DNA of 57,927 nt, the filler included, from Sphacelaria rigidula (Eukaryota), in the NCBI GenBank assembly GCA_964200075.2. It is 5 parts of 5 records of this genome, joined end to end, with 100 filler letters (N's around TTAATTAATTAA, not from the genome) between each part and the next. Parts side by side here need not be neighbours in the genome. Positions count along the whole stretch, not along the records: positions 11,607 to 23,112 come from CAXNAA020004851.1; 4 more parts are not named here. One strand, given 5' to 3'. Made by a program: the position numbers and the translations under genes. Of this stretch, positions 1-57,927 are shown one piece after another. Under the pieces are notes generated by a model that saw only the letters and a list, made by a program, of their open reading frames with translations, was not told the origin of the DNA and searched no databases. Numbering within the stretch: position 1 is the first letter of the stretch; the number at the start of each line of letters is the position of its first letter.

Positions 1-112
1 GGTGTGGTGTGGTCGTGGGGGGGGGGGGGGTGGGGTTGGGTTGGCGCGTACTCATTTGATGCTTGCCTTAGTCGTTTGACCATTGACCACGCCCCGTCTC
101 GAAAGATCAATA

Positions 113-270
113 GTCAAACGACTAAGGCGAGCAACAAATGAGTACTCCCCCACCCGAAAATGATCGGAGGCACTTGCGGACGGTGCTTCCCTCGGGTTTT
201 TGTCGCATACTGGCTAGCCTCCGCAAACCTCATTTCATTGATCAACCTCATTTTAGAGAATCCCCTGTTA
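113..270 (+). repeat. Left arm of ~160-bp inverted repeat bracketing contig 1
   Basis: Reverse complement of 11340-11504 aligns with few mismatches (e.g. ggcacttgcggacggt-cttccctcgggtttttgtcgcatactggctagcctcc). Confidence 0.9.
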
Positions 271-290
271 TGTCTATTCAACAAGCGGCA

Positions 291-390
291 TCTTCACTTC
301 ACGTCATGGGGCAACCTTCTTCACTTCACGTCATGGGGCAACCTTCTTCATACTTCACTTCAATTCATGAGGCAACCTATCGTCACTTCA
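291..390 (+). repeat. 27-bp tandem repeat (2 exact plus degenerate copies)
   Basis: tcttcacttcacgtcatggggcaacct repeated. Confidence 0.85.
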
Positions 391-1522
391 CTGCGGGGGC
401 ATCGTGGCTTCTTCACGTTGGCAAATCCGGGATAATCAGTGCCGTTGCTCGGCAGCAGTAGACATAACGATTGTGTACGATATTGTAACTATACGGGGCT
501 CACGCCTTGATTTTGTTTTGTCCGCCCTTCAACTACTTTAGTGTTTCGTCGCGTTTGATTCCTCCCTTCACAGTGACCTATGGTTCTATTTTATTTTTGT
601 TTATCTTCCACTACTTCCGTCTTCTGGGGGGGAGGTTGGGATTAATTTCATGCATTTCATCTGTTCTTGCACAACGACCCTTATTTAATTAGTTGATGGG
701 ATATTTGATTCGTTAAGCCATGTTATATATACCCGTTTTTGTCCCGCTACTGTTACACCGGTGTCTCCTATCCCTGTGTGCCTCTTTTCGCTACAGTACT
801 TTTGAAAGCACCACCTTCCATGCTGCACAAAAACATCAGACGAGCCCGCACTAACACTACGTCCCCCCGTCCGCCCCTGCCGCTTTTGCTGTTCGATTTT
901 ACTCGCCCCGAACTCACCCGCGCCATGCTACGGCTCATATCAAGATCGTCGGTGTCGCACCATACCATGCCGATGACCGGGGACTTCCTCCCTCATTGCC
1001 ATTTCGTATGTGCGGACACCCACATATGTCTGATTACCATTCTTACTATATCTTTTCCTCACTACCTTTTCATTTTTCACTGCCTCCACAAGTTATCACA
1101 TGCCGCCCTTCGATGATTGATACAGATGTCTTCTCCCAACAACCACTACGATATCCACGGTAGCAGCACCAACGCCGCTTCTGCAAACAATCTACAGGGC
1201 AGCGACTCCCGCCGCCCATCAGCGGGTCGAGCAGGTGATCCAGGGGCTGCTGCGCCCCATCACCCCTATTACCTACGCAGCGGCGTACCCCCCGACATCC
1301 AGGGGAGCGGCAGTGGAGGTGGCGCTGCCGGGGATCTCGACCCCCGGGCGCACACCCCAGCACCGTGCACCATAGAAGCCACGAGGATCTCGACCGTCGC
1401 TCCCCATCGATGCACAACAAGCAGGACAGTCGGGATACCAGGCTCTCGACTTCCCGCTTTCGGAGCCGCCACCGCTCTCGTTCCCGATCACGGACAGAGC
1501 GCCCTTCTCGCTCTCGCCCCCG

Positions 1523-1626
1523 CCGCTACCGCTACCGCTACCGCTACCGCTACCGCTACCGCTACCGCTACCGCTACCGCTACCGCTACCGCTACCGCTA
1601 CCGCTACCGCTACCGCTACCGCTCCC
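1523..1626 (+). repeat. (GCTACC)n hexamer microsatellite, poly(Ala-Thr) in Gag frame
   Basis: About 17 perfect units seen directly. Confidence 0.95.
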
Positions 1627-4543
1627 GCTCTCGCTGCCGCCGCTACCGCCGAAATTCTCGATCGCCCTCCCGCAGCAGGCGTCAACACTATGCCATTAGG
1701 TGGGGATCCCGGGAACGTCGCCACCACCGGAGGGAGCAAAGGTCGTACCAGCAGCAGGCGGATGCCGGGTGGCTAAGGCGCTGGGGTTGTGAAGCACTAG
1801 GAGCAGCAGTTGGAGCTGCGGTTCAAGGTCTGGAATCTAACCAGCTATCGAAGGTGAGCGAACAGGTACGTAGGCGTATTACGCGCGGTCGATCATGCCC
1901 AGTGAACGCAGGACCAAGTGCGGGGAAACTATCGGTTGTCATCAGCGCTGTCTTGCTGCAACACCGGATATGGTCGACGCTGCGTGCAATGGACCAGGGA
2001 GTCTTGAAACTGCCGGAGGATGAATACGTCAAGTAAGTGGATAACCCAGACAGATCAGTACTCCGCCCGCCGGCGCGAACTCCTAATCGAGCTGCTGGCG
2101 GAAACTAGTGATACGTTCACGTCCCTAACCTCAGCGGCTCGAGTAGAAGTTTGTCGTATCACGGGCGAAACCGATACCGTCCCACATGAATCCGTTACTA
2201 TGACCGACTCGCTATGGATCCTCGTCGGTGGGGAAGTGATGACGAACAGGGCCACGAAGTTTATACACGCTGCACTCGACTCCATCACCGTAGGACCCAA
2301 CGAATCGTGGAGTGCGGGAGCGGAACGGGTGTTGCTAGCATTTCGCGCGAGTTCAGCAAACCCGGACCGACCATACAGTACTGAAGCCACGTATTTCTGG
2401 CGATTCATCTCCGCCCGGCAGCTAAGCGAGCTTTACGATCGTACTATCCGAGTCGTTTCACCTAACCCGGTTGATAGGCTAGGTCTAATGTCGATCCTCC
2501 ATGAAAAAACACACGCTATCTGGGCCAGGCTGCAGCCTCTGAGGAGCGACTGGCACAGTCCAATGGGGTTAGGAATGCAAAGAAGGGGAGACGTAGCCAA
2601 GAGTCTGTACCAGAACTTCATACGTATCGTGTGCGCCCGCAACATGGTATACAGCGACGACATTCACGCTCGCCCCCAAACGCGTACTATCAACCACATC
2701 GCAGGACCTGACAGACTATTTTCACTTGAGGAAGTAAGGAACTTGCTACAGTCGCCCACGAAGGTCGCCGCCATGCTCCAGCAAGCTAACCTGGGGTCAC
2801 CTCCCTCCCCCGGAGTGCTGCCCGCCCTGTCAGCCCCTGCTGCGTTCTCTAGACCCCAGGCGTTAGGCGGCCACCAGTCGGCAGCAACTTCCGTCGTGGC
2901 TTTCAAGAACCACCTGGCGGCCTCACCGGTCTCACACGGCGTGCCCTTCATGCAGCAAGGTTCGACGCCCATCAACCCCGACCCTCGCGTCACGACTCCG
3001 AATCATACCGCCGCACCCCGCGCGGTAGATTTGCAGCACAAAGACCCGTCACCGCGATCTGGGAGCGCTTCGCCGTCACCGACACCCGCCGCATCCGGCC
3101 AGCCAGTTGGACCTGCCTCGACTCCCAAGCCATCCATACCGCCGATTGCGGCGGGACGTGACGCAGTGGTCACCCTCTTACATGATCGTGAAATCTGCTT
3201 CGGTTACGCATTCACCGGCTCGTGCCGTCACCAGGGCAACACCCCTTGTCCATGTACGCACGGTATCATCCCGGCCGCACACTACAGCGGCCTACCGGCC
3301 CGCCACAAGACGGCCATTCCCCAACGCCGGCTAGCCGCGCTCACGGAGGCATAATACTTGGCAGCAATCGACCTGGGTCTCGCCGGCGAAGGCCAAGACG
3401 ACGACGTCGAAGATATGCTAAGCGCATCCGTGAGCGAGGCCGCCGCTGGCGACACTCGAGCCGATGCGTGAAGACGCGCCCCGGGTGCAAATGACCTGGG
3501 GAACATACGCGGACCCAGCGCCACCACAATACCCCAGCGTCGCGGAAGCCAACTTTGGGTGACGGGCGAGATCTGGCACCGACGGCGTCTCCGTCGGCCG
3601 TGGCCGACAGAAGTCTTGTTGAACACGGGAGCGGGAGGTGGCAACTATATGTCAGGAGCGTTGTGCCGCAGCTTACGCAAGGCCAACATCTTGGGAAATA
3701 CGCCCAACCCTGAGGCGGCAGGTGTTCTCTGTGCAGCTAACCCATCCCAGAGTAAAGTCCGCCCAATGCGCATAGTCGGTTTCGTAACTGTGCCCTTGCT
3801 TTTAACCTCCGACTCACGGATCCGTAATGTACCATTACAAGAAGTGGAGGGCCTGCCGTACGGCTTCATTTTAGGTGCATATTATTTCCGGTACAATAAC
3901 AGTATTCTAGATTTCGTTCCAGAAAAAGGGTTCCGCCCCTCGCCAGCGGCGCCGTGGATCCCGTTCCTAACGTGCGAAAATCCTACCTACCACATTCAAG
4001 AAATATTAGTAACTCTGAACACCAAGATGGAAAGCACCGCCTCCCTAGCTGCGCCCGCTTGTCCGCCCATCCACAACTACTCCAGCTACCGTGAAATAGC
4101 TTGAGAAGACGACAGCAGCCTCGAGTAGAAGCTGCGCTTGGTCGGACAAACGACCATGCTCAGCGGCTTCGTCAGCGCCGCGGTAGCAACAGTCGCGATC
4201 GGTCCTCAACCACAGGATAGGCAGCTTGTGCTTCTACTCCCACAGGCAAAGTTCGATCTGGACAAGGGAGCAAAGGTGGGGATCGCAAAGGGAGTATCGT
4301 GGTGGCAGCCGGGGTCACCGGTGTACTGTAAATTTGTAAATAGAAGTAAGGAGCAGGTAGCGGTGAAGCCTACTGGCACTGTCGCGCGTATGATAACACT
4401 GAACATACGCGACCCCGCCAGGTTTCACTCAGTGTTTGACCCACATCCGTCTACGACAGACCCCTCCGTGGACCCCCCAACGCGCGCCTCACGTCCAGAC
4501 AGTAGTTGCCCGGCCCAACCAAACCCCAAGGTCAACGTGACGG

Positions 4544-4794
4544 GAGTCATCCTACGAGAGGGGGGGGGAGTATTTTGGGCCACTTCTTGCACGAAATTCC
4601 AAGGCATATCGCCGTTGAGATCAACAACGGTCGCTCGAGCGAGCTTGTTGTACATAAATAACGCTCATTTATAACGATTGACACCGTTCTGAACCAAATA
4701 CAAGCACATCTCGAGTGTGGCAAGTCGTCTGACATACTTTTGAGCCTTTTTTTTCGTGCAATCAAACACCCCCCTCCCTATCGTAGGATGACCC
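4544..4794. mobile_element. 251-bp MITE inserted in gypsy pol, 4-bp TSD (Sola-like by TSD/terminus)
   Basis: TIRs gagtcatcctacgagagggg / ccctatcgtaggatgaccc; TSD ACGG at 4540-4543 and 4795-4798; removal restores frame PKVNVT-DANMGQL. Confidence 0.85.
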
Positions 4795-7700
4795 ACGGAC
4801 GCCAACATGGGCCAGCTTGGAGCAGGGGAAAAGAGAGAGCTGGTAGACACGCTGCTCAGCTTTATCGAAGCTGGATTGTTCCCCACAGACCCCAAGTGGG
4901 TTCCCCCTTCTATCAACGGGTGAGCTCGAACTCCCCCTCACTAACGAGTCATGTACGCCATTCGTAGCTAAGCAACGCCGGTTTTCCCCGGAGGAACGTC
5001 ACATGATCCGCGAAGAGATGCACAAGCTCCTTGCTCGCGGGATCATTCGACCCTCGACCTCCCCGTGGGCAGCCCAATACCTATGCATGAAAAACAAAAG
5101 ACGGCACCTTGCGCTCGTGCATTGATTGGCGTGAACTGAAGAAACTCCCAGTGTCTGACAGTGGGGGTCTCGGGGATATACAATCCATTTTCGACGGCCT
5201 CAAAGGTAAGCGTTACTTCGACCAACTTGACATTGCCTCCGGTTTTCACCAAATCGAGATCGCGGAGAAAGACCGCTTCAGGACGGCATTCCGAGATGCA
5301 GATGGCCTCTTACACAAGCTTACACGAGCAGGCTTTGGTCAGACAACTCTACCCGCCGCGTTCACCCGTCGGGTAAAAGGTACGGTGAGACAGTTGGATG
5401 GGGTGCTCACCTGGCTTGACGACATCCTCATCGCGACCATATCCTGGGACGAGTATCTAGCTCTGCTCGTGATCGTGTTACAACGCTTGTTGGTCGCGGG
5501 ATTCTCGATGAACTTCGCCAAGTGCATTTTTGCATCGGCGTCGCAAGAGTTTCTGGGCATGCTGGTAGATAGCAGTGGCCTTCAACCCGCGCGCCGCTAT
5601 CGCTGAAATGCCCAGACTATCCACCGTCGAGGAACTACGTACTTTCCTCGGCCTCACAAGTACCTGCGCCAGTTCGTCGAGAGATAAAGCATAGTAGCCG
5701 CCCCACTAATCGACCTGCTCCGCAACAAAAAATTCGCAATCAAGCGAGCACGAAAGCTGTCCATAACGTGGAATATCGGGTAGGAGGAGGCATTCCAAGC
5801 CCTCAAAGCAGCCTTGTCCTCGCCGACGGTACTAGCCTTTCCCGATCCCAACAACGCGTTTGTACTACAGACAGACACAAGCGAGGTGGGTGCTGGGGCG
5901 GTGCGGGTGCAGCCGGTGGGGTGCAAAACACGCGCATCGTATCATTTGGCAGCCAGCGATTCTCTCGCAACGACTCGCGCAGAGCACTCACACCACGAGA
6001 GTGCATGGCTGTCTTGTGGACTGTCCAACACTCTAGATCATACTTAGCTTGAAGAAGGTTCACCTTAATCACTGACTGTTCGGTACTCATATGGTTGTTC
6101 CGTAGCCGCGATTTCTGCCCCAAGCTACACAGGAGGGCCCTGCGGCTAATGGAGTATGACATTGACCTCCAGTGGCGAGGAGGGTCTCAACATGTGCTGC
6201 CACATATGCATTGTCCCGACTCCCATACGCGAGTGAGCCACAGCCCGACATTGATGACTCCTTTCCGGACGATTTCTCGTCAGGCTCGCCGACAGAATTT
6301 GTAGGCCCACGGGGACCACAACTCGCAGGACAACGACTGTCGAAACTACAACCAGAAGGAGCGGGTACGTCAGTGAGCGCAGACACAAGTATGCACTCAT
6401 CGTTGAACTCCAACAACCCACCGGACATCGCAACCCTGAGGTTACTCCCTTTCTCAGAGTGCGCAGTCATCACCGATAACCAACCTGTGCGCCGTTCGAC
6501 TCGTACTCGCAGACCGTCAGTACTGCCTGCAACCCCCGATGTTGCGTATACAACATCCCTGCCCTTCACTCCTCAAGTGGTTGCCCCAAATCCGCCCGCA
6601 GAGCCAACACTGATCAAAGTACCGCTACAGGTGCCGACACCGATCGGTCCGCCGACAACAGGTGAGAGGGTAGAAGTGGGTGAAGTGCTCCTAGCTGGGG
6701 GAGAGATGCCAACGGAGTTAGCGGATCCGGACCTGACGGACACAACGGCGAACGCTCATGCACTACGGATACTCACCGACGTGAGCAATCTCCGGCATCA
6801 CCAACAAGGGGATTCCTTTCTCAAACAGGTACAGTCAGGTCTTGCAGGCAGTGAAACACCAGAGATGGTGGATGAGAGACGGTCAGACTACAAAGTAGAC
6901 GAGCGAGGTATGCTGTGGAACCGAGCAGGCGACGATAAGGAGCTGCTAGCTGTCCCGAAAACGATAGTAGCTGACTTGTTGGCACTCGTGCATGCACTCC
7001 ATGGACATGCTGGAGCAGGCGCTACCCTTGCTCTGATGTGCGACCGCTTCTATTAGCCTACTATGACGCGTGACACCAGACAGTTCGTGCTGTCGTGCTG
7101 TAGACGACGCAAGAAGGCAAGCAGCCGTCAAATGGCGATGAGACCGGGGCGCATTCTACACCCATGGGCCGAGTTAGAAATCGACTTACTAACCATTGAT
7201 GTGATGTCGCACTCGCGCAACAAGTACATTCTGCTGGTACTTGACCGAGCCTCCCGATCCCCGTTCGAGTTTCCTCTGCCATCAAAGGAAGCGGACGAGA
7301 TCGCACGCATCCTAGCAGAGTTATGCCTAACTTTTCGTGTCCCACAAATGGTCCGACGCGACAGGGGCAAAGAGTTCATGGCCGATGTCGTCACGCATCT
7401 GTGCAGGTGGTTGAAGGCGGACACCGCCTTTGGGCCGTCAGACCACCCACGCGGTCAGGGAGCGGTCGGGCGACTTGGGGGATGGCTGTTAGACACGCTA
7501 TCGGAACTATGTAGGCTGTGGCCCCAGAGGTGGGATGAATATGTCTCACCCGCCCTCTGGATCAAGTGCATATTGTCCGACACATCGCTCCCCTCTAACA
7601 TGTCCTGTTTTGAGCTGCTGTTCGGCCGCAAACCGCGCACATCGCTAGACTCGCTCGTGCCCCTCTCACAAGAAGCAGAACCGAGCAAGGGACTAGATGA

Positions 7701-9782
7701 CTTCGTTGAACAGCGCAAACAGAACCTCCGCGAGGTAAGGATGGCGATGGACAAACGGCAGGGGGCAAAAGCAGCGTCGCGGAAGAAGGGCAATGCAGCC
7801 ATCTGGAGACCATCAGTAGGCGTGCCGGTCACGGAAGGGGATCTGGTAATGGTGAAGGAGAGTGGGAGCTCCACGTATCGAGTGGCAGGGGTAGGAAGCT
7901 GCAGCACGACAGGAATACGGGACCTTGGATGGTGAAAAAGGTGCTGATGGTCGGACACAGTCTCGAGGGAGTGACGCAAGGACGAAAACTACTTACTCGC
8001 ATAGTAGCCCCGTCTGATGTCAAACCGTACCATGTACGGCCGCCGTACTTGAGGCACTCCATTGCCGACGAGTTCGCCCAGTTTGCATGGGGATCGGACT
8101 TCAAGATATCGTCTTCTCCTAACCCCACAACCCGCCTCCTTACCCCAGTGAACCGCCGCGAGGGTAAATCAGGGAAAGGAAGTGCAGGTTGGGAATACCA
8201 AGAAAGGACTCAGGAGGGGGCGACGTCGGAGTGGCTTCCGGAAAGCAGGTCTGGGAAAGCTTCACACCTCTGCGACTGGATGGGCTTCACGCACGCTGGT
8301 ACCTCTACCACCCAGCCGAGATACCAAGTACGCCGTCTCGCCCGAGCATACGCCATGCCCCCCTCTCACGCAGTGATGCCCTGAACTTGTTCCCCATAGG
8401 TTTCACGTTCTGGAAGAATTTCGGTGAGGTCAAGCAGAAGGGACAAGTGTTCGACTACGGCAAGCGCTTCTGGAGAGTGCGATACGACGACGGGGACTGG
8501 GAGGAGTTGTCACGAAGAGAACTCCAACAGCTAGCGCAGTCGAGCGAGACGGCAACACCGCCAGTCACGAGCTAGGAAGCGGCGTGATGGAAAAGTAAAT
8601 AAATAAAGAGAACGGCACTAGATGGGATAAAGCTTTGAGTATCAACCGTCTAACACAGTACCTTGAGAGTGTGCAGTCTGCATCCTTTTGTTTCCGGTTT
8701 TCGTTTTTTTTATTTATATATATAGTTTTGGGAAGGATATACGAGTCATTTCTTGAGTCTCTTTTGTTTTCTTCCTTTCTTCGCTCCCTTCCCCCTTCTT
8801 TTATATAGATATACACTTATGGCGGATGGATCTTGTTAGATCAGCCGTTTCTTTGTCTGCCCTGGGTTTCATAGCCTCTTTTGCTTGTTTCCTATGGCCA
8901 TTTTTTGTCCCATAGCGCCTACGCGGCTCCTCTGTTTCTTCACAGCTTGGTTTTCTCGTCCTGAATGGATGCGGAGTTGCGGTGCCCTTTTTCTCGCTGT
9001 GTAATATTGCTTCATATATATATATATATATATATATCCCTTTTTCTCTCTCTTTTTTTATATATTATTTCCTCTGTGGTCAGTCCTAGTTCCGACTCAT
9101 GTTTTTTTCCTTTTTGTCTCCGTGAATGCGGATCCGACTTCAGGGTGCTCCACTCTTTTCGAGTAGGAAACTTCATGTCGTAGAATTAGCATTGTACAAG
9201 AAGGGTGGGCACCGTGTACCTGCCTGGACATTGTATCGAGACAAAATTCTTGATCTGAGATGTAAGAACCCCCGGTATCCAGTAGGTCAGCGGTTGCTGG
9301 TCGACGGGTGAAGAGCCTACGCACTCCCATCAGCCAGCAAACGTATTGGGGCTTTTTTAGTGGGCCAGCTTTTTTCGAGTCCCAAACTACCCAGGGTTGG
9401 TGTAATCAATCAGGGGTGTCTACGCGCCGTTACCACTTGAAAATAGTTTTTGAATATCCTCAGTGGTTTCTGTTTCCAGTGTAACTGGGATCCCGGGACG
9501 ACATAGTACATGCGAAAGCACTCGCTATAATTCGAAAGGGCGTGGGAGATTATTTCCCCAAACAATGAGGCTTTTCCCCTGAATACCAGTTTCGGCCTAT
9601 CTTGTGATTTCAAGACGAGGTTTTCCCGTGGTCATCGCTAGCCCTGAAACTCCACGGTTTTCTTGTCTTTGGCGTAATATAAGGCTGATGGCATGTATCT
9701 GAGTGGATTTTCCCCGGTATGAAATAAGCCGTGACACTCCCTACTTTGCATTGAGCAGCGCGCACAAAGCAAGAGAGGGGGA

Positions 9783-9956
9783 TGTTACGGCGGATACCAG
9801 TCGCTTATATAGAAGGCGTTCTCGATGTGCGTAATATGAGCGATAGGTCGTAATCCAGTTGTACGTTATTCGGATTATATTCCAGTCGGGTTTCGCAGTA
9901 CGGTAGTACACCCCGGCCGGTCAATCGTTTTTAGCTACCTAGAAAGTCTAATAACA
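9783..9956 (+). mobile_element. Candidate 3' LTR of the gypsy element (174 bp)
   Basis: Polypurine tract AAGAGAGGGGGA (9771-9782) directly followed by TGTTA...TAACA inverted termini. No matching 5' LTR seen in the contig, so the right boundary is unconfirmed. Confidence 0.6.
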
Positions 9957-10611
9957 AAGCTATCAGCCACCACCTGGAGACATCTCACTTGCAAACAAGT
10001 CAAAAGCACTCTTCTGCACGTGAAAGTGAGTCCTGTTTGGTCTTATGATGCAGCGCTGATCGGACTCAAGGGTCTATTAGCCACGAGTTCGAGGTTCACT
10101 CCTCTCGGCTGCGATCGTTCATTGCGGCCAGCCGCTGGCTTCGTGCCACCCCTGGCCTGGTATGTTCCTTGAGAGTGATACCAGTATCACCTCGTGGCCA
10201 GACCACGACAGATGTAACGAAGTCCGTCACGTTCCGAATGTAGGCATCTGGTTTGGAACGTATCACGGTAGAAAGAAGGCGGGCAAGGGGCAAAGCAAAG
10301 GAAGATAGAGACGTGAACAAGCGTGCAGGCTGGAGATTGCACTGAGGCATGTTGGAAGCAAAAACAAAAACTGCCACCGATGAAAGCAAGCATTGAAGGT
10401 GGGAGAGGGCAGGATGAAAGTGGGACTATACATGGTGGAGAGGGGATTGAATGGGGAAAAGGAATGTGTAGTTATGATTCTTACCATAAACGGTGATTCA
10501 GTTTCCGGCTCCGCTTCTGGTAGCCGTGGGTCGGGTACCGTGTAGGGTAGGACTAGGTTTCTTCTTTCCGGGTGGAGAGTCGGTTTTGCTTGGTGGCGTC
10601 ACGGGGTCGCC

Positions 10612-11288
10612 TCAGGGAGAGGAGGGAGAGTAAGTATTGACTCGCAGTACTTTCCGAGGTGTGAAGTTGTCGTTTCTCGAGGCAAACGCCTCTTTCTCCT
10701 GCAACAAGTTCCGTTGGAAATCCGACAGGAGCTCGGCCCGGGTCTCGCAGAAGCAGTCATGACACGTTATACATTCTGGGTCATGATCCCCCGCCGACAG
10801 GTCAAACAGGTTTTTTTTTTGGCAGAGGTGGCTTTGCATTCGTAGCAAGGGTGAGTGTTCTCGTCCGCTCTGACGAGGGTCTTTGCGCAGGAGCGGCCGT
10901 CGGCGTTGGCGTATACCCTGTCTTTACCGCCGTTGGGGTCGGCCATGCGGTTGTACGGAGTGCTGATCCCGATGTCCACGCCACACGCAAGGCAGAGGAA
11001 GGGGACCTGTTTCCTGGCGCCCTTCAGGGCTGGCTTTGTCTCCTGGGATACAGACACGTGGGTAGTACACACGGAGCACCTGTCGATGTTGAACGAATTG
11101 GGAGAAGGACGAAGGGACGGTTGGGGAAAGTTTAGCGAGGAAAGTACGGAAGGAAACATAGTGTACTGTGGGCGAATGCGTGATGAACGGGTCTTCAAGG
11201 CAACGATGTCAAGTATAATAGGTGGAAAAGAAAGGAAGTGGGATAATAGGTTGCTTTCGGTAATCAGGTTACTCCTCGATGAACTCAC
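10612..11288 (-). pseudogene. Cys-rich putative zinc-binding ORF, frameshifted at a homopolymer (10811-10820)
   Basis: CSVC, CLAC, CYEC in 10767..11288 then CITCHDC and a helical tail in 10612..10848; no family recognised. Confidence 0.45.
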
Positions 11289-11339
11289 GGTGGAAAAACC
11301 ACCAGCCTGTCAGTAACTGTGGTATTCTATACAAGCGAG

Positions 11340-11504
11340 TAACAGGGGATTCTATAAATTGAGGTTAATCAATGAAATGAGGTTCGAGGAGGCTAGCCAG
11401 TATGCGACAAAAACCCGAGGGAAGTACCGTCCGCAAGTGCCTTCGAACATTTTCGGGGGGGGGGGGGGGGCATACTCATTTGTTGCTTGCCTCAGTCGTT
11501 TGAC
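11340..11504 (-). repeat. Right arm of ~160-bp inverted repeat bracketing contig 1
   Basis: Inverted match to 113-270; runs into the contig end. Confidence 0.9.
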
Positions 11505-11506
11505 CG

Positions 11507-11606
11507 NNNNNNNNNNNNNNNNNNNNNNNNNNNNNNNNNNNNNNNNNNNNTTAATTAATTAANNNNNNNNNNNNNNNNNNNNNNNNNNNNNNNNNNNNNN
11601 NNNNNN
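11507..11606. other. Artificial contig linker N44-TTAATTAATTAA-N44
   Basis: Identical 100-bp spacer with six-frame stop at all four joins. Confidence 0.99.
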
Positions 11607-11919
11607 CCATAAAAGTGGGTCTAAGGAGGCATACATAATTTGAGCTTTGAAATAATCAACACAGCATCTTTTTTTCATGTTCGAGCTGGCAGTGAAAAGT
11701 CACGCGGACTCGACCACGCGACGAGTAGTGAGAGATAAGAGAGAGGGCGACATCGTGTTACTGTTGTACTGCTGACTGTATTCCGGGTTGGTTGTGCTGG
11801 CTCTGATTGAAAGTGTGATCCAAGTCACCACGGTCGGGGTGGTCATGTGGCACAGGCCAGCCGCACGTGTTTTTGCCATTATCCAAGGGTATACATATCT
11901 TTTTTCCCGTAACATTATA

Positions 11920-12090
11920 TGACATCGCATGGCATCACAAAACATCACATAACATCACGTTACAATACATCACATTGCATAACATCGCATAACATAACAC
12001 AACATAACAAACATAATATTACGTAACAGTACATAACACTACACGGCATTACATTGCATAACAGTACATCACATCACATACCATCACAGA
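11920..12090. repeat. Degenerate pentamer microsatellite (ACATC/ACATA)
   Basis: Seen directly, intronic. Confidence 0.8.
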
Positions 12091-12096
12091 ACATAC

Positions 12097-15000
12097 CTGG
12101 AGACGCAGTTTGCTTTCGGTAGCCTTGTGTGCCAGAAGGGCAGCTCGGGCAGACTCCTTCAGAGCCACCATCTCCCCCTCCAGCTCTGTCACCCTCTGGA
12201 ACAAGAAAAAAAAGCGGGGACACGAAAAGTGGAGAAAAACTATATATATACATGAATAATAAGTATAACTATAAAATGAGGGACAATCCCCGCACCGGTC
12301 TGTAGCGGACAAATTACCAAATATCGTTGGTATGGCGCGCGCGCAAGGTGGGGTGGGGGGGACTATAAGACCACTTGTTTTGGCAACCAATTTCGATTTG
12401 TACAAATATGAGGATTTCAGTCCGTCTACAGGTGATTTTCTCCCGCGGATTGCATATTCGGATCCCAGTCCGTTGGGCAAATGTTTTTCGGCTTCATGTG
12501 AGAAAACCAGATCAATTCTTCGATTTTCTGGACGTTGACTTTTGATGTATCGCCTTCTTGCTCAGATCGGGACACTCCCGCATCTCCCCCGTTTGTTGAA
12601 AAAGTGGGGGACGATACGGGAGTGCCCCGATCTGAGCAGAAGGGTGATGGTCAACGTCCAAAGAATCGGAGAATCGATCTGGTTTTCTCACATGTAGCCG
12701 AACAACAATGCCCAACGGACTGGGGTTCGAAAAATCAATGCACGGGAGAAAATCACCCGTAGACGGACTGAAATCCTCACCCTCACACTTGTACAAGTCG
12801 AGATTAGTTGCCACAAAAGATTACCTAAGTGGGCAGCGTGCAAAAACCACACCCTGGACAATAGATTCTATCGTAAAAAAATGTACTGCGTACAGTATGG
12901 AATATAGTGTCTATTGCAATAGGCGCAACAGTCTATACTGTACGCAGTACACTTTTTGACTGTGTATTCTGTTGTCCAGGGCATGGCAAAAACCACGAAG
13001 TGTTGAATTTGGATGATGACTATCTGTGGAGATCGCCATTTTAGCATGTGCGGAGAGATTTCCTTTCATGACGTGTAACCTAGTGAACGGCTGTTACAGG
13101 GGTAGTTCCTGGGAGCCCCGAAACTTCAATATCTGTGCAGCGGGATCTGGGACCCCAAGGTAACAGGGATATTTCCAGCGTACTGCCGGCTATCCCTGGG
13201 GATCACTTCGACGTCGTTTTCGGGCTAACTCGCTTGCGCTCGTCGAGCTATCCCGAGGGATCCACTTGCCTACACCCCACGACTCACGGACAATCCTTTA
13301 CTACATAACACGAGGAAAATCATCGGCCACCTTCGACGGTTCCTACCGTCACCGGGAGTTTCACGACCTATACATATCCCTGTGAAAGGCGGGGAAATTC
13401 GCACAAATTTGGAGACGTCGGACAGATCATGATCCGTTTCAGAAGTACTTCCTCTCAGTGTAGCATCATCATCCGGATCGTTCGCCCCCCCCTTTGCATG
13501 TTTGCTCCGTACAGCGCCCGACCCCGAGCACGCCGAGTAGCGCAAAGGTTGCGTGTTGGCTTCTCTGACCCCGCGGTCACATATATTGTGTTTTTAGACC
13601 AACGGATCTGAGAGCCTTCCACACCCTGGACAATAGATTACATCGTCAAAAAATGTACTGCATACAGTATGGGATATATCGTCTATTGCAATAAACAATA
13701 GATCCCATACTTTTAGGTAGTACATTTTTTGGCAATGTAATCGTTTGTCCAGGGTGTGGCGCCTTCTCTCATTAGAACAGTTATCTCAGACGGATCATGC
13801 ATGATCTGCCCTACATGTGCGAGTTTTCGTAGAGAAGTGATCAATATATCATATACAAATTGATGGGGACGGGGGGGAGCGGGCGAAGACAAAAATATGT
13901 TGCGGGAAAAAAATAACGTCGTACATGATATCCGATTTTTCTTCCGCTTGTGTTATCGCCGTTATTTAGCCTCAACCAGCCGAACGCGTGAGACGGACCA
14001 ATCCGCCCGAAAGCCAATGGATAGTTACACTTGAGTTGCTGTGCACTGCAGACCAGAAACGCACCAGAAAAGCATTCGTAACTCAAGATGAATGAATGAA
14101 TGCGCCAACACGATGTATACCTGGAGGTGAGCTTCCGCCTGAGCCTTCGATTCTTCTGTGGCCGCCTCCAGACGGATCAGCTTCAAACGCAGATTTTCCA
14201 CCTGTGTGAGATCGCAGCAACGAAGCCATGATGCCCCACGACAAGGTGGATTGGTTTGGTTGATTAGTGTCACGCGCTTGAGTAACTGACACGCCACGCA
14301 TCTATCATCTATTGGTTGTATCCGAGGCAAATAGCAGCGCTCGTGAAAGCAAACTGGAAAATTACTCAAAATAAACACATACATACGCTGACTATAACAA
14401 ACGCGACTGGACTTCACACACACCACTGGAGTATTACACAGCTCAAGTCTTACACACACAAGTGGAGTATGACACACACAGCTGGAATATAACATACACA
14501 GCTGGAGTGTAACACACGCAACTGGGGTATGATATACAGACACACAGACACACCTCTCCTTGCGCCTTGTGTGCTCTCTCCTCGGCCGAAACCGCCGCAG
14601 CCTCCGCTAACCTCCGACGGTTCTCGGCGTCCCGGCACGCATTTTCCGCGTTGGCCGCGCGGTCGGTCAGCGACGCCTCCGCTGCCCTCACGGCTTCCTG
14701 TCTCCGCCTCATCTCTTCTTGCAGTGACCGAACCTTTTTTGTTTGTGTTTTAATTGCATTCATCATCACATTATGTAGCGAAAAAGTAATACTCGCAACA
14801 GGAAAAAAACAGCAAACCACAAAATCGACTACAAACGAGCACTATTGATTATTTTATTTATTACCTCATGATACACAGTTGATATTAAATATCATATGGA
14901 ATACTATACAGAATATTATGTAGAGCTTACCAGAGATAAGGCAGCATTTTTTCTTCACTCATATACGTGTACATACAAATCGAACATATAGTTTTTCTCT

Positions 15001-16038
15001 CACTTCTTTGGGTTTTCTTTCTTCGTCATTATTTCTCTGCTTTTATTGTTCTACTTTTTTTCCCCCGCGTGTTTTCTTCCTAGTGTTCTTCATCTCACCT
15101 GGCGCAGGAGAGGCGCTGTAGACTCGTGAGCTTCCGCCTGAAGAGCTTCTGCACGAGCCACGGCATCCTTCCACCTGCCTCGATGAAAAACGAAAAGTAC
15201 GTAGGACGTACGTTTGTACCGCAACTAGATCAATATACCGTACAGTATTCCAGGGATGTATTCAACAATATAGGGTATACCCGAAAGTGGGGCATTCATG
15301 GTTGGCATACGAAAACCATACTAAAATTAATAGGGCTGTGAACTGGACCAGTTTGTACTGGCAGTTAAACTGGAACTGGTGATGAGGAGTCCGGTTTATC
15401 CAGTTTATTTGAAGCTTGCCGTTACCGGCTATGTTTATACCATTTTTAGTATGGTTCGTTTATAATGAAAATGCTTACATGATTACGAACAAAATGACAA
15501 TAATAGGATTGGGGTCTGCACCTGACAACAGTACACGTGCTCACAGTACAGTACAGTACTCGTGGTCACTACACCTTGAAGTGGTATTGCAGACATATGC
15601 CAGGTTTATCGTTTCATAGCACAACATACATCTGGAATAAAAAATAGACCACAAACGGTAATCCGCCACCACAAAATATAAAGTACAACATGGCTTGCAA
15701 TTCAACTGCATGCGTCCTTGTGGGTCCAGACGTCAATAATTTTACGCTCTTACTTCCGCGTGTTGCCCAGCCTTGGCTTGTTTGCATCGTCCTCTCCTCA
15801 CGGAGACGGATAGTCTGCAGCTGCATATTACAGATCAATGGATTTCGAATCGCTCACCGCTTCGAATGCGATTTGAAGGTCATCCGAGAGTGCCCCCCAA
15901 AGAAGTAATTCGAGACCGTATGCCCCTTTTTTGAATCCTGGAGTCTTTCGTATGTGTGTGTGTGTGTGTGTGTACTAGATCTGATACATAATTTAAAATA
16001 AAAATGAATAAAATAAAACGAAACAAAGAATAAAATAA

Positions 16039-16069
<31 letters not shown>

Positions 16070-18283
16070 TTGAAATTCGTGTTCATGGAGCTTTCATTTT
16101 TCGCAGACCTTCGGAGCCAAGTAAGGCCAAGTCATATTCATGGGTTTCGGCTATACATTGCACAATACACTTCCATGACAAGAACAACAATAGACAAATA
16201 CCACAATGCTCTGCAATGCTTGCTTTATCAAGCTAGACGCAACTATCTGCACCGTCAATTTGCGCCCAATGTACGTCGCATCTTGTGGTAACGGATAGGG
16301 CCAACAATCATGGGCACTACCTCACCCAAGTCGCCCCAAAATGACTATTTATTGAGCGTTTCTTAATGTGAAGAAAAACAAAATCCTGCGACCGCCGAAG
16401 GGGGGGGTACATAGGATCTCGGAGGGTTTTTTGTCGGGCATCCCTGTGTCATCCAAGACTTTAAGCTCCTCAATGTGAGGGGTCACATTTTCTACGAATT
16501 TCCACATTCTTGAAGGAAAAACGAGCCAAATACCGCAACTTTTCTCGCCTCCGGCGGCGCTCCCGCGGGGCCCTCTCATCAGCCGGGGGGGGGGGGGGCG
16601 TTGGCGGCTCGCGGCTTAGCCGATTAACTGGAAAACAATCGATGTACTGGCCGCTGGCGCTACCAGATTAAACTTATCTGGTCAGAGCAGCCAGTTTACA
16701 GCCCCAAAAATTAAGCTCTTGCTTTTTATGCGTTTTTTTTCCAAAAAAACTCATGCGTCTCGTTCAAAAGGGGGCATTTTTAAGCGGCAACCCCGCCGAG
16801 GCGTTACAATGACTCAATTTTCGTTTGGAAGACAGAAAAAACAAGTACCCATAATTTATGCGAATTACATGCGCGCATGAAGAGGAAAAGTCTAACCGAA
16901 ACGTATCTTGAACATTCCGATATGGTCCCACAGGGTGTCTATGGAGCCCTGTTCCCAACACTCCGGTACGGTTCGGAAGGGTATTATTATTCAACGGTCG
17001 GACGAAATAGTGATTCGTCGGGAAATGACTATAAAAGTGATTCAGTGTAAGTGATTCGTACAGTACGAATCAATCCTCAAGCTTTGTCTTCAGCGTTGCA
17101 ACCCGCGTACGCGCAGCAGCCAAGGCACGTGGAACGGCGCAAAGATTGTGTAGAGACCAGTTTGACCAGCCGACAACTCTTTTTTCTCTTTTTCGAGCAG
17201 TCAGGCCGAAAAATTCGTAGATTTGGTGATTCGAACTGGCGATGATTCATCTGAACCCTGGTATTATTTGCCTGTAAAGTACCTATTTTTATCCTTCTGT
17301 AAAGACCCACCCCCTAAAATAGGAATTTCAGACGGTATACCGGGTCGTGAGTTCAAATCTCGGACCGATACCTGGGATTCCGTCATAACATGCCCAACAT
17401 TGCAGCGCGACCATGTCGTGGATACACAAAATTCGACTGAACGGTCGACGAGGGAAAGGGACTGCATGCTGGACCCCTCTCGCGATAAAAAATAAAGGTG
17501 AGCACCACAGAAGGAAGGTGAATAACTACAACAACAACAAAAACTCCTGTGTTGGCCTTCCCTCTTCCTGTGTGACCCCGGCTGGTGCGTCCACATGTAC
17601 CGAAAGGTGAAGACCGGCGTCTATTTTCAAGCCCTGCAGACAGGTGCACTTTTGGTGTATTTTTTCCCCTTAATTTTAGGCTACATGACTTACGGGGCCA
17701 TCTTGTCTCACGCTCTGAGAAGCCAGCATTTCTTCTTTACTTGATTTCAGAGATCAAATTTTCTGCTTGCATTTCGCTGGGCATTCGGGTGCGTTCCGGT
17801 TCTACTTTCCGTGTTTGGAGTGTTCGGAGTGCATACACTCTACACGCTTTCCGCGCTGTGTGGAATAGGGGTGGGGGTTCCGTTTGCTACTACGCGATGG
17901 GTTCCGTTTGGCCGTCCGAGATGACACCTCTCAAACACAACGATATTTTTCAGGGCTCTTTACGTCACATGTCACAATTTTCATTACACGTCACAACTTG
18001 ACGTTACACGTCACAAAATTCTTCACACGGGGAGCCCTCTGTCAAGTCGAGTCAAATCAAATTAAGCGTCGGGCCTGGCTAGTACTACGGTGGGGGAACA
18101 CGTAGGCCCCCACCGTACAGGTCGTAGTATTAGCCTGGCTCAACTTGTGACGTGTAACGAACTTTGTGACGTTTAACGTAAAGAGCCCTGATATTTTTCG
18201 GGTCGTTTCTGAACTTGAAAGTTGAACTGCATCATGCCACCAATGCCCAGTGAGAGGTAAATCGGAACTGTCCGAAACGGCAG

Positions 18284-18316
<33 letters not shown>

Positions 18317-18861
18317 CGTCGTCTTCATATTAAAAACCGTTCCGATATCTGCGCGGTACATTCGTGCTGGGCATCTGATGCGGACGCCTTCCGTGGTCAC
18401 AGGCTAGCAAAATACGAAAAAACAAAATAGACCAAGATTATAACTAACAAAACGCGATACACGCAAAAACAGGGGAAAATAATGAAGAAGAAAGAGAATA
18501 CATATGGCTAACCTCAGAAGATCCGGTGCCGGAGGAGGCCATTCGGACTTCAGGGGGTGGCACCCGGCTTTCCAACTCAACGCGCGACGCCAAGTAGAAA
18601 TGAACACAGGGTCGGACTACGGGCGAGACTCAAGGCCCCAAATACCGCCACCCAAAGAACTAAGAATCGCAACGTTCCATCTTTCGGCCTCTTGAGGGAC
18701 AGCCATACGTACGTAGTGTGTGATCGAAAAGAGGGCAATAATGCCGTTGATGTCCCCGCTCGGGCCTGATCATGGCGGCAAAATGGTCAAATTCATTGCC
18801 GCTTCATGTGTTCTTGGTTGGCGGTCAATTCGTTTCTTGGTGGTCAAATTCGTCGCCACTA

Positions 18862-18893
<32 letters not shown>

Positions 18894-21800
18894 CGTATGT
18901 GTGTGTCCTCGGTATGCGGGGGCGGTCAATTCCTCAGCTTCACCTTTGATTGTGATGGGTTGTGTTGAGCCTTCGTACGTACCCCCATCATCCATGTTCC
19001 TCTTCGGGCTGAAAACGAAACAAGAAAATAAGTTTTTTTTTTTTGTGTAATGGGCATCGATTTTACATGAAAACTGAGCCGGCATCATGCTCATATGACA
19101 ATCAGAAGATAGGGGGGAAAACATTATCGCCGCTCTCCATCAACCGTTTGACGGCGAGAAAAGTAGGTCATTCGTTGAAGCGGCATCAGTTTCACTCAAT
19201 GAAAGTACCCATGATCTAGATTGACTACCGTGCTCAGCTGGTGAGAGCCGCTACGGCTTCTTCTCCAAACTATGACCTTTGCAAGGGCAGGTCGAGTAGG
19301 GTATACTCAATTGCGGGGTATTTTGAAAGACGTACTGGGGGTCCTCAAATGAGGGTAGAGTGTTGGGAGTCGTACCCAAAATATAACTGGAAAGCGATTC
19401 CTAAAACCCTACCCCCAATGTATGTACTCCAAGTACGACTTTCAAAATACCCCGCAATTGAGTATACTCTACTCGACCTGCCCTTGGACCTTTGCCATTA
19501 CGCAACGCACACAGCTATCACCGGTGCTCATGTATCTTGACTGTCATCCACTGATCGTGGTGGAGAAGCCACCGAAACTCGTGTACATACTTAGTGTCCA
19601 GGGTGTGTACAGCATTTAGAATTCGCAACGCTGCCGCGCCCCAGCGGTACGAATTGAAATGATCCGACTGTTGTCACCATTAGGGGGGAGGGAGAAGCGG
19701 GTTCGATTCCCGCGACACGCCTCGGATTTTTTAAGGGCACTTATTGTTACACGTCACAAAATTCGTTACACGTCACAAGTGAAGCGTCCGGCCAGGTCAG
19801 TACTACGGTGGGGGACCGCGTGGGGATCCCTGTTCGAAGTCAAGTAAAATCAAGACTCCCTACGTGGTTCCCCACCGTACTACCAGTCATGGCTGAACTT
19901 TTGACGTGTAACGAATTTTGTGACGTGTCACGAATTTTGTGACGTTCATAAACGAAAATGCCCTGGGTTTTTTCTTCCAAGTATCTGAGTTCCACCGTCG
20001 AAAGCGTGAGTACGTGAGTAAAACAAAAAAAGTACCTGACTAATACAATGAGTTTTGTCCGAAGGCAATGGTTGACGCGGTGCGGGAGTATAGTGCTGGT
20101 CATGATCCAATACGCGAGACCGAAAATGCAAGGAAGGCGTGTACCCGGAGGAGAGAGACATGGGTTGATGGTTCATCCCTTGAGACCACTGACTCGTCCC
20201 GAGGAAGAGGAGAGGTTTCGAGTGCGACAAACAAACAAAAACAAGAACAAAAAGTATCCCTGTACAAGGTACTGTATTGGGATCCTACGTAAATTATTAC
20301 ACATCTCCTGCGGGCGGGCGAATTGCTTTCTACAAGCACTTGTAGGCGCCATTTCAAGGCAAGGTCAATCTCTGAACGAAGTACGACCATGACCTATATT
20401 GGTTGTTAATTATGTCCTCAGTCGGTGGCTCTGCGGTGCCCACTGGTGTCTGTATCCACTCTGCTGCCCTGAACCCCTGGGGCTTTGTCTTTTTCCATTT
20501 TTTTTTTCTTTAGTTATTTCATTTTATTTTATTTCCTTCTTTAGACCGACCTTTTCTTCCTGTGCGTTGCTTTTCTTGACTTTTTTATTCTATATCTTTG
20601 TACGTCTCAGTCTACTACGTCGTCCCTAGTATATGTTATAACTGTCAATTCTTCGACTGCGAGGGTAGTCCATCTGGATCATGCATACTTCTTTCAATAA
20701 AAAATTGGTGCCAACTCGCCAGATGACCTCTCGACGTCTTAGGGTGAACACCGTCGGCCCAAGGACCAAAGCATACTGTGCCCCGATGGCCAATAAATAA
20801 CGTGTACACCTTAAAAAGAGCCGGTTGGGCCGGAAAGGTCGAGGGTTCGAATCCCAGGACATTTAATATGTTATCCAGTACACTTCTTGTCTATTTCATT
20901 CATCGACCATATATTGTCCAGGGTGCGATCCATATATATATATATATACATATAGTCTTCTAAAAGAGTACAGCATCTGAATTTCCATCTTTGAAAACAA
21001 TAGAAAACGAGAGCGTCGAAAGTAGCAACTTAAAATCGACAATAACATCGTCGAAGACCCAAGGACGTGTACACGTAGTCAGTAAACAAATGAAGACATA
21101 TCTGACGAAAAACTTCGTATGTGGTTTGGAAAGTGCTGATCCAATCCACGCCTTATATTTTCCTGATGCATGTGTTACACTCCAGTGGTGCATGTGTGTC
21201 ATACTCCAGTTTCTTGTTATTCTTTTCATCATATTGTGGTTGGTTCTGCAGGGTATATACCAAGGGTCGGACGAATGAATGATTCGTCTCGAAATTACTT
21301 GATCTTCGTGTGATTTTGTTCGGTACGGTACGGTACAGATCAATCCTTAGGCTTTGTTTTCAGCGTTACAACCCAGGTACGCGCAGCCCAGGCACGTGGA
21401 ATGGCACAATAAATGCGGGGAGACCTTTTTGACCAGTGGTCAACTTTTTTTTTTCTTCTCTCTTTCGAGCAACCAGGCCTGAAAAATCGTGTGGAGTTAT
21501 TTGGTGATTCGAACCGGCAATGATTTGTCCAAACCGTGGTATATACCCGGAAGTGCTGGGGGAATTCCTGGTTGGCCTACTACACCACTGTGTAATGTGT
21601 ACCGAACATTCCGGTATGGTTCTTTCTGCAGGGTATCGAGTCCTGTTCCGAACACTCTAGTATGGTTCGGAAATGTCATCTACCAACGACATAAGCTCCT
21701 TACTACTTCTAAAATGCCCTTCTTTTAGAGCGTCATACCCTACATACAGAACACAACCCTGCAATTCTCCATGATACGGAAGGTCAGGCACCTACAGTAA

Positions 21801-22659
21801 GTGAGTAAATAGTACACATATATACCATATTTATTTATTTTATTTTATTTCGCGTCTTGGTCGGCTATGTTATTCCGTTCCACCTTTTCTTGTTTCTTTT
21901 TTTTCTCCTTCAGCGTGTGCTCAAGTTTTGTCTTGCCTTGGGTACATATATCATGCGACCACGGCAGGATCCCTGGGGAGTAAGTCAAAGTACGACAATC
22001 AATCAATCGATCAATCAAAATCAATACCGGGAGGGGGGGGGGGGGGGGGCGTCCTAATTTGCGGCCTGCCTTATTCGTATGNNNNNNGAAAAAAAAAAGA
22101 AGAAAAGAAAAAAAAAAAAAAGAAAGAAGAAAAAACGGGGGGGGGGGGGGGGGGGGGGGGGGGGGAGGGGCGTACTCATTTGCGGCTTGCCTTAGTCGTA
22201 TGACCTTTGACTACGCATCATCCCTTTCGAGACGGAGCATACACACTGGGGAAGAGACAAAATGTTTTGATCGATCAATCGATCTACGGGTCATCCCAGG
22301 AAAATGTGGGGGGGCTACAGAAAAACGATAAACGAGAAGAAAAAAAGCGGGTGCTCGTGTAGCGTGGATTTGAAACGATAAAAACGACAATATATATATA
22401 TATATATATATTGAAAAATACGAAAATACTTCTTTTGTTTTCCTCGAACCCACAGTAGTTGCAATAGGCCTATACTTCACCCCAGTACATTTCTTGTCTC
22501 GTCTATTGCATACTACTGACCATATATTGTCCAGGATGTGAAACGTTGTTTTTTTCCGCATGTTTACCTTCTACGCACGTCCTCCTGCCTATCCCTCGCC
22601 TCGTCTTCTCTCCTGTCAGCCTCCCGTCTTACACGCTCCAGGGTTTCCTGCAGCTGGTC
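12097..22659 (-). CDS. TMF1: TATA element modulatory factor / golgin TMF1-like, internal exons 22568-22659, 15099-15174, 14554-14733, 14121-14201, 12097-12195 (partial both ends)
   Basis: GT-AG exons join in phase to DQLQETLERVRREADRREDEARDRQEDVRRRWKDAVARAEALQAEAHESTAPLLRQVRSLQEEMRRRQEAVRAAEASLTDR...; REDxxR, STxPLLRQ and xLxDR match the central coiled coil of TMF1/Sgm1/GC5. Confidence 0.85.
12374..12819. mobile_element. ~445-bp foldback element (long imperfect palindrome)
   Basis: Arms of ~210 bp pair around ~12597 (e.g. gaggatttcagtccgtctac / gtagacggactgaaatcctc); TSD not clear. Confidence 0.85.
12848..12985. mobile_element. hAT-type palindromic MITE, family A
   Basis: TIR cacaccctggacaa / ttgtccagggcatg; exact 8-bp TSD GCAAAAAC. 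Confidence 0.9.
13620..13758. mobile_element. hAT-type palindromic MITE, family A second copy
   Basis: Same TIR; TSD GAGCCTTC / GCGCCTTC. Confidence 0.85.
14400..14535. repeat. ~22-bp minisatellite (acacacagctggagtat-like)
   Basis: About six degenerate units just inside a TMF1 intron. Confidence 0.75.
15331..16706. mobile_element. 1.38-kb non-autonomous hAT element
   Basis: TIRs tagggctgtgaactgg / ccagtttacagcccca; exact 8-bp TSD AAAATTAA; subterminal aactgg repeats. Confidence 0.85.
16992..17260 (+). mobile_element. hAT MITE family B, copy 1
   Basis: Homologous to 21261-21538; flanks (G/T)TATTATT. Confidence 0.8.
17335..17620 (+). mobile_element. tRNA-derived SINE-like repeat
   Basis: B-box GAGTTCAAATCTC (~17349); 3' part matches 34818-35015, which ends in (CA)n. 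Confidence 0.6.
17951..18190. mobile_element. hAT MITE carrying 5S rRNA fragments, copy 1
   Basis: Perfect 15-bp TIR cagggctctttacgt; exact 8-bp TSD ATATTTTT; internal ttaagcgtcgggcctggctagtactacggtggggg. Confidence 0.9.
18284..18407 (+). mobile_element. Short (GTT)n-bearing repeat with Helitron-like 3' end
   Basis: Hairpin gcggacgccttccgt then ggtcacaggCTAG; inverted copy at 35593-35742. Confidence 0.6.
19282..19486. mobile_element. hAT MITE with ~55-bp TIRs
   Basis: caagggcaggtcgagtag / ctactcgacctgcccttg; exact 8-bp TSD GACCTTTG; nested in an older repeat whose uninterrupted homolog is at ~33900-34010. Confidence 0.9.
19733..19965. mobile_element. hAT MITE carrying 5S rRNA fragments, copy 2
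   Basis: Ends aagggcac / atgccctg; TSD GATTTTTT / GGTTTTTT; 5S-like arms at 19781-19832 and inverted 19855-19893. Confidence 0.85.
21261..21538 (+). mobile_element. hAT MITE family B, copy 2
   Basis: Exact 8-bp TSD GTATATAC; partial third copy inverted at ~51350-51538. Confidence 0.85.
21955..22026 (+). repeat. Retroposon-like 3' end with (AATC)n tail
   Basis: gaccacg..ggatccctgggg...cgacaatc(aatc)n, second copy at 41080-41146. Confidence 0.6.
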
Positions 22660-22757
22660 CTGGGACGCGGGGGACACAGGAAACGAGCAACGACGGAGTC
22701 AAACCAACAAACAAGGACACGAGTGATTCCACGATAACCTCCCGCCCCAAACCAGCA

Positions 22758-23024
22758 GTGCTCCGTCTCGGAAGAGGTGCGTAATCAATGGTCAAACGAC
22801 CAAGACAAGGAACGAATGAGTACGCCCCCACTCCCCCCCGAGAGCAACTAGCCTGGTCCGGCGAAGCCCCGACGTGCTCCGTCCCGGCTTCGTGGGGATG
22901 CGAGGTCAACGGTCTTATGACTATGGCATGCAAGATCATGAGTACCCCCCCCTTCCTCCCCCCTGCTCCGTCTCACAGGGATGCGCGGTCAGTGGTTGAA
23001 CGACTGAGGCAAGCAACAAATAAG

Positions 23025-23050
<26 letters not shown>
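22758..23050. repeat. Three tandem copies of the structured ~70-nt C-run-associated repeat
   Basis: (g)tgctccgtc...gagtac units at 22758-22823, 22874-22945, 22964-23025, each followed by a C-rich run. Confidence 0.9.
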
Positions 23051-23055
<5 letters not shown>

Positions 23056-23112
23056 ACGGGTTTTTTACCCCCCGTCTCCAGGCCGTGACACCACAAACAA
23101 AGTAAACACCCC

Positions 23113-23212
23113 NNNNNNNNNNNNNNNNNNNNNNNNNNNNNNNNNNNNNNNNNNNNTTAATTAATTAANNNNNNNNNNNNNNNNNNNNNNNNNNNNNNNN
23201 NNNNNNNNNNNN
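23113..23212. other. Artificial contig linker
   Basis: Same 100-bp spacer. Confidence 0.99.
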
Positions 23213-23559
23213 ACGGAGCACCGTTCCTACTCCTAATAGAGACACCTTCAACATTCTGGCGCTCATTACTTTTCTTGTGTGTGGGGGGGAGTGTTCTGAG
23301 ACGTATCGGATTTCCTCCGTCTAAAGGGCAAGGGCGTGAGTAGTAGGAAACTTTTTTTTGACGGGAGTCGACGGAATGTGGGAGTGTCGGTCATCATTCA
23401 ATTCCCAATACCAAAATGGAAGACGTATACCGAGGGAGAGATGGGCTGATCAATTGAGGCGATGGACGCGTCCCTAGAAAGAGCAAGAGTTTCAAATTTT
23501 GACAAAAGAAAAAGAAACGCAAGGGGGCAGCCCCGCTTCCCACCCGTCCACCTGCTGAG

Positions 23560-24092
23560 TGCAGTTGATTGTATTCGCGAAGACCTTGGCATCAGCATAC
23601 TTACTCGAACCCTCCCGCCCCCTCATCTACCTTCCAGAGCCATTTTCCCACCTTTTTCAGTAGAAGTGAAGCACTCCTGTGATTCTCAATCTTGATATCG
23701 TGAAAGAATTACTCCCTTCATTCGTCACTCCTTTGTTCATAGAAGTCCCTCAACAGGGCGTGCGGAGTCACCTCAAGCCTGATTCCCTTGGATATTCAAA
23801 GGCCAGCCGTACAGCCCCTTTGGGCCATTGTGCAGTCAGCTGTCCGGACATGATGCGTGCAGGGAGATGCGTGTCCTCCTTTTGGGTGAGAGCCTTCCCA
23901 AACCAGCGTTGATCGTTGCGGATGGCCGTCTTGATATCTTAGAATTTTCTCATCTGGGTTATAGCTCCATAGGGGAGGCTCTTGTGCACAACACTATCCT
24001 TCCTGTGGCAGCCAGCCGCTCGCAGCAAGGGAAGCTTGCTGTGTGCGGTACTCAGGCTCTACAAGTACTCAAGGCGTAGATTCCACGCGGTG
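23560..24092 (-). mobile_element. Degenerate RTE-clade LINE, C-terminal fragment
   Basis: Minus-strand translation AWNLR..LSTAHSK.LLR..G..RKD..SLPY...IKTAIR..RWFGKAL..EDTHLPARIMSGQL resembles the post-RT region of RTE LINEs; contains stops. Confidence 0.7.
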
Positions 24093-24185
24093 TATTCTAC
24101 ATGACCGTATACATCTTGATACTGAACATATACACGGGATAAGCATCCCGACGCCAGTCGATTTTATCCCACTGAAATGCATGGT

Positions 24186-27100
24186 TTAATATTCAAAACC
24201 CACGGACAATCGCACTGTTCCCTTCCTCTTCGCCCTCTTGCTCTTCGTCAGATGCTCCAGATGCTCGATTGGATGCTCCAGATCAAACCAGGCGCTATCC
24301 ACCATCATCACACGTCGTCCCTTCACTTCTTGCCGTCGTTTTGGGTCACCTTTCTCGTCGCACACCGCACTCGCTCTCGCCCCCTCCTCATCAGCGCCCT
24401 CTACCTCCCACATGACTTCACCGTTCACGGCGTTAGCCAGCTCTCCCTTTGTTCTTGTTGACATTTCCTCTGCGACTGTCTCCACCTGGGTGTCAAGTTT
24501 CACGAGGTCACCCGGGGCAATTTTCGCTGCCGAAGGTATGGTCGGTTTCTTGTCTCGGTTGTCTGTGCCTCTGCGTGTCGAGAACAACCCCCCGAGAACA
24601 CCTCTTTCCTTTTTGTTTTCAGTTACTGCTTCGGCAATGCTCAACGTCGTTTCTGTCGGCGTTTCGTTCGGTGACCCACCATCTGTACCCTCCTCGAAAT
24701 CTCTGATGGGGATACAAAGTCGGCCCCACAGAGTGGTGGCTAATTCGGCTTGCCTCATAGTGTTTGCCGCTGGTTCTTCGGCAGTTTCTTCACCAGGGCT
24801 CTCGTCTTCTTGCGAATACGGACCGGAGGTATCGTGTCGGAGGTCGGTTTGGTCCTTTGTGGTGGCATAATCTCCGCCCCGTGGAGTAAGATCAAGGCCA
24901 TCCTCTGACTTTTGCTGGGGTGCATTCTCCTTGACCCGTCTGGAGCTGGTCAGAGACGATAGAAAGAGAGATAGTCTACGCGGCGGAGATTGAGGAGTCG
25001 CGCTGTGTTCACGAGGTTCTGATGCCACGGCATCATCCTCACGTTTTGCGACACTTCCGTTTTCTTGGGCGATCGCACCGCTATCCTTCGACTCGCCCGA
25101 CGCTTCAACAGACAAACCCACTGAGATATCCTCGCTCAGTTGATCTTCCTCTTCCGTGCACTTCCTCTCGTTCTCTGGTTTGATATGTGCGTTGTCGTCC
25201 GATGCCGAAATATTTGGGAGTACCTGGTACCCATAGGGATCTCCCCCCTGTAGCTGTTTCGCCCCAACCATTTCCTGGGGGCCTGCTTTCCTAACCGGAT
25301 CGTCACTGTAAGTCGAACGGCGCCGCGTCTTGTTCACTCCCCGAGGATTGGTGACGTCACAAATGACAGCAGCCGGGGAGAGCGTTTGATCACGCCTGAC
25401 CTCTAGTATTTCGAGCATTAGTCTTCCCGCGCTGATCTTCTCTTGCCGTCGCACCCCGTAGTTCCTTCGTCCAGCTTTGTCGCCCGCGACTTTGCCCGGC
25501 GTGGTGGGACAGAGCGACGAATACGATTCCGGTGATTGCGGGTTAGAATCAGCCTGGTTAGAGCAGACGAGGTAATCTTTTTTGAGTTCTCGTTCGTTCG
25601 TCCCACCCTTCTCTTTTTGTCTTCCTTGCGCCCGACCCGGGCTCCAAAAGCTTCTGTTATTTTTCTTCGCGGAACGGGACTCCGCTTGAGACGGCGTTTC
25701 TGTTAACCCAGGACTGCGGTGGCGGACGGTGGTAAATATATCGCAGGAACCAGAGTCACTGCCTGCTGTTTCTTCGGGGTCCTCGCAGCGTGTCGATGGG
25801 TCTGTTGCACCCTTGAAAAAAGCAACGTCGACGATGCTCGGCTTGATCGTCGCTTCAGCGGTGGCGTCCACCAGAGACTTGGGCGTGGGTGTAATAATCG
25901 ACTTGACGATTGATTGGATTTTTGACCTACTCGTCGGCGTGATTTTTGACTCGTCCGTCGGGACGGCCGCTGTCTCTTGCGCAGCAACAGTCCTACAAAT
26001 ATCTTCTTGCTCACAATCTCGACCGCGATCAATGGCAACTACAGTTTCGACAGGAAAACTTGCAGTGTCTCTAGGACCTATCCCCCGACCATGACCAACA
26101 CTACTTCCCCCTGTCCGATTACATCTATCCACATCACCCGAATCCTGGAAACCGTCGATATGTGCCTCCTCAGGAGGTATCACTGGTTTTCCCTTTGGTA
26201 ACGGTATACGGAGTGCTTGGTCCCACCTCCACGCCCAAACATGGCCGTTCTCCTTGCCACCACCTTGGGCGGTCTCGCGGTCTGCGACGGGGCTAAGCAG
26301 CAGCGATTCGGCCGCAGCAACGGTACTTTCTAGCACATTTTCGCCGAAAGTAACCCGTACAAATAAAGAAACGCCAGAGTAGTTTGCTCGGTCCTAGATT
26401 CATGCGCGCTCAGAGAAGGGCGGGAGGGAGGGGGCGGTGGGGGGGGGAGGAATCTCAGGTATCTCCGAACTGCTATGAGCACGTCAAAAATGAAGGGAAA
26501 TACTGCAGAACACAATTCTTCAGTATTTCGGGCATACAAGTGTAGGTTAACGTCTCGCACAAACTTTACTCTGACTTTCACCAACCCGTTTTGCCACGGG
26601 ACTTTGACTCGAATCCACGTTCGCTTTACTGCTCTCGTGCATAGCCCACGTCCTGTGAGAGTGGCCTCGGGTATCTTGTGACGGTGATTTTGTTCTGAGC
26701 TAATACGAAAAAACTGAGAAAATGTGGAGATAGTAATGATATGTTTACGGTGCAAAGAACCGGTTACTGTGCGAAGTTGTTGTTCTCTTGTAGTCGGTTT
26801 GGAACGTCTACTGCAGCGTACGAAATCAACAAGAGCGCAACGCCTGCTGGCCGTCCTCTTTTGTTGGATAACGATATAGAAAAAAACTATGCACATATTT
26901 TTACTACGGTCCTTTGTCGAAGACTTGACATCTGACTGCACGTTTACTCGCGATAAGCTGTCTGGACCCAGGCCTATTTAACCACAGACATCAATAATAG
27001 AGAAGTAAGATAGATATGCCGATACTTGTGCATGTTTGTCGCATTCCACAAGTTCTTGTGAGACAATGATCTCGTCCTCCAGCTGCTGTAAATGTGGTTT

Positions 27101-30100
27101 TACCTATCGTCAGTCAAAACACGGTTGTGAGTTTTGGTGAGTGAGGCGCGGAAAGATTTTGCAGGGATGTACAACTAACGAAACCTTATGGTTCGAGTAC
27201 CTAGTGCACAAGTATTATACATACTCGGTAGGGCACGTCAGACTGTCTTAGACGCCCGACATGCACGCCAAAGGAAACACAGAGTTGCAGCTGCTAGCTC
27301 GTTTTGTCCAAGTATTCGTGTGTATGTGACGGACGGATGCAAGGCAAGGCAAACAAGGTGTAAACCAGTTGTCGTAACCTTTTTCCACGAGAACATCCCT
27401 ATTGAAAGCGCATCCTTCACTTGTATCTCGTGCAAATCCAAGACCAGGGTGGCCGGTGCAGCTTCCACATACGGCTTGCCGTGTGTAACAATGGTGCCGG
27501 CGTGCTTTATTGACGGCCACGGCAAGTCCGCGGGTCGTTCCGCAAACATTTGTATCTCGCGCTGAGATATTAGGCCTCGAAAATGCACGCGAAAGGGGAC
27601 GAGCATGTTGTCCGGAGCAAGGAGGGGGGGTACTCATGTATTGAATGCAATCAATGAGTCGATCATTGACCACGCGTCTTCACGCGATGGGGCAGATGGG
27701 GCGTACAGGTGCGGGGGGATTATGCTGTTGAAGTTCACGCTGACAGCGCATCGCCTGAGTAGCTTTTCAGCACTGCATACTCGGCACAATCAGACGTGAA
27801 GTTCGACTGCGAAACTTGGGTGACTGGCCCAAACAATGACCCTCAGAAGTTGGTTTGCGATGCTGTACGAGCAAAGTGCCAACGTTCTGTGTGCATTTCG
27901 TGTGGGCGTAGTACCTTGTGCTTCAGCAGTTTAAGCAGAAGAGGGTGTTTAAAATACCGCGCACGTAGAGAAATTCTGCTGTATTCTTACGATCTTTGTA
28001 CGAGAATAAACGCGTATACAATCCTCATGTCGTTTGTAAAGGGCGAGGACATGGATCCCATAACGCGTGGGATCTACTGCCGACGGTGTGCTTACCTGAG
28101 ACACCCCTTGGCACTCTTTCCACGACGGCGGAAATCCCTGCTTCCGGTAAGAGATTTCTCATTCCGAGGCTGTGAGTTGACGGGAGAAACACGGAGTATC
28201 GAGTCGCAGAAAGCGGAATTCTCTCAGTGGATGGCGCAAGCCGCGGTAATATAGTCCGACGAAAGTGGCATTGGACGCTCGCCGACCGCAGATCACATCA
28301 GCATGGCGTCTAGTTACTGCAAATATTAGTTACTACTTCGGCAATGTGAGTGGACAGACGCCAGCACCCCATATATAGGGGGTGCTTGAAAATGCCACAC
28401 AGTTGAAGTATATCCTGGATGGCCGGATATGTGCGGCTGAAGTGAGTAAGAACTAGGCGCATTGCCGAATACCTGACGAAGACTGATGAAAGCTCATCTG
28501 AAGATACCGCCCCATCGCCATCAATGTCGAAGAGTTCAAACGTGGCGCGATAGTCGACGGTTCCTGTCGTGAGTGACAATGCGGACGAGGAACATTGACC
28601 GTCGCCGAACGGGGTTGTTCCGAGTGCCGGTTTTTACCACACGCCTCTCCCCTCGGTAACGTAGACCTCGAGTCAACATGGTTTGTCGCCACCCATTTGC
28701 GGAAGAGGTACTCGTTTCGCCTAGTTGGCGAAGAGGTAATTTTGGGGTATCCTATGCGGAGCATAAAGCACGTGGTGGTAGACAAAGATACAGTACGCAC
28801 GCACATACACACACATACAGACACCCCGTGCGTACACTACTGCGAAGCAGCTGCAACACCTACCGTCTTCCTGTGCGGCATCTTCCAGCAGCAAAATCTG
28901 GGTTTTCCTCGTCACATCGTCCACCTTTCTCCGAAACTCCGCTGCTATGGGGTTCTCCGCACACCTATCGGGAACCAAACGCCGTCCTGCATCATCATCG
29001 TCAGCGTCAGCGCACGAAAAAACGACGACAGGGTCTACTGACAATATACCCGATGCCGTCCGCGAATCGCCGCTCGGATGTTTGACTATCCCAGGATCAG
29101 GGACGTCGGCGTGCATCGAGCTTTTGCGGTCAACGATAGCCCTTGCCGTTGTCTCGCTTTCGTTTTGCGTTGAGTCGACCACTTCCGATACTGCTCCGAC
29201 GACAGTACCGACAACCGTTTCTCCTTCGGCCACCGCCGTCGTGTTTCCTACCGCTTGCGTTTTCTCACTCGCCAGCAGACTTTGTCTATGGCCTGATCCT
29301 GCTACGATTCTGCTCGCACCGTCCTCTCCATCTTGTTGGAGGAGCATGCCCCCACTACTACCCGAGACGCGCGCGAGTTGTGGTGGTACGCCACTGCCGT
29401 CAACTGTAGAGTTACCTTCTGCAAGAATCTGTCCTGTGGCGCCCTTATTTGGTCCGCTCACTTCGCCGCCCTGGCGCGGTCGTTCAAGAGTTGACACGAT
29501 AATTCCGTCGGTTTGAACGGCAACAGACACCACCGTCGCGCTATCGCAAGGAGTCAACGCGCCCATGGTGGGTGCAACGAACCCTTCCGGGCTTACGCTG
29601 TCTTTAGTATCGAGAATCGGTGTCGACGCGGGAGTATCTCTGCGCCACACCAATCCTGCTTTCCCTGGCTCCGACCGTGCTCTTTCCACCGGCTGTTGGT
29701 CATCACAACCCACCACGGCCTCCGTTGTTTTGCTCAACTCTCCCGTATATCCGTCCTGCTGGCGATCCTGTGCGCCTTGTTGGTCGTCCCTACTGTGTTG
29801 CCCGTCGGGACTCTTCCGCGTGATTGACCAGTCGAAGGTGGCGGTGGTTTCAACACGAACATCTTGTTGCTCTGTAATGTGCGATGAAGTCGCTTTCTTC
29901 GGAGCAGCACAGGCATTACATCTCAATTTTCTGCTGCCACAGCAGCAGCATTCGGATGCCGTTTCCTTCGGCACAGGACCAGAGAAGACGCTACACCGCC
30001 TGTGCCGTCGACTGAGTCCTTTGTTGGCGCCGCTCGATGCCCGATATTGAGCCCTTGCACTCTTACTTCTCGCCCAGAGGGTTGTCCGTAGGCCACGTGG

Positions 30101-32106
30101 TAGTAGCGTGTCGAACGAGTTAGCACCGTGCGTGCCGTAGTTGCTCGCGATGGAGGCCGCTCCGCGCCCAGAGGAGTTGCGCACGTGAAGATCAATCCCG
30201 GGGTATCTGATCAAACGCAACGCGTGGTCCTGATAGCGCGCGCGGGGGGGGGGGGTACAGAAGCTTCTTCGTTTTCGCGGCAACGAGTTTGTATGCGAGA
30301 GTTTCTGGTTGACTGGAGGGCTGCTTGGGCGGGAGTAAACACCCCATCGTCGCGGCAATGCATAGCGCGGAAGGACGGAATACGGCATTACAACCTCGGC
30401 GCGGTGGTCAAACTGGTACGACTGAAACATGTTGACGGCTAGGGCGGACGAGTGCTGGATCGAATCCACACAAAAGCATTCCGGTTCTTTTTCTGAGAAA
30501 TACAAGTGTATGATTTCCGTCGTTGACACTGTGAAGACGTGAGTAGCACAAGAAGGTTATTAGCGAGAGTCCACGCGGTATGGGAGTGCTGGTTATGATT
30601 CAATCCGCGATATCAAAATACAAGGTGTGTACTGGGGGAAGAGTGGATTGACCAAGACCACAGGCTTGTCGCACGGAAGGGGAAAGAGTTAAAACCGTCA
30701 CGGAAGAAAATAAAGAGAGAGAGGAAAGGGACACGCTCAAAGCCGCTTCTAGAGTGTCCAGCATTTTCCGCGGTGTCCAACGACGGCAGGAGGCAGCCGA
30801 GATCCGACAAAGGGACAGCTAGAGTTGACAAATAGCTCCACCATTGAAGTGATCGAGATGCCAACAGCATTATACGTAGCAACGTTATGCACACCCCGCC
30901 TTTCAAACTCGCAAATCAGTCTTCTTTTTGGACACCGTGATCGCCCCAGAATTGCAATCGCACTACCGTACCTTCATGCCTATCTTGAGAACAATGATGA
31001 GGAGAGTGTCGCCCGCTTCCGGCTCCACTCCCGGTGGGGCTTGCCAGCAGTTAGGCAATGGGTCGCTGATGTTAATACACCAGTACCACGGCCAAACAAT
31101 GCTGCCCCCCTTCTCCACCACTTTGGTACTGTGGAGACAAGGGGCGGGATGTCGAATTGGGTGCTACGTTTTCGCGCCCAATCACAGGACCCCGTGAGAC
31201 TTCTGTCTCGTTCTACCAAAACAAATATAAAGCGTCACGCAGACCTCAAATCAACCGCTGTAGGTCTCTGATACGACGCGGATCTGCCCGATACATGTGT
31301 ACTAGGTGGAACGATACATACCGTCAATAGAGCAACGTGAATGGCGCCAATAGGCACTCATATGACGAAGGCCCTGTCAGATTCACACTTCAAAACAGAT
31401 CGTTTGCCAGGATCCCAGCTGGTCAGAGCGCAGGGATTGTCCCCACAATTTTCGAGGTTTCATGGGAACGAGAGCCTTCGAACCATGGTGGTAGTAGGTG
31501 GGGAGTTGACATCGTATCAAAAAGCCTCGCTCTGCTGCGGTGTCAACACCGAATAAGTGCATGCCACAGCAACGGCAATAGCACGGGCTCACCAGCCATC
31601 ATCCGCATTCACTTACTTTTGAAGAGAAGGGGAAGATGCTCGCATCTTCTCCATTGACCGACACGTTTCGGCCGAGGAATCTGATTGGTCAGAATCCTGT
31701 ATCAATGGGTGACACCATCCATGAACCTGGATTCATTTTCGCGAGGGAGAGACTTTCGACTCTGGGTGTCCTCACCTGGAGGACACATGCTTCGAACAAT
31801 TGTTGGTTTTACAGGCCTGATGAAAGCAATCTCGGGGGGGAAATCGCACGGCCGATACAACCCAACATCCAGTCAACTGGTGGGTAATGACCTGTATTGT
31901 AGATTCACGTCCATGATGATATCTTCTTCCCCTTGGCCACGGCCCAATGTGCTGGCTTTTTGGGCTTCTGTGAGAAGCCTATCGAAACGACATAAATGTC
32001 CAGTCTTGGTCTCTTGGAAAAGCTTCCGCTGCCACTCTCGACGGCGATGTTGGGGGCCGTATTTACGGGGTGAAGCCTTACTGCAGTTGAGAGCCTCTCG
32101 AGCTCC
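24186..32106 (-). CDS. Ankyrin-repeat / EF-hand pair / C2-like protein; exons 31892-32106, 30972-31128, 28864-30229, 28473-28563, 28096-28169, 27379-27575, 24186-26393 (5' partial, 1435 aa)
   Basis: All six introns GT-AG and phase-consistent. Ankyrin GDTLLIIVLKIGMK|DHALRLIRYPGIDLHVRNSSGRGAASIA; EF-hand FELFDIDGDGAVSSDEL and degenerate PRGVS|GLISQREI; C2-like strands in the last two exons; stop TAA at 24186-24188. Confidence 0.8.
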
Positions 32107-32689
32107 CTGGAACACATCCGTCGAGGAAGCTATATGCGTAGCCCATGTAATCGAGACGCAAGAACAGATGAACACGCGATTATACATATGACAGATGGGT
32201 GGGCTCTGAGTATTCTGCGCAAAGGTGCATGTTTATGAGCAAATGTTAGGGTGTACTCATGATCTTGCATGCCATAGTCATAGGACCATTGACCTCGCAT
32301 CCCTCGAAAGCCGGGACGGAGCACGCCGGCTTTTCGCCGGACCAGGCGCGCAAATATTGCGGGCGGGGGGGTGTTGCTTCGTGTGAGCCCGCCGAAGGGA
32401 ACAATTGTAACGCGTCATGGTGCTTGATAGCTTAAAATGTGTCAATGATAAATGTTGAGTTTTTGGGGTCAAATGTCTTCTCCGTAGACAGGTGTCACTT
32501 CTCTCTACACGTCCGAGCAACCAGCATTTCGCCTTTACTTGGTATTCGTGGAGTATTTCAACTATTATTTTCGTCGAATGCCATTCCTGCACTCAGGTGT
32601 CATTTCTCTCTAGACGTCTGAGAAACCAGTATTTCGCTTTCACTCGGTTTTAGAGAACGTCTACATCAGGTCGTTTTTACGCCTCTTGA

Positions 32690-33320
32690 TCGGCATCATT
32701 TTCGTGTACATCTTTGCTCATCCTCTCTTGCATTTCACCGGACATTAGGGTGCATTCTCTTTACCCTTGGGTTTGGAGTACATTTGTTCTCCGCACCGTA
32801 TTCTGCGTGGGCGTTACGCCTCGAGCGTGTTTTGATCTCGCACGCCTGTCTCTTCCTTTTTCGCTGTTCCTGCTCTGCTGCTGCAGCGTTGTTCTCATCT
32901 TCTTTTTCTCATCGGCACCATTTTCATTTTGAGTTTGAATCCGCATCATGTCTGAAACGGTCAGCCGTTATATGCTGAAACCGTCAGGCTGATCGTTGAT
33001 ACATTTTCCGACCGGCACCATTTTCGGATACATGTTCTTCGCTCATCTTCTTCTCTCTTGCATTTCACCGGACTTTAGGGCGCGTTCCGTTGATCCTTGG
33101 GTTCGGAGTGCATTTGCTTTCCTCGCTGTGTTCTGGTGGGCGTTACACCTCAAGCGTGTTATGATCTCGTACGCCCGTCTCTTCCCTTTTTGCTGTTTCT
33201 TTCTCTGCTGAAGAAAAATATCTGAGAAACACTAACAGTCAGCGTGTCCTTTCATTCAGCTTCGGCATAATTTTCTCTTTGAAATGGAATCCGCATCATA
33301 TCTGAAACGGTCAGCCGGGT
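32690..33320 (+). repeat. Imperfect ~320-bp direct duplication within a dispersed repeat
   Basis: ctcttgcatttcaccggac...gaatccgcatcat.tctgaaacggtcagccg occurs twice; related sequence at ~17720-17860. Confidence 0.75.
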
Positions 33321-34653
33321 CATTGCAGTGTCATTTATTTACCCCAGTCGGGTCAAAGGGCACGTTGTGGCCCGCTCTCAAAACTGGTTCAAATGCTCTC
33401 GACTCAGATATTTTGTTCTGTATCGCTCTAACCAAAGGGTATGGTATGACATAGTAGCATAGGAGGAGTACTTGGTCCTATTCCGAGTATCCCACACTAA
33501 AATATATACTAAATAAACAAATAGAAAGGAGCTCTGATACAGTGCTCTCGGGGACTCGGGGACTGGTCAATCAGCGCTGCACCCGCGAACGGGCTACTGC
33601 GCATGCCCCACACATTTTCCACATTCAGACTTCTCGAATCCCCGAGAGCACTGTATCATGGATGATGACGAAAAAGAACCAAGTATACACCCCATGCTCG
33701 TACGCCATACCCTTTGGCTCTGACATCTGCAGAAAAAGCTCTGAGAAACACCAACGGTCGCTCCTTTTTCAAAATTTGAATCGGCATCATTTTGACGGGT
33801 GCTGACCCTTTCTGTACGTGCGACATGCGCAAGTCCTATACAAAACACCGCTCCTCAACGAATTCTGAAAACAGATTTTTTTAAGCAAGGCCACGTACAG
33901 CGTGCTCAGCTGATGAGCAACTACGGCTTTTTCTTAAAACCATACCATGTGTCATTACGCAACGCACATAGCTACCACCGGTGCTCAAGAATCTTGGAAC
34001 TCGATCCACTAGCGCGGCCGCGAAAGCCGACAAAACCCTTGAATACATGAGAATGATAAGAGCATTGGAGGAATGGGAGGGGTAGACAAAATGGGGCATA
34101 TCCCGTGGTTTTAGGAACAAAATAGGGTAGCGACGGTTCGGTTCGGGGCGCAGCGCTGCACGCCGGCTGGTCACCTCGAAAACACGCTCCAACACCTCAG
34201 CCCCGCGCCCAACGCGCTTCGGCAGCATGCGTAGCCTCGTTTTGTGACACATGGGAGCAGGGATAACTAGGGCGCGGAAAAGGTAAGCTTGTTATTCGAA
34301 CACCCCCATTTGGTACACAAACCCGCGTGGTACATCCCACTGTCAGCCAAAAAGTTATTTAGTACCCTACTTTGTCCACGAGCATACTCCTGTTAGTTCA
34401 ATTGCAGCCTTCCTGCGCATTGAGCAGAGAGCACCCCGTAAATCCTGGAACACACTCCCATTTTGTCAATCTACACCTTGCCAAAAAAATCCGACTAGCA
34501 ATAAATTGTGGTCTGCTACTCGCTGCTCCGCAGGCCCAAAAGATTAGACGATTTTTGCGGTGTATCAAGGGTCTGTCGAGCGAAAAAATTCGGACACGTA
34601 GGTCACTCCCCCCCCCCTCCCCTCCGGGTTGGCGTCGGTTGGCGATGACGCTA

Positions 34654-34717
34654 TAAAAGCACGCCACTCACTACGTAAGCTAGGCAACCAGGTTACGTAG
34701 TGAGTGGCGTGCTTTTA
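34654..34717. repeat. Hairpin at contig end
   Basis: taaaagcacgccactcactacgtaa ... ttacgtagtgagtggcgtgctttta, 25-bp perfect arms. Confidence 0.85.
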
Positions 34718-34817
34718 NNNNNNNNNNNNNNNNNNNNNNNNNNNNNNNNNNNNNNNNNNNNTTAATTAATTAANNNNNNNNNNNNNNNNNNNNNNNNNNN
34801 NNNNNNNNNNNNNNNNN
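34718..34817. other. Artificial contig linker
   Basis: Same 100-bp spacer. Confidence 0.99.
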
Positions 34818-35693
34818 GACTGCTGAACCCCTCTCGCGATAAAAAATAAAAAGGCAAGCACCGCAGAAGGAAGGTGGGGTACTAAAAACAAATAAAAAGG
34901 GAAACTCCTGTGTTGACCTTCCTCCCGTGTGACCCCGGCTGGTGCACCCACATATACCGAAAGGTGAAAACGGGCACCCAGATTAGATGGGACGACAACA
35001 TCCACACACACACACATATTCAAATGCTGCGTGAGCGCGTCTGTGTGTTGTTGTTGTTGCTCCTGAACATTGCTCGCGGGGTGAGAGTTTCTGTCCCAAG
35101 TTGGGTGAGACCTCCACATAGCTAGCAGAGCTAACTCGCCACACCCTTTACTGTTATCTCCACGGCCTTGGGTCATTTTTTTTCTTCATCTTTTCATGTG
35201 TTTGCAAGCTCCCCTTCGCCTGAAGCTGTGCGGCAGGGACTTGCCTGCCGGTTTGTTTTTTCCTCCAGGGGAGCTAACCGTCTCAGGTGCCCTTCGGACC
35301 TTGCTTAATATGGCTTGTACTTGATTTTCAGTCGTGTCAGTACCCCGGGATCTAGGGGAAATGATTCTACGATGGGCTGGAGGGTAGGTTGACATCACCA
35401 CATGCAGGGGCTCATAGATATGTCAGACGACCTGACTACAGGCTGGGCCGCCGAAGGAACGGAGTTTCCTTCAACCCAGTCTAACTGACGATATATCGCG
35501 AGTTTTATGCCTACAATTTTTAATCTGTGTATTTTGTTGTTGTTGTTGTTGTTGATTTCGTTTGATTTCCTAATATCTTATTATAGATAGCTATAGCCTG
35601 TGATCACGGAAGGCGTCCGCATCAGATGCCCATTACGAATGTACCCCGCAGATATCGGAAAGGTGTTCAATGTGAAGACAACAACATAACACC

Positions 35694-35743
<50 letters not shown>

Positions 35744-35869
35744 GAGTATGACATGTTTTACAGTACAGTATGGGTCTTGCACTGCTGAACGATACTCTTA
35801 CGTTGTCCCACCCACCGCTCCCTGGTCTCTCGTCACGCCGCTGTACTGTGTGCCAAACCGAAATCGAAG

Positions 35870-38863
35870 CTGGATACTCACACAAGGACGCTCCTGGAGA
35901 GCTTCGGAGCATTGCTGAGGTATGCTAAGGTCACCACGCCGCAAAGTACAACCCAGGAAAACTTTCAGGTGAAGGAATGCTCGTGGAGAATGGGGGGGGG
36001 GGGACACTTGAGTGCGGTACAGCGGGAGCCGAATCGGGCCGCACCTTAGTGAGACCCTAAAGGACATAAGGTTAAGTTCAGCTACTGTTGGAGAGGTGTC
36101 GTCGGTGGTGTGCATAGTGATTTCGGTTGCACTTGAGTCGGGTCCCGCTTGAACGGGTCTTGCAGTAGTACTACTGTGGAATCCCGTCTGTGCTGGATAC
36201 TTTTGATGGTGACCGAGAGCATTTGTCACGGTTGGTGTACGCGTTGAGCAAGGGCCGACCGTGTGTGGCTCGTGCCAACAACCTTTATTGCTGTCCTGAA
36301 AGGCAATATTCGCGCTTTGCGATGTTTTGCCTCATGTTCGTTGCTCCTCCGTACGTGCAGTAAGATTGGTCCATCGGTAGATGGAGTATGGCGAGGGTAG
36401 CGTGTGCGGGTGCTGACGACTGTGCCGGGTCCGGTAGAAATCAACCACGTCATCATTCCTCTGCAATGCAAGAGGCCACCATTCGCTTTGCCGAAGCGTG
36501 GGTACTCTGCGATCCGGAGAGCTCGAAAATGGTTTGTCTAACCATCAAACACTTGAACGGGTACGCGTAGCGCAATCATACACCAGTAAAATGGTACATG
36601 ATGGTACCATATCCGAGCTCTAGTGGTCCGTCCTGTGCAACGTTTTTGCTGTTTGTATGTTCTGCCGGAGTTTTTTTTTCCGGTGTAACAGTGTTGATCC
36701 TCGACAGCCCACTGTCAGCTCACTCAGCTCAACTTCAGCTCAACTTCAGATCACCTAGGGATCGGAACAGATCAGATCACTTGATCTTTGTATGGTATCC
36801 CAAGTGACTTGATCACAGTTCATCACTCTGAGACCGATATAATAGCGCGAACGAGCCAATCGGACACACCACAGATCTCGGAACAATTGGCTGCAGATCA
36901 CTCAGATCAACCGTTCCGTTGCTGACGTCCGTATACCTCGCCGTCATCAGGTCTTTCTCCATCCTGTGCTGTGAAACGCTGAGGACACATTAAGTCCCAC
37001 TATCTATTTATTTTGACGTCATTTTGAAGGCCCGCCTTCGGGCCAGGTATTTGGAGAATGGCTTTTTTTTTTTCCTTGATGGAAGGAGGAAACCCAACCC
37101 AACACTCACCCCGCTGGCGCTGCACGATACGAATCTTAATGTTATCCATGTCACCACGGTACTCGGTTTGCCGTACCCTCGAAATGCGGGACGGGACGGG
37201 ACGGTACCGCGCTATCTTGGTAATATTGGCAGCACGATATGTGGTGTTCCGAAACCATTACGCGCTACCAGAAAACAATTCGGCGCTTGGGCGATACAAA
37301 ATTATTTTCGATGTTTTGCCGCGGTCATCGGGCACCTACCTCGGCATCCCACCGCGGTGATCCCAGCTCTCGCCATGCTATACTGTGCTGAAAATTCGAC
37401 TGCAAGTGGAAAAATGCGTGGTGTTATTACAGTCCCTGAGAGGGCTGGGCGGATGTTGACACCATTGGATGCCTTACTACACTTGTTGAGATGATTTCTA
37501 GAGACCTTCGCGTTTCCGGTGTCCGCAGTTTCTCTTTTGGCCAATACTGGCATTGTGCGGAATACTTCGAGGAGGGAGAAATCCCCGCAATATTCTCCAC
37601 AGAGAAGTGAAAACTATTTCACCGCAGGATCATTTTCAAATTATGCATCGATTTCATACTTTTTTTCCGGGTTGGAGTTTTGGCCAGTGATTATTTGCGA
37701 AAATCCCAAAGGCCTGCACGTCGGAAACATGGGCAAGAGTTTTCTCAGTGAGGTTAAGCATAGTGGTGCAAGATACCTGGTGACGGTAATTCCTGTTCTG
37801 GAGACAATGACGATGTCAAGCATTTCAATATATCCGAAGCTCCAGGCAAGAAAAGTAAGGGAGATATATGCCTGGACTGGTCCGTGGAATGTTCCAACAG
37901 TACGTACCCCCACAATTGTATATATATATATATTTTTTTTTCGCGAAGGCTTTGGCGGTTGAAAGCCGCCCGAAGAGTATACCACGAGATTCGAGTCGAG
38001 AGACCGTGGGTGAACATCGAAGTCGTCCATAATAGAGAGTTTCGGAAGACGCTTTTTGTTGTTTTTTAGTGCAAATATCCCAGGATCGGATTGTAGCGAA
38101 AAATATTTATTTCCCCCTCAGCCAAATGTGGTATCTATCCCCTTGGCGTTTTTTCGATGAGATTTTTATTCTGTTCTGATCTTTGATTCTGAGATATTTG
38201 CACTCAGAAATAAACAAAAAAAACGTTTCTCGAAACTCTCTAATGGTTCATTTTAGGTTTGGAAAATCGCTGTTTCTTGGCTGAATGCCGTTTGTGGGCT
38301 GAAACCTCAGTGTTGTCATCCTTTGCCCAGCTATATCGAGAATTTGCGAGGATAAACGCGATCTAACGTCGCCATTCCAAATTTCTCTCCGCCTGCGAAT
38401 GCACCAGCAAGATAATCGATCACGTACACGTGATCTGATGGGTACGCATCATGCCCCTTACTGTTTGTGCACAGATCAACATTGCTACCGCAAGTCTGGC
38501 CACAGCCGGCGAAGGGCTGTTACGGCAGATCCGGGAGGTCAAGCTGGCCGTCATGCTCCAGGTCAGTTGCCTCTGTAAACCGTCATATGCTCCAGGTCAG
38601 TTGCCTCTGTAAATCGTCATATGCTCCAGGTCAGTTACCTCTGTAACCGTCGTGCTCCAGGTCGGTTGCCTCTGTAAACCTCGCAAAGTTTGTTCGTGTT
38701 CATTTTATCTAGTAGTAATACAGCGTGACCATCTCGTGTTTTCCGGGTGGAATTGAAGTAGCGGCTTCACGTACATTCGCGACCCGGTCTGAGCTCGTGA
38801 ACGTTTGTGCCTGCAAAGTGGGATAACCACGAATGTTTTTGCTTGCACCTTCTGAAACGCATG

Positions 38864-38919
<56 letters not shown>

Positions 38920-41439
38920 CTTTTTTCTAGTTTGAAACACAGAAATTGATCGCACTTATCAGATCAGAGCGTTCGAGTTCATTCAAAGATTGCTAGAGCT
39001 CGGAAAAGGTTTGCCCACCCATTAACTAGTTGAATGGTTACGCGTAGCGCAGTCACTAACCAGTTAAATGGTACATGATGGTTTGGTCATCGAGCAGCGC
39101 AGCCGCGAGCCAAAAGGCCTCCCCCGGCAGAGGGGCCCCCGCCGGCCGGAGGCGCCATGCCGGAGGCACGTTTATACGCGATTTGGCTTCACTAGACCTA
39201 AAAAATATGTCAAATTTGGGCCACTTTTCATGGGCTGTATGTAGCATACGTAGCCGGTAACGGTAAATAATGATTTGAAATCATTATCCCAAAAAGTCAT
39301 ATAACCATTACGATTATTACCATTATAATGATAACGGCCAGTTATAACTGATACCATTTCCGAGCTCCAAAGATTGCTGTATTGGTCTAGTTCGGGAAAA
39401 ATATCGCATATTTTTTTCTGTTCGGGTCGAGTACACGGGTACGACTCGCCGCGCACCCCGACGGTCCAAAAAGTGCATAATTCAACCGGCCAGGCCGTAG
39501 CACTGCTGTTTCTGGGTCATAAGCAGTGTTACGATAGGGGTTGTACTTCTTGTTCCTGGCTCTATTTTTTGTAGGGGCTCAAATGTATGGGGCTTAGGCC
39601 GGATGTAATGGCACACAGATTTTTGGCCCACGGATTGTTCACTATTGAAACGTTTGAGCTACTTTTTGACCCCCAAACAAAGAAAAAAATCGCCAATACA
39701 GGTCTCGGACACTTTGCATCACTGCACAAAGAGGAGCTCAGCCCACTTTTCAGATTCGCTTCGCTCCAAGGTTTCGAGAGCGGCCGCTGAACAATAATCC
39801 GTGTGCACTAAAATCTACGGCGATCTCCACATATTATTGGGCAAACTGGCGGGGGTCGACAAGCACAGATTTTTGCAGACGAATTATTGTTCGGCGGCCA
39901 ATCTCGAAACCTCGGAGCCAAGCGAATCTGAAAAGCAGAGTAGGCCCCTCTCCGTGGGGTAATGCAAAGCGTCCGAGACGTGTGTTGGCGGTTTTCCCTG
40001 TTTGGGGGTCAAAAGGTGGGTCAAAGGTCCCCAAAGTGAACAATCCGTGGGCCGAAAATCTGTTTGCCACAACATCCGGCCTTACTGTGCAATCCCAATC
40101 TCCGGGAACCGGACTCCCAGAAACATTAAAGTTTGCACGCAGGGGCCTTGTCGTGAATCGGCATCATTTCCAGTCTTTTTCAAGTAAAAATGATGCCGAT
40201 TCTTAAAGTGACCCGTCCGACACCCCGAGAAACATTTTGGCTAAAAAAAGTGCAACCCCTACCGTAGCATCACTCTCCAAGTCGATCCCTTTTTTTCTTC
40301 TTCTGAGGAGTATGTGATTTCCGTCAGCGATAGCGCGAGAGTGTGGGTAGGCAAAGGAGTTTATTTGACGGAAGTAGACGCGGTGCGGGAGTCATGATCC
40401 AGTCCGTGATATCATAATGTTGGGCATGTAATGGGGGAAAGATGGACTGACTTCGAGACTGCGGATTCGTCCCCGGAGAGGACAAGCGTAAAAAAAGAGT
40501 ACATCGTGGATTCTTCCAGACTGCGGGTACGACCCCAGAAAGGGGGAAGATCGAGAGTGTGACAAAAGAAAGGGGGAAGGATGCACTGGGCTACCTGCTT
40601 CGGCCGTGTCACTTGTATCAACGAGTCAGCATAACCTGCGAAGAACAAGCAGGTTGGGAGATGAGAGCATTCCATGGATGAGATCCAGGACGAGAAAGAC
40701 TGGGAGAAAAAAGGCAAACACATGTATGTGAATATCTACATCAATCCCCAGGCTCAGTCCTTACTGAGATCTAAAACTATGCATATATTACGGGCAGCAG
40801 CTGGGAATTCCCGCGCTTGGGTTCGTTCTCGCCAATGTCGCCCATATAAGGCGCGCTTCATGCAGCCTGAGCCCAAACATCAGGCGCTGTATGACCATTT
40901 TTTTCGTGACACTTTTGGGCTGGTTTTTGGCGCGGGGGGGGGGTACTCATTTGTCGCTTGCCTTAGTCGTTTGACCATTGACCACGCATCCTTTTTGAAA
41001 CGGAGCAGGTTTTGGGGGAGGGGGCTATCGTAGAAAGTCTCTGTTTTCAGTTTCGTTTTCTTGGGTCCGTCCGTCATCTGACCACGCCTGGATCCCTGGG
41101 GGGTCAGTTGAAGTGCGACAATCATTTAATCAAATCAATCAATCAACACAGGATAAGGAGGCGATGGATTGCGAGGTGGAGCAATCCCTGGCGAACATAG
41201 CCCAAGAACGGGAGCAACTGGAAAAGGAACTGGAAGCCCTGTCCAACGAACTAAAAGCGGCCTACGCAAGAGCGGTCACGGGAGAGGGGGCGGACGGAGG
41301 CGTGACAGCAGGCACGGAGGACGATACTGGTGTCGCTACAGGCGGAGAAACCGGAGGGAATTCCAGCAGTGACGCGGGGGTTGCAGAAACAGAAAGCAGA
41401 AGTGGTGCTGGGGGCGGTGGTGGACCAACGGAGGAATGA
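35870..41439 (+). CDS. MED22: Mediator subunit 22; exons 35870-35968, 38475-38561, 41152-41439 (first exon not located)
   Basis: Spliced product LDTHTRTLLESFGALLRYAKVTTPQSTTQENFQ|INIATASLATAGEGLLRQIREVKLAVMLQ|DKEAMDCEVEQ... follows the Med22/Srb6 pattern (F..ii..AK, QE, AGExLLxxIxExK, LxD). Confidence 0.85.
38549..38680 (+). repeat. Four ~33-bp tandem units each containing the MED22 splice donor
   Basis: cgtc(at)atgctccagGTcagttgcctctgtaaac x4. Confidence 0.9.
39597..40081. mobile_element. PIF/Harbinger (Tourist-like) foldback MITE
   Basis: ggccggatg / catccggcc termini, arms ~220 bp, 3-bp TSD TTA. Confidence 0.85.
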
Positions 41440-42328
41440 AGAATGGCGGCAGAAGGGGTCAAGGCGGAGTTGCGATGGATGACGCATCTCAGTAGACCTA
41501 AATAAAGCTTTGGTCGTATATCTATGGTTGACAACATCATGACTTACTTGATTTTAGACTTGAGAAAGTTCTGAGAAAGTTCATGGTTTTGGGCAGGTGA
41601 GCATTGGGCCCAGCGCGTCCAGAACGTGTTGTTATTTGTCAAAATCGGCGCCTGCGGCGTCGATTTCAGGTCTGCCAACGCACATTTTGTCTATCATAGG
41701 GGAACCTATGCACCCCCTAGCCCGAGGATCTCGTACGCCTTGGGTCGGCGTTAGGGTTAGGGTATTAGCGGTGTTGTTAGTTCCAAAAATCAACCATTGA
41801 TATACGACCAAACCCTTGGGTCGCCTCCATCTCTGACTCCAGTCGGTGCTTGTTGTACAACTAGGCTCGGGGATACTGTACGCATTTGGCCGGGTTCCAC
41901 TACGGGGTGGCGGGGATGGCGGGATTGTCGATAGAAATATTTATTGTTTCGGCGCTACTTGGAGTAGTGACAGTAAGTGAGGTGGGTGAGGGAGTCCGAG
42001 AGTTCATGTAACCAATTAAATTATGGGTTGAAGCTAGGTCCTCAGATGTGGACAGGTATTTATTTAGTCGAGAACCCGGGAACGGTCAAGACAACGCGAA
42101 CGACCAATATTCAATTTGTCGTCGGTGAACTAACTCAACGTCTGCCTTCTCTTATCTCCCAAGCATGTCGAACATCGGCTTCGGCGTCTCCTTGGATTGT
42201 AAGTAGCGTACAGACGTATTGTTTCCGATGAATTCGTCTCGCTGGGGAAGGAATTGACATCAGGCGCCAGGGCATCACGCGCCGGGCCAGTTGTCCTTTT
42301 GGACAACTGCTTTCTGCTTCTGACCGTG

Positions 42329-45133
42329 TTATCCCGACACTCCAGGAAGCGGCGATTGCGGAGACAATACTGTCCCTTCTGGCGACGGCTCCACCAGCCA
42401 CTGCATGACTGACGAATCTAGCCTGCTCGGGGGACATGTCATGACGATAGCCAATATAACGCAGGGACAGCGGACAAAAAAATCACCAGGCGAACATTCC
42501 GTTGGGGAGGGAGATGGTTGGAGATGAAGGAGCCCGAACACGAAATTTCGAAGTTGCTGTGAGTGACGATAATCGCGAAGATCCATCCATCATTTTCGAT
42601 ATCCGGGAAGCGGGCATGGATAACGAAAATCTGCACTAATGATTGAGAAAATCTGCACTAATGATATTTTTTTGTAACTACCAGGAAACATCATTTGTTA
42701 CCGTGCTGCGAGACAATGTTATACAGGAGGTGAAAGTGTACGGTGGAATACAGTCTTTGTTTTCCCGACAACAAGATATGCATATATCTCTATATAGGCA
42801 TATTCCGCAGTGATTTTGCGAACGCATGTGTACAACAATAAGATCTACGACACAAGTATACGAGTAGAAGTCATACTCCACTGCTGGTTATGTGCATGGA
42901 ATACTTGGATTCATCCACACAACGCTACCGTACACCACGAGCTATTGCGTGTCTTGACCGCCGACGAATATCACATTTTGACTACGAGGGCATGGCTTGT
43001 AAACTCAGATATCGACATTCGCCAGAAGAAATGGATAGCCAATCAATATACCGTCAGCACGCAGTCGTTGAGGTTGTACGCTTTGTTCGGAGACGATGCA
43101 GTATTTCGAAGCGAATCACAAGAACTCCTTGCTATTCATTAGTATCGAGTGATTGATAAGTGGATTGCTCGTCTGACCCATCCATAATAGTCGGCAATGA
43201 ATCCAGCTTTGGTCAAAATATAGACTGACCCAAGGTCAATCAATGTATACACACGCCAGAGTAAGACCTTCACGCGTGACCACTGGGGTGCCTGCAACCT
43301 CAAATAACACCATATTCGTGAGATTCAGAGTGTAACATCGGATTCAGAGTGAGACCCGAAACAATGAACTTTCCCGTCGATTTTGACATCGCCACAGTTC
43401 GAGGAGTAATGCACCCGGCTGGTGAGGCGGTGGCTTCAATGAAAGCTGTCACCAACACGATCAATATGACACATCACTTGATCGCAACGACGTAGTCAGT
43501 CCATTACCACAAAAGATCCCCTCTTTCAGGAAAAACCGATTAGTGCCTGAAACAGTTTCAGTTCCGAAATGTCCCCCCCAGGCGTAAAAATGCTTTGTGC
43601 GGTATGTCACCAACCAGACCGCCGAATTCCTCGAATGGGGTACTGTACGGTAGCTGCATGCACAGGACGCGTGCTCAAGCAAAGCAAAGAAAAAAAGTTG
43701 CCTGTTAGGTACGCTAGAGCATCCACTCTGGATCCGATATCACTCTCTGATTCTCACGAATATGTTCTTAAATTTGGACGTGACAGACGTTGCACAAGGT
43801 CTGTAACGTCCAAATTTGAGGTTACAGGCACCCCAGTGGCCACCCGTGTTGAGAAAAGAGGAAACACAGACAGGAAGTATACCTCGACATCCTAAAGCCC
43901 CAACCTCTGTACGGCCACGAGCTAAGTGGGTTCCTACCACGACTCCGCGTTGGGGGTAGTGCGAGAAGGACACCGGTGGGGACATGGTGCAACTCAGAAC
44001 TCAGCCGTCTGAAAATCGCATCACTAGGCAGGAACTCTTGGCCAAGAGCGAAAAAGATATAATAATGATTTATGATAGAGGCAAAAAACCCGAAATACCT
44101 GAGAACAAGATGAAAAAGAGCGATGAAAAAGTAGACGGAAATAACGCACCACAATGGTAGAGCTACAAGCCAGAGATTCTTGATGGACGAGTAGATTTCC
44201 TTTCAAAGGGAAGCAAAATATTTCGGATCATTGAAACACATGGACTAGAAATATACGGTGTGAACACACGAATCCATCTCCAATGCGGTTATGGGAAGGC
44301 CTGGTTGTCACCATGAGGGGAATTTCTCATGGCTTTCCACCCATTTCCCCATCCTTCACCCGGAGAATGGAAAACGGCAGTTTCCTCCTTCCGCACCCGG
44401 TTCCGGACCCATGCCCTGCGTCCCATATCCCTCTACACGCGATGTCATGCCAGCTTCGGAAGCGGTCAATATTATCATCATCACCCCGAAGAACAACAAA
44501 AGCTTTATTCGCATGGAGTACCGTCTTTATGTACAGTATGTATGTGTCTAGTATCGGAGGTGGGCGTGTCCCACATCGTATGAAACATACAGTAGCGCTG
44601 CTTCCCGAGGGGTATTGACGCCCCAAATTTGGAGATGGAAGCGGACATAGGCGTGGTGAAACACTTACAGTACTACGTTCAGTTTTCCAAACTACAGCAG
44701 TCAAGAATTAATTGCGAAAAATGAAACCTACGGAGGGGGAAAACGCGCAAAATTGGAGACAGTGATTCTGTTTGTCCGTCATTCAAAATGGGCCTGCCTG
44801 AGTTCTCGATTTCTCGATACAGTCCCGTTGTACCATGTGCCATTATTTAGTGCCGATTATCAACGCTTCGATCATGTTCTAGCCCCCTGTGCTACAATGC
44901 CCTCACCCGCCGACAGTGATCAGCCGTACAGGATCGACCCCGATGGTAAACCTAGCGCTCATGACGTGAGAGCTGTGCGCGGTGTACGTGCGTGCCTTCG
45001 CGCCCCCCCTCAGCACTGGATACCGCATTAGCCTCGTGGTCTTGGCGTCATCTGCCGCGGCCAGGAGTCCCAGCGGTTGACAAACGTCCACCGCGTTCAC
45101 CTCCGTATTGTCTGAGTAAGCAGGGAAGACCCC
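42329..45133 (-). CDS. EML (echinoderm microtubule-associated protein-like) WD40 protein, last two exons 44907-45133 and 42329-42422
   Basis: GVFPAYSDNTEVNAVD...AAADDAKTTRLMRYP...YTAHSSHVMSARF...LITVGG|LDSSVMQW is the characteristic EML C-terminal WD pattern; phase-2 intron joins correctly. Confidence 0.9.
43271..43848. mobile_element. Non-autonomous TIR element, CAC termini (CACTA/EnSpm-like)
   Basis: cacgcgtgaccactggggtgcctgcaacctcaaat / atttgaggttacaggcaccccagtggccacccgtg; 2-bp TT flanks. Confidence 0.7.
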
Positions 45134-45448
45134 CTGATCGTGGTTTTGTTGGCGCGCAATACGTTGCGACAATCGTGTTTCATCGGGACAGCATATCGAT
45201 CCTACATGGTGGACAAATGACTTGTAGACCTGTAGCCGGTTGACTCCGTGGAGTGCGGGGAAAGCTATGCATCACCCTACTGAGTTAGGAATATCCATGT
45301 GGAAAAAAAGGGAACCAATCATGTAAAAATTCCAGCTAACGCATGAACAGCGGTTATTTCCACCGGGTGATTTGCTTGCGGTTGTCTCCCTACACAAGGG
45401 ATCTTGTAGAACAGGCCACGTGTTGAAGGTACATGCACATGTCGCAAA

Positions 45449-45858
45449 CACGGGATTCTACAAACTGGGGGTGGATTTTTTTTTTGAGGATGAGAAACCC
45501 GGAAAATTAAAAACTTCGTATCCACACAAAATATTCGAACTATGGTTCCATTTCTGCACGTTCTGGTAGCTATCGACAATCGAAAGGTTGGGGTTCTACG
45601 TAAAAAAACAGTTTTGGGGAATTTCCACGATCTGATCGAATCACATAAATCCCCCGAAGTTGCTTTTTCACCTAGGACCCAAACATGTCAGTTATTATCG
45701 AGATCCAAATTTGCATGGCGTGTGGTAGTTAGCGATTGCTACGAGTAAGTGGAGGAGTGGAACTATATTTCGAAGATCCGGTGTGGATACGAAGATTTGA
45801 ATCCCCCGGGTTTCTCATCCTCAAAAGCAAATCCATCCCAAATTCGTAAAATCCCGTG
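45449..45858. mobile_element. MITE with ~80-bp TIRs, probable hAT
   Basis: cacgggatt...gaggatgagaaacccgg / ccgggtttctcatcctc...aatcccgtg; degenerate 8-bp TSD GTCGCAAA / CTCGCACA; partial copy at ~46170-46250. Confidence 0.75.
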
Positions 45859-46322
45859 CTCGCACAAGCATGTATGCTTTCGTATCGTGGCCATGAGCGT
45901 GCGGTTTGAGAGCCCTACATCGTGCGGGCTTTACTTGGGGTATGGATGTCCATCTGTGACGCCCATCTGGATTCCACAGAGTCTCTGGGATATTCGTCAA
46001 GAATCTTAGGTCCATCTGGAGTATTCGTTTCCAATATTCATCCGGGATATGGCTGTCTATCTGGGGTATCCATCTTGGATCTTCACATGGAATATCTTAG
46101 GATCCATTCGGAACATCCGCGTAGGATATCCATACTGTACAGGATGTGGATGTCCAGCTGAGCTTGTTTTTTACAAATTGGGGATGAGAACCCGGAAAAT
46201 GAAAAACTTCGTATCCGCACCAAATCTTCGAAATTTGGTTCAATTTCTTCACTTAACAGGGTTGCCAGAAAAATGAGAAGGTATTTTGAAATGAGAATCC
46301 ACCGCTCCCCGGGATTGTGTCC

Positions 46323-46422
46323 NNNNNNNNNNNNNNNNNNNNNNNNNNNNNNNNNNNNNNNNNNNNTTAATTAATTAANNNNNNNNNNNNNNNNNNNNNN
46401 NNNNNNNNNNNNNNNNNNNNNN
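46323..46422. other. Artificial contig linker
   Basis: Same 100-bp spacer. Confidence 0.99.
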
Positions 46423-48149
46423 CTTGATACATCATCTGTACATTGCCTGATGCGCACAACACCCGAATTATAGTACAGACAATTTGTACCTGGAAATAGG
46501 TTGGATGAAACTTCCGGTGTTCATCTAACCCTGCCGTTACATACATCCGTTGATTTTAGCAACATGAAGCCACTGTTTCATGCATATGCAGGACACGTCC
46601 TTCCTAACCAGCCTCGTTGGTCGTCCTGGAGGCCCAGTCCCAAAAGGGTTAACTGAAGAAACAGTAATGAAGAAACGGATATTGCACGTAATATGTACTT
46701 TCCGTTGCGCATACCTGTGAAACAATTCAAAAATTCGTGGAATACATGAAACAAAAAGTTGGCTAATAGAGAGAGGAGTGTGTTTTCCAGGAGCACCTGC
46801 ACGACAGTTTTCATATTATGCAGACTCGTGACATAGTGCAATTTGTGCATTTTCCTCCATATTTCCACGAGCCACAACTGACAATGCCAGATTCATGTCT
46901 GGAAAGCCACAACACGAAAGTTGTGACTGTAGCTCTACTTCTTTTTTGGACTCTCAGACCATTTGTCGAGGGCCGTGATGAACGGGGCTGTTTTCTTCAG
47001 ACGTTTCCGACTTTTTCGGACAAAGAAAACTTCCCTCTTAACACGTGACGGTAGATCTCTCAACCAGGTCAGGCAGTTTATCATTTTGCGACTGAGAACA
47101 TATTACTTGATATATCTAGCGTTAGATCATTCTTCAGCATTCTCGTTTATTGACAAAGTCGAAAAAATAGCCGAAAAAAAGTCGAAAAAGTCTGAAATTC
47201 AAGTCCCGTGAAAAACGACCCTGAAGGGAACGACAATGTTTTCTTGGCGTGCAGAGACGGCCATTTATTATCCCAGCGCACACCGATTAGCCCGACATAT
47301 ATGAACGATTCTTGGCACAGACGGGTTGTCTCCGTGGTCGGGAATATCCCTTGCCTACAAGGCACAGAAAGATCAGTTTTCGGACTTCTGCCGATTCTTG
47401 AAGCAGATCACTTCGAGGTAGCACGTCGCGGCGGGATCGATAGCGCTTCGAGTATTTTATTTGAGGAGCACAAAAAAAAAGCATGCACACCGGCGAGTGC
47501 AAAGTTTTACACTATGCTTCGCAACAAAGCTCGCAGTTCGCCTTCGTGTGGTGAGCCGAGTTCTCGGAGGCGTTACTGTTTCGTGCTGAAATAGTTCAAG
47601 TTTGAAAAGACAGAAGCGTGTACGCGAGAATCGGGGTAAAATATGATGAAATAATCCTTGTCCGAAACACAGAGATTGTGTTGTGATGTTTAGAGGTACT
47701 GCAAGCCATAATTCTAGTTTCTGGCTACAAGAGGATTGCATTCCGGTATGTTGAAGGGTAGATTCAAGGAACGGAAAGTCCTTCAGAGATGTACCAGACT
47801 AAGGAGGAAACACAAGCTGTTGGGTGTACTCTGAGCATGGAGAGGGAGTTATTTCAGGGATAACATCACAGGTCTGTTGTCAAGTACGATAGTAGGGATG
47901 AAGAGACACAAGGGTCGGAGCAGAAGGTGTTTTCTGCACGCCCCCCTAGCGTCTACTCTTCTTCACTTCCCGGCTTCGGTGTGATTTTCGGTCTGTATCG
48001 TGGCACAGGTTTTTGGTTAGGAGTAGTTATTCTAGTAAGGCGACACAACGTACAGTACACATAATCAAATAAAGGACTTTTGGTCGTCTATTTTTGTCTT
48101 CCGGGCACTTCCACGCTCATCTCCACCCTGAGCTTGCTCCGGACAAGAC

Positions 48150-50770
48150 ACTCGGCTTCCATAAAAGCGATTATACCTACAAAGGATAATAGAGTTCCAG
48201 CTCCTCTCCTGACGGCGGCGACGACGGTGGTCCGCGGGAATAGTTCAGCAAGTTCAGCGGTTCAGCAGCAACGGCCTGTAACGACTTCTGGTGAGAACAG
48301 TTGTCCAAAGCGTGCTGTGAAGTTTACAAGCGGAGTTCTTACCCGATCACAGCGAAGAGCTGATGACTTGTCACGAGATGCAAATCTGAGAGTAGCACCG
48401 GGTGCAAACGTGTCCGCAGTACAGGATGCGCAAGAGAAACGTGTAAAGGAGTCAGTTGAAAGCGTACCGAGGTTTGAACCGGGGCTTTCAGCAGATTCAG
48501 AGCTTGACACTGAGGTGGAAAGAAGCACTACCGAGGAAAACCTCTCGGCGCTTCAGCCACATCGGGTATGACATGACATGCGTACAGATTGATACCTTGG
48601 CTCATGATGACTCGCTCGTTGCATCGAATGTAGACTACGTGGTTAACCCTGAAAGGGATCGAAGCTCGACCGATGAAACAGCTTCGGTGCTTCAAATTCC
48701 CGCTACAGCCGACATGAAATGTGTAGAAAGCCCGACTGCTGGTGGTGCGGCGCTTAGCATAACGAAAGTTGCCGACAGAAGCGAACGAAATCGAACTGTT
48801 GAAGGTTGATTTCCCCAGCCCCTGTGATAAATTGTCGTGAAGTGCCCATTACACCATGCCGGGAGAAAGAAATTTCGCAACTGCCCAGTGATGCGGATGA
48901 AATGCTTGATGGTGTTCGTGCGAAATCATGTGATGTCGGAATGACGACGGGAAATCTTGTACCATTGTCCCGAAATCATGACGACCGAAACGTGAATATC
49001 GAACACAACTGTGGGATGTGTTCATACTCGAGCTCACTCCCTCGTGACTCCTTGCCCCGCCTTCCCACGTCAGGGGTAGAGCAAGGTAGTCTACAGTCAA
49101 CTGCGTCCGGGGTGATTCAGCAAATTATGATGCTCCATTAAACGGAATCACAGTCACGTTCGATCCTGTCTGACATTGAATGTGGTGATGATAACATGAA
49201 CGACACCGTACGTCTGAGTCGAGACCAGCGGCGATCTAGCGGGACGCAGGGGGTACATGCTGCTCCAGTAACACCAGAACTCACGTATCGTACAGAATAT
49301 GGGGCTCAGACCACTAGTGTTCAGTCGGATGGGCGGTTTATGTTGCCCGCGCAACACCGTGAAAGTTTACCAGAACCAGTAGTGACCACGTGCGCTACTT
49401 ATGCTGCTGGTTCTATTGTCCCTTCCCTGCAGACACTAATTATCGCTCGGCAGTCGACGGCAAATCACCGAAATCGAAATCGCCGGCGGTTGGACTGCCC
49501 GGAGTAATGTTTTCCCACACCTCCCGCCCGGAGGAGAACCGCGCCTCCAGCGCGGGTACCACCGCGGAAACTCCGGCTTCTCCTGCTGCGGAGGTAACCC
49601 CACCCGGTAAAATGGTAGCTAATGAGGTTGCATCTTTCGATAACACCGCTCTGGGGGTTGACAAACCAATTACGGTGGTGGAAGATGTGGTGGAGAGCGT
49701 CCATCACCTGTTGGAATCGTTGTCGCATGCGGATAGGTGCCGACTAGTGGGAATTGACGCCGATGATGGAGGTCGCCCGTGTACGACGGTGGCTGCGCCG
49801 GGGGGCGGGGCGGGGCTATACCCCCATTCCGTCGGTTCCGACGAGGCCCATGTTGGCTAGTGAAAAAAATAGAGAGGATGAAGCCATCCTCGGTATAGCG
49901 GCTGCGGTAGCTAGACTAGCGGCAGGACGCACACCTTTTGTGAGGTCTTCGTCCCCATGTAGTGCCACCTCCCCGGGGGATTCAGACACCGATGGAGACG
50001 AGGTTTTCGTTCGAGTGTTGCATAAAGCTGAACTCCTTGCTGCTGCTGCTCGTAGACAAAAGCAGCTGGCAGTCGTTATAAAAAAGGATGAAGAGATGGC
50101 TCGACGGCAGTCCGCATAACCGGACAGTGAAATTGAGGCTCGTCGTTAGCCTACCGCGATGACGTTTATGGCAGCTGGCCCAGACTGGCAGCTGGTAGGA
50201 CGACCCCACAAAACGTACGCTCAAGCGCTGAACGCAATCTCCATCCCGGGTAGTAAATTTTCCAACCCTTCGGTACTAGACAAATCTGTGTTTCCGACGA
50301 TACGTTTTCAGACTGCGAGGCGCGACCGCGTGTGAAGGCGGTTCACGTTTTGAACACGCGAAGGAAGAGTTGGAAGATATTCGAGCTAACAAAGCCTCCT
50401 TAAAAGAGGATCTGGCGGAGGCACGGGACAGGGTAGCAGTCCTAGAACAGCAGCAAATGGAAAGTGTGCAGGCGGAGGTAGAGAAAGAGGCGGAAGTTAG
50501 CGAGGCCCGCAAGGCGCGGGAGGAGGATACCGTTGAACGGGTGCCGGAGGCGAATATTTTGCCTCAGCGGTTGGGCCCATCCTACTCATCGGAATATCAG
50601 CGGGCGGTCAAGGAGCACCGGTCCGCCCCGGCGACCCATGCGGCTGATCCTATCATGCAGGGCCGGTCGGCCGTCCAGATGGCTCCAGTACTTCCGCATC
50701 ATCGCCCGAGTACGGATCGTTCCCAAACGACCGGAGACGATTTATACGCACAATTCCAACCTCTGATGGG
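48150..50770 (+). pseudogene. Intronless frameshifted low-complexity and coiled-coil pseudo-ORF of unknown origin
   Basis: Chain of seven overlapping ORFs in alternating frames with protein-like S/T/E/A composition, ending in coiled coil EELEDIRANKASLKEDLAEARDRVAVLEQQ. Confidence 0.45.
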
Positions 50771-50814
50771 TCTTGCCCTTACGGCGTACCCACGGAAGAA
50801 TAGAGTATTTTTTC

Positions 50815-51335
50815 GGGTATTTACCGTACCCGACAGTTCTATGACTTATGGAAGACTTTCATACCGGTACACGACAGTTCTGTAATCTCTGTTAGACTTT
50901 CAGACCCTTGCCCCATAGTTCTGCGAGTTCAGCAAGCCTCCCGTGCCGTTGCCGGAGGGCACGGGTATGCTCGTGATACGTTGCCCGGTTGCGGGGAAGG
51001 TTTTCTGTGCAATCTTCATAACCTTACTCGACCGTCTCTGTGAGACCCGTAAGCCTCTCATACCCTTACCGAACAATTATGTGAGTTCTGTACAGAATGT
51101 TTACCCGTACCCGGAGCGCGAGTATGCTCGTGAAGAAATACCCGATTGCCGGTACGACTTTTCTGTAAGCCTCCCACGCCATACCCGACAAGTTCTTCAT
51201 GTTGTGTAAGACTTTCAAACGGGTACCCAACAGTAGTTGTGCGATCTCTGTAACACCTTCATAACGGTACCTGATATTTCTGTAAGTCCTGTAAGGGATC
51301 TCACACCCTACAAAACACAACCTTGTAGAATTTAG
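50815..51335 (+). repeat. Degenerate tandem array (acccgacagttctgt..gactttc-like, ~35-40 bp)
   Basis: Recurring gtaccc / agttctg / gactttc motifs. Confidence 0.65.
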
Positions 51336-51631
51336 GTAGCTCACGAGCTGTCCGACGTGTGCAATTTTTGCACCATTCCACGTGGCCCGGGTGGCGCGTA
51401 TTTTGTACCGGAGAAAAGTCCAACGCTGAAAACGAAGCCCAAGGATCGATTGATTGATACCGTTAGGGGTGCGGATCAATCACACCAACAGCAACGTAAT
51501 TTGCTTTTGCAGACGAATCATTCCTCGTCCGACCCTTTCTGTGCTTCAACACAGGTTTCTGCCGCCGGGTAGGTTCGCGGAAACCCTCCTCAACACATAT
51601 ATTTCCGTCTTTCATTCCCTTCTGTGCTCAC

Positions 51632-52081
51632 TTGAGAATACGCTCCGCATTCGCCAGAACCCGCGCGTCGTTCATGTTTTCCCCAACAGTAGCCGCCACA
51701 TGCTTCAAGATGAGCTTGGCCCGGCTCTCCAGCAACGACAGCATGGTCGCCTGTGCTTCCTCCATCGTCAAAGAGAGGGCATCCTAGACAACAACAGACA
51801 GCACAAGAGAATCAACACCATCATAAAAAAATCAACAGCAGCGACGGCAATGAATCCAGTGTAATTTGTGCGAGTACCGAGTACTGAGTACCCGTCCCAC
51901 GAAGAATACAAGGTGCGGTAAATTGAGGCACGGGGAGAATAGACGGATATACAAAACATCGGAAGTCGCATCAAATAGAGTACGACAAAATGGCAAAGCA
52001 AAAACAGCTCACCCTCACCTCCCCAACGAGCCCTTGGCCTGCATCGCCCTCCATTTTGCCGTCGTCGATCATTGTCTCAGC
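51632..52081 (-). CDS. Two internal exons (52013-52081, 51632-51783) of a helical protein, possibly Tic110-like
   Basis: GT-AG, phase 0 join: AETMIDDGKMEGDAGQGLVGEVR|DALSLTMEEAQATMLSLLESRAKLILKHVAAT...ANAERIL; Tic110 resemblance is from memory only. Confidence 0.5.
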
Positions 52082-52284
52082 CTGAAGATCACGAAAAATA
52101 TCAAATTCGAATTCAAATTCAAGTTCAGCAACAAGACGACTTTGAAGGTCAAAATTTTACGATCCTTTCCTGGAAAACCCCGAAGCACCGAAAAACTCAC
52201 ATATTTAGAAGCATGATGAAATACTTCCCGTGTGCACGTACAGGCTGGTTCACGGGGAAAAAACCCAAAAACACTCATCGGCAA

Positions 52285-52990
52285 CACTTCACGCCGTATT
52301 AAGGAGTTAGAACCTGAAATTTTGCACGGGTGTTCAATGGGTCATTACACAACTTAACAAGGTCGAGGCTGTGAATTTTTGAAGTTTTTACCGTTTTTCC
52401 GGGGTCCAAATTTTTCCGAGAAACTTCGATCCAGTCGGACCCCCGTAAAACGGTAAAAAAAAATGAACTATCGAAAAACCTCGCCCATCCAGAGTTGCGT
52501 AATGATCCATAGCACAGTTACGCAAAATTTCAGGGTTTAACTCCTCAAAACGGCGTGAAGTTTTTCGCGTTTGTGCGATGAACCTTGCCGTGCCACGGTG
52601 AAACGGCAAAGTACTAGATTTTAGTATGAAAATGGTGTTTTGGGGGCTTCTTTGACGTGAACATGAAGATTCAAGCACCAGTCAATCGAGTGTGGGGTTC
52701 TTCCTTGGGTTTTGTGGCGACAGAGCGTTCGCGAAAAAAATGAAAGAGAGACCGTACTGCCGGTTTTCTGAGGTCCTAGAATGGACGACTTCCGAAAAAT
52801 AACTTGGACCCCGTGGGACCCCCGAAAAACGGAAAAATTTCAAGAAATGGAGAAACCTCGTTCATCGAAACTTGCGTAATGATTCATGACACATCTGTGC
52901 ACAGGTTCAGGGTCTACCTCCTAATAAATGCGTGAAGAATTGCGCGTTTGTGCGAGGATGTGAGCTTGAAACATGCAAACTCCAAAATAC
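52285..52990. repeat. Foldback repeat (arms 52285-52412 / 52436-52560) plus direct third copy (~52815-52990)
   Basis: cttcacgccgt..aggagtta.aacctgaaattttgc pairs with gcaaaatttcagggtttaactcct..acggcgtgaag. Confidence 0.7.
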
Positions 52991-55900
52991 TTGGTTTGAG
53001 CATGAAAACATCTTTTAGGGTGAATTTCACGTCAAAACAGGAAACATTGCATGAGATTTTCGAGTTTCTTCACCATACTTCGTACATGTGTTCCTTGGAC
53101 CATCCCGGGACGCATTGAGTTGTTATTTTTCCTTTTGAGTCATTCTGTACCGCCTTCCGGGGGTCTTTGTACTGGGACCCCCGGAAGCCGGTAGAGAACG
53201 GAGAAAATTTGAACCCTTGCCAAGAACACATTTTTTTCCATCTGGAGCATCAATACCTACGGAACTGCCAAGTTTGAGCATGAGTTTGAGGATGATCTGA
53301 GCTTTTCTACAACAGATAGAAGGGAAATTGTCACGAGGCTTCCTAAGTCTTTCCTCCGTATCATGAGTGGAAATTAGACGACGCCCAACTCCACATCATC
53401 GAAACATTACGGTTTCGGGTATAATTCGACCCCGTTGGAACCGTTTTCAAATCCGTTTCTCCCGTTAGATCTTTGAGGTGAGGACGGTCGCTACGATATG
53501 AAGAATGTGGAGATTCGGTGGAAATTGGGCTTGGAATTCGTATTTTCGATTTCGGAACAATTTGAAATGCGCTAATTGGTCGAGACACATTTTTGTCCAT
53601 AGCGCCATCGCTATAGCCTTGAAAAAAAACCTGGCTATGTCACCCTCTTCGTCTGTTCATTGCGGTCAGTATGATACCATCTACGCGACTATTGGGTGCG
53701 TATTGCAGAAGGCATTTGCTGATGACAGAATTTGGGTTTTTTTCCGTGAACGAGCCTGTAGATGAGACAGGACAACAACGAGGGAATGATGAGTCCTTTA
53801 GGACCATTTATTTACGGTAAACCTAAAATGGCAAACCATTGAGGAGTTTCGACTAACGACGTAAACATGATCAACGAAACATGACACAAAAACACAAACA
53901 AATCTCAGGTGCTGCGAACACACGTAAAACGCGGCAAACAGCACAAGAAAGATAGCCATGGTTATTTCGTTATTTCTATCATTATTATTTCCGCACATTA
54001 GTCCGATCTCGCGAACCCGTGGTCAAAGACGTAGGCTCGCCTTGCCAATACCGTTTCCTGCTATTCCTTACAAGACACATTACCAAAAATCAAGAAAGAG
54101 ACGCCACGAAAACCGGTGAGAAGTAGCTCCCCCGAATTCAACGGGGAGATAAAAGAAAGAAAGAAAAACAAACAAACACACGAACATCAAACGCCACATC
54201 TGTCAAAAATGTACACCGAAAGAAAGGAAGAGAGAAGATCATAAAAGACAAAACACGGAAAGACAGATGACACAAGGAGATTAGTATGGCCACCATGTTC
54301 GGGATCAACTCAAAAAACAAAAAAGCAACCCCAGACACCCTCATATACGACTACCCAGTGTTATTCATTTTCGATTATATGAAGGCAGTTATATGAAGGC
54401 AGTGTGTGCCGCAGAATATGTACCTTCTAGTAGATACTGTCATATTCCGAGGTTTCAATTGTCTGAGCCCAAGACTGGACATCGTCACGGGAAGAGGGGT
54501 GGGTACTTCCAGGATCAAGAGCTCTCCTCACGGGCGGATAGCGTATGTGGAGGAAGGTGCATCACTTACGAGATATGGAACAGCATAGATTGCAAGTGAT
54601 TTCTACTGAAAAATCGTGCCGTCCTGATTGTACACGACGAAGTTCGTGGAGGGTTATGTACATGCGGGCCCCACCCCGTGCGCACTGGTCTGAACACATA
54701 TGATAAAAGTACAGTACGGCACATCCAACAACAGATTTCAGCACTGTGCGCAGTACACTTTCTTTAAAGCTGAACAGAAATATCTTCTCCATCGTTGTAC
54801 ATTTTCACATATAAAGTTGGGCAGTGAGACCGTGGCTTGTCGCCAAAATATGGCCGAAGTGGAAGTGACGCAATCACCGGAGTATTCAAGTGCAAAGCCA
54901 ATGCGGAGATAATCTAAGTTGATAAGGCTAAAAGAATACCAGTGCAACGCTCACTCTGCCTGCCAGCCTGTTTGCACGGCTGTCCTGGTAGTGGTGGGGC
55001 TATCTGTACCGGGATGTCGCCTGCAGTACTAGGTACACCGGCAAGGGCCCGTCGCGCTACCCACTGGTCGCGCGACAGGAAGTTAATCTTCGACTGTCGA
55101 CCGTTTTGGAGCGGAAAAGTTCGCCTCCCAACCGTCATATATATGACGGACCATTAAAGATGCTTGTTTGCTGGGTTTCTTCGAGCGTTAATCCATACCT
55201 GGACGAAGATTGATGATGAGGTCGGCAGGATCCATGCACAGTCAGCGTGCTCAACTGCCACTGTACCCACTATAATCGTCATCAGACAGCAGGGTTTTAC
55301 CAAAACAAAAATCGGCGCGCGGTGACTATCCACCGTATCGATGCAGACGGGGCCATGAGCGACTTTCCCTGCCGCAGCTGTGACTGTGACACCTTCCTCT
55401 CATACTAATGTACACGTTCTCCAAGTTTCGGCATCATCTGAAACGAGGTGCGGGTTCTCTTCACGCCTAAGTTCCCAAAACACCGCCTCCATATTATCGA
55501 AAAGGAACAACACTGTACCACAGCTGTTCGGAGAACGGCGGCAGCGAGTGTAATGCCCGAATGGACTACAGGTTACTTTTTGGAAGTCCTCGGTCGGCAC
55601 TGGGGGAACTCTAGAGGCAGTACGTCAAAAAACTCCTTAGCTTGGCGTGCTTTGGTTCACGCTGTCATAGACGGAGGTATACATGGTACGGGTGCGACAT
55701 TCCTCGTGTTCGACAAATGTGAGATTTCGCCACATTGATTTCTCGCTTTGCTTTTGCACACGTCGAGAAATGCGGAGACAAACAGGTACAATGTTCCTAG
55801 CCAGAACCGAACCACGGCACAATCCTCTAGGCCAGCTACCTCGCGCCTGGTACATCGGGACAGCAGCTAAATAGCACACATCATCCTGTCGATAGAACGT

Positions 55901-57194
55901 GATCTGGAACAACACACATGTAATCTCGGTATGTTTTATCTATTCGCTTCTGCTCCATTTCTATCACTTTCATAACTTTTGTGCGCGTGCGAGCGAGCCT
56001 GCGCAATGTTCCTGTGGTGAGTCATGCCACGGTAGGGATTGCACATTTCGGCCCAGACCTTTGTCAAAGAGGGGCTCCTTGACCTCGGAGCTGCGCAAGA
56101 ATAGGGGTCAGGACATTCCCGTTTTCAAATCCATTCGGGATATCCCTATTATAGTCTAATGAAACGCCAATCGTCACCACTCGTTTTTTCGGATGAGACA
56201 GACAGATCCTAACAATTCGAACCTCAGAAAATATCTGCGCACCCCTACCGTCGCACCAGTCTGGCGGAGGATACCATTACCACCTAGCTAGCCCCGGCTG
56301 CCTACTGGCCCATGACAACGGCGGTGCACAGACAGATCAAACCAAGATCGAGCCGTACCTCGTCCGATCTTGAGACTCACTGTGTAAGCTTTTATTACAT
56401 GCAAAATATCGACCAGCATCAACATCGGATCAATGGATACCAGGAGAACACAGACAGTTTCCAGTGCCACCATCGCAATCATCGTAAATTTTCGGCGGCC
56501 ACACCCACGTGACCGCTACAAGCCTTCGTTTACCTCTTCTTTTTCAAAACAGTGAAGGAAGGGCCAGGCAATGAAAATGAGTGTGGCACATGTATGATCA
56601 CAGAACACAAAACGTAAGCAATATGACGCAAGAAGAAATGAAGCGGTAGAAGCGATAGCGTTTTTCCGATTCAAGAGAGTCAGATTTCCCGCTAAAAATG
56701 ACTCTTGGTTCTCCGCGGTTGTCACGCCCAAGATTGATATACGACCTCCGCAATGAATCATGGCGCATGGCAAACGGTTGGAATGATTCTGATGCATACA
56801 CCATTGTCGAACATCCGATATGAGGAGGGGGGAAATGCCCCGGGGAATAGCGTATAGCAGGTCTGATGCGATTGTCCGCGGTAGGTTCCAAAGCTCTTGT
56901 AATAGATATAGACGTATATTTCCTTCAAGTCCTGGCAACAGTTTTGTGTGAGAAAAAAAAATCACGGAAACTCAGTTCATTTCCCAGGCTTATCCTGCAG
57001 GGGACAGCGCATTATATGAAAAACTATGGGCCCGGGGGTAACGAACTGCAATAGCATGTCGGGAACTCGAACTTTTGTATATCGAGTTATTCTAAATTAC
57101 TCGGGACTTTCGATTACGTAACATGAAGCAGTGCACACTTCAAGTTTGCAATGAATTTTGTAATCCTAGGTGACAAAGTAACTACTACAATATA

Positions 57195-57580
57195 CATGTA
57201 CAGGCCGTGTATTTTGCCAACAGTACGAGGTTACAAGTACTGGCTGTACTTTGCAAACAAAGTACAGGTGCAGGCTGTACTTGTCACCTTGTACTACTGT
57301 ATTTCCGACTACAGACTGTACTTACTCTGCAAGCACAGTAGTGCAAGGTCGCAAGTGCAGCCTGTACTCTGCAAGCGCAGCTATACTTGCGAATACAGCT
57401 GTACTCGCGAGCGCACGAATGCAGTGCACGGTTACAAGTACAGGCTGTACTTGCGAACACGGTATACGATAGTACGAGGTAATTGCTGTAGTTTGCAAAT
57501 ACAACAGACAATATTAGTACAAGGACACAAACACTCTGTACTTTGCACACACAGTACAGTATTATAGTACGAGGTAGCCA
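57195..57580. repeat. Degenerate satellite (gtacaggctgtacttg / agtacgaggt motifs)
   Basis: Seen directly. Confidence 0.75.
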
Positions 57581-57927
57581 ATAATTTGTTCGCGATAACG
57601 GGAGGCAGGCTCCCATTTGGCAGCGGTTATGTGGGCAGTGTCTTTAGTTCTACACCGTCTTGACTGTAAGGTTCAAGGCTACATGCAGATACACGTGCAT
57701 GGTAGTGCATGCAGATGCAGAGGATATGATTTCTGCCTGCACTATGGCACACGTGCCGGCTCCACTTCGTTTGCAAACACCCGTGCGAGCTGGGCCAGCC
57801 GAGAGGCGGATTTGGAGTTGGCAGGGGAATGCGTCGGGCAATATTTAGAGTTGGAGCGTAAAACTTGGTATGGACAATGCATAGGGAATAAAAGTAAAGA
57901 TAAACGAGTGTACCATTTGGTTTGTTT

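Follow-up and report, generated by a model that had tools for sequence, protein, structure and literature searches.

Results

Gene and repeat content of the first contig

The window, i.e. the whole stretch of DNA analysed here (57,927 nt from Sphacelaria rigidula, assembly GCA_964200075.2), consists of five contigs of 11506, 11506, 11505, 11505 and 11505 bp, split by N-runs and linkers. The artificial spacer that follows the first contig (CAXNAA020004850.1) returns as the same 100-nt sequence at 23113-23212, 34718-34817 and 46323-46422. Its 12-mer is its own reverse complement and provides stop codons in all six frames. A preliminary description had presented most of the first contig as a gypsy retroelement and an oppositely oriented Cys-rich ORF enclosed by inverted termini of about 160 bp. 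The features that we recognise in this contig are listed in Table 1.

Table 1. Features of the first contig and of the adjoining spacer, in positions of the window.
Feature	Coordinates	Strand	Basis or composition
First contig, one complete assembly contig	1..11506	no strand	N-runs, linkers and inspected contig ends
Small foldback	17..155	no strand	G-rich run 17-44, module forward 45-92, module reversed 93-146, C-run 147-155
Left arm, inner 115 nt	156..270	-	Similarity to right arm breaks off between 270 and 271; segment end ...CCCCTGTTA
Gag-like region	1117..3354	+	ORFs 1117-1776, 1239-2036 and 2008-3354
Decayed Ty3/gypsy pol	3547..8575	+	Protease region, RT, RNase H, integrase and C-terminal Tudor, in three frames
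257-bp MITE within pol	4541..4797	no strand	28-nt TIRs, 86%, ending in G/C runs
RVT_1	5091-5606	+	Pfam, E 9.5e-12
RNase H (RT_RNaseH)	5573-6052	+	Pfam, E 3.3e-5
Integrase_H2C2	6166-7056	+	Weak Pfam match
rve	7057-7935	+	Pfam, E 5.8e-7
PTM_DIR17_Tudor (PF21743)	ORF 8168-8575	+	E 5.1e-8, 33 bits against a cut-off of 27.2
Separate repeat of higher copy number, between pol and Cys-rich ORF	9217..10203	no strand	Word depth
Cys-rich ORF with several CxxC pairs	10615..11159	-	Two frames, 11159-10770 and 10812-10615
Right arm, inner 115 nt	11340..11454	+	Inverted copy of 156-270
Right arm, outer part	11455..11506	+	G-run 11455-11470, then module start, truncated by contig end
Artificial spacer	N44 11507-11550, TTAATTAATTAA 11551-11562, N44 11563-11606		

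The gag-pol region is an old, decayed copy of a Tudor-type Ty3/gypsy element that lacks LTRs and carries a MITE insertion. RT, RNase H and integrase follow one another in Ty3/gypsy order on one strand and are colinear with intact polyproteins. Five intact homologues (1521-1647 aa), which have the same Pfam set as the pol of the window, aligned by tblastn to 3547-8542 in 8-9 pieces spread over three frames and separated by a 257-bp insertion; the gag-pol is thus not full, contrary to the preliminary description. The homologue protein alignments skip from about 4540 to 4798 at the MITE, and contigs without 4540-4796 were present in three of four public sequencing runs. The Tudor domain PF21743 occurs in six of 29 homologues among those listed, and over the integrase ORF the identity with Ectocarpus proteins is 46-62%. 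With an E limit of 1, Pfam matched none of the gag-like ORFs, capsid and zinc-knuckle domains being those sought; a (GCTACC)n microsatellite lies inside this region at 1523-1628. The pol alignment gave 31 pattern matches in viral contigs, none of which was confirmed.

As had been reported, there are no paired LTRs: comparison of 1-1300 with 8400-11506 by repeat search and by blastn, down to word size 7, returned no direct LTR pair, only the arms and one 50-nt module stretch at 32-81 and 11456-11505, which is the sole direct repeat linking the contig ends. The Tudor-type gypsy lineage has already been published for Ectocarpus, where Gypsy-10_Ec32 has 636-bp LTRs and a 4-bp TSD, according to extracts of the article (Genome Biol 2025, PMC12477816). 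Compared by description with these extracts (PMC12477816), the window copy resembles this brown-algal Tudor Ty3/gypsy element in its RT, RNase H, integrase and C-terminal PTM/DIR17-type Tudor domain, whereas it is without an LTR pair, is split over three frames and bears a MITE.

Downstream of pol, the separate repeat at 9217-10203 had a summed word depth of 6k-57k, compared with 0.3k-4.5k in the bin 8559-8887, and loose contig ends were found at 10163. The Cys-rich ORF does lie on the minus strand and read inward from the right arm, as described previously, but it is split over two frames, the break being near an A/T homopolymer at about 10811-10820; the family member P0032 aligns to both frames. 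Neither a Pfam match nor a word-index homologue was found for this ORF, its Atlas scores of 0.81-0.83 are leads only, and a search with the Cys-family protein P0030 matched P0030 alone. An AlphaFold2 model of the Cys-rich protein, built on a 7-row alignment, was too poor for a fold search (mean pLDDT 51, pTM 0.40). To judge from its sequence, the ORF is a pseudogene copy from a small unannotated protein family, which occurs in multiple copies and is of minor interest to transposon specialists.

Anatomy of the inverted arms

The inverted copies themselves are real: 113-270 matches 11504-11340 in inverted orientation with 88.5% identity over 165 nt (blastn, E 2e-56), and a repeat search resolved the match into 147-270 with 11340-11463 (124 nt, 93%) and 113-155 with 11462-11504 (43 nt, 88%). 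A 32-mer is common to both arms, for an expected number of chance matches of 0.00, and the arms are separated by a 7-nt indel and about 10% divergence. Each arm is made up of an outer part, consisting of a G-run and a module of about 70 nt, and an inner part of 115 nt, whose only two copies in the window are those of the arms. A 24-nt core of the inner arm had no match in the metagenome contig collection. Similarity between the arms ends exactly at their inner edges, i.e. between 270 and 271 and between 11339 and 11340, and since the arms end sharply there, the repeat bodies face outward from the contig. Just 2 nt separate the end of the right arm from the first linker, and the left arm begins 112 nt after the contig start; for this reason, the proposed unit 113-11504 is essentially the whole contig 1-11506.

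The left end is more complex than noted earlier: besides the direct copy of the right-end module at 32-81, it contains a hairpin in which 38-86 and 107-155 are inverted copies (88%) around a 20-nt loop, 38-155 being self-inverted by blastn. Both halves of the foldback match the module in the metagenome contig L001. An Rfam search of 1-11506 (E up to 1) returned sub-threshold hairpins at 51-142 (mir-3910, 55.9 bits where the gathering score is 95; RNA-OUT, 32.3 where it is 41), which in our view match the foldback by chance. No tRNA gene was predicted by ARAGORN anywhere in the window.

Dispersal of the module and its position at contig ends

The module occurs at about 11 sites in the window, three in the first contig, five in the second, two in the third and one in the fourth. 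Three of the ten contig ends (both ends of the first contig and the left end of the third) lie inside a module or at most 16 nt from one, the chance of at least three of ten contig ends being at a module amounting to 9e-4; a fourth end, the right end of the second contig, is about 60 nt from a module. Another contig, the third, has a 64-nt palindrome at its end. In the second contig, the G-run and module form the 74-nt TIRs (80%) of an element of about 0.9 kb at 22146-23053. A 21-nt core of the module matched one metagenome contig, L001, where its flanks differ, and had no match in viral contigs or in genome contigs.

We compared positions 1650-11506 with Logan contigs at least 90% alike from four public runs, which, as the best-matching ones, may include the source sample of the assembly and are not fully independent of it. 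None of the sequencing runs listed as containing the sequence is an RNA run. Joints and loose ends are given here for the best-supported cases, beyond which there were 1587 loose ends and 43 joints. In every run, the last bin (11191-11506) had 14-19 times the summed word depth of the next-highest bin, and word depth in the interior was very uneven. Hundreds of contigs per run contain the module in other contexts or run past the contig end. Among the best-supported cases, each run has 94-333 contigs that enter the module at 11455 out of dissimilar sequence (agreement 0.40-0.47) and 159-246 that extend past 11505; the latter share a consensus (0.74-0.79) matching the rest of the module as found at 81-106, in the second and fourth contigs and in L001. 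Likewise among the best-supported cases, three of the four runs have joints exactly on 11340, coming from 4792 (+26 nt; X3 and X4) or from 10032 (+18 nt; X2).

Discussion

Origin of the inverted arms

We consider it very probable that the region is an ordinary repeat mosaic with assembly breakpoints, in which the arms are copies of an abundant repeat at contig ends and no new mobile element is involved. Positions 1-11506 are one small unplaced contig from a repeat-rich, brown-alga-like genome, and the arms are two opposite-oriented copies of a composite dispersed repeat comprising a 115-nt terminal segment, a G-run and the module. The defined ends of both copies point into the contig while their bodies run outward past its ends; the contig would have ended on both sides because the assembler could not cross this abundant, hairpin-forming repeat. 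The interior is a mosaic of a frameshifted Tudor-type gypsy copy with a G-run MITE of the same type, a higher-copy repeat and a frameshifted copy of the Cys-rich gene. The chances are roughly even that the 115-nt segment terminates another transposon; more tentatively, an LTR may have its 3′ end there, with a terminus of the TG..TA type that certain gypsy families of Ectocarpus display. It had also been proposed that two ends of one abundant repeat family flank the retroelement by chance. The observations support this reading, except that the flanking would not be pure chance, since the assembler probably broke the contig within that repeat. The following count against our explanation: the 115-nt segment is seen in the two arms only and meets the G-run at the same position in both, the left arm is oriented as a 5′ LTR of the gag-pol would be, and from each arm an inward-reading ORF starts at a distance of about 0.2-0.85 kb. 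The import of the locus is limited, as it amounts to a decayed copy of a published gypsy lineage between abundant MITE-bearing repeats, framed by assembly breakpoints.

An unlikely but still ordinary alternative would have this gypsy family's own LTR end, on its 3′ side, in the 115-nt segment, a G-run MITE having inserted into the ancestral LTR. The left arm would then be the element's own 5′ LTR truncated by the contig start, its own 3′ LTR would have been lost, and the right arm would belong, as a solo or 3′ LTR, to a sister copy that lies inverted past the end of the contig. The left arm does share the orientation of the gag-pol, with 846 nt between its end and the first gag-like ORF, and the segment terminates in ...TGTTA, in line with the non-canonical TGT-ATA and TG-TA termini of gypsy LTRs of 231-636 bp in extracts of the Ectocarpus library (PMC12477816). 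However, no direct copy of the segment is found downstream of pol, no TGG-type primer-binding site was seen by eye after 270, the sequences beyond the inner edges of the two arms are unrelated, and the outer part of the arm is a MITE TIR, not LTR sequence. Less probable still is an assembly artefact in which repeat reads were attached to the contig ends by a chimeric or fold-back join. In favour of an artefact, the left-end hairpin is a head-to-head fusion of two truncated modules, the third contig also ends in a palindrome, and the contig is small and unplaced; but the arm divergence and indel resemble diverged genomic copies and not one duplicated sequence, and the inner arm has no mirror image in positions 1-16. 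The low-depth exact-match contigs from the runs cover interior segments only (8087-8395, 8556-8796 and 9502-9706), the arms lying outside them.

Least credible of all is the composite 11.4-kb TIR-bounded unit of the preliminary description, in which the arms would act as TIRs mobilising the retroelement and the Cys-rich gene together. It is just as doubtful that the arm cassette recurs around the same gag-pol and Cys-ORF interior at other loci as an 11-kb inverted-repeat-bounded moving unit, which, if true, would mean that a gypsy-derived retroelement and a Cys-rich gene are carried and moved as one. The likeness of the inverted arms (88-93%) and the inward-reading ORF downstream of each would fit such a unit. 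Its boundaries are nevertheless contig ends, its sharp termini are the inner and not the outer edges, 159-246 contigs of each run, among the best-supported cases, carry the repeat on beyond the right end, the module recurs in hundreds of contexts, and a further module copy lies in the 112 nt outside the left arm. Moreover, pol is decayed, and the interior depth is uneven as a mosaic of different repeats would give. Outside the right arm there is no sequence in which a TSD could be seen, because the arm abuts the contig end and the linker. Nothing points to the 11.4 kb moving as one unit. Pfam comparison of 53 ORFs, out of the 101 with 60 aa or more, gave matches to RT, RNase H, integrase and Tudor only; there was no transposase beyond the retroelement integrase, no DDE transposase and no tyrosine recombinase. 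DIRS elements encode a tyrosine recombinase, and in these 53 ORFs the lack of such a match led us to drop a DIRS reading, as the lack of a separate transposase did for a Ginger reading. With either group, the likeness is superficial, namely a gypsy-type integrase or a retroelement together with inverted repeats. As described in extracts of the source (PMC2836005), Ginger elements are without RT and have TIRs with outer termini and TSDs, whereas the present locus has RT, and its inverted copies are directed outward and stop where the contig does. More generally, where small contigs are joined by linkers of N and TTAATTAATTAA, repeats at contig ends can pass for element termini.

A family of MITE-like elements with G-run ends

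Judged by sequence, the module serves as the TIR of MITE-like elements that are very abundant and end in G/C homopolymers. The short, TIR-bounded, many-copy dispersed pattern is seen in the G/C-run elements of the window, i.e. the 74-nt and 28-nt TIR pairs and the foldback at 17-155. Extracts of the Ectocarpus TE library (PMC12477816) list unknown7-N1_Ec32, a non-autonomous TIR element with C-rich termini. Likened to such MITEs by description, not by sequence, the elements found here (22146-23053, 4541-4797 and 17-155) are also short, bounded by inverted repeats and provided with G/C-homopolymer ends and with internal tandem and inverted sub-repeats, and are very abundant and dispersed. Transposon specialists may note, as a minor point, that the assembly appears to be broken by a G-run MITE family of very high abundance. 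Nothing clear in the way of a TSD was seen at the other module copies of the window or in L001; the copy in the fourth contig is flanked on both sides by GGTTTT(T)GG, a possible duplication of 8-9 nt.

Inverted arms at both ends of the first contig

Inverted copies had been proposed at the two ends of the first contig of the window, c1 (1-11506), and these proved to be real and far beyond chance. A repeat search of the window returned two inverted pairs, 147-270/11340-11463 (124 nt, 93%) and 113-155/11462-11504 (43 nt, 88%), which blastn merged into a single alignment of 113-270 with 11504-11340 (88.5% over 165 nt, E = 2e-56). The arms have a 32-mer in common, for which 0.00 matches were expected in shuffled sequence. 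Their alignment, flanks included, contains one 7-nt indel, located in a C/G run, and the likeness stops abruptly at 270/271 and 11339/11340, directly after ...CCCCTGTTA. Each arm consists of two parts: an outer part made of a G-run followed by a dispersed repeat of ~70 nt, hereafter the module, and an inner part of 115 nt (156-270 and 11340-11454) that has just these two copies in the window and meets the G/C run at an identical position in both arms. Just inside the left arm, 285-346 is a ~27-nt tandem duplication in two to three copies. No LTR-like direct repeat was found by the repeat search, by blastn or by word-7 blastn of 1-1300 against 8400-11506, all of which showed nothing but the arms and a direct copy of 50 nt (32-81/11456-11505), in agreement with the earlier observation of inverted termini in place of paired LTRs.

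A decayed gypsy copy and a Cys-rich gene lie between the arms

The Pfam domains of the retroelement include a Tudor domain C-terminal to the gypsy integrase, which intact homologues have too. Searching with the integrase ORF gave 29 proteins, of which the best are 59-64% identical to it and four named Ectocarpus proteins 46-62%; among the matches are several intact polyproteins (1521-1647 aa) that have the same domains, Tudor included. When five intact polyproteins were used in tblastn, pol was placed at 3547-8542, split into 8-9 pieces that occupy all three frames, with breaks near 4.9, 5.1, 5.6-5.9, 6.2, 7.9 and 8.2 kb and a gap at ~4540-4797 corresponding to a 257-bp MITE insertion; the preliminary description of a "full gag-pol" must therefore be abandoned. 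The gag-like ORFs (1117-3354) had no Pfam match. A (GCTACC)n microsatellite of ~17 units (1523-1628) lies in a gag-like ORF and reads as Ala-Thr or Arg-Tyr depending on the frame. Just after the pol stop, 241-nt contigs from four of four public sequencing runs match 8556-8796 exactly at low depth, which suggests that the homology shared within the family stops near the end of pol and hence that this copy is missing its 3' end.

In a 2025 Ectocarpus paper (PMC12477816), a Tudor-bearing gypsy lineage is described for Ectocarpus and presented as the first TE with a Tudor domain. Its supplement lists Gypsy-10_Ec32 with 11,528 bp, 636-bp LTRs and a 4-bp TSD, and other gypsy families with LTR termini TGT-ATA or TG-TA (PMC12477816 supplement). 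By domain order and Tudor fusion, the c1 element belongs to this brown-algal lineage as described there, but its copy departs from it with respect to the LTRs.

The Cys-rich ORF (minus strand, 11159-10770) codes for 130 aa from its ATG with several CxxC pairs. A phmmer scan revealed six relatives (P0030-P0035, E 2e-15 to 1.5e-4), of which P0032 can be aligned with this ORF and also with the next frame (10812-10615), indicating that the window copy is frameshifted, near an A/T homopolymer. The relatives' family, of ~160-185 aa, conserves the CxxC pairs and a PY.RM.DP.GG-like core, and corresponds to 10615-11159 (-) in the window; it is unnamed and matched nothing in Pfam, and the predicted model (pLDDT 51) was too poor for a fold search. 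Of the 101 stop-to-stop ORFs in c1 that reach 60 aa, 53 were scanned against Pfam; they gave only retroelement domains above noise, and neither a DDE transposase nor a tyrosine recombinase. Ginger elements, which have TIRs and an integrase-like transposase without RT, do not fit c1 with its RVT_1 domain, and neither do DIRS elements, which carry the tyrosine recombinase lacking in these 53 ORFs.

The module is a terminal repeat at which the assembly apparently breaks

About 11 module sites are found across c1, c2, c3 and c4, and a scan of metagenome contigs yielded one further copy, in contig L001, with different flanks. The downstream flank of the module in L001 (172-235) is 86% identical to the first 64 nt of c3 (23213-23276), indicating that the module belongs to a longer repeat in some copies.

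Coordinates of domains, module sites and spacers
Feature	Contig	Position	Strand	Remark
RVT_1	c1	5091-5606	+	Pfam
RNase H	c1	5573-6052	+	Pfam
Integrase zinc domain	c1	6166-7056	+	Pfam, weak
rve	c1	7057-7935	+	Pfam
PTM/DIR17-type Tudor domain	c1	ORF 8168-8575	+	Pfam, 33 bits vs cut-off 27.2
Module	c1	45-92	+	part of foldback
Module	c1	93-146	-	part of foldback
Module	c1	11471-11506	+	truncated by contig end
Module	c2	22040-22081		
Module	c2	22161-22239		
Module	c2	22758-22829		
Module	c2	~22875-22950		placed by eye
Module	c2	22964-23038		
Module	c3	23213-23220		first 8 nt of contig = last 8 nt of module
Module	c3	32249-32304		
Module	c4	40934-41007		
Spacer		11507-11606		N44 + TTAATTAATTAA + N44
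Spacer		23113-23212		N44 + TTAATTAATTAA + N44
Spacer		34718-34817		N44 + TTAATTAATTAA + N44
Spacer		46323-46422		N44 + TTAATTAATTAA + N44

In c2, a ~0.9-kb element (22146-23053) is bounded by 74-nt inverted repeats (80%) of G-run plus module, and in c1 a G-run and a C-run enclose two truncated modules in head-to-head arrangement (17-155), a small foldback; the module is therefore the TIR of MITE-like elements whose ends are G/C homopolymers. The c2 region (22029-23066) has a G-run of ~30 nt, three tandem reversed modules on the right side, A-rich/T-rich flanks around the element and a 6-N gap at 22082-22087. The MITE inside pol (4541-4797) has 28-nt TIRs ending in G/C runs, and contigs without it occur in three of the four public runs.

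The four 100-nt spacers are identical, and their central 12-mer, which equals its reverse complement, creates a stop in all six frames. They are thus artificial joins between small length-sorted contigs (11506, 11506, 11505, 11505 and 11505 bp), and features seeming to span or abut them are concatenation artefacts. The right arm ends 2 nt short of the first spacer and the left arm starts 112 nt from the start of c1; the span 113-11504 is essentially the whole contig. Three of the ten contig ends (c1 left, c1 right and c3 left) lie inside or at most 16 nt from a module, and a fourth (c2 right) is ~60 nt from one. Modules make up 1.3% of the window, and the probability that at least three of ten ends would by chance come within 20 nt of a module is 9e-4; this repeat is evidently a point where the assembly breaks.

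The arms abut other sequences in public sequencing runs

Of the words sampled from 1-10000, a fraction of 0.17-0.36 is present in five runs from two studies, one of these runs being labelled algae metagenome. Comparison of 1650-11506 with the Logan contigs of four runs at a likeness of at least 90% gave 9,487-22,503 matching contigs per run, the majority 90-95% alike, and c1 as a whole is therefore repeated sequence; the Cys-rich ORF region is multi-copy. The interior, along which word depth is very uneven in the four runs, is a repeat mosaic, not a coherent element. In the last bin (11191-11506), summed word depth, which is not a copy number, was 14-19x that of the next-highest bin in every run.

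Joints and loose ends are given for the best-supported cases, beyond which there were 1587 loose ends and 43 joints. Among these cases, 94-333 contigs per run enter at 11455 from sequence that differs from the inner arm (agreement 0.40-0.47, the G-run excepted), which gives the module hundreds of other contexts. Also among them, 159-246 contigs per run go on past 11505 with a single consensus (agreement 0.74-0.79), so that the repeat extends beyond the contig end. This consensus supplies the rest of the module as in c2, c4 and L001. Likewise among the best-supported cases, joints lead to exactly 11340 from 4792 (26 nt between, runs X3 and X4) and from 10032 (18 nt between, run X2), indicating that 11340 is a true repeat terminus abutting other sequences elsewhere.

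Of the two explanations offered in the preliminary description, a TIR-bounded composite of 11.4 kb now appears very improbable: such a unit would need outer termini and TSDs, there is no sign of either, and the defined termini are the inner edges. The other, two ends of an abundant repeat family flanking the retroelement, is favoured by the many contexts of the module and its continuation past 11505. The arms, which resemble the ends of MITE-bearing dispersed repeats, are two oppositely oriented copies of a single composite repeat, with defined termini facing into the contig and bodies extending outward; these bodies lead into an abundant MITE that forms hairpins and that the assembler presumably failed to get through. 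The 115-nt segment may be the 3' end of an LTR of the present gypsy family, given that the left arm is oriented as this would require and that the segment terminus is TA-type, like some Ectocarpus LTRs, or else an unrelated transposon may end in it. The arrangement is ordinary under either origin of the segment.

Foldback-type repeats seem common in the source genome. Imperfect palindromes occur at 12378-12816 in c2 (~440 nt, 79%) and 39596-40082 in c4 (~490 nt, 77%), and a 64-nt palindrome (34654-34717) forms the very end of c3. Near the start of c2, 11908-12108 is a degenerate CATCACATAA-like satellite with a 10-nt period.

Follow-up and report, generated by a model that had tools for sequence, protein, structure and literature searches.

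A high-copy repeat followed by C runs in Sphacelaria rigidula: very probably the 3´ end of a LINE family

A sequence of ~70 nt recurs beside runs of C or G in the assembly of the brown alga Sphacelaria rigidula (GCA_964200075.2), and the question raised by this locus is what kind of element it represents. The window, that is, the whole stretch of DNA that was analysed (57,927 nucleotides, filler included), consists of five contigs of ~11.5 kb joined by N runs and a TTAATTAATTAA spacer. A preliminary description of this DNA had proposed that the repeat was a functional single-stranded RNA or DNA signal, either a transposon end or an unclassified structured RNA, with a strand-specific fold made of a closing stem and two hairpins.

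Copies of the repeat in the window

The ten copies of ~70 nt listed in the preliminary description were all recovered, at the same positions or within a few bases of them, and they lie in four of the five contigs, as had been reported. A search with a 17-nt core, allowing up to three mismatches, gave seven sites in the window against 0.11 expected, and none of 100 shuffles reached seven. A covariance model trained on seven copies of the unit was used to search the window and three outside loci (L001–L003, described below). At E ≤ 0.01 it returned 12 matches, nine of them in the window; at E ≤ 1 it also returned a copy cut by a contig end (11469–11521) and two weak matches (14072–14106 and 55729–55794) that are probably due to chance. 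Two partial copies were added to the earlier list, at 22029–22081 and at 23213–23220, the latter being the first eight bases of contig 3.

The bin that contains three copies (22743–23112) had the highest summed depth of 30 bins in all four public runs, which belong to three studies; summed contig depth per bin does not equal copy number, and this high value fits a very abundant repeat. One public run containing the stretch is labelled as an algae metagenome. Contigs over units were also present in two runs whose RNA nature is a guess only, and contigs show neither ends nor level.

Window units are found only as 3´ pieces of 66–95 nt, arranged singly, head-to-tail or head-to-head. The left end of contig 1 carries a minus-strand feature (14–92) comprising a 5´-truncated unit (48–92, sense GCGTGG to GAGTAC) and its C-rich tail, visible as a G run at 14–47. 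An internally deleted plus-strand unit followed by a short C run (93–156) lies head-to-head with it, the pair spanning 45–148. The right end of the same contig cuts a minus-strand unit with a 16-base tail, a G run on the plus strand (11455–11506). A block of 165 nt, made of a partial unit, a C run and a 124-nt sequence, occurs inverted at the two ends of contig 1 (113–270 and 11340–11504) with 88% identity; the blocks may mark both extremities of a larger element, represent two insertions in the same repeated target or result from the assembly.

Contig 2 contains, on the minus strand, a G-run tail with the 3´ half of a degenerate unit (22029–22081), cut by the N gap at 22082–22087, and a complete short unit (22172–22240) with a long tail at 22137–22171 (whole feature 22137–22240). 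A head-to-tail trio follows on the plus strand (22758–23053). It begins with a complete short unit (22758–22823) and its C-rich tail, together covering 22758–22839. The second member (22851–22963) is a unit of ~95 nt from a second subfamily, with 22 nt of extra head, a longer first loop and a C/T-rich tail, and the third (22964–23053) is a short unit with a degenerate 3´ end (AATAAG) and a C run of 29 bases.

All the remaining copies are on the minus strand. A diverged fragment coding for a LINE C-terminus (23213–23375) extends 8 nt into a unit at the point where contig 3 starts, its 5´ end being upstream of the short-unit boundary. The feature at 27624–27695 is a divergent third variant that retains GCGTGGTCAATG and CATGAGTAC and has a 6-base tail (covariance model 18.3 bits, E 0.008). 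Another second-subfamily unit of ~95 nt (32248–32347) is followed only by ACCCT, with similar flank motifs on both sides, and is 89% identical to the one at 22851–22949. Finally, a complete short unit with a 10-base tail lies at 40933–41008.

A different sequence of ~105 nt adjoins the unit in contigs 2 and 4 (21924–22030 and 41049–41152, 76% identical), on the tail side of the unit at one site and on the 5´ side at the other. Possibly this is a further interspersed repeat, with a tendency to lie next to unit insertions.

The coding sequence behind the unit

A 21-mer of the unit matched a single locus among public metagenome contigs (L001). The 21-mer gave no match in genome contigs and a 20-mer gave none in viral contigs, where a protein-pattern scan yielded 91 pattern matches and no confirmed one. 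Two further DNA loci (L002 and L003) come from contaminated bacterial genome bins, and L007 is the whole contig behind L002. In L001, the upstream open frame runs through the unit and stops at a TGA inside ...AAATGAGTAC, after which the C run begins. L001, L002 and L003 share the same order of LINE coding sequence, unit, TGA GTAC and (C)10–13, and the ~66-nt unit (GTGCTC to GAGTAC) closes the ORF with 21 codons and the TGA stop, to which four bases are added.

The reverse strand of L007 contains an intact ORF of 1382 aa (nt 999–5144), which is 88% identical to the database protein P0002 over residues 1–1360. P0002 (1360 aa) carries the domains RVT_1 (E 9.8e-31) and Exo_endo_phos (E 3.4e-12); among solved structures, LINE-1 ORF2p and R2 are its nearest relatives. 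The unit forms the last ~66 nt of the L007 ORF region, with the TGA located 4 nt before (C)13. Judging by the domains of P0002 and by the L007 ORF, an apurinic-type endonuclease (EN) is encoded together with a reverse transcriptase (RT) in one ORF that is continuous with the repeat. Since the L007 ORF ends in the unit and is followed by (C)13, the repeat is taken to terminate an autonomous single-ORF LINE at its 3´ end. It can be stated with high confidence that the repeat is the 3´-terminal module of a single-ORF EN-RT non-LTR retrotransposon (LINE) family, most likely RTE-X. In L007, tandem repeats of ~100 nt (CATATCAAAAC...AACTAACCAGTTTTTTTT) occupy nt 1–200 of the reverse strand and open a region of ~1 kb upstream of the intact ORF; they may represent a 5´ UTR or a promoter region of repetitive type in the LINE.

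Of 130 candidates, 55 proteins match the C-terminal peptide of 108 aa at E ≤ 0.001. P0002 and, among the matches listed or aligned, most others end in ...GAPSRKGCVVNGQMTKASNK or close variants, a tail peptide of ~20 aa. Five of the 16 aligned database proteins continue beyond the usual stop into a Pro-rich stretch of the kind that a C run would encode. The named protein relatives belong to S. rigidula and Ectocarpus sp.; those of Ectocarpus reach 71% identity to P0002 over 500 aa. Protein Atlas provided generic EN-RT clusters without taxa, which did not inform the clade.

Within the window, tblastn of P0002 aligned only its last 20 aa (22754–22813) and a C-terminal fragment (23375–23214), and no LINE body was found by this search. 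All blastn matches of the window to L007 fall within the last ~130 nt of L007. By both searches, the window copies display the shared 3´ end and the 5´ truncation of APE-type LINEs.

The two possibilities that had been left side by side are separated by these data. The idea of a transposon end is borne out by the unit continuing the EN-RT LINE frame in L001–L003 and L007, and the strand that had been read as GTGCTC...GAGTAC(C)n turns out to be the sense (RNA) strand of the LINE, with the C run as the element's own 3´ tail. The idea of an unclassified structured RNA or ribozyme finds no support in a unit that is coding, unmatched in Rfam and of a kind catalogued in Ectocarpus. What the repeat represents is a real but ordinary transposon end rather than a novel class of RNA, and LINEs of this kind have been catalogued in brown algae before.

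C tails, target sites and related LINEs

A run of at least five Cs is present within 25 nt after the unit (sense) in 13 of 14 copies (10 of 11 in the window and all three at the outside loci), the exception being the copy at 32253. Upstream, a run of at least four Cs occurs within 25 nt in each of the seven window copies with a true 5´ junction; inside the LINE (L001–L003), the longest C run upstream of the unit is one base. The (C)n tail directly after the unit is either templated or extended by slippage. Candidate target duplications beginning with a C run were found at only two copies, namely that at 32253, with ACCC...AAYATTTGC on both sides, and that at 40943, where a C run and AAAACC are present in both flanks; a third one (22172) is doubtful. 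At other copies, target duplications are obscured by nesting and homopolymers. Copies nested in older tails include the trio at 22758–23053, and in contigs of three public runs the 5´ end of a unit is joined within 3–5 letters to the next G run and unit.

The suggestion that the repeat seeds poly-G tracts and contig breaks agrees with the positions of the contig ends 1, 11506 and 23213 and of the gap 22082–22087, all of them in or beside units. The contig breaks are caused by repeat collapse and homopolymers. This explains the breaks of the present assembly at G/C homopolymers, and annotators can recognise this very abundant repeat by a simple signature, (C)n after the unit.

In mammalian L1, target-primed reverse transcription relies on the pairing of the A tail with a T-rich nick. 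By analogy, a homopolymer tail would also pair with the nicked target here, in this case a C tail with a G run. The C-run flanks and the nested copies, combined with the general model of target-primed reverse transcription, suggest that the LINE endonuclease would nick at G/C runs and that the exposed genomic G run would pair with the C tail of the RNA to prime cDNA synthesis. The reverse transcriptase would recognise the 3´ module, perhaps through the two hairpins and the invariant GGTCAATGG stretch. Insertions would accumulate beside C/G runs and within older tails, giving rise to C-rich target duplications and tandem arrays, and the high copy number together with the homopolymers would make short-read assemblies break at units. 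Unlike the element considered here, L1 acquires its poly-A tail by polyadenylation, is not known to need a specific 3´ module and shows a broad spread of 5´ truncation points.

The closest functional analogues would be the stringent LINE/SINE pairs and the minimal 3´ UTRs of RTE elements. The eel elements UnaL2 and UnaSINE1, reportedly described by Kajikawa and Okada in 2002, are said to form a LINE/SINE pair with a common 3´ tail recognised by the LINE RT. The simple repeat of such stringent tails may permit slippage at initiation. The resemblance would lie in a conserved 3´ hairpin module of ~60 nt followed by a simple repeat, present in both autonomous and short non-autonomous elements. In contrast to UnaL2/UnaSINE1, the tail here is a C homopolymer instead of a 5-nt repeat, the module lies in coding sequence and not in a 3´ UTR, and its recognition is putative.

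The RTE clade, according to what Malik and Eickbush reportedly established in 1998, has very short 3´ UTRs ending in short simple repeats. It resembles the present family in having one EN-RT ORF and a minimal 3´ UTR, with a simple-repeat tail where a polyadenylation signal would otherwise stand. The difference lies in the homopolymer, which is C here, whereas the RTE families proper of Ectocarpus are given as ending in (CAA)n in the passages of PMC12477816 that were consulted.

Those passages of PMC12477816, a 2025 account of the Ectocarpus transposable element landscape, also contain the nearest match to the present family. RTEX-1_Ec32 and RTEX-2_Ec32 are described there as 'single EN-RT ORF; (C)n 3´', with a 'C-rich' TSD, and RTEX-N1/N2_Ec32 as their non-autonomous partners. 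RTEX-N1, which measures 607 bp, is annotated with 'can be present in tandem' and with '60 bp 3´ end 83% RTEX-1_Ec32/RTEX-2_Ec32', and the RTE-X families reach thousands of copies each. The CRE family is given as ending in (CA)n. Among the Ectocarpus LINE groups listed in these passages, (C)n ends are unique to RTE-X, and RTE-X is favoured for this reason. The placement is the most likely one on indirect grounds, namely the published description and the close Ectocarpus homologues.

As far as the RTE-X description in these passages extends, the resemblance covers the single EN-RT ORF, the (C)n tail, the C-rich duplications or termini (here the downstream and upstream C runs counted above) and the brown-alga host. 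It further includes a 3´ end of ~60 bp common to autonomous and non-autonomous families, tandem copies and an abundance of thousands of copies. The shared 3´ end and the tandem occurrence were found in the window as well: the second subfamily (22851–22945 and 32253–32347) and the third variant (27630–27695) have the module in common with the LINE, but not the LINE sequence upstream of it. By contrast, the shortest family in the same passages measures 188 bp, compared with 66–95 nt for the units studied here, and the passages make no mention of an RNA fold or of an ORF reaching within 4 nt of the tail.

The present family would add an example of a C-tailed RTE-X LINE from outside Ectocarpus, or at least an independent sighting. 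Among papers on non-LTR retrotransposons with poly-C, judged by their listings, none concerned C-tailed LINEs; PMC5381506 deals with C-rich tracts inside L1 3´ UTRs.

The fold, the rival readings and the sharp 5´ boundary

The exact units of L001 and L002 have a minimum-energy fold consisting of the closing stem and two hairpins, with z values of −2.4 (equalled by 4 of 200 shuffles) and −2.0 (by 9 of 200), respectively. The same three-stem fold is obtained for the copy at 32253, and close variants of it for those at 22172 and 22758; the other five units fold otherwise. Over ten sense-strand units, z ranges from −2.40 to +0.08, and seven of the ten values are above −2. Two antisense units folded at −6.9 and −8.4 kcal/mol, compared with −17.3 and −18.2 in sense, and had z values of +1.0 and +1.1. 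The strand specificity that had been claimed for the fold is upheld by these energies: the asymmetry is real and favours the RNA strand. When 70 nt of upstream context are included, both hairpins persist and the closing stem is replaced by other pairing. Earlier folds with arbitrary flanks (z −1.48 to +0.75) are superseded by the exact-unit folds. Hammerhead, twister and HDV-like ribozymes were considered as candidates and dropped, their core motifs not being recognised by eye.

Covariation was analysed in 12 sequences and 19 pairs, the bins holding L002 and L003 contributing one copy each and one weak match. A model-guided alignment was used because a MAFFT alignment of all variants misplaced the 5´ end of the second subfamily; it is fitted to the structure, and several of its rows are degenerate or chimeric. 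The originally described stems can indeed be drawn, with standard pairs in 90.1% of 222 pair cells versus 88.4% in column shuffles (6 of 500 shuffles as high). Double-sided changes affect three pairs, in one sequence each (2 of 500 shuffles), a count that is favoured by the fitting of the alignment to the structure. RNAalifold gave −5.21 kcal/mol with a covariation term of 0.06. The further claim that variants keep their pairing is weakly supported at most: the three double-sided changes are all singletons, and the covariation term is close to zero.

Constraint at the nucleotide level is indicated by another comparison. The loop of the first hairpin differs between subfamilies by non-multiples of three, so that the downstream reading frame is shifted from one to the other, and the nucleotides GATGCG-GGTCAATGG and ATGAGTAC are retained despite this shift. 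The divergent copy at 27630 has different, perfect hairpins at the same places. In more distant LINE proteins (37–51% identical) the C-x-V-N-G motif, encoded by the invariant GGTCAATGG stretch, is still terminal, and the conservation of the protein-tail block (0.87–0.90) is only slightly above that of other conserved blocks (0.85–0.88). With an ORF that reaches to 4 nt from the tail, an RNA signal for the RT, if there is one, necessarily overlaps codons. A signal of this type, recognised by the RT and overlapping the last codons, is plausible as a model, with its chances of being right or wrong roughly balanced.

Could the unit be instead a structured non-coding RNA in its own right, or a ribozyme that cleaves itself, with catalysis or folding as the reason for its conservation? 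The three-stem folds of the L001 and L002 exact units, the poor folding of the antisense strand and the stems that stay while loops vary by non-multiples of three would be in line with such an RNA, which is nevertheless very unlikely: the unit codes within the intact L007 ORF, the closing stem is lost with upstream context, and the RNAalifold values and the seven units with z above −2 point in the same direction. Moreover, the family covariance models of Rfam 15 matched no copy of the unit over the whole window at the gathering threshold, and the three sub-threshold matches obtained at E ≤ 10 over 22000–23112 are all unrelated to the repeat. That the unit is the terminal inverted repeat of a DNA transposon or MITE is extremely improbable, and so is its being a classical pol III SINE. 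The 6-nt ends of the unit are imperfect inverted repeats, and both ends of contig 1 carry a unit, a C run and the 124-nt arm in inverted orientation; against these points stand the continuity of the unit with the L007 ORF, the strict polarity of the tail and the absence of a transposase beside the unit, since a Pfam search of eight long frames of contigs 1 and 3 returned Ty3/gypsy-like RT and integrase only. ARAGORN detected no tRNA genes in the window, the unit heads measure 0–31 nt with no Rfam match adjoining the units, and no SINE head derived from tRNA, 5S or 7SL was found. The homopolymers themselves might be taken for sequencing or assembly artefacts (e.g. two-colour poly-G), with the repeat merely situated at contig ends, and several runs do lie at or near contig ends or the gap. 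This explanation is hardly tenable, given that the runs are always 3´ of the unit in either orientation, that many of them are internal with unique sequence on both sides (22137–22171, 22824–22839 and 40933–40942), and that they recur in three independent outside assemblies (L001–L003) as well as in the read-through proteins and in the contigs of three studies (four public runs).

With the unit read as the 3´ module of a LINE, its sharp 5´ boundary is the one point that ordinary LINE behaviour leaves over. All four short main-family copies (22172–22240, 22758–22823, 22964–23024 and 40943–41008) start at LINE nt 5086/5087 of L007, and random 5´ truncation of an element of ~5 kb does not explain four junctions out of four at one base. 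A separate sharp 5´ edge marks the second subfamily at 22851/32347, with 84 (X1) and 60 (X4) contigs ending loosely there. The copies at 22758 and 40943 have ~31 nt upstream in common and are for that reason not clearly independent. Comparison of the upstream flanks of short units with the 5´ kilobase of the LINE gave chance-level matches only, so that the units do not represent elements with a LINE head and an internal deletion. The boundary could reflect a template RNA that exists as a discrete molecule, an enzyme that preferentially stops or switches template at this point, or the duplication of a few founder loci.

The discrete template RNA would make the 66–95-nt units an ultra-short non-autonomous retroposon, made up of an RT-binding module and a C tail and copied end to end, with priming on genomic G runs, tandem arrays formed by template jumping and no promoter of its own. 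The common start of the four short copies, the edge of the second subfamily with its loose contig ends, the head-to-tail neighbours at 22758–23053 and in contigs of three public runs, and the coincidence of the unit boundaries with the closing stem, the isolated unit folding as a three-way junction, would all be expected from such an element. However, the junctions seen number only four plus two, of which 22758 and 40943 may be non-independent, and a preferred truncation or pause point of the RT would look identical. In addition, no promoter or processing signal was found, with no tRNA-like heads and no Rfam match, and at least one copy (23213–23375) reaches further upstream. This reading is put forward tentatively, as possible but rather doubtful. 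If it were true, the retroposon would be several-fold shorter than classical SINEs and would lack its own promoter. The units would also define the minimal template, or cis-requirement, of the RTE-X reverse transcriptase, and could help to understand, and perhaps to exploit, the way in which this enzyme recognises its template.

Several other features of the window were observed. In contig 1, the hexamer GCTACC is repeated ~20 times at 1499–1664, in a GC-rich stretch, encoding Ala-Thr or Arg-Tyr in open frames. On the plus strand, 5091–7935 contains Ty3/gypsy-like remnants with an RVT_1 fragment (E 9.5e-12) and an rve integrase core (E 5.8e-07, just under the Pfam cut-off), with broken frames and no LTRs noticed. 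A near-perfect inverted repeat of ~27 nt (AAAAGCACGCCACTCACTACGTAA ... TTACGTAGTGAGTGGCGTGCTTTT) lies at the end of contig 3 (34655–34717), and a 34-nt unit is present in four tandem copies, 76–97% identical, at 38553–38685. A match to Rfam mir-130 on the plus strand at 57266–57370 (42.3 bits, gathering threshold 40.6) is a long hairpin with a 35-nt loop insertion, unrelated to the repeat, and probably represents an inverted repeat rather than a miRNA gene belonging to this organism. Finally, 12095–12195 and 14551–14731 (plus strand) are perfectly covered by one contig of 5402 nt (X7, guessed to be RNA), with 78 other letters between them, and a similar contig of 5171 nt (X6) also lies over 14551–14731; the two segments look like exons of a gene with repeat-filled introns of kilobase size.
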